Positions 1-28,453 are shown, numbered from the stretch's first letter. The stretch: 28,453 nucleotides of DNA from Macrostomum lignano (GCA_002269645.1 NIVC01005019.1:1-28453); one strand, 5' to 3'. Numbers and translations: made by a program. Notes: generated from the letters alone by a model not told the origin.

Positions 1-111
1 CGCAGGAATGAATTGGATCTGGAGCGCAGGAATGAATTGGATCTGGAGCGCAGGAATGAATTGGATCTGGAGCGCAGGAATGAATTGGATCTGGAGCGCA
101 GGAATAAATTG
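1..111 (+). repeat. 24-bp tandem repeat CGCAGGAATGAATTGGATCTGGAG, 4 full copies plus a partial copy (truncated by the window edge)
   Basis: Read directly; the copies are identical. Confidence 0.95.
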
Positions 112-189
112 CGCGACTTCTTCGACCGCATCGTGAACGCGCCCGCGTCGCCGCTGCCTGCTCTCACTGGGCACGCCGCTCTCAGCTGA
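1..189 (+). CDS. Probable 3' end of a coding region running in from the window edge: (RRNELDLE)x4-RRNKLRDFFDRIVNAPASPLPALTGHAALS*
   Basis: Frame +1 is open from base 1 to TGA at 187-189. The 24-bp repeat is a multiple of 3 and encodes a charged, coiled-coil-like peptide. No start is visible and no family is recognised. Confidence 0.4.
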   Translation, partial: RRNELDLERRNELDLERRNELDLERRNELDLERRNKLRDFFDRIVNAPASPLPALTGHAALS

Positions 190-266
190 GGAGGACTTCT
201 ACACCAGCCCAGTCACCACAGAGGCCGTTGTGCTGTTCGCCTGGAAAATGCGGAAAAGGCGGCAAG

Positions 267-2645
267 GCATTTCAGATTCCCATGAGCCATAGCCTTTCAG
301 ATTCCCATGAGCCATAGCCTTTCAGATTCCCCTAATGATCCATAGCCTTTCAGATTCCCTAATGATCCATAGCTTTCAGATTCCCCTAATGAGCCATAGC
401 CTTTCAGATTCCCCTAATGAGCCATAGCTTTCAGATTCCCCTAATGATCCATAGCATTTCAGATTCCCATGAGCCATAGCATTTCAGATTCCCATGAGCC
501 ATAGCATTTCAGATTCCCTAATGAGCCATAGCATTTCAGATTCCCATGAGCCATAGCTTTCAGATTCCCATGAGCCATAGCATTTCAGATTCCCTAATGA
601 GCCATAGCTTTCAGATTCCCTAATGAGCCATAGCCTTTCAGATTCCCCTAATGATCCATAGCATTTCAGATTCCCATGAGCCATAGCATTTCAGATTCCC
701 TAATGAGCCATAGCCTTTCAGATTCCCCTAATGATCCATAGCATTTCAGATTCCCATGAGCCATAGCATTTCAGATTCCCATGAGCCATAGCATTTCAGA
801 TTCCCATGAGCCATAGCATTTCAGATTCCCATGAGCCATAGCATTTCAGATTCCCATGAGCCATAGCATTTCAGATTCCCATGAGCCATAGCATTTCAGA
901 TTCCCATGAGCCATAGCATTTCAGATTCCCCTAATGAGCCATAGCCTTTCAGATTCCCCTAATGAGCCATAGCCTTTCAGATTCCCCTAATGATCCATAG
1001 CATTTCAGATTCTCATGAGCCATAGCATTTCAGATTCCCCTAATGAGCCATAGCCTTTCAGATTCAACTAATGATCCATAGCATTTCAGATTCCCATGAG
1101 CCATAGCATTTCAGATTCCCATGAGCCATAGCATTTCAGATTCCCCCATGAGCCATAGCATTTCAGATTCCCCTAATGAGCCATAGCCTTTCAGATTCCC
1201 CTAATGATCCATAGCCTTTCAGATTCCCCTAATGATCCATAGCCTTTCAGATTCCCCTAATGTGCCATAGCCTTTCAGATTCCCCTAATGAGCCATAGCC
1301 TTTCAGATTCCCCTAATGATCCATAGCATTTCAGATTCCCATGAGCCATAGCATTTCAGATTCCCATGAGCCATAGCATTTCAGATTCCCCCATGAGCCA
1401 TAGCATTTCAGATTCCCCTAATGAGCCATAGCCTTTCAGATTCCCCTAATGATCCATAGCCTTTCAGATTCCCCTAATGATCCATAGCCTTTCAGATTCT
1501 CCTAATGAGCCATAGCCTTTCAGATTCCCATGAGCCATAGCATTTCAGATTCCCATGAGCCATAGCCTTTCAGATTCCCATGAGCCATAGCATTTGATCA
1601 GATTCCCATGATCCATAGCCTTTCAGATTCCCCTAATGAGCCATAGCCTTTCAGATTCCCCTAATGATCCATAGCATTTCAGATTCCCATGAGCCATAGC
1701 ATTTCAGATTCCCCTAATGAGCCATAGCCTTTCAGATTCCCCTAATGATCCATAGCATTTCAGATTCCCATGAGCCATAGCATTTCAGATTCCCATGAGC
1801 CATAGCATTTCAGATTCCCATGAGCCATAGCATTTCAGATTCCCATGAGCCATAGCATTTCAGATTCCCATGAGCCATAGCATTTCAGATTCCCCTAATG
1901 AGCCATAGCCTTTCAGATTCCCTAATGAGCCATAGCCTTTCAGATTCCCCTAATGAGCCATAGCCTTTCAGATTCCCCTAATGATCCATAGCATTTCAGA
2001 TTCTCATGAGCCATAGCATTTCAGATTCCCCTAATGAGCCATAGCCTTTCAGATTCAACTAATGATCCATAGCATTTCAGATTCCCATGAGCCATAGCAT
2101 TTCAGATTCCCATGAGCCATAGCATTTCAGATTCCCCATGAGCCATAGCATTTCAGATTCCCCTAATGAGCCATAGCCTTTCAGATTCCCCTAATGATCC
2201 ATAGCCTTTCAGATTCCCCTAATGATCCATAGCCTTTCAGATTCCCCTAATGTGCCATAGCCTTTCAGATTCCCCTAATGAGCCATAGCCTTTCAGATTC
2301 CCCTAATGATCCATAGCATTTCAGATTCCCATGAGCCATAGCATTTCAGATTCCCATGAGCCATAGCATTTCAGATTCCCCATGAGCCATAGCATTTCAG
2401 ATTCCCTAATGAGCCATAGCCTTTCAGATTCCCTAATGATCCATAGCCTTTCAGATTCCCCTAATGATCCATAGCCTTTCAGATTCCCTAATGAGCCATA
2501 GCCTTTCAGATTCCCATGAGCCATAGCATTTCAGATTCCCATGAGCCATAGCCTTTCAGATTCCCATGAGCCATAGCATTTGATCAGATTCCCATGATCC
2601 ATAGCCTTTCAGATTCCCCCATGAGCCATAGCATTTTAGATTCCT
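267..2645. repeat. Satellite/minisatellite array of 25-bp (GCATTTCAGATTCCCATGAGCCATA) and 27-28-bp (GCCTTTCAGATTCCCCTAATGAGCCATA) variants, with a ~990-bp higher-order duplication
   Basis: Read directly. Rare variants recur ~990 bp apart (1011/2002, 1061/2052, 1261/2251, 1591/2577). Confidence 0.97.
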
Positions 2646-3209
2646 CCTCAAATGAGCCAGACAGGCAATTACTTGATAAAGTCAAACCAAGTTTAACAAT
2701 TCTGATCTTTACTGCATGGAAGTCAATGTTCAAGCATGATTTATTCGTATTGAAATGGACCCACTCTGTAAGGCAGCTGTCTAGAAAGAGTGAAGCAAGC
2801 GATCTATTAAATGCTCTACTTGATCTATAGGCGCAGATTAGCTTCGGGTTTGATCAGAGATCCCGGGAATTTCAGTCCCAGCGCAAAAAATACCCGCTTT
2901 TTGTATCTTTCTGTCACAAAGATGCTGAGAAAAAAAGGCTAACAAACAAGCTAGTTGCTTGTCTTTAATTCAAGTGCAATTAGTTTTATATATGACTTTT
3001 CCAGGCAATTCAAATTATCTGTCCGAGTCAATGAGTTCATTGTAATCAAACAGCTGTCAGTTTTCCTTTCCTAGTGACTTTGATGGACTCTTCGACGATC
3101 TGAAATTGTGGATTAAGATTGACAAATTTTCATGCTAAAGATAGAACAGCGGATGTCTGAAAAAACTATATGATGATCAAAAGATAGATAACGTGCACAC
3201 TGGCATTCA

Positions 3210-3979
3210 GATGAAAGATGGGCTGACATGCAAGCAAGTAGATGGAAGACAGACTGACATGCAAGCAAGTAGATGGAAGACAGACTGACATGCAAGCAAG
3301 TATAATAGATGGAAGACAGACTGACATGCAAGCAAGTAGGTGGAAGACAGACTGACATGCAAGCAAGTAGGTGGAAGACAGACTGACATGCAAGCAAGTA
3401 TAATAGATGGAAGACAGACTGACATGCAAGCAAGTAGATGGAAGACAGACTGAAATGCAAGCAAGTAGATGGAAGACAGACTGACATGCAAGCAAGTAGA
3501 TGGAAGACAGACTGACATGCAAGCAAGTAGATGGAAGACAGACTGAAATGCAAGCAAGTAGATGGAAGACAGACTGACATGCAAGCAAGTAGATGGAAGA
3601 CAGACTGACATGCAAGTAGATGGAAGACAGACTGAAATGCAAGCAAGTAGATGGAAGACAGACTGACATGCAAGCAAGTAGATGGAAGACAGACTGACAT
3701 GCAAGCAAGTAGATGGAAGACAGACTGACATGCAAGCAAGTAGATGGAAGACAGACTGACATGCAAGCAAGTAGATGGAAGACAGACTGACATGCAAGCA
3801 AGTATAATAGATGGAGGACAGACTGACATGTAAGCAAGTAGATGGAAGACAGACTGACATGCAAGCAAGTAGATGGAAGACAGACTGACATGCAAGCAAG
3901 TAGATGGAAGACAGACTGACATGCAAGCAAGTAGATGGAAGACAGAATGACATGCAAGCAAGTAGATGTAGACATGCAG
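3210..3979. repeat. 31-bp minisatellite GATGGAAGACAGACTGACATGCAAGCAAGTA, about 24 copies, some with a TAATA insertion
   Basis: Read directly. It explains the three overlapping minus-strand ORFs at 3113-4030. Confidence 0.97.
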
Positions 3980-4033
3980 GCAGTGAGGTGGACTGTTGCC
4001 ACAAAACAGCGCAGCATCAGCTTGGCTCACAGC

Positions 4034-4314
4034 TCAGAGGCCTGTCGCGTAGACTTCGTTTCTCCAGTGATTCCCGCAAGTCTGCTTTTTGTCCCCAGCA
4101 CACGCTAGTGAGCACTCGGAGTCTGCAACTTGGCCATGCCGGCCAAAGGTGTTGCCACAATGGCACCAATCAGTAGCTTGCACTCCTGCAAACCGATACC
4201 CGCGTTCTTTGCAGAGCGACACGCAGTATTCTGGTTTCACATAATTCGATTTCTTGAAAAATTCGTCTAGATCTCTTTCAGCACTGTCCACAAAGCAGCC
4301 AAGTCGCATGAGGC
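4034..4314 (-). CDS. Exon 2 (terminal) of a small secreted WSC-domain protein
   Basis: Translation LGCFVD..RDL..YCVSLC..GYRFAGVQ..WCHCGN..ECSLACAGD..TCG..WRNEVY has the 8-Cys WSC pattern. A phase-1 acceptor ttttcacag|GC precedes base 4314; TGA at 4034-4036. Confidence 0.85.
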
Positions 4315-4355
4315 CTGTGAAAATTGAACAGAGTCGTTTGAGAAATTATGGCACT

Positions 4356-4522
4356 TGTTGTGTATGAACTTAAGTTCTATGGTTTATGGGTGAAGCCTTA
4401 TTCATATTTTAAGTATAGCAGCCAGCTACTTCGCTGCTGAAAATATACGCGCTGCATGCATCTACGATCTCTTCCTAACTCGGCACCTTGCATTCGTCTT
4501 CGTTACTACGAAAAGTAAAACA
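4356..4522 (+). repeat. 5' LTR (167 bp)
   Basis: TGTTGTGTATG...AAAGTAAAACA; 166/167 identical to 8455-8621. Confidence 0.97.
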
Positions 4523-4534
4523 TGGCGACGAGGA
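4523..4534 (+). promoter_or_regulatory. Primer-binding site TGGCGACGAGGA (tRNA-Ser(GCU)-type)
   Basis: Immediately follows the 5' LTR. It is complementary to the ...UCCUCGUCGCCA 3' end of metazoan tRNA-Ser(GCU) as recalled, not checked against a database. Confidence 0.75.
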
Positions 4535-4584
4535 AAATTTAATTCGCCGCGGGACGATACTGCAGTCACCAAATCTTCATCCCG

Positions 4585-5422
4585 ATGTCTTCCGGACTCG
4601 ACTTCCGACTGGGGGAGATGCCGCCGTGCTACCCCGATGTCGAACAGTATTTCAAGCGCCTCGGTTTTTACATTAGCGCAACGGAAAAGAATGACCAGAG
4701 CAAAGCCGTTCTACTTGCTACTTGTGGAGATGCCGCATTTTCACTGATTGAGACACTTGTGCAGCCAGAAGACATTTTAAACGATACAAAGTGTACGTTC
4801 GATTTCATCAAAGAAGCGGTACTGAGCCACTTGAAACCCAATTGCCTTCTTCACTACGACAGACATCTGCTACATACCATGGTCCAAATACAGGGTGAGT
4901 CGGTGACAAAGTTTTTGGAGAGACTGAAGACACAGGCCAACAAATGCGAATTCTGCAACCTGCGAGAAGAGTTAATTCTTTCTCAGTATATTTTCGGACT
5001 GGCTGATAATTCTCTGAAGCAAAAATTACTTGTGAAGGAAAAGCTGGATCTAGAGACTGCGGTTAAGGATAGTCTCTTATCGGAGTCCGTATCTCAAGCT
5101 ACTGATTCGAGCAAAACCGTCGCAGCAGTGCAGAAAACCACTCACAAGAAGACCGGCAGCAACCAAAAAGTATCCAACGGTATCCAGGCCAATGCCAACA
5201 ACGCCGAATCATTCTAAGTCTAGCTGCCATTCCTGTGGTAACCCGGGTCATCTTAGAAATACCTGCAAGTTCCGCAATGCGATATGTCACAAGTGCGGAA
5301 AAACCGGGCACATTGCCAGAGCATGCAGGTCCAACATCGGTGCCAGCAAGAAAGTCACGTACGCGGAAGTTGAAGCAACCGACGCTGATCCACTGCACCT
5401 GATTCAGCTGTGTACTCGGTGA
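4585..5422 (+). pseudogene. gag: gag with two CCHC zinc knuckles, split by a frameshift
   Basis: The 4585-5217 ORF is capsid-like. [14 protein letters not shown] and [14 protein letters not shown] lie in the +1 frame, which is open from ~5054 to 5422. Confidence 0.9.
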
Positions 5423-8382
5423 TCAAGGCTACTCCATGCGACGAACTCTGGAAAATAGTCTGCACGATCGGTGATTCCACAGTCCATATGTGCGTCGACT
5501 CTGGTAGTCAAGTAACAATTTTGCCAGTAACCATCGTAGAGCAAGCCGGATTGCACATGGTTGACGCGGACATTCGATCACTCAAAGTTTTCGGGGGAGC
5601 TTCAGTTTCCGTACGATGCATGGCTAAGGACGTCACGATTGAGCTGAGAAACGGCAAAACGGCATGCGGAGACATATATGTCGGGGACCCATCCAGTCAA
5701 GCCATTTTGGGAATAAATTTTATTCGTGCCTTCAACCTATTGACGGTAGACGAATTTCTGTGCCATCCAGTGCAGTGTGATGAAAATTCAAGATTCCAGG
5801 CCAGCTTTCGCCTGAAGGACGGGGCCTCTACCGATGGAATGTGCTTTCCTGCCAGATCCCTTCCGTTCTCAATTAAAACTTTGGTTGAACTGGAGCTGAA
5901 AAGACTGGAAAGTGCAGGTATCATCTACCCAGTTCACTCGCCTAAGGTATCGTGCCCTATTATTCCTGTGTTGAAACCAGAAGGATCAAAGAGACCCATT
6001 AGACTGTGTGGAGACTATTCAGTCACTCTCAACAGACTGATCGACTGAGATCGATATCGACTGCCAACTTTGAAAGAAATCCTTCAAAAGATCCCAAATT
6101 CGAAAGTGTATTCAGTGCTCGACCTCGAAGACGCATTCTTGCAGATTCCCCTAACGCCAGAAAGTCAGGGTCTTACGTGTATTTCCACCCACGTAGGACA
6201 TTTTGCCTTCCGCAAGTTACAATTTGGGATATCGGCAGCACCACTGATATTTCAGGAAGTTATGGATATCTTGCTCAAAGGAATACCAGGCACTGCTTCT
6301 TATCAGGACGACATCATTCTAGGCACTGAAACAGTGGAGCAGCATCGACAGATCCTGGTGCAAGTCAACGAAAAACTGAAAAAGCATGGATTCAAGATCA
6401 ATGAGCGTAAGACTCAGGAGTGCAAGAAAGAAGTCACATTTCTGGGATTTCTCCTCCGAGATGGGAAACTTTTGCCTGATCCGGCAAGAGTGGAAGCTCT
6501 ATCCAACTTGTCAGAGCCAAAAGACCGGGATCAATTGAGAAGTGCTATATGCACCTTAAGACACTACGGGATTTTTTGTCGGAACTTCTCTATGATCGCC
6601 AAGCCGCTCTATTACCTCCTAAAGAAAGGGGTTCAGTGGAAATGGACTGTCGTTCACTCAAGTGCGTTCTCCCAACTGAAAGCTGCTGTAACGGAAGGTC
6701 GAATCGTTTCTTATGATATAAAAAGGCCGTTGTTTCTAACCTGCGACGCTTCTCAGAGTGGAGTCGGATTTGTGCTGTCCCACGACACGAACCAAAAAGA
6801 AGTTGTATGGCTGGGGAGCAGAGTTTTGACCAAGGCTGAGGCCAACTACGCTAACATTGAGCGGGAGGCTCTTGCAATTATCGAGGGTGTAAAATATTTT
6901 CATCAATTTCTGGCAGGCCGTCATTTTACAATCATCTCTGATCACAGACCTTTGCAGTACATCTTCTCTACAACGAAAGTTCCTGACCGAGTTTCTGCGA
7001 GACTCCAGAGATGGGCATTGCTGCTCAGATCCTATGACTACACTGTCACTTACTCAAAAGGAGACACCATGCTCGCAGCAGATACTCTGTCCAGAATTCC
7101 TTCAACAAACGCTTCTACTTCGTTTTCAAATTTTGATGTCAATCTGCTGGAGGTAAACTCTCTCGTAGAATTTTCTTCTTCTGGGACAATTCTTCGGCGT
7201 GTCGCCAACACCAGAGACCCTGAAATTGATACTATCAAGAAGTTTGTTACTCAAGGTTGGCCAAGCTACATTTCTAAACAGCTGCTTCCGTACACCAAAT
7301 CCAAGGCGGAATACTCCATTCAAAACGGGATTCTGTTCAAAGGGGTCCGAATCGTGCCTCCAAAGTCCATGCGCAGAGAAATTCTTCAAATTCTTCACGA
7401 GAATCATCCGGGCATTGTGCGCATGATCATACTAGCTCGAGAGTACTTCTGGTGGCCTTACATTGACGCCCAGATCAATAGCTTCGTTCAAAGGTGTCCT
7501 TCCTGCCAACTAAATTCGAGAAAGCGAACAAATGCAAATCTGCATTCATGGGAGGATTCAAAGTTCTTCTTCGAACGTGTTCATCTGGACATAGCATACT
7601 TCAAGGAGAAACACTTCTTGGTTCTCATCGACTCCTTCTCTCGGTGGATTGATGTACATCAGCTGTCAAATCTGACAGCCAACTCTCTTATTCCAGCATG
7701 CAGACGAACATTTAAGTACATGGGACTTCTAACGTGCATTGTGACTGACAATGGAACCAATTTTCGATCAAAAGAGTTCGCAGAATTTCTCAAGAAGAAT
7801 CTAATTAACCATGTCCTAACACCACCTGGTCATCACCAGTCAAATGGGATTGTGGAGAGAGCTATCCAAGAGTTGAAAGTGACTCTGAAGCAGAACAGTA
7901 ATGACATAGGTTCCGAATGTGAGAAGGTGTTGATATCATTCTGCCTTTCGAAGAACACTACACCGAATTCCGAAGGAGCGATTCCTGCTGCACAACTGTT
8001 AATGCAACGCCCAAGAACGCGCCTCACTGCAACCTTTACAGAATGGGACAAACCGCTAACTACCCCAATTCCTGTCTACATCAACGTAGAAGGAAAGTCA
8101 GACAAGGTCCCAGAAGAAATCCAAGGACTTCATGGATCAAATACCTACTTGGAAAGCAAAGGACGGGTTGTCCATGCATCTGATGCAACGCCAAGGACTA
8201 CAGAGAACTCACAAGAGATTACCTCGCCTAGACCTGCCCATGTTGGCAGCAGCAAGGAGAAGGAAGTGGAGACTACGACTCCTGCTGAAGTGGAGACAAC
8301 CAGCGATCAAAGTCCCGAGTACCAAGTTTCTCGTCGAAGTCAGAGGCTCCGAAAAGCCCCTGATTGGCTGACCTATTTCTGA
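5389..8382 (+). pseudogene. pol: pol (protease, RT, RNase H, integrase) with an in-frame TGA at 6046-6048
   Basis: Protease VDSGSQV; RT DLEDAFLQ, FGISAAP, YQDD; RNase H CDASQSGVG, EREALA, SDHRPL; integrase HxxHPG..CPSC, HLD, TDNG, NGIVER. The frame reads LID*DRYRLPT across the stop. Confidence 0.93.
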
Positions 8383-8442
8383 TTTATTTGATCGTTAGAC
8401 AAAATAGAAAACAGTCATTTATTTCTCTCCAGGTTAATTGCT

Positions 8443-8454
8443 AAAATGTGGGGG
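8443..8454 (+). promoter_or_regulatory. Polypurine tract AAAATGTGGGGG
   Basis: Purine-rich run abutting the 3' LTR. Confidence 0.7.
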
Positions 8455-8621
8455 TGTTGTGTATGAACTTAAGTTCTATGGTTTATGGGTGAAGCCTTAT
8501 TCATATTTTAAGTATAGCAGCCAGCTACTTCGCTGCTGAAAATATACGCGCTGCATGCATCTACGATCTCTTCCTAACTCGGCACCTTGCATTCGTCTTC
8601 GTTACTACGAAAAGTACAACA
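8455..8621 (+). repeat. 3' LTR (167 bp)
   Basis: TGTTGTGTATG...AAAGTACAACA, preceded by a purine-rich tract. Confidence 0.97.
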
Positions 8622-8656
8622 GCACAATGAAAAATGACAATAAAGAACACTATTAC

Positions 8657-8747
8657 CGGTCTTCCGTTTCGTTGTCGCCGCGCCGCAGAAGCCAGCCAGA
8701 GCGACGCTCAGAACAACTACAAGTAGAGCCAGTCGAGTCAGAGGCAT
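8657..8747 (-). CDS. Exon 1 (signal peptide) of the WSC-domain gene: MPLTRLALLVVVLSVALAGFCGAATTKRKT-G
   Basis: ATG at 8747 is followed by a hydrophobic signal-peptide-like stretch and a phase-1 donor ACC G|gtaata. It joins exon 2 in frame to give a 123-aa protein. Confidence 0.75.
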
Positions 8748-8860
8748 GTCGCAGGTTGTGCCTTTTTGGTAGAAAAGTTCTGCTTTAATTTTCGATAGAT
8801 CGCGCAGCTTTGAGTCTCTTCTACTAGTCGAACTCTGACGATCTCGAAAATTTAGTTTTA

Positions 8861-9814
8861 CGAGGGGCATTCAAAAAGTTTTGGCAACTGCATATGCAGA
8901 TATACTTTGGTTCAAGCAAAATGCACTAAATTTTAGGAATGTCTTTAGTAACATGCCTGATACCAACGTATAAACTTTCAGCTCAATAGCTTCACCCGTT
9001 ATTGCACAATTCACAGCTAACCATAACTAAGTTTCAGCTTCTGACATAATATGGAAAATATCAGCTCAGAAAATGCGCGCTTCTACATCTTCATACGCGT
9101 ACAACTTGGAGAAAATGCCACCAAAATTCATGCCGACTTAGCACAGGTGATAGGGGATCAAGCTCCATCTTATAGAACTGTTGCGCGATGGATTGAGGCT
9201 TTTGGCGCCGGCAGGAGCAGCCTCAGTGACAACCCTCGATCTGGGAGGCCGAGCACAGCCGTGACCAAGAGCAACATTGACACTGTGCAATCGCTGGTGG
9301 CTGAGGACCCAAACATTTCTGTTGCCATACTGAGCCAGACACTTGGCATATCTGATAGCAGCGTTTTCACCATCCTGCATGATCAGCTGGGTCTCAGAAA
9401 AATCACAGCTCGTTGGGTGCCACATCAGCTCACTGAGGAGCAGCGCCAGGAGCGGGTTCGCTGCAGTCAGGAGTTCTTGCGCTGCTTTGGTTCTGGCGGC
9501 ACCAAGCGCCTCTCTGACATCGTCACATCGGACTTAGCTCCGTGCGACTTCTGGGCCTTCCCGAAATTGACGGAGAGGCTGGCTGGGCGCCGATTTCAGA
9601 GGCCGCAAGACCTGGCCCGCGCTATCAATTCAGAGTTGAGGGCATTCACTGAATCGGAGTACCGTGGCGCCTTTGATTCGTGGATACGGAGGCATCAGAA
9701 GTGCATAGAGCGCGGCGGAGACTACATAGAAGGACTGTAAACCCTTACTTTTAGAATAATAAGCTTCCACTAGATTTTAGTCGCCTGTTGCCAAAACTTT
9801 TTGAATGCCCCTCG
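8861..9814 (+). mobile_element. Internally deleted mariner (Tc1/mariner) element, 954 bp
   Basis: Perfect 28-bp TIRs (CGAGGGGCATTCAAAAAGTTTTGGCAAC) with TA duplications at 8859-8860 and 9815-9816. Confidence 0.96.
9051..9740 (+). CDS. Truncated mariner transposase, 229 aa: DNA-binding domain intact, catalytic core deleted in frame
   Basis: HTH region, PRSGRP and WVPHQL motifs are present. IVT joins directly to SDLAPCDF at ~9527/9528, removing the GDE...DNA segment. Confidence 0.9.
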   Translation: MENISSENARFYIFIRVQLGENATKIHADLAQVIGDQAPSYRTVARWIEAFGAGRSSLSDNPRSGRPSTAVTKSNIDTVQSLVAEDPNISVAILSQTLGISDSSVFTILHDQLGLRKITARWVPHQLTEEQRQERVRCSQEFLRCFGSGGTKRLSDIVTSDLAPCDFWAFPKLTERLAGRRFQRPQDLARAINSELRAFTESEYRGAFDSWIRRHQKCIERGGDYIEGL

Positions 9815-10399
9815 TATATAGTGCTTTCCTGCTTCGCTACTTACTCTCTAGCTAAAACTTTTCTTTTTTCTTTAGGAATTTCATGGTGTCAGCAGAAATT
9901 TCTTGTAGCTCTGACTCAATGAAAGAATTTATTGAAAAAAAAAATTTGCAGGAAAAGTTTTAATTAGAATATGGTCCTTGATAGAAAAATTATTTAAAAC
10001 TTTTTATGCAGTAATGCTTTGAATTTAATTAAATTACGGGCTCGTACGTAGTGGTTACACTCTACGCAGCCTTCTTGGGTTAATAAATGAATCAAATCAA
10101 CTGTTTCTCTCGGAGTAATTCTTCCTGCTTGCATGATTCAGCATTTGATATGCGAGGACGGTCCAAGTCTTGGTTGCAAAAGTGCACCAGGTATTCAATA
10201 GTACCAGGCACCGATGCAAAATTCATCGATCGCGTTGGTCGCCAGCGGTTTGCGCAGCTAAATAAGACTGCTTGTGTGTCACCTCAAGTTTCCATCCTAA
10301 TTCTCGGAATGCTACTCAGCAAGCAAAAGCTGAGGACACGACCCCGATAATGTACAAGTAAGCTATATAAACCCTTGTAAAATCAAAATGCCTCACTTG

Positions 10400-10515
10400 C
10401 ATTTGCTTGCCTCCCTCTTTGCCTCTCTCGCGGTTTGGCCTTGTGTGACGACTTCCCTCCCATTTGCTTGCCTCCCTCTTTGCCTCTCTCGCGGTTTGGC
10501 CTTGTGTGACGACTT
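10400..10515. repeat. Two identical 55-bp direct repeats (10400-10454, 10461-10515)
   Basis: CATTTGCTTGCCTCCCTCTTTGCCTCTCTCGCGGTTTGGCCTTGTGTGACGACTT x2, just downstream of a TATATAAA motif. Confidence 0.9.
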
Positions 10516-10951
10516 GCATCGGTAGCTCTGTTGGGCAGTAGTGTAGTGTGTACCTCTGCTTTACGTAACCTATTGCACGTTCTGTCTCTATCGTTGACAA
10601 AGTCAATAGCCGTGCGCACTCCATCTCTCTCAGTAGCATGTAGTTACTGCGATAGTGCGAGCTAAAGTATGTACGCTCGTACAAGCAACTGAGCATCGGT
10701 TTACGCTCCTATAATTGCTTTAGCCCGCCAAATATTTAGTTGACTCTGCTAAACATTGTCTCACTAGTTCGCCTTGTTCGGCAACCCAACGAGAAAACCG
10801 TGCGAGCATCGCTCCACGTGTTAGATCGAACGAAGCATTAGAGTAATCCTGAAATAACTACATGTAGAGGCTTCTTGCGTGTGTTTAGTGGAACTTTTAT
10901 TTTCTGCTTTCTCTATATTGGATGCTTCTTGTACCTTAAGTTAAAAGGTCG

Positions 10952-11190
10952 ATGACCGAATTCGAGGAAGATTCTATACTGCAGAAAATTTGGCGGCAAG
11001 TAGTCGGCTGGGACGAAGTATTGGAACAGCATATTAGCAAAAAAGTGGAGCATTGGATTGCTTAGATTGGGAGCTTGACACTTCTAGAGGTTACTTAGCT
11101 ATCGATGGAAGACGTGACTGCCATGACCAGAGGCCACTGGAGGCAACCGATTGGTTTAAAGTATACATGTCTATGTCTGTTAAGAGCTCG
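10952..11190 (+). pseudogene. Degenerate BEL/Pao-like pol fragment (RT-RNase H connection region)
   Basis: Translation ILQKIWRQVVGWDEVLEQHISKKVEHWIA*IGSLTLLEV resembles the Pao LQxLWxxxxxWDE motif; it contains stops. Recognised by eye. Confidence 0.45.
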
Positions 11191-11226
11191 ATGTACCAAT
11201 ATGGGTCTTGATCCCATCTCATTTGG

Positions 11227-11797
11227 ACCTTTCTTTCCCAGCAGTTTACATGACTCATCACCTGCAAATATTTTAGTGAAAGTACATTGATCATCAGTTA
11301 CATTTTCACTCAGCGTATCCTAACTTGTACCTATAGAAACTGATACGTGTGTCCTTAATTTTTACCTTACCCGTTTCCTGCTTGATATCGAGACACTTGA
11401 ATTTTTCTTTATTCTTGTCATACGGAGGCTGGACACTCCGGGTTAAGCTAAATTAGTTTAAAACTAAAAGGGCACCAATGCCTCTGAGCCTTTTTCTCCA
11501 GTCCGTATATTTCTATTTTGTTTTGAGCTGCAAGAAAACAAAGTGTCTAAAGAAGAGTATGAGATACCATGGACCATGACCATAGCCACGATGGACTCTT
11601 GCGATGCCACAATTCTCTGCAATGCAATCAAGTTTGATGTTTGGAATCATCCTAGTCTTTTCAACTATCAAGTGCATGCGATCTAGCATTGTGAAAATAT
11701 ACTGCTAAGTCACGAATATTGGATTTTAACTTTAGATTGCACGTGTTGTGTGCCGCTTCGATCCCTATTTCCCGGATAAGTGGCAGTGATCCCTAAC
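11227..11797 (-). pseudogene. Degenerate Polinton/Maverick/adintovirus-type DNA polymerase B fragment (EndoVII-like motif and exonuclease region)
   Basis: Collinear motifs across frameshifts: VRDHCHLSGK, AAHNTCNLKLK, VYFHN, LDCIAEN, DTLSENV...KLLGKKG. These match RDHCHLTGKYRGAAHxxCNL...FHNxxGYD...LLRKG. Confidence 0.7.
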
Positions 11798-13170
11798 TGT
11801 GATATCGCCGCTTGACCGTCGCTCTTTAAATCCCTCCGACAACCCACCCTAAACCTCTGGATGATTCAATTTTTCTAGTGACCTCCTGAAGGAAAGGATC
11901 TAATGTGTCTGTGCGAGCGAATGGTTTTGCCTTTGTTGTCATGTAATGCTTGAGATGCTCCTATAATGATAGCTGCAGTTTAAAGGTTCTGTGTGTTCTG
12001 ATTGTAAGATCGATAACTAGTTGGATCATATCTCTATAATTCGTGTTGTGTATCTATGCGAGGTAGACTGTATATAATATTCTGTGAACCTTCTCTGAGC
12101 TAAATGAATGTCTTCATTGGAATGCTCAAACTATTTCCGTTGGATTAAACGTTCCAAGTCTTCCTATTCCAGTCTGTTTTGGGGATATCTTATGTCTTAC
12201 CTGTGATTGTCTGATATTTGTAAGCTAAAAAATGGCCCTTTTCTTGATATTCTCTTTGTTGATTGCTTTAGGATTTCTAAATCCTACATGGATGCGGTGT
12301 CGTTTTTTATGTCCTCCCCTCACTGCAGCTACGCAGTGCGCGGTGCGTGTGGCATTTTGCATCGGCCCAGCCCAGCAATTCTTTCTACCCTCTTGACCGT
12401 CTGCCGCCATGGCCAACTCCCTCTTGCACTGTACTATAAATATACACGATCTTGTAGCCCAAAGAGGCACTGTTGGTTTAGATCTAGAATGTAACGTCGA
12501 AAAAAGCATCTCCTCCGGTATTGTCGTTTTTTCCACCGCTGTCTGAAGGCAGAAGATAACCGGTGTTTTGAACATCATAAAACATTGCGTTATATCTGGT
12601 TTCCTGAGAGTGAGTCACCCAGTTCCGCCAACTCGACTATGGGTGATTGCAACGAGCCGTTTCCATCTCTAGACGACAACTCCTGCCACAGCAGACGGTG
12701 GTCATCGACGTGATCGGAGCCGGAGATGCGAAGCAACTGGTACGGTGTGTAGTGTGTCACGGAAAGACCTGAAACAATCGAGTACCTGCATGTGCGTATA
12801 TAGATTCATCTAAATCAGGTCGAAGGTAATAATCGAGTCCAGCGGTTCGTCTCAGTACAATTTTGCATTCAGTTCAAGTCAAGCAACGCAGAATCTCAAG
12901 TTACATGGACATTTTTAGACCATTTTTAGTATTATGGATTTTATTCTTAGGGCGCATTCTGATTCTGATCACTGATCTCAAGGAATACATTGACGTCGAC
13001 GAATTAAAACTGTTACGACTTACAGTGCTCTCAAACTCGACCGACTTGATTATTCAAGAAGAGAACCCCGCACGCCGTTGGAACCCGCCACAGTAAGTGA
13101 TCACTGAATTCTGTACCCAGACTTGCGGTCTGGAAGTGGGAGTTCGTGCGCTTAGACACTAGACCTAATT

Positions 13171-13171
13171 C

Positions 13172-13202
<31 letters not shown>

Positions 13203-13226
13203 TGTTGTTGATTTGAGTCAACAAAA

Positions 13227-13257
<31 letters not shown>
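13171..13257. repeat. Adjacent microsatellites (CT)n 13171-13202 and (AAC)10 13228-13257
   Basis: Read directly. Confidence 0.95.
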
Positions 13258-13258
<1 letters not shown>

Positions 13259-13284
13259 CTGTGCCGAACTCTGTGCCGAGCTCC

Positions 13285-13913
13285 AAACTCTGTGCCGAAA
13301 AGAAAGCCGAATTCTGGAAGGAGTACAACAACAAAATGTCCGACTCTGTTGACCCAAAACAAGTCTGGAGGACCGTCAAGCCTCAGCAACGGCAAACAAC
13401 AAGCTCCTCCCAACGAATCTCTCATTGTTGATGGTCGAGAACTGCGCACCGACAAGAAAAAGGCCAACGCTTTTGGCTGCTATTACGAAAACATCAGCAC
13501 TCTGAAACACTCGGTGGCGGACCGCAAGGTCAAAGTGGCCACGTCCCGTCGCCTGGCCCACTACTCCACCGACGACGACCTTTATTGCCGTGACTTTACC
13601 CTGGTGAGCTGAAACGGGCCATTGGCAAACTTGACCCCAGAAAAAATGCGGTCCCGACGATCATCGAAGCTGCCTTCTTCATCCACCTGCCGGACTCTTG
13701 GACGACGGCCTGGTTGGCCGTCTTCAACCGTTGCTGGCGTACCGGACACTGCCCTGGAGTCAAGAAAAAGGCCGTTATCGTCCCCTGCTAAAAGACGGAA
13801 AGGACCCCAAAGACCGCGGCAGCTACAGGCCTGTCAGCCTCACCTCCATCTGCGGGAAGATCCTCGAACGGCTTATCCTCGATCGCCTCTATCGCTGGCT
13901 CGAGCTCCACAAT
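13285..13913 (+). mobile_element. Non-LTR retrotransposon (LINE) ORF2 fragment, pre-RT linker to the start of RT, frameshifted
   Basis: VFNRCWRTG, LLKDGKDPKDRGSYRPVSLTSICGKILERLILDRL. Truncated at both ends, with no tail. Confidence 0.88.
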
Positions 13914-15945
13914 ATGAAATAATGTTTTTGCAATGATGCAATTGTACCTTATCAATATGATATTTAAATAATGATTCGTGAGTCCATAACTGTCAATGCT
14001 ATGCCCTTTTGACATTTTGTTATGATCTTTGTTTACTTCAAAAAGCGACTATTTCATGTTCATCCAAACCGTGACTGAAGCTTGAAGCTGTACGTACATG
14101 TACGTTTGGAATGCAGTAATCTGCAGTGGGGAAAATTAAAGCTTTTCAAGGATCGCCAATCAGATGTTAGAAGTTCTTGCACATCAGTTTAAGCACAAAT
14201 ATTGATAGTTTGATGCATACATTTTTCAGGTAAGATTTGGATTTTCAATATATTGAAAGGATTACTACTACGTTTGTTTTAATGAAATAAGGTCGATTTA
14301 AACTAATCATACTGGTCTATAAGCAGTTCTCCTGGTAGGACTCTACGGAAACTTAATAGTAATATATTTTTAAGTTTTATTTTCTCAAAACAATCTTACT
14401 CTTATTTCAAATCTGGAACTGAAAGCGTGCATATGAACGCCCATCTTAATTTAACTTCATCTAAATGTGTGTGAAGTGTGAATTAAATCTGAAATGCAAA
14501 AGGTTGGATCGATAAATTCAGACGGAACGGTAGCTGGTAACCCAATTACCTCCATGGTCATGCTTACGAGTTTTAAATGAAAATTAGTTACAAGTCATAA
14601 TCTTCTTGTTTTCATATCACTATTAGATTTTTTTACCACTATTGAAACGTACAAATAATTTTTAAAGCTAGATAATAGAATTTTCTTGGATCCATTGCTT
14701 ATTCAGTTATTCACTCCAGTTTCTTTTCCAAGGAGCAATGAACATGTAGTGATAAATTTTTCATTGCTGGAAGAGAGGTTAGACATACTCGTACATTTAG
14801 TTTCATAAAACTTCCTCATCATTCAAGTTTCTAGTTATGAGTGGTACTTTTCAGCATCCATCCATTAATTGACAATTGGCATTAGTAATAGTACTGATAC
14901 TGAGACTCAGAGTCTAAAGAGTAATAATAAGTTCATAATGACACATTGTCACTGATGTCAGTTGTTGAATTGAGTGCTTTATGAGGCATATATAGTTTAA
15001 ATTATATAAAATACAATCTATTGGTTTTTTAATAAAATATTGAATAGAAAATAATATGCAATAAACTAGCCTTTAAGTAAGACCTAATGATAGTAAATTA
15101 GTCTTTCTTAGAGCAGAATATTTTTTGGTTCATGAGACTAACATCCATCAATATTAATTAACTTAGCCTAGGACATTTTTTAAATCAGTCTGTATGGAAA
15201 AGAGATTTTCACATAGAATATCTTTTTAGTGTCATATTTTACTTGTACATGGTGATAGGGGTATAAATATTTGATAGATAGGAAGACATCCCAATTTTAA
15301 AGGTTTTTTGACATTGTTTTTAACAAAAATCATGACTGCAATCATGTTTGCAATTTTTATCACTTAGAGCTCTTATTGACCCAACTAGAAATAATCAGAG
15401 CAATTATATAGAAAGGTACCCTATGTTTATATGTTAAAAGCCATTATATAATATAGCTTTTGAGGGGGCACTGGGCACAGGGCAAGGGGGGGCACAGTTA
15501 CCTATATAACTGCTAATTAGAACCTTAAATCAGAAAAAAATTACCACGTGGACTCATTTTCTAGGGGGCACATGCCCCTGGTGCCGCAAGCTCCCGCCGC
15601 CCATGGTTGCAAGTCATAAAGCTCTTTTTTGATTTCTACTGGTTTAGCTACACTCGTAAAACCAATGATAAGTTTGCAATTTATCTTATTAGTTAGTTTC
15701 AAATGACAATGTGAAAATTTTAGCAAACTTTTATATTATTTTGTTCTTATTGCATTACTGGAACTGGAATAGGTTCCCCAGCACCCCTTAACACAGTACA
15801 GTAGAGTCAAATCACAGAGTGAAGCTTACGAGTATGGCAGTGATGACGTGGAGATCAGACACAATAATTAGTGATCTTTTTTTGATGAGTTTTCAATGCA
15901 TAAAATTTTAGTATCCAAGAGAACTAAAAAATACAGGATAACAGC

Positions 15946-16390
15946 CTGGACTTGTGCGATAACGACCTGCTGCCGGCTCTTTTCGCCCAGCTGCCCCGCC
16001 TGCGCTGCCTCCGCCTCACTAACTGCAGCCGCCTGACCCGCCAGGCCTGAGCGAATCTGCGAGACCTGCAGAGACTCGCCGCCTCGCCGCTGCCCGACCT
16101 GCTCGAGCTCGTGATTTACAATTGCAGCGATTCCAGCATCCAGCCTCACTGATGAGGCGGTGGCAGACCTGTGTGCCAGTCCGGTCGCCAGGGGCCTGCG
16201 GTGGCTCAGTCTGCACCCGTGCAACCAGCTGACCGCCGCCTCTCTCTCCAGCATCGCCAGCGGCTGTCCGTGGCTGTCCGGGCTGTGCCTCTGGAAGTGC
16301 CGGCGCATCGGTCCGGCGGACCGCGATGCCATTAACTCGGCCTATGCGAACTGTGTCAGGGTAGTTCTGTCGCTCTCCTGCCCTGATTGA
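15946..16390 (+). pseudogene. FBXL cluster copy 1: orphan last-exon LRR fragment
   Basis: Homologous to 21218-21684 and 26202-26545. TGA at 16048-16050 where paralogues have TGG, and a 7-nt duplication (TCCAGCA) at 16132-16145 shifts the frame. No F-box exon was found upstream. Confidence 0.85.
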
Positions 16391-17123
16391 GCGCTTCGGC
16401 ACCGCCAAAGTATGAATATAGACATTCATTCTCTTCAATGAATGCTTACTGCCATTTTTAACGGAAATTTTGTGTTTATTGACTTCGATCCCGCCACAGG
16501 GAACCACTAATGACGCTTTGCAAGTTGACCTCGGTTTGTAAGCGGCGCACACTAACACAACAGTGCCAGTTTTGTAGAAGCTGTAGGCCTTAGATTCAAC
16601 TTTTTATATTTTATTTTTTATTATTAGCTGTACTCTGTCTGTTTATTGTGACATTTCACACGTTTTGTGATAAACCTTTACTTTTATTCAGTGTTCTACT
16701 AGCACGTTACTCGTGCAGAAGTTATTGTTTGTTTTACTCTTGATCTATTTTTGGCCTTAAAGTCTCTAAATTAGTACCAACCAATGAAAATGCGACTCCA
16801 GTCTCAGCCAATAGGAAGCAGTGGTGTACAAAATAACCATCTCCCAGTTCGATAGAATGAAAAATTTGTATATCTGGATAATAAACAAACACTTGCTAAG
16901 CCAAGCAGGAAGCTTCGCTCACTTTCCTCGCCCTCTTGCCGTCGCTCGCTCTTGCACATTTACCGGGTCGGACTGTTGGTAGCAGAACCTCAGAGTGAAC
17001 CCAAAATACTCACAAGCTTGGAAGCTTCTTACCTGGAGTGCCTTCTTATATTACACTTTTTTGTCATTCAACGCGACTAAGATTGAAATTAGCAAACACA
17101 GCGGACTGTGAGTAACTAGCCAT

Positions 17124-17856
17124 ATGATTGGATCGTCATTTGAATCCAATATTTCACTCCACTTGTATGCATTTCAATTGCAGCACCTTCAGCTCAACGA
17201 AGGAGACTGCTTCATCGAGTGGCTGCCGGATGAGCTGCTCACGCAGATCCTGTCCGAGCTGGACCAGACCAGCCTCGGCCGGTGCGCTCAGCTGAGCAGG
17301 CGCTGGCAGCGACTCGCCACGCAGCCGCGGCTGTGGCGCAAAATCCGCATCGGCTGCCGGAACCCCGGCATGACCCCCGGTCTGGCGCTCTGCCTGTCCG
17401 CCCAGCTGGCCGGCGCAGTGCTGGAGCTGCACGCGGACCGGCTGGCTGCTGACGAGCTCGTGCACCTGCTCAGCGGCTCGCCCGACTTGCAGAGCCTCAC
17501 CATTGATGGCATCAGCGGCCCTCCCGGATCCGAGAGCCCGCTGGTGACGCTCAGTCGCTGCTGCCGCCGCCTACGGAGCCTCCGCCTGCTCCGCTGCGGC
17601 GGCCTGCTGTCAGCGCACTCGCTGGCGCAGCTGGGGGCCGGCTGTCCGCATCTGGCGCACCTGGCGCTGGATTTCTCTTCCTGCGCCAGCCTCGGAGGCT
17701 CCAGGGAAGAGTTCTCAACGCTGGCCTGCGGCCTGGAGTCCCTAAGCCTGGCCTTCTTCAGTGCTCACGCTGAGCAGACAGTTGAGCACCTGGCCTTGAC
17801 AATACCCGTCTGCAAGCGCTTGAGCCGCTTGAGCATCGGCTGCAGCCGAGAGTCAG
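17124..17856 (+). CDS. FBXL cluster copy 2, F-box + LRR exon (true start uncertain)
   Basis: F-box IEWLPDELLTQILSELDQTSLGRCAQLSRRWQRLA..LWRKI, then LxxLxL..C repeats. Phase-1 donor TCA G|gtaagt at 17857. Confidence 0.85.
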
Positions 17857-18177
17857 GTAAGTCTCTCACTGAGGTGTGAGCATCCGTCCAAATGGAAACC
17901 CCAGCTCCGCCAGGCGGCTTATTACGGCTGTCGGTTGGCATGCAAACAGAAGACACCGCGATTTTGTTAGACAATTTCTCTTCCCAGTGGCTCAGAGAGC
18001 TGTGCAACCAGATGGGATAGGGGCCACCTAGCTGGAAGCCGCACAAGTCCCTCCTGATGCTGCGAGAGCTCACAGTTGTGAAGAGAAAGAGGGACTCGCC
18101 CTCTTTGCAGACAGAACTTTGGTCGCCAAACAGTCCACGGTCCACTGGCCACAACACTAAATTTAACTGAATTTTAC

Positions 18178-18488
18178 TGCACGGTCACACGAGAGCGAGA
18201 GAGACCAAGAGCGGAAAGGCCCGCGCTTTAAATAGCAGAGGGGAAGAGGGGGGAAACGGGCAAGCCAGCGGACAGCCGCGACACCCCACCTCGCTGGCCA
18301 GCCAATCACGTGCCGCCGCGGCACAGGGCAGATAAGAAACTGAGGGCTGGGCTGGGCGCAAGACCAACTAGGGAGAGGAGTGGCCAGGCCAGAGTGAGGC
18401 TCAAGCCCCCCAAACCCCGGTCTGACCCTCGGGCCAACCAGAGCGAGGTAGAAAGGAAGGGAGCAAGTGGACACAGCATACCACAACA
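18178..18488. mobile_element. Possible solo LTR in the copy-2 intron
   Basis: TG...CA ends, flanks TTTAC/TTTAG (4/5 TSD match), and a minus-strand TATTTAAA followed by a TC-rich run. Boundaries are ambiguous. Confidence 0.3.
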
Positions 18489-18654
18489 TTTAGTTATTCG
18501 AATAAACGCCCAAATATAGCCAAGGTAGCGCAAAACACAGAAATGGCTTCTCTTGTTAACTTATTTTGATGAACGGAATTTACAGCAGCCCTTGAATTTT
18601 GTGCAGAGCAGCCTGATTTTCCATATCCGGCCCTGTTCACTCCGCAGTGCTGCT

Positions 18655-20663
18655 TTCTTTTCTTCACTCCGACCTCCGACCGCCCGCAGGCGGCCGGGCG
18701 GGGCCGGGTGGCCGCCAGGGTCGTCAATGGGCGGCTCGGTCCGACCCACCCTCTTGAGGTAGTCACAGATGAGGGCGCCGCCACCCTCGAGAACGTCGTT
18801 CCAGGAAATGACCACCCCGCCCCAGGTGCGGATGCGGGCCTGGTGGTGGCAGGGGCAGTAGAGCATAGGATGATCGACCGAGTCCGGTTCTCCGCAGTCG
18901 GCGCATCGGTCGTTCTAAGCGAGGCCGAACCGAAACAGGGTGTCGCGAGTCAGGGGGGATTTCTTAGTGCGGATTTGGCTGACCGTCACCTGGCCCCACC
19001 TGGGAAGGTCATCGTGGCCTGGCGTCGGAGTCAGGTGCGGATGCGTGCGGTCCCGCGCAGTTCTCCAATTGGACAGTACGTGGCGGACGGCATTTTTGGC
19101 GGAGGCCTGGGAAAGTTGCGCGGTGTTCGGTTCCAATTCTGCAGCTTCGCGGGCGAGGGCGTCCGCCGCCTCGTTACCAGCAATGTCCGCGTGGCCAGGA
19201 ACCCATTGGAAGTGGAGCCTGGTCTGAGCTGGGAGGTCGGTGATGAGTCGCCAGATCGTGAGGACGAGCGAATTAGTAGAACGGTACGGGCCTTGGTTGA
19301 TGGCCTGAAGGCCTGATCGTGAGTCGGTACAGATGTGAACCGAGAGCCGCGGGTTGCCGATGGTGTCGAGGGTTTGACGTAGGGCTCTTATCGCTGCCTC
19401 GATGGCGACCAATTCAGCGTGGGTGCTACTGCACCACTTTCCGGCTTGCTGGCGGATGGACATGCGGAGTGCCTCGATGGATTCGGCAGTGAGGAGAGCA
19501 CCTCCGCCGGCAGCAGTGCCGTCCGGGCTAACGGAGCCGTCCGTCCAGATGGTGCAGTCGGCGCTCGGTAACAGGGCCAAGGTGGCTTCTGCCGCAGCAC
19601 GGCGGGCCTCCAGTGGGTCGGATCTTTTGGTCGGCCGGGCGAGATCGGTAGCGATGGTGATCGCCTGGTCGGCTAAGTGCCACGGCGGGAGAGCCGGGTA
19701 GTGCTGGCGGTCTATGTCTCCGATGTGGATACCGGCAAGGCTCAGGAGCCACAGGCCTACTCGTCTGAAGCATGGCCGGTGACTCAAGACGATGTCTTCA
19801 TCGTGGAGGTCCGTGTCGACGGGCCGGTCCGCTGGGCCTTCACGCTCTTAAGCTTCGTGGGCTCTGTAGCGGAGGCGAGGGGCGACTTGAGCTACCATAA
19901 GGGTACGGGCCGGGTCGTCGTCCGGTAGGCCGAGCAGGCGAATGAATTCGTTTGCGGCTAAGGTTTTGGCTCGGATGCTGAGGGCTGGTAGTCCGGCCTC
20001 GGCGAGTAGGCAGCGTCGTCTCGTGATGCCCAGACAGCCGGTAATAATTCTGGCGCATTTGTTTTGCTCGGCCTCGAGTTTGAGGCGCGCCGTTGGTGCC
20101 GCATGATTGAAGTATAGTGCCGCTCCGTAGTCAAAAACCGACCGTACGTAGGCCATGTAGGCCGCACGTAGGGTGCGACGGTGGGCGCCATAGCTCTTGC
20201 CAGCGAGCACTTGGATGCATCGACGTCGGTCGGCCATTTTCTGTCGGACCATCTCAGTGTGTGGCGAAAAGGTGAGTTGATCATCCAGCTTGAGTCCTAG
20301 GAATGTCGGCGTGGGTCATAGGCGAGGTCGTGGTTTTCAAGTCGCAGAGCGGGTCGGACTTTGCCGCCGCACTCGTAGGATCGAGGGTAAAGGTTGAGTA
20401 GGCACACTTGGAGTGGCTGAGGCTCACTTTCCATTTACGGGTCCAGGCAGCCGCTTGGTCAAGGGCGGGTTGCAGTTTGTCGGCGCAGGCAGCGAGGGAG
20501 CGTCCTGTGGCAAGTAGCGCGGTATCGTCTGCGAAAAGTGAGCGGTGTACGTTCTCGGCCATCTCGGCATCAATGTCGTAGGCATATATAAGCCAAAGGA
20601 GGGGGGCGATCACGGATCCTTGCGGGAGGCCGTCCGTGAAAACTCTCCAGTTCGAGGTCGCAC
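18655..20663 (-). mobile_element. 5'-truncated I-group (Ingi/I/Loa-like) LINE with RT, RNase H and C-terminal CCHC, 2009 bp
   Basis: GLPQGSVIAP, LFADD, IWTDGS, HAELVAI, CTDSRS, FQWVPGHADIAGNEAAD, CADCGEPDSVDH..YC. 7-bp TSD TGCTGCT (18648-18654, 20664-20670), GAAGAAAAGAA tail, in-frame stops at 19848 and 18915 plus frameshifts. Confidence 0.93.
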
Positions 20664-20680
20664 TGCTGCTGCAGTTCCAG

Positions 20681-21124
20681 TGCTGCTGCAGCTGCTGCTC
20701 CGCATGCCCCGCCTGGCCGACCTGACGGTCCGCGAGCTGCGCTTCACCGACAAGCTGGCCGGTCAGCTGGTCGCTGCAGCTGAACGAAGCGGTGGCTTCG
20801 AAAGTCTCGACTTTCGCAGCTGCCAGCAGTTGACCGAGCGCGGCCTGGCCGCCCTGCTCAGCGCCTGTCCGAGCCTGCGGCGTCTCCGCCTGTCCGACTG
20901 CCGGGCCTTAGGCGGCGTTGGCTACCGCCTGGCTGCTGCCCGCCTGCCGCCCGGCCTCGAGCAGCTGCGGCTCACAGGTTGGGCCTGGCCTGGCCTGGTC
21001 GAGGCGGACCTGGCGCTGCCGCTGCCGAGAGGACTCCGCGAGCTGGAGCTGCTGCTCAACCAGCAGGGCTCGCCCGCCGGCCTCTGCGGGCTGGGGCTGC
21101 GAGCTGGCCTGGCCGGCTGCCAGG
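20681..21124 (+). CDS. FBXL cluster copy 2, middle LRR exon
   Basis: Phase-1 acceptor ttccag|TG and phase-1 donor CAG G|gtaaga. It aligns with copy-4 exon 25308-25733 (VLLQLLLRMPRLADL vs GLAHLPSKMPNLTDL). Confidence 0.75.
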
Positions 21125-21217
21125 GTAAGAGGCTAATCTGATTAAGCAGCACCTGAGGCGCAGGTGGATTTCAGAGACAAGGAAACAAGTCTGATTCACC
21201 CACCCACCAACCGCCAG

Positions 21218-21684
21218 AGCTGACCAAGCTGACGCTGGACTTGTGCCACAGCGACCTGCTGCCGGCTCTGCTGACCCAGCTGCCCCGCCTGCGCTGTCTT
21301 CGCCTCACTGACTGCCGCCGTCTGACCCGCCAGGCCTGGGGTCTCACCGCCTCCTCGCCTGACCTGCACGAACTAATGCTGCTGCAGTGGTCCAGCCTCA
21401 CTGATGAGGCGGTGGCCGACCTATGCGCCAGTCCGGTCGCCAGGGGCCTGCGACGTCTGTGCCTGTCGCCCTGCTTTCAGCTGACTCGCGCCTCTCTCGC
21501 CAGCATCGCCAGCAGCTGCCCATGGCTGACCCGCCTGACCCTCAACGGCTGCCGTCGAATTTCCCAAGCGGATCTGCAGTTGGCGCAGCCGGCATTCGAG
21601 CAGCGGGTTGAGCTCATCATCGGCAGAGAGGCGGAAGCGGCTGCCCAGAAGCTGCAGTTTTTATCCGATACGGAACTCGATTGA
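21218..21684 (+). CDS. FBXL cluster copy 2, last LRR exon
   Basis: Acceptor ccgccag|AG; cysteine-containing LRRs (LTDEAVADL, CFQLTRASL, CPWLTRLTLNGCRRI); TGA at 21682-21684. The spliced model is ~547 aa and open. Confidence 0.85.
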
Positions 21685-22474
21685 GGATTGGGAGAGAAGG
21701 CCTGCCCGCCAACCCGAGTTTGAGCACGCATTTTTATAAAAATACACTTCGCAAATACTTAGCAATGGTGTTTGATCGCTCTGCGCAACACATTTTTGCA
21801 AGCTCTTTCTAATTCGCGTTTCTTATTTACAAACCTCACTACTGACAGTAGAACTGAGGCGAGAAAATATCTATCCAAGATTCAACACTATCGCTTTGCT
21901 CTCTGGAGCTTCAGGTCCTCAGAACTCTTGTAGGCGAGCTGAAAATTACAGAGCAGAGAGGGCAAAGTGCAAGGTTGGCAAATGCATTTGATCCATGATA
22001 ACTCGCATGATAACTCTGAACACTGTCCGCAGCCTTGAGACCGTTCGAAGGTCCTGTTTGACATCCGCCCAAACGATGGCGCCAATGGAAGCGACCGGTT
22101 GCGACGGTCCGAGACGGAAGTCTCGTCGACTTGGATCCAGAACCCGCTGTGAGTGAGCCAGAAATTCAGCTGTCTGATCTGATTGATGTGCTGACAAGTG
22201 CAGGAAACGGCGATGCTGGTTCGAGATTTTAGTTGACGGGGGTACTGAGCGATTTCTAGACCTTAAAAAAGCTTGTCAATTTTTTGAGAAAAATCGTGCC
22301 GCACACGAATCGTGGATTGGGCCCGTCGCGAACCTATGACCGAATTTTTATTCGATTATAAGCATCGACCCCGATTAGGTAGATCTGCGGACTGCCCCTA
22401 CAACTGACTGCACCTTCCTTCAGCCTATCCTGAACAGTTCCTCGGCAGTCCCGAAAATCCCCTCGTCGAGGCCG

Positions 22475-23045
22475 GACTGCCCGATCGAGCAACTTGCTGT
22501 TGAGCTGCTCACGCAGATCCTGTCCGAGCTGGACCAGACCAGCCTCGGCCGGTGCGCTCAGCTGAGCAGGCGCTGGCATTCAGCGTCCATACGAAGCTAC
22601 ATCGGACCAGACTGGCCCCCTCATCCACCGACTGTCCGTGTGGCTGTCCGGAAACCTGGTGGAGCTGCACGCCAGCCGTTTGGCAGCTTTTGACTTTGTG
22701 GCCCTGCTGAGCTCCTCGCCCAAGCTGGAAAGCGTCAATTTAACATCGGTCAATCCAGCCTTTTGTGTGGAGAACCCATTGAAGACCTGGGCCGCTGTTG
22801 TCTCGCCCCGCTTGCAGAGCCTCCGCCTGATCAAGTCTCAGTCGCTGCTCTCTGATCACTCGCTTGAGAAGCTTCAGACCGGCTGTCCGCGCCTGTGGCA
22901 GCTGCAGCTGGGCTTCTACTTCCTGCCAAAATTGTTTTCCATGGAGCGCATCGCCGCCCTGGTCGGCGGCCTGAGTTGTCTCAGTCTGCGCTTGAACTTT
23001 CCATTGCGTGCCTGGAGCGTTTTCAGCCGCTTAGGCCCAGCCTGA
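22475..23045 (+). pseudogene. FBXL cluster copy 3: F-box + LRR exon, frameshifted, no downstream exons seen
   Basis: F-box identical to copy 2 over 78 nt. A ~41-nt deletion at 22577/22578 removes QRLATQPRLWRKIR and shifts the frame. The LRR part resembles copy 2. Confidence 0.85.
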
Positions 23046-23130
23046 GCGTTGCTACTCAGTGTCACAAGGACAAAAGTAGTGAGCAGTTCCTTTTCCGCAT
23101 GTTTCATTTCACACCCGGGGGTTGGGCCGC

Positions 23131-23184
23131 AGACCAGTGGTCCGTCGCGGCGCTCTGATAGGCCAGCGGCCCAGGCTCGATTCC
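23131..23184 (+). other. tRNA-like Pol III promoter (A box/B box), possible SINE head
   Basis: AGACCAGTGGT (A-like) and GGCTCGATTCC (B-like) at tRNA-like spacing. No clean cloverleaf. Confidence 0.3.
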
Positions 23185-23815
23185 AAGTGCAGTTACTTTA
23201 ACCTAAATTGTAAACTCGGCTTAGCTCTGCTCATACAATTAACTTCCTTGAAGGCCACCCCCCAATGCCACAGTGAAGTGTACATGCCTAACCATAAATA
23301 AAGTTAGTTAGGGCCGCTGTACACTCCTGTGTGAGTTTGTGCCTGTGCGTATGGCTGCGTACGTAATCCTTGCACTTGTGTGCCTGCTCAGGGGAGTCGT
23401 CGGAATGGGCAGCAATGCCTCTCGTCGGTTCTGTGACAATGTCGCTTAAAGTGTGCCAGGCTGCACACAACCCCATTGCCTCTAATTAAAAAATGCTCCC
23501 ACACATCTATCGGACTTTTTAAAAGTGCAGCTGGTGGTTTGTCCGTCAAGAGAGCTACTGAATGCAGCCGCAATCCCAGCCATTACCCAAGGGACGAAAT
23601 AGAGGGGAATGCGAGCGAGTGGGGCATGCACCGTGACCCCAATCCCAGTCTATCCCTGTACAGCAGGCACACTGCACCGGGCTGATAGGGTCCCACAAGG
23701 GAAACCAATGCTAGTCCAGGCTATTGGTGCTTTTCAGAGTCAAAAATGAACAGGTTGAACAGGTCGGCTGCAAACTCTGATCTCTATTGCAGCAGTTTTA
23801 CTGACTGAAAGCTCC

Positions 23816-23923
23816 ATGCTTCATCATCATCAACATGAGCAGCAGCAGCAGGATGTCAGCCAGGTGTCCTTGCAACAAAACAACTCCATGAGCCTCCAGC
23901 CGCCACCTGCCGCAGGCTCCTGC
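23816..23923 (+). CDS. FBXL cluster copy 4, exon 1 (His/Gln-rich N-terminus)
   Basis: ATG, 36 codons, donor TGC|gtaagt. A 73-nt intron joins it in phase 0 to the F-box exon. Confidence 0.7.
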
Positions 23924-23996
23924 GTAAGTCCCCAGCTCCCCAGCCAAGATGCTTCCGAATTAACGATGCACATCTTGCAACTTTCATTCGCTACAG

Positions 23997-24647
23997 AGCC
24001 TCATCAGCAATATCGAGCAGCTGCCAACAGAGCTGCTCACGCAGATCCTGTCCGAGCTGGACCAGACAAGCCTCGGTCGGTGCGCTCAGCTGAGCAGGTT
24101 CTGGCTGGAGCTCACCTCTCAGCCGCAGCTGTGGCGCAAAATCCGCATTGACAGCCGCACCGCGGATCCCGAGCTGGCGCAGCGCATCGGCGACTGGCCG
24201 GGTGGCCGCGTGCGCGAGATCTCGGCGGTCAGGCTGACAGCTGAGCACCGGCTGCCCCTGCTGCTGGCCGCATCCGCCAGTCTGACCAGCCTCAGCCTAA
24301 AGGAGATGCAGGGCGACCTCGTATTGAAGGAGGCCGGCCGCAGCTGCCAAAATCTGCGCGAGCTGCGTCTCGAATGCTGCAATGAGATGCTGTCCTTCGA
24401 CTCGGTGAGCGGCCTGCTGACCAGCTGTCCGAGCCTCTCGCTGCTGCAGTACACTGGCAGCCTGTCCGATCTGTTCGCACCGTCTGACGAGCACCGGGTG
24501 GCCCCTCTGTTCCACTCGCTGGTGAGCCGACTCTCCAGTCTCAAACTGCACCTGCTGATGACGGAGAGCCTGCCGCCGCAGTGGTTCGCTGCTCTGCCCG
24601 AGTGCCCCGGCTCGCCAGCCTCTACGTGAGCATTGCGGACTGGAGAG
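23997..24647 (+). CDS. FBXL cluster copy 4, exon 2 (F-box + LRR), with an apparent 1-nt deletion in the C run at ~24605-24608
   Basis: Acceptor ctacag|AGC; F-box IEQLPTELLTQILSEL. Restoring one C gives CPRLASLYVSIADWR-G|gtgagc, matching copy-5 CPRLESL..DWL-G|gtgagt. Confidence 0.8.
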
Positions 24648-24657
24648 GTGAGCACCT

Positions 24658-25257
24658 GATCTCTACCTGTCCGGAGTCGGACAGGTTTGACTTCAGCGAT
24701 CTCTGCCTGTCCGGAGTCGGACAGGTTTGACTTCAGCGATCTCTGCCTGTCCGGAGTCGGACAGGTTTGACTTCAGCGATCTCTGCCTGTCCAGAGTCGG
24801 ACAGGTTTGACTTCAGTGATCTCTGCCTGTCCGGAGTCGGACAGGTTTGACTTCAGCGATCTCTGCCTGTCCGGAGTCGGACAGGTTTGACTTCAGCGAT
24901 CTCTGCCTGTCCAGAGTCGGACAGGTTTGACTTCAGCGATCTCTGCCTGTCCAGAGTCGGACAGGTTTGACTTCAGCGATCTCTGCCTGTCCGGAGTCGG
25001 ACAGGTTTGACTTCAGCGATCTCTGCCTGTCCGGAGTCGGACAGGTTTGACTTCAGCGATCTCTGCCTGTCCAGAGTCGGACAGGTTTGACTTCAGCGAT
25101 CTCTGCCTGTCCGGAGTCGGACAGGTTTGACTTCAGCGATCTCTGCCTGTCCAGAGTCGGACAGGTTTGACTTCAGCGATCTCTGCCTGTCCAGAGTCGG
25201 ACAGGTTTGACTTCAGCGATCTCTGCCTGTCCGGAGTCGGACAGGTTTGACTTCAGC
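24658..25257. repeat. Intronic 40-bp minisatellite, 15 copies, each with an 8-bp-stem hairpin
   Basis: GATCTCTG-CCTGTCCG-GAGT-CGGACAGG-TTTGACTTCAGC; no spacers. Confidence 0.97.
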
Positions 25258-25307
25258 CTGACTGACAGATACTCAATGATCATCCCTTTCAAATGACTGC
25301 TTTTCAG

Positions 25308-25733
25308 GCCTGGCTCACCTGCCCAGTAAAATGCCGAACCTGACCGACCTGTCCGTTCTTACCTCTCAACCTGCATCTCAGGCAAACCTGCAGCTGGGCA
25401 GGCTGCCTCATCTTCAGCGAGTGAAGATCTGCGACTTCTCCTTTCAGTCGTGGAGCTTGGATGCCATCCTGTCGGTGCTGCGAGGCGTCCGCGAGCTTTG
25501 GAGCTTCATGTTGGATGGCTGCGTGCACCTGACCGGCCAGCAGTACCGGCAGGTGGTGCGGGCCCTGCCAGCCCGCCTCACAGACCTTCGCTTTGGTGGC
25601 TGCTTCAGAAACAGAGTCGCTGAGGTCGACCTGCAGGAGCCGCTGCCACCTGGCCTGAGGCGGTTGCAAGTTGATGGATTCAAATGGGGAACGTCTGGAG
25701 TGCAGTTTGCTAGTGCTCTGGCCAGCTGCTCAG
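25308..25733 (+). CDS. FBXL cluster copy 4, exon 3 (LRR)
   Basis: Acceptor ttttcag|GC and donor TCA G|gtgagc, phase 1-1; open frame. Confidence 0.8.
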
Positions 25734-26108
25734 GTGAGCGGGTCTGTTGCTGGTGTGGGCTGGTGGCTGCTCAGGTGAGCGGGTCTGTTGCTGGTGTGGG
25801 CTGGTGGCTGCTCAGGTGAGCGGGTCTGTTGCTGGTGTGGGCTGGTGGCTGCTCAGGTGAGCGGGTCTGTTGCTGGTGTGGGCTGGTGGCTGCTCAGGTG
25901 AGCGGGTCTGTTGCTGGTGTGGGCTGGTGGCTGCTCAGGTGAGCGGGTCTGTTGCTGGTGTGGGCTGGTGGCTGCTCAGGTGAGCGGGTCTGTTGCTGGT
26001 GTGGGCTGGTGGCTGCTCAGGTGAGCGGGTCTGTTGCTGGTGTGGGCTGGTGGCTGCTCAGGTGAGCGGGTCTGTTGCTGGTGTGGGCTGGTGGCTGCTC
26101 AGGTGAGC
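25725..26108 (+). repeat. 41-bp minisatellite, ~9.4 copies, spanning the exon 3 splice donor
   Basis: GCTGCTCAGGTGAGCGGGTCTGTTGCTGGTGTGGGCTGGTG; CAG|GTGAGC occurs 10 times from 25731 to 26100. Confidence 0.97.
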
Positions 26109-26201
26109 ATTCAGACCACTGCACAGAGGCGATCGGGTCAATGTCGAGTTGCTAACGCTACAAGCGTAACACGAGTTTATTGTAACAAATTTTCATATCA
26201 G

Positions 26202-26578
26202 GCCTGACGCACCTGGCTTTGGCGGTCTGCAGCGACGACCTGCTGCCGGCTCTGCTCGCCCAGCTGCCCCGCCTGCGCTGCCTCTACATCCACGACTGCA
26301 GCCGCCTGACCCGTCAGGCCTGGGTGAACCTGCTAAACTTGTGGAGCCTCGCAGTTTCCCTGCCTGACCTGCAGGAGTTTTCCGCTGTCAACTGCAGCGA
26401 GTCCAGCCTCACTGATGAGGCGGTGGCCAACCTGTGCGCCAGTCCGGTTGCCAGGGGCCTGCGGCGGCTCCACCTGTCTCAGTGCCGCCAGCTGACCGCC
26501 GCTGCACTCGCCAGCATCGCCAGCGGCTGCCCCTGGCTGACCCAGGCGATAAGGCAGCAGCCTTTGAGTCCTCAATAG
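26202..26578 (+). CDS. FBXL cluster copy 4, exon 4 (last LRR exon, C-terminus apparently shortened)
   Basis: Acceptor ttcatatcag|GC; homologous to 21218-21684 up to CPWLTQ, then diverges. Confidence 0.8.
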
Positions 26579-26942
26579 TACGAGCGTACGTGTATTTTTA
26601 GCATAAAGCCGGCCTTCAAATGTTTTCTAAGAAACAGATTTTCTCATCAATCAAATTCAGTTGTTCATTGTGCATATCAAGAAATACACAAAATAAACTC
26701 TTATGTTGTGATTTTTTATACGCTAGTAATGTTACTGATGAATGTCTCAAGATAAGTAGGCAGATGTGTCCTCTAGCTGTTTATTGAATTGAAAGGTCAT
26801 TTTTCTCCATCATTACTTCATCATTACTCCATCATGTGACAGACGCGCAGCCTTTGAGAACAGAGTATGAGACCTTTTTTAATGAATTCATAGACTGAGT
26901 GATCCAGATAGAAAAAATGACACAGCATATACTGCTTGAAGT

Positions 26943-27597
26943 ATGCCGCCTGCAACGCAAACTTCAGATCAGCTCTGCATGGAACAGCTGCCAGAGGAGC
27001 TGCTCACGCAGATCCTGTCCGAGCTGGACCAGACCAGCCTCGGATTGTGCGCTCAGCTGAGCAGGCGCTGGCGGCGGCTCGCCACGCAGCCGCGGCTGTG
27101 GCGCAAAATCCGCATTGACGGCCGCACCGCAGATGCCGAGCTGATGGAGCGGCTCAGAGACTGGCTGGGCGGCAGCGTGCGGGAGATCTCGGCCTGCGGG
27201 CTGACAGCGGAGCAGCGGCTGCCACTGCTGCTGGCCGCATCCGCCAGCCTCACCTGCCTCAGTTTGAAGGACATTGGCAGCGAATTTCTGGTGACGGAGG
27301 CCGGGCGTAGCTGCCCCAGTCTGCGGGAGCTGCGCCTCGAAGACTCCGGTAAGTTGCTCTCGGTCGAGTCGCTGAGCAGCCTGCTGGACGGCTGCCCGCG
27401 CCTCTCGCTGCTGGAAGCCACTGGCGAGTTGTTCGGAGGCCTTCAGAGCGAGCAGCTGCAGCAGAAGTTCCACCAGCTGGCCGCCCGCCTCACCCGCCTT
27501 TCCCTCGACTGCCCCCGGGCCGCTGAAGTCATCCGCAACCTGCCGGAGTGCCCGCGTCTTGAAAGTCTTTGCTTTCTGCACTACCGAGACTGGCTTG
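26943..27597 (+). CDS. FBXL cluster copy 5, F-box + LRR exon (further exons not seen in the window)
   Basis: MEQLPEELLTQILSELDQTSLGLCAQLSRRWRRLATQPRLWRKIRI plus LRRs; phase-1 donor CTT G|gtgagt at 27598. Closest to copy 4. Confidence 0.88.
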
Positions 27598-28007
27598 GTG
27601 AGTTGCTGCTGAGTTGCTGGGCATTTTTTAGTAAAATGTCTTTGATTTATAAGGGGGCCCGCTGAAAATGTTACCGTGACAAGAATCGCTAGAGTGATTG
27701 CAAACTACTCACTAGTGACTCTGGGGTGAGTCTTGTGACTTTTTAAGGACTCAGACGACTGAAACGCGACAGGAGAGGCGGCTGTTGAGTCACGAACGCA
27801 TCACGTGAGTTGCAGAATTGCAAGAGTCTCGACAAAGTCTTTCAAGAGTCATTGTGTTCTACAAGTCAAGTAGACTAAATGCGTTGCTTTACATGCAAAT
27901 TCGAATGCGATTCTAGTTGACGCAGATGCGTTTTAGACGCAACTCAGTGATTCTAAAGCGACTCAAGCGCGCCCCAGATACAATTCTACGTCGCCAGAAG
28001 TCATTAC

Positions 28008-28346
28008 AGAAGCGCCCCAGAGTCACTATAGAGCGCCCAGAGTCACTATAGAAGCGCCCTGAGTCACTATAGAAGCGCCCAGAGTCACTATAGAAGCGCC
28101 CCAGAGTCACTACAGAAGCGCCCCAGAGTCACTATAGAAGCGCCCCAGAGTCACTATAGAAGCGCCCAGAGTCACTATAGAAGCGCCCCAGAGTCACTAC
28201 AGAAGCGCCCAGAGTCACTATAGAAGCGCCCCAGAGTCACTTTAGAAGCGCCCCAGAGTCACTATAGAAGCACCCCAGAGTCACTATAGAAGCGCCCCAG
28301 AAGCGCCCCAGAGTCACTACAGAAGCGCCCAGAAGCGCCCAGAGTC
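28008..28346. repeat. 21-22-bp minisatellite GAAGCGCCC(C)AGAGTCACTATA, about 15 copies
   Basis: Read directly; an inverted partial unit lies at 27713-27726. Confidence 0.95.
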
Positions 28347-28453
28347 GCAGACAATAAGACGCCTCAAATTAGCTCCTAAGCGACTCTTTGGCGACTTGTA
28401 CCGTGAGATCTCGTCACTTTGGAGTAGTCTAGAGTCACTCCTTTGTTACGACT

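Follow-up and report, generated by a model that had tools for sequence, protein, structure and literature searches.

In a tandem cluster of F-box/LRR genes of Macrostomum lignano, the DNA encoding the F-box is nearly identical between paralogues, whereas the LRRs that directly follow it are divergent. In this cluster of an old, Macrostomum-specific FBXL family, the near-identity of the F-boxes is probably the result of interlocus gene conversion between paralogues, which best explains the combination of a low F-box dS, tract ends that are specific to each pair and discordant segment trees. On the same three observations, the proposal of the first-pass annotation that conversion keeps the F-box homogeneous holds up well.

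Organization of the locus

The window, i.e., the whole stretch of 28,453 nt of M. lignano DNA that was analysed, contains five F-box/LRR units, called A to E (copies 1 to 5); L-numbered members are paralogues or versions outside the window. NIVC01001389.1 represents the same locus, and there genes B and D (copies 2 and 4) are annotated as hypothetical F-box proteins. A second version of the locus (L006, NIVC01 assembly) is 96–99.5% identical to the window; what sets the two apart is a retrotransposon of 2 kb, an indel of 2.5 kb and a deletion of 118 nt. The following features were identified in the window:

15946..16340, + strand: copy A, a lone last-exon relic (C-terminal LRRs), from its 73–79% alignment with the final exons of B and D
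17183..17856, + strand: gene B exon 1, F-box (core 17232–17306) and type-I N-terminal LRRs; acceptor ttgcag/, donor G/gtaagt; from the Pfam F-box match and a read-through model
18655..20680, − strand: non-LTR retrotransposon, 5'-truncated (part of the RT plus RNase H; Pfam RVT_1, RNase_H)
20681..21124, + strand: gene B exon 2 (middle LRRs), from the match to P0160 and the L006 empty site
21218..21684, + strand: gene B exon 3 (C-terminal LRRs), stop codon at 21682–21684; Pfam LRR_4
22480..23045, + strand: copy C, a pseudogene first exon, whose F-box core (22501–22578) is that of B
23816..23923, + strand: gene D exon 0 (start codon, His/Gln-rich), matching UniRef A0A1I8HH27 (P0011) residue for residue
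23997..24647, + strand: gene D exon 1, F-box and type-II LRRs
24658..25257, + strand: 40-nt tandem repeat, 15 copies, in gene D intron 1
25308..25733, + strand: gene D exon 2 (middle LRRs), from the match to P0011
25725..26108, + strand: 41-nt tandem repeat, 9.4 copies, beginning in the final 9 nt of gene D exon 2
26202..26578, + strand: gene D exon 3 (C-terminal LRRs), from the gene model
26943..27597, + strand: gene E exon 1, with ATG, F-box and type-II LRRs; donor G/gtgagt; Pfam F-box
27994..28346, + strand: 22-nt tandem repeat, in gene E intron 1

Five FBXL copies had been counted at first; all five units are present, but only B and D are whole genes, E being represented by its 5' exon and A and C being relics. 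The cluster consists of real tandem F-box/LRR adaptor genes together with gene relics, and reflects ordinary gene-family evolution.

Gene B corresponds to P0160, which contains the exact F-box sequence, and matches the NCBI protein PAA68542.1 / BOX15_Mlig029821g2 (start HLQLNEG). The retrotransposon sits 7 nt inside its exon 2, flanked by a duplication of TGCTGCT (18648–18654 and 20681–20687), and is absent from the other locus version, L006 showing both the empty site and the junctions. Since the end of the element provides a CAG directly 5' of exon 2, it is possible that gene B is still spliced correctly. An alternative acceptor for this exon at 20675, which reads VPVLLQ, was dropped in favour of 20681 given P0160 and the empty site of L006.

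In gene D, which is the gene of P0011, the C-run at 24605–24608 is one base shorter than in L006, which leads to a TGA at 24627. Since the frame is intact in L006 and P0011, this frameshift probably stems from an error in the assembly or from a private lesion, rather than marking a pseudogene. The 41-nt repeat of this gene reiterates the 5' splice site CAG/GTGAGC, and its unit is also present in paralogues on other contigs. In the window the C-terminus of D is shortened by the 118-nt deletion, located at ~26540 between TGGCTKACCC microhomologies. The remainder of gene E lies beyond the window and is found in L006 at 21650–22469, where intron 2 is absent.

Copy A carries an in-frame TGA (16048–16050), also present in L006, as well as frame breaks, and no upstream exons were found for it. 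Copy C has lost 35 nt of F-box helix 3, starting after 22577, and is thereby frameshifted; its type-I LRR reading frame covers 22578–23045. Its downstream part, including the last exon, is gone from the window and kept in L006 at 13893–16440, and between the two locus versions copy C shows a pN/pS of 1.36 and one indel. The two relics, together with the retrotransposon, the 2.5-kb indel and the 118-nt deletion that distinguish the locus versions, bear out the birth-and-death evolution that had been suggested for the cluster.

Family identity and distribution

The F-box domains of B and E are recognized by Pfam as PF12937 (F-box-like) and PF00646 (F-box), with E-values of 1e-14 to 4e-10, and the motif LPxELLxxILxxLDxxSLxRCAQLSRRWxxLxxQPxLW is present in B, D and E. 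Sequence matches in the PDB (phmmer) include FBXL2 (5e-17), SKP2 and FBXL17. The AlphaFold (AF2) model of gene B (pLDDT 80, pTM 0.78) shows an LRR solenoid of ~17 repeats with alternating strand and helix, and its best fold matches (Foldseek) are FBXL2-SKP1 (7e-13) and TIR1-ASK1 (7e-12), COI1 being also found. These matches identify the family as FBXL-type substrate adaptors of SCF ubiquitin ligases, which would bind Skp1; M. lignano possesses a SKP1 gene (PMC9740662).

As far as databases show, the family is lineage-specific, as previously supposed: all strong matches among 1.84 billion representative proteins are from M. lignano. No orthology to a named conserved FBXL orthogroup (e.g., FBXL2/20) was found, the best matches outside Macrostomum having E-values of ~1e-5 and being generic or giant LRR proteins. 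The family comprises ~17–20 clusters at 50% identity, and a literature search with the locus tags and with Macrostomum plus F-box or FBXL found no description of this family. The reading frames of the window had no exact counterpart on record in public assemblies, and for the proteins P0001 and P0003 no DNA is recorded. Both LRR types have relatives elsewhere in the genome. Intronic and intergenic DNA is unalignable between paralogues and most LRR codons are saturated, and by this measure of sequence divergence the family and both LRR types are old.

Unequal divergence of the F-box and the LRRs

Copies B and C are identical over 78 nt (17231–17308 versus 22501–22578, 0 mismatches), exactly as first reported, whereas B and E differ at 6 of 119 nt (17231–17349), close to the 5 or so estimated previously; over the same stretch B and D differ at 13 positions. 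Downstream of the F-box, the two LRR types that had been distinguished are evident, as B and C can be aligned with each other and so can D and E (~81% over 449 nt, BLAST), and blastn gave no cross-type alignment of the LRRs directly after the F-box.

The identity does extend to synonymous sites. At equal amino acids, 85–100% of the F-box codons are identical, against 36–67% in the LRRs (Fisher p 1e-6 to 1e-2 in nearly every pair within the homogenised group), and in the core dS is 0–0.15 for all pairs of B, C, D, E and L1, i.e., near 0 as conversion had led one to expect, whereas in the adjacent LRRs dS between paralogues is 0.57–1.25, near saturation. The last exon is also unusually conserved as DNA, being homogenised in islands in all copies, so a picture of a fixed F-box and free LRRs is too simple. 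The idea of a homogenised Skp1 adaptor module is therefore correct regarding the near-identical F-box, but too narrow, since homogenisation also spans the first LRR (E and L007Y) and the last-exon islands.

Tract ends and segment trees

The homogenised tracts differ in length from pair to pair (76–78, 103, 119–130 and 283 nt), including pairs with genes on other contigs. B shares 78 nt with C and 76 nt with L4, both without mismatches, and 119 nt with L007Y (2 mismatches), while E and L007Y share 283 nt (8 mismatches), next to a 5' flank that cannot be aligned and ~60% identity downstream. Inside these tracts lies a strictly identical core, which starts and stops at the same positions in several pairs (−21 and +55, counted from the anchor) and is exact in five copies on three contigs.

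Gene E has a mixed affinity: its F-box resembles that of B (16:4), its LRRs resemble those of D (51:142), and the max-chi-square test gives p<0.0002. A faster evolution of the F-box in D could contribute to this mosaic result. With B (p 0.19), C, L1 and L4 as queries, the max-chi-square tests were not significant. A Sawyer-type test found runs of 31–32 concordant polymorphic sites (p<1e-4); the sample for these conversion tests was ~10 copies from one species in a fragmented assembly. The F-box tree is poorly resolved because the segment is short, and the segment trees are discordant, as predicted: as far as the first LRR, E and L007Y are sisters that differ by ~2%, and after it E groups with D (83% bootstrap) and lies ~0.37 from L007Y. 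Biased conversion would raise GC3, which is 0.74–0.91 in the F-box and 0.66–0.86 in the LRRs, a weak and inconsistent rise that L1 and L3 show and D and L4 lack.

These patterns are best explained by non-allelic gene conversion, which would repeatedly overwrite short stretches, both within the cluster and across clusters on other contigs. The converted stretches would chiefly be the 75–130 nt encoding the F-box, at times the first LRR and, less so, the last-exon islands. Constraint at the protein level would keep these stretches alike enough for further conversion, while the more diverged LRR parts would have escaped it. The cluster also turns over by deletion, retrotransposon insertion and pseudogenisation.

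Alternative explanations and selection

Purifying selection on the F-box protein combined with a strong codon bias might in principle suffice, with no copying involved, since GC3 is high (0.78 in the LRRs and ~0.9 in the F-box) and the residues of the domain occupy canonical Skp1-contact positions. We consider this very improbable: given the amino acids and the codon usage of the family, ~12 of 25 codons are expected to be identical and 24–25 are observed (p ~2e-9), the F-boxes have the non-preferred codons ACG, TCC, GCT, AGG and CGG in common, and LRR positions with conserved amino acids stay at the much lower codon identity given above. In addition, the distant member L2 retains 29–31 of the F-box residues with only 45–48% of those codons identical, which is the background level, indicating that constraint on the nucleotides is not family-wide. 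That the identity is an artefact of the assembly (repeat collapse or consensus polishing) is even harder to credit. The homopolymer frameshift of gene D, missing from another assembly, indicates that small errors exist, but in the independent assembly all four F-boxes recur with unchanged cores, copy C again shows its deletion, and the flanks are unique. It is somewhat less improbable, but still improbable, that the F-box core is a nucleic-acid element (a small-RNA target, a cis-regulatory RNA or a splicing signal) that co-regulates these paralogues and whose synonymous sites are under direct selection, again with no copying. The coincident ends of the identical core in several pairs and its exact recurrence on three contigs would fit such an element, as would the 55-nt core remnant of L001/L005, which ends at the base where the deletion of copy C begins, and the intronic 41-nt repeat, which is identical between paralogues with no coding need. 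On the other hand, five folds of the F-box core gave no significant RNA structure (z −0.8 to −2.1 sense, +0.3 antisense), the whole window has no Rfam match, L2 and L3 do not have the same nucleotides, and longer tracts of 119 and 283 nt have other ends. In plant NLR and F-box families, miRNAs target conserved motifs. A variant in which the 75-nt core, and perhaps the minisatellite of 41 nt at the intron 2 donor site, are kept as nucleic-acid elements, for instance as a shared small-RNA target co-regulating the whole subgroup, with conversion as the mere means of maintenance, appears to us quite improbable.

An arms-race defence repertoire, in which diversifying selection would act on the LRR surface with the Skp1 adaptor fixed, is compatible with conversion as the mechanism, and we regard it as unlikely. 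It would agree with a family that is lineage-specific, tandem and structurally unstable, with the fairly high LRR dN/dS of 0.68 between D and E (the sole unsaturated paralogue pair, with few strand codons), and with the analogy to the expanded F-box families of nematodes and plants. Against it, comparison of the two locus versions shows purifying selection on genes B and D (omega 0.17 and 0.26, respectively; p ~0.002 each), the LRR types are old rather than recent, the last-exon LRRs are conserved, and the number of family clusters is far below nematode and plant repertoires. The description of the LRRs as a fast-evolving repertoire thus finds no backing in B and D, and a defence role of the cluster, suggested by analogy, would be speculation.

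Comparison with known systems

Like FBXL2, SKP2/FBXL1, FBXL17 and TIR1/COI1/MAX2, the M. lignano proteins combine a canonical F-box at the N-terminus with a curved solenoid of Cys-containing LRRs behind it, but they differ from metazoan and plant FBXLs in the longer solenoid, the three to four exons and the tandem clusters. The expanded F-box superfamilies of nematodes and plants have a conserved F-box and a variable substrate domain, for which an arms race has been proposed, reportedly by Thomas in 2006, for example. The M. lignano family resembles them in being lineage-specific, in its tandem arrays and many pseudogenes, and in a conservation that is much stronger in the F-box than in the part that binds the substrate, whereas it is small and B and D have recently evolved under purifying selection. 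In contrast to these superfamilies, conservation of the M. lignano F-box extends to synonymous sites, an indication of copying and not of protein constraint alone.

Region-restricted gene conversion is described for protocadherin clusters (PMC1852091, citing Noonan et al. 2004). The two systems are alike in having tandem paralogues with one exon part homogenised almost to identity, synonymous sites included, and another part divergent; in M. lignano, however, the tracts are shorter (75–283 nt) and connect clusters located on different contigs, the signature in GC3 is weak, and the homogenised part is the adaptor domain instead of the membrane-proximal ectodomain. Among F-box genes, a GENECONV-supported conversion tract that includes the F-box domain links the neighbouring FBXO6 and FBXO44 of primates (PMC3984280); this concerns one event in one gene pair, whereas in M. 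lignano at least eight copies form a network and the tracts are nested.

Implications

The cluster opens no new mechanism and belongs to a previously known type of family evolution. For users of the M. lignano genome it matters that coding exons are affected by the retrotransposon and the two deletions in which the locus versions differ, and that several annotated gene models are truncated or in the wrong frame. The F-box cannot be used to infer kinship among the F-box/LRR genes of this species. The analysis documents a Macrostomum-specific FBXL family in several tandem clusters, and provides what is probably a clean animal case of domain-limited concerted evolution in a family of ubiquitin-ligase adaptors.

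Gene content and surroundings of the cluster

The window is eukaryotic sequence with many repeats, and its GC content rises to about 60% from 15.9 kb on, where co-oriented F-box and LRR reading frames appear. Genes of this family have three or four exons. A start exon is not always present; a large exon encodes the F-box and the N-terminal LRRs, and the LRRs continue in a middle and a last exon. The first-pass annotation had counted five copies; these correspond to two genes (B and D), one gene start (E) and two relics (A and C).

Features of the window
267-2644, 28-nt satellite, about 90 copies
3209-3968, 31-nt satellite
4034-4309, minus strand, WSC-domain exon
4585-8382, LTR-retrotransposon gag/protease/RT-RNaseH-integrase
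9051-9740, mariner-like HTH reading frame
15946-16340, copy A, solitary last exon with an in-frame TGA
17183-21684, gene B, open throughout, about 540 residues
18655-20680, minus strand, 5'-truncated non-LTR retrotransposon (RT and RNase H), 2 kb, 7 nt into gene B exon 2
22480-23045, copy C, with the F-box core (25 near-invariant codons) of B, then lacking 35 nt of F-box helix 3, frame shifted
23816-26578, gene D, whole gene
24658-25257, 40-nt minisatellite, 15 units, gene D first intron
25725-26108, 41-nt minisatellite, gene D intron 2, beginning in the final 9 nt of exon 2
26943 onwards, gene E, of which only the first exon (to 27597) lies inside the window
27994-28346, 22-nt minisatellite, 14 units, gene E first intron

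A second version of the locus, L006 (NIVC01001389.1), starts at window position 7203 and is collinear with 7203-28453 at 96-99.5% identity. Copy A and the 35-nt lesion of copy C are found in both versions, and the WSC-domain exon adjoins the cluster in L006 as well. The retrotransposon in gene B is flanked on both sides by a TGCTGCT target duplication and is polymorphic, being missing from L006; as its end re-creates a CAG acceptor ahead of the duplicated start of exon 2, correct splicing of gene B is still conceivable. In gene D of the window, a C-run (24605-24608) is one base shorter, causing a frameshift, and a 118-nt deletion at about 26540 (L006 19443-19562), bounded by TGGCTKACCC microhomologies, eliminates the normal C-terminus; L006 has neither change. 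Only L006 carries a 2.5-kb segment (13893-16440; window equivalent between 23100 and 23103) with tandem repeats and another last exon that forms the 3' terminus of copy C, and it also contains the remainder of gene E, where intron 2 has been lost entirely.

The cluster is already carried in the M. lignano annotation as hypothetical F-box proteins. PAA68542.1 (BOX15_Mlig029821g2), encoded on the L006 contig, matches gene B at about 99%, and A0A1I8HH27 equals the spliced gene D model in every residue, except where the window is one C short. These matches identify the window as DNA of the flatworm M. lignano.

Each unit of the 41-nt minisatellite contains the donor site CAG/GTGAGC. Paralogues on other contigs (L001 13701-15354, L005 10425-10793) carry the unit at 98-100% identity, and L003 (11349-12551) has a diverged form; the unique part of gene D intron 2 is unalignable between paralogues. 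The identity of the unit could reflect homogenisation or a role in splicing. The first-intron minisatellites of D and E are unlike each other, and neither was found at the family loci L001-L005.

Family relatives and other loci

Close protein relatives were found only in M. lignano. Pfam assigns F-box-like and F-box domains, and phmmer against PDB sequences retrieved FBXL2 (5e-17), SKP2, FBXL17, FBXL5 and MAX2. AlphaFold2, given the family alignment, models B as a solenoid of ~17 repeats (pLDDT 80, pTM 0.78), whose top fold matches are FBXL2-SKP1, TIR1-ASK1, COI1-ASK1 and D3-ASK1. When 1.84 billion representative proteins were searched with a profile, the best-scoring ones were all from M. lignano, in about 17-20 clusters at 50% identity, followed by generic giant LRR proteins. 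We found no description of these genes in the papers searched, and the only functional finding connected with them is that spermatogenesis requires Mlig-SKP1 (PMC9740662).

The other genomic loci of the family are likewise tandem. L004 has an additional last exon upstream, and L007 (NIVC01001936.1, 6500-16300) is a third tandem cluster, with two F-box exons (one frame-broken) and three last exons in 10 kb; its gene Y (L007Y) joins an E-like first 283 nt to an LRR body of the type of protein P0009. F-box relics lie downstream at L001 and L005: these are solitary 55-nt core relics, 91% identical to B (L001 17225-17279, L005 12797-12851), located where the next tandem gene would begin, and they stop (..GCGCTGGC) at the base where the 35-nt deletion of copy C starts (window 22577). 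In two further annotated M. lignano proteins, P0007 and P0012 (compare window 23816-24151), F-box DNA is read in the wrong frame (..AAHADPVRAGPDQPRPVRSAEQALAA..), which accounts for database models of this type without a Pfam F-box; such models are annotation or assembly indel errors within the family.

Homogenisation of the F-box

The F-box of B and C is identical over exactly the 78 nt first claimed. B and E are also near-identical, although they differ at 6 of 119 nt rather than at about 5; B and D differ at 13 of 119. Beyond the F-box there are two LRR types, as proposed, B/C (type I) and D/E (type II), each with relatives elsewhere in the genome (proteins P0003, P0004 and P0005 for type I; P0001, P0002, P0008 and P0009 for type II). 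Across all pairs among B, C, D, E and an unlinked L001 gene, dS (Nei-Gojobori) is 0-0.15 in the 25-codon core and 0.57-1.25 in the LRR part of that same exon. The suggestion that identity includes synonymous sites is borne out, since at equal amino acids 85-100% of codons are identical in the F-box vs 36-67% in the LRRs, a difference that is significant in nearly all within-group pairs. If codons were drawn according to their usage in this family, 12 of 25 would be expected to match, and the chance of 25 of 25 is ~2e-9; rare codons are among those shared by the cores. Introns and intergenic DNA could not be aligned between paralogues, indicating that the family is old and that the low F-box dS is local.

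Near-identical tracts between pairs (L007X, the other F-box of L007)
B-C, 78 nt, 0 mismatches
B-L004, 76 nt, 0 mismatches
B-L007Y, 119 nt, 2 mismatches
L007X-L007Y, 103 nt, 2 mismatches
E-L007Y, 283 nt, 8 mismatches

These patterns agree with the earlier proposal of gene conversion in a birth-and-death family, as judged from low dS, varying tract ends and changing genealogies, and interlocus gene conversion is the probable explanation of the F-box homogenisation. Preservation of the core as a nucleic-acid element, rather than by copying, would account for the recurrent ends of its strictly identical part, and the GC3 signature of conversion is weak. Nevertheless, the distant family members at L002 and L003 share most of the F-box at the residue level and not at the codon level, with identical F-box codons in L002 (45-48%) at background, and no RNA structure or Rfam family accounts for the core. 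Tract ends vary from pair to pair, and that of E and L007Y extends across the first LRR, with unalignable DNA upstream and ~60% identity downstream. As predicted, genealogies change between segments: within the F-box E sides with B (16:4 informative sites), and beyond it with D (51:142), a mosaic structure supported by max-chi-square (p<0.0002) and Fisher (p 4e-6) tests. Neighbour-joining trees pair E with L007Y as sisters at ~2% divergence as far as the first LRR, past which they are ~0.37 apart and E groups with D (83% bootstrap). By a Sawyer-type permutation test, the core contains runs of 31-32 concordant polymorphic sites in three pairs, B-C, B-L004 and C-L004 (p<1e-4). Weighing the codon background, tract ends, genealogy switches and runs against the contrary points, we favour conversion and consider a nucleic-acid element unlikely.

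Contrary to what had been supposed, homogenisation extends beyond the Skp1-binding part. The last exon also has near-identical islands in all copies, such as the stretch coding for SLTDEAVADLCASPVARGLRRL, where codon identity is 70-83% among group members vs about 55% with L002.

Selection and comparison with known systems

The idea of a fast-evolving defence repertoire, engaged in an arms race, found no support. Comparison of the window with L006 gives 9 synonymous and 4 non-synonymous differences for gene B (omega 0.17, binomial p 0.002), 13 and 10 for gene D (omega 0.26, p 0.0015), and 2 and 8 for the pseudogene, copy C (ratio 1.36). For exon 1 of E the counts are 3.5 and 7.5 (0.75, not significant). 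Thus, the intact genes are conserved and not racing. The D-E LRR omega of 0.68 is compatible with relaxed constraint.

Nematodes and plants have expanded F-box families that combine a conserved F-box with a variable substrate domain, and the M. lignano cluster belongs to an already known kind of gene-family evolution. It resembles the protocadherin clusters, where conversion limited to one region, with the remainder divergent, is well described (PMC1852091), and primate FBXO6/FBXO44, in which a conversion tract is likewise reported to span the F-box (PMC3984280). What is distinctive here is the sharp, short core tract together with exchange among clusters on different contigs.
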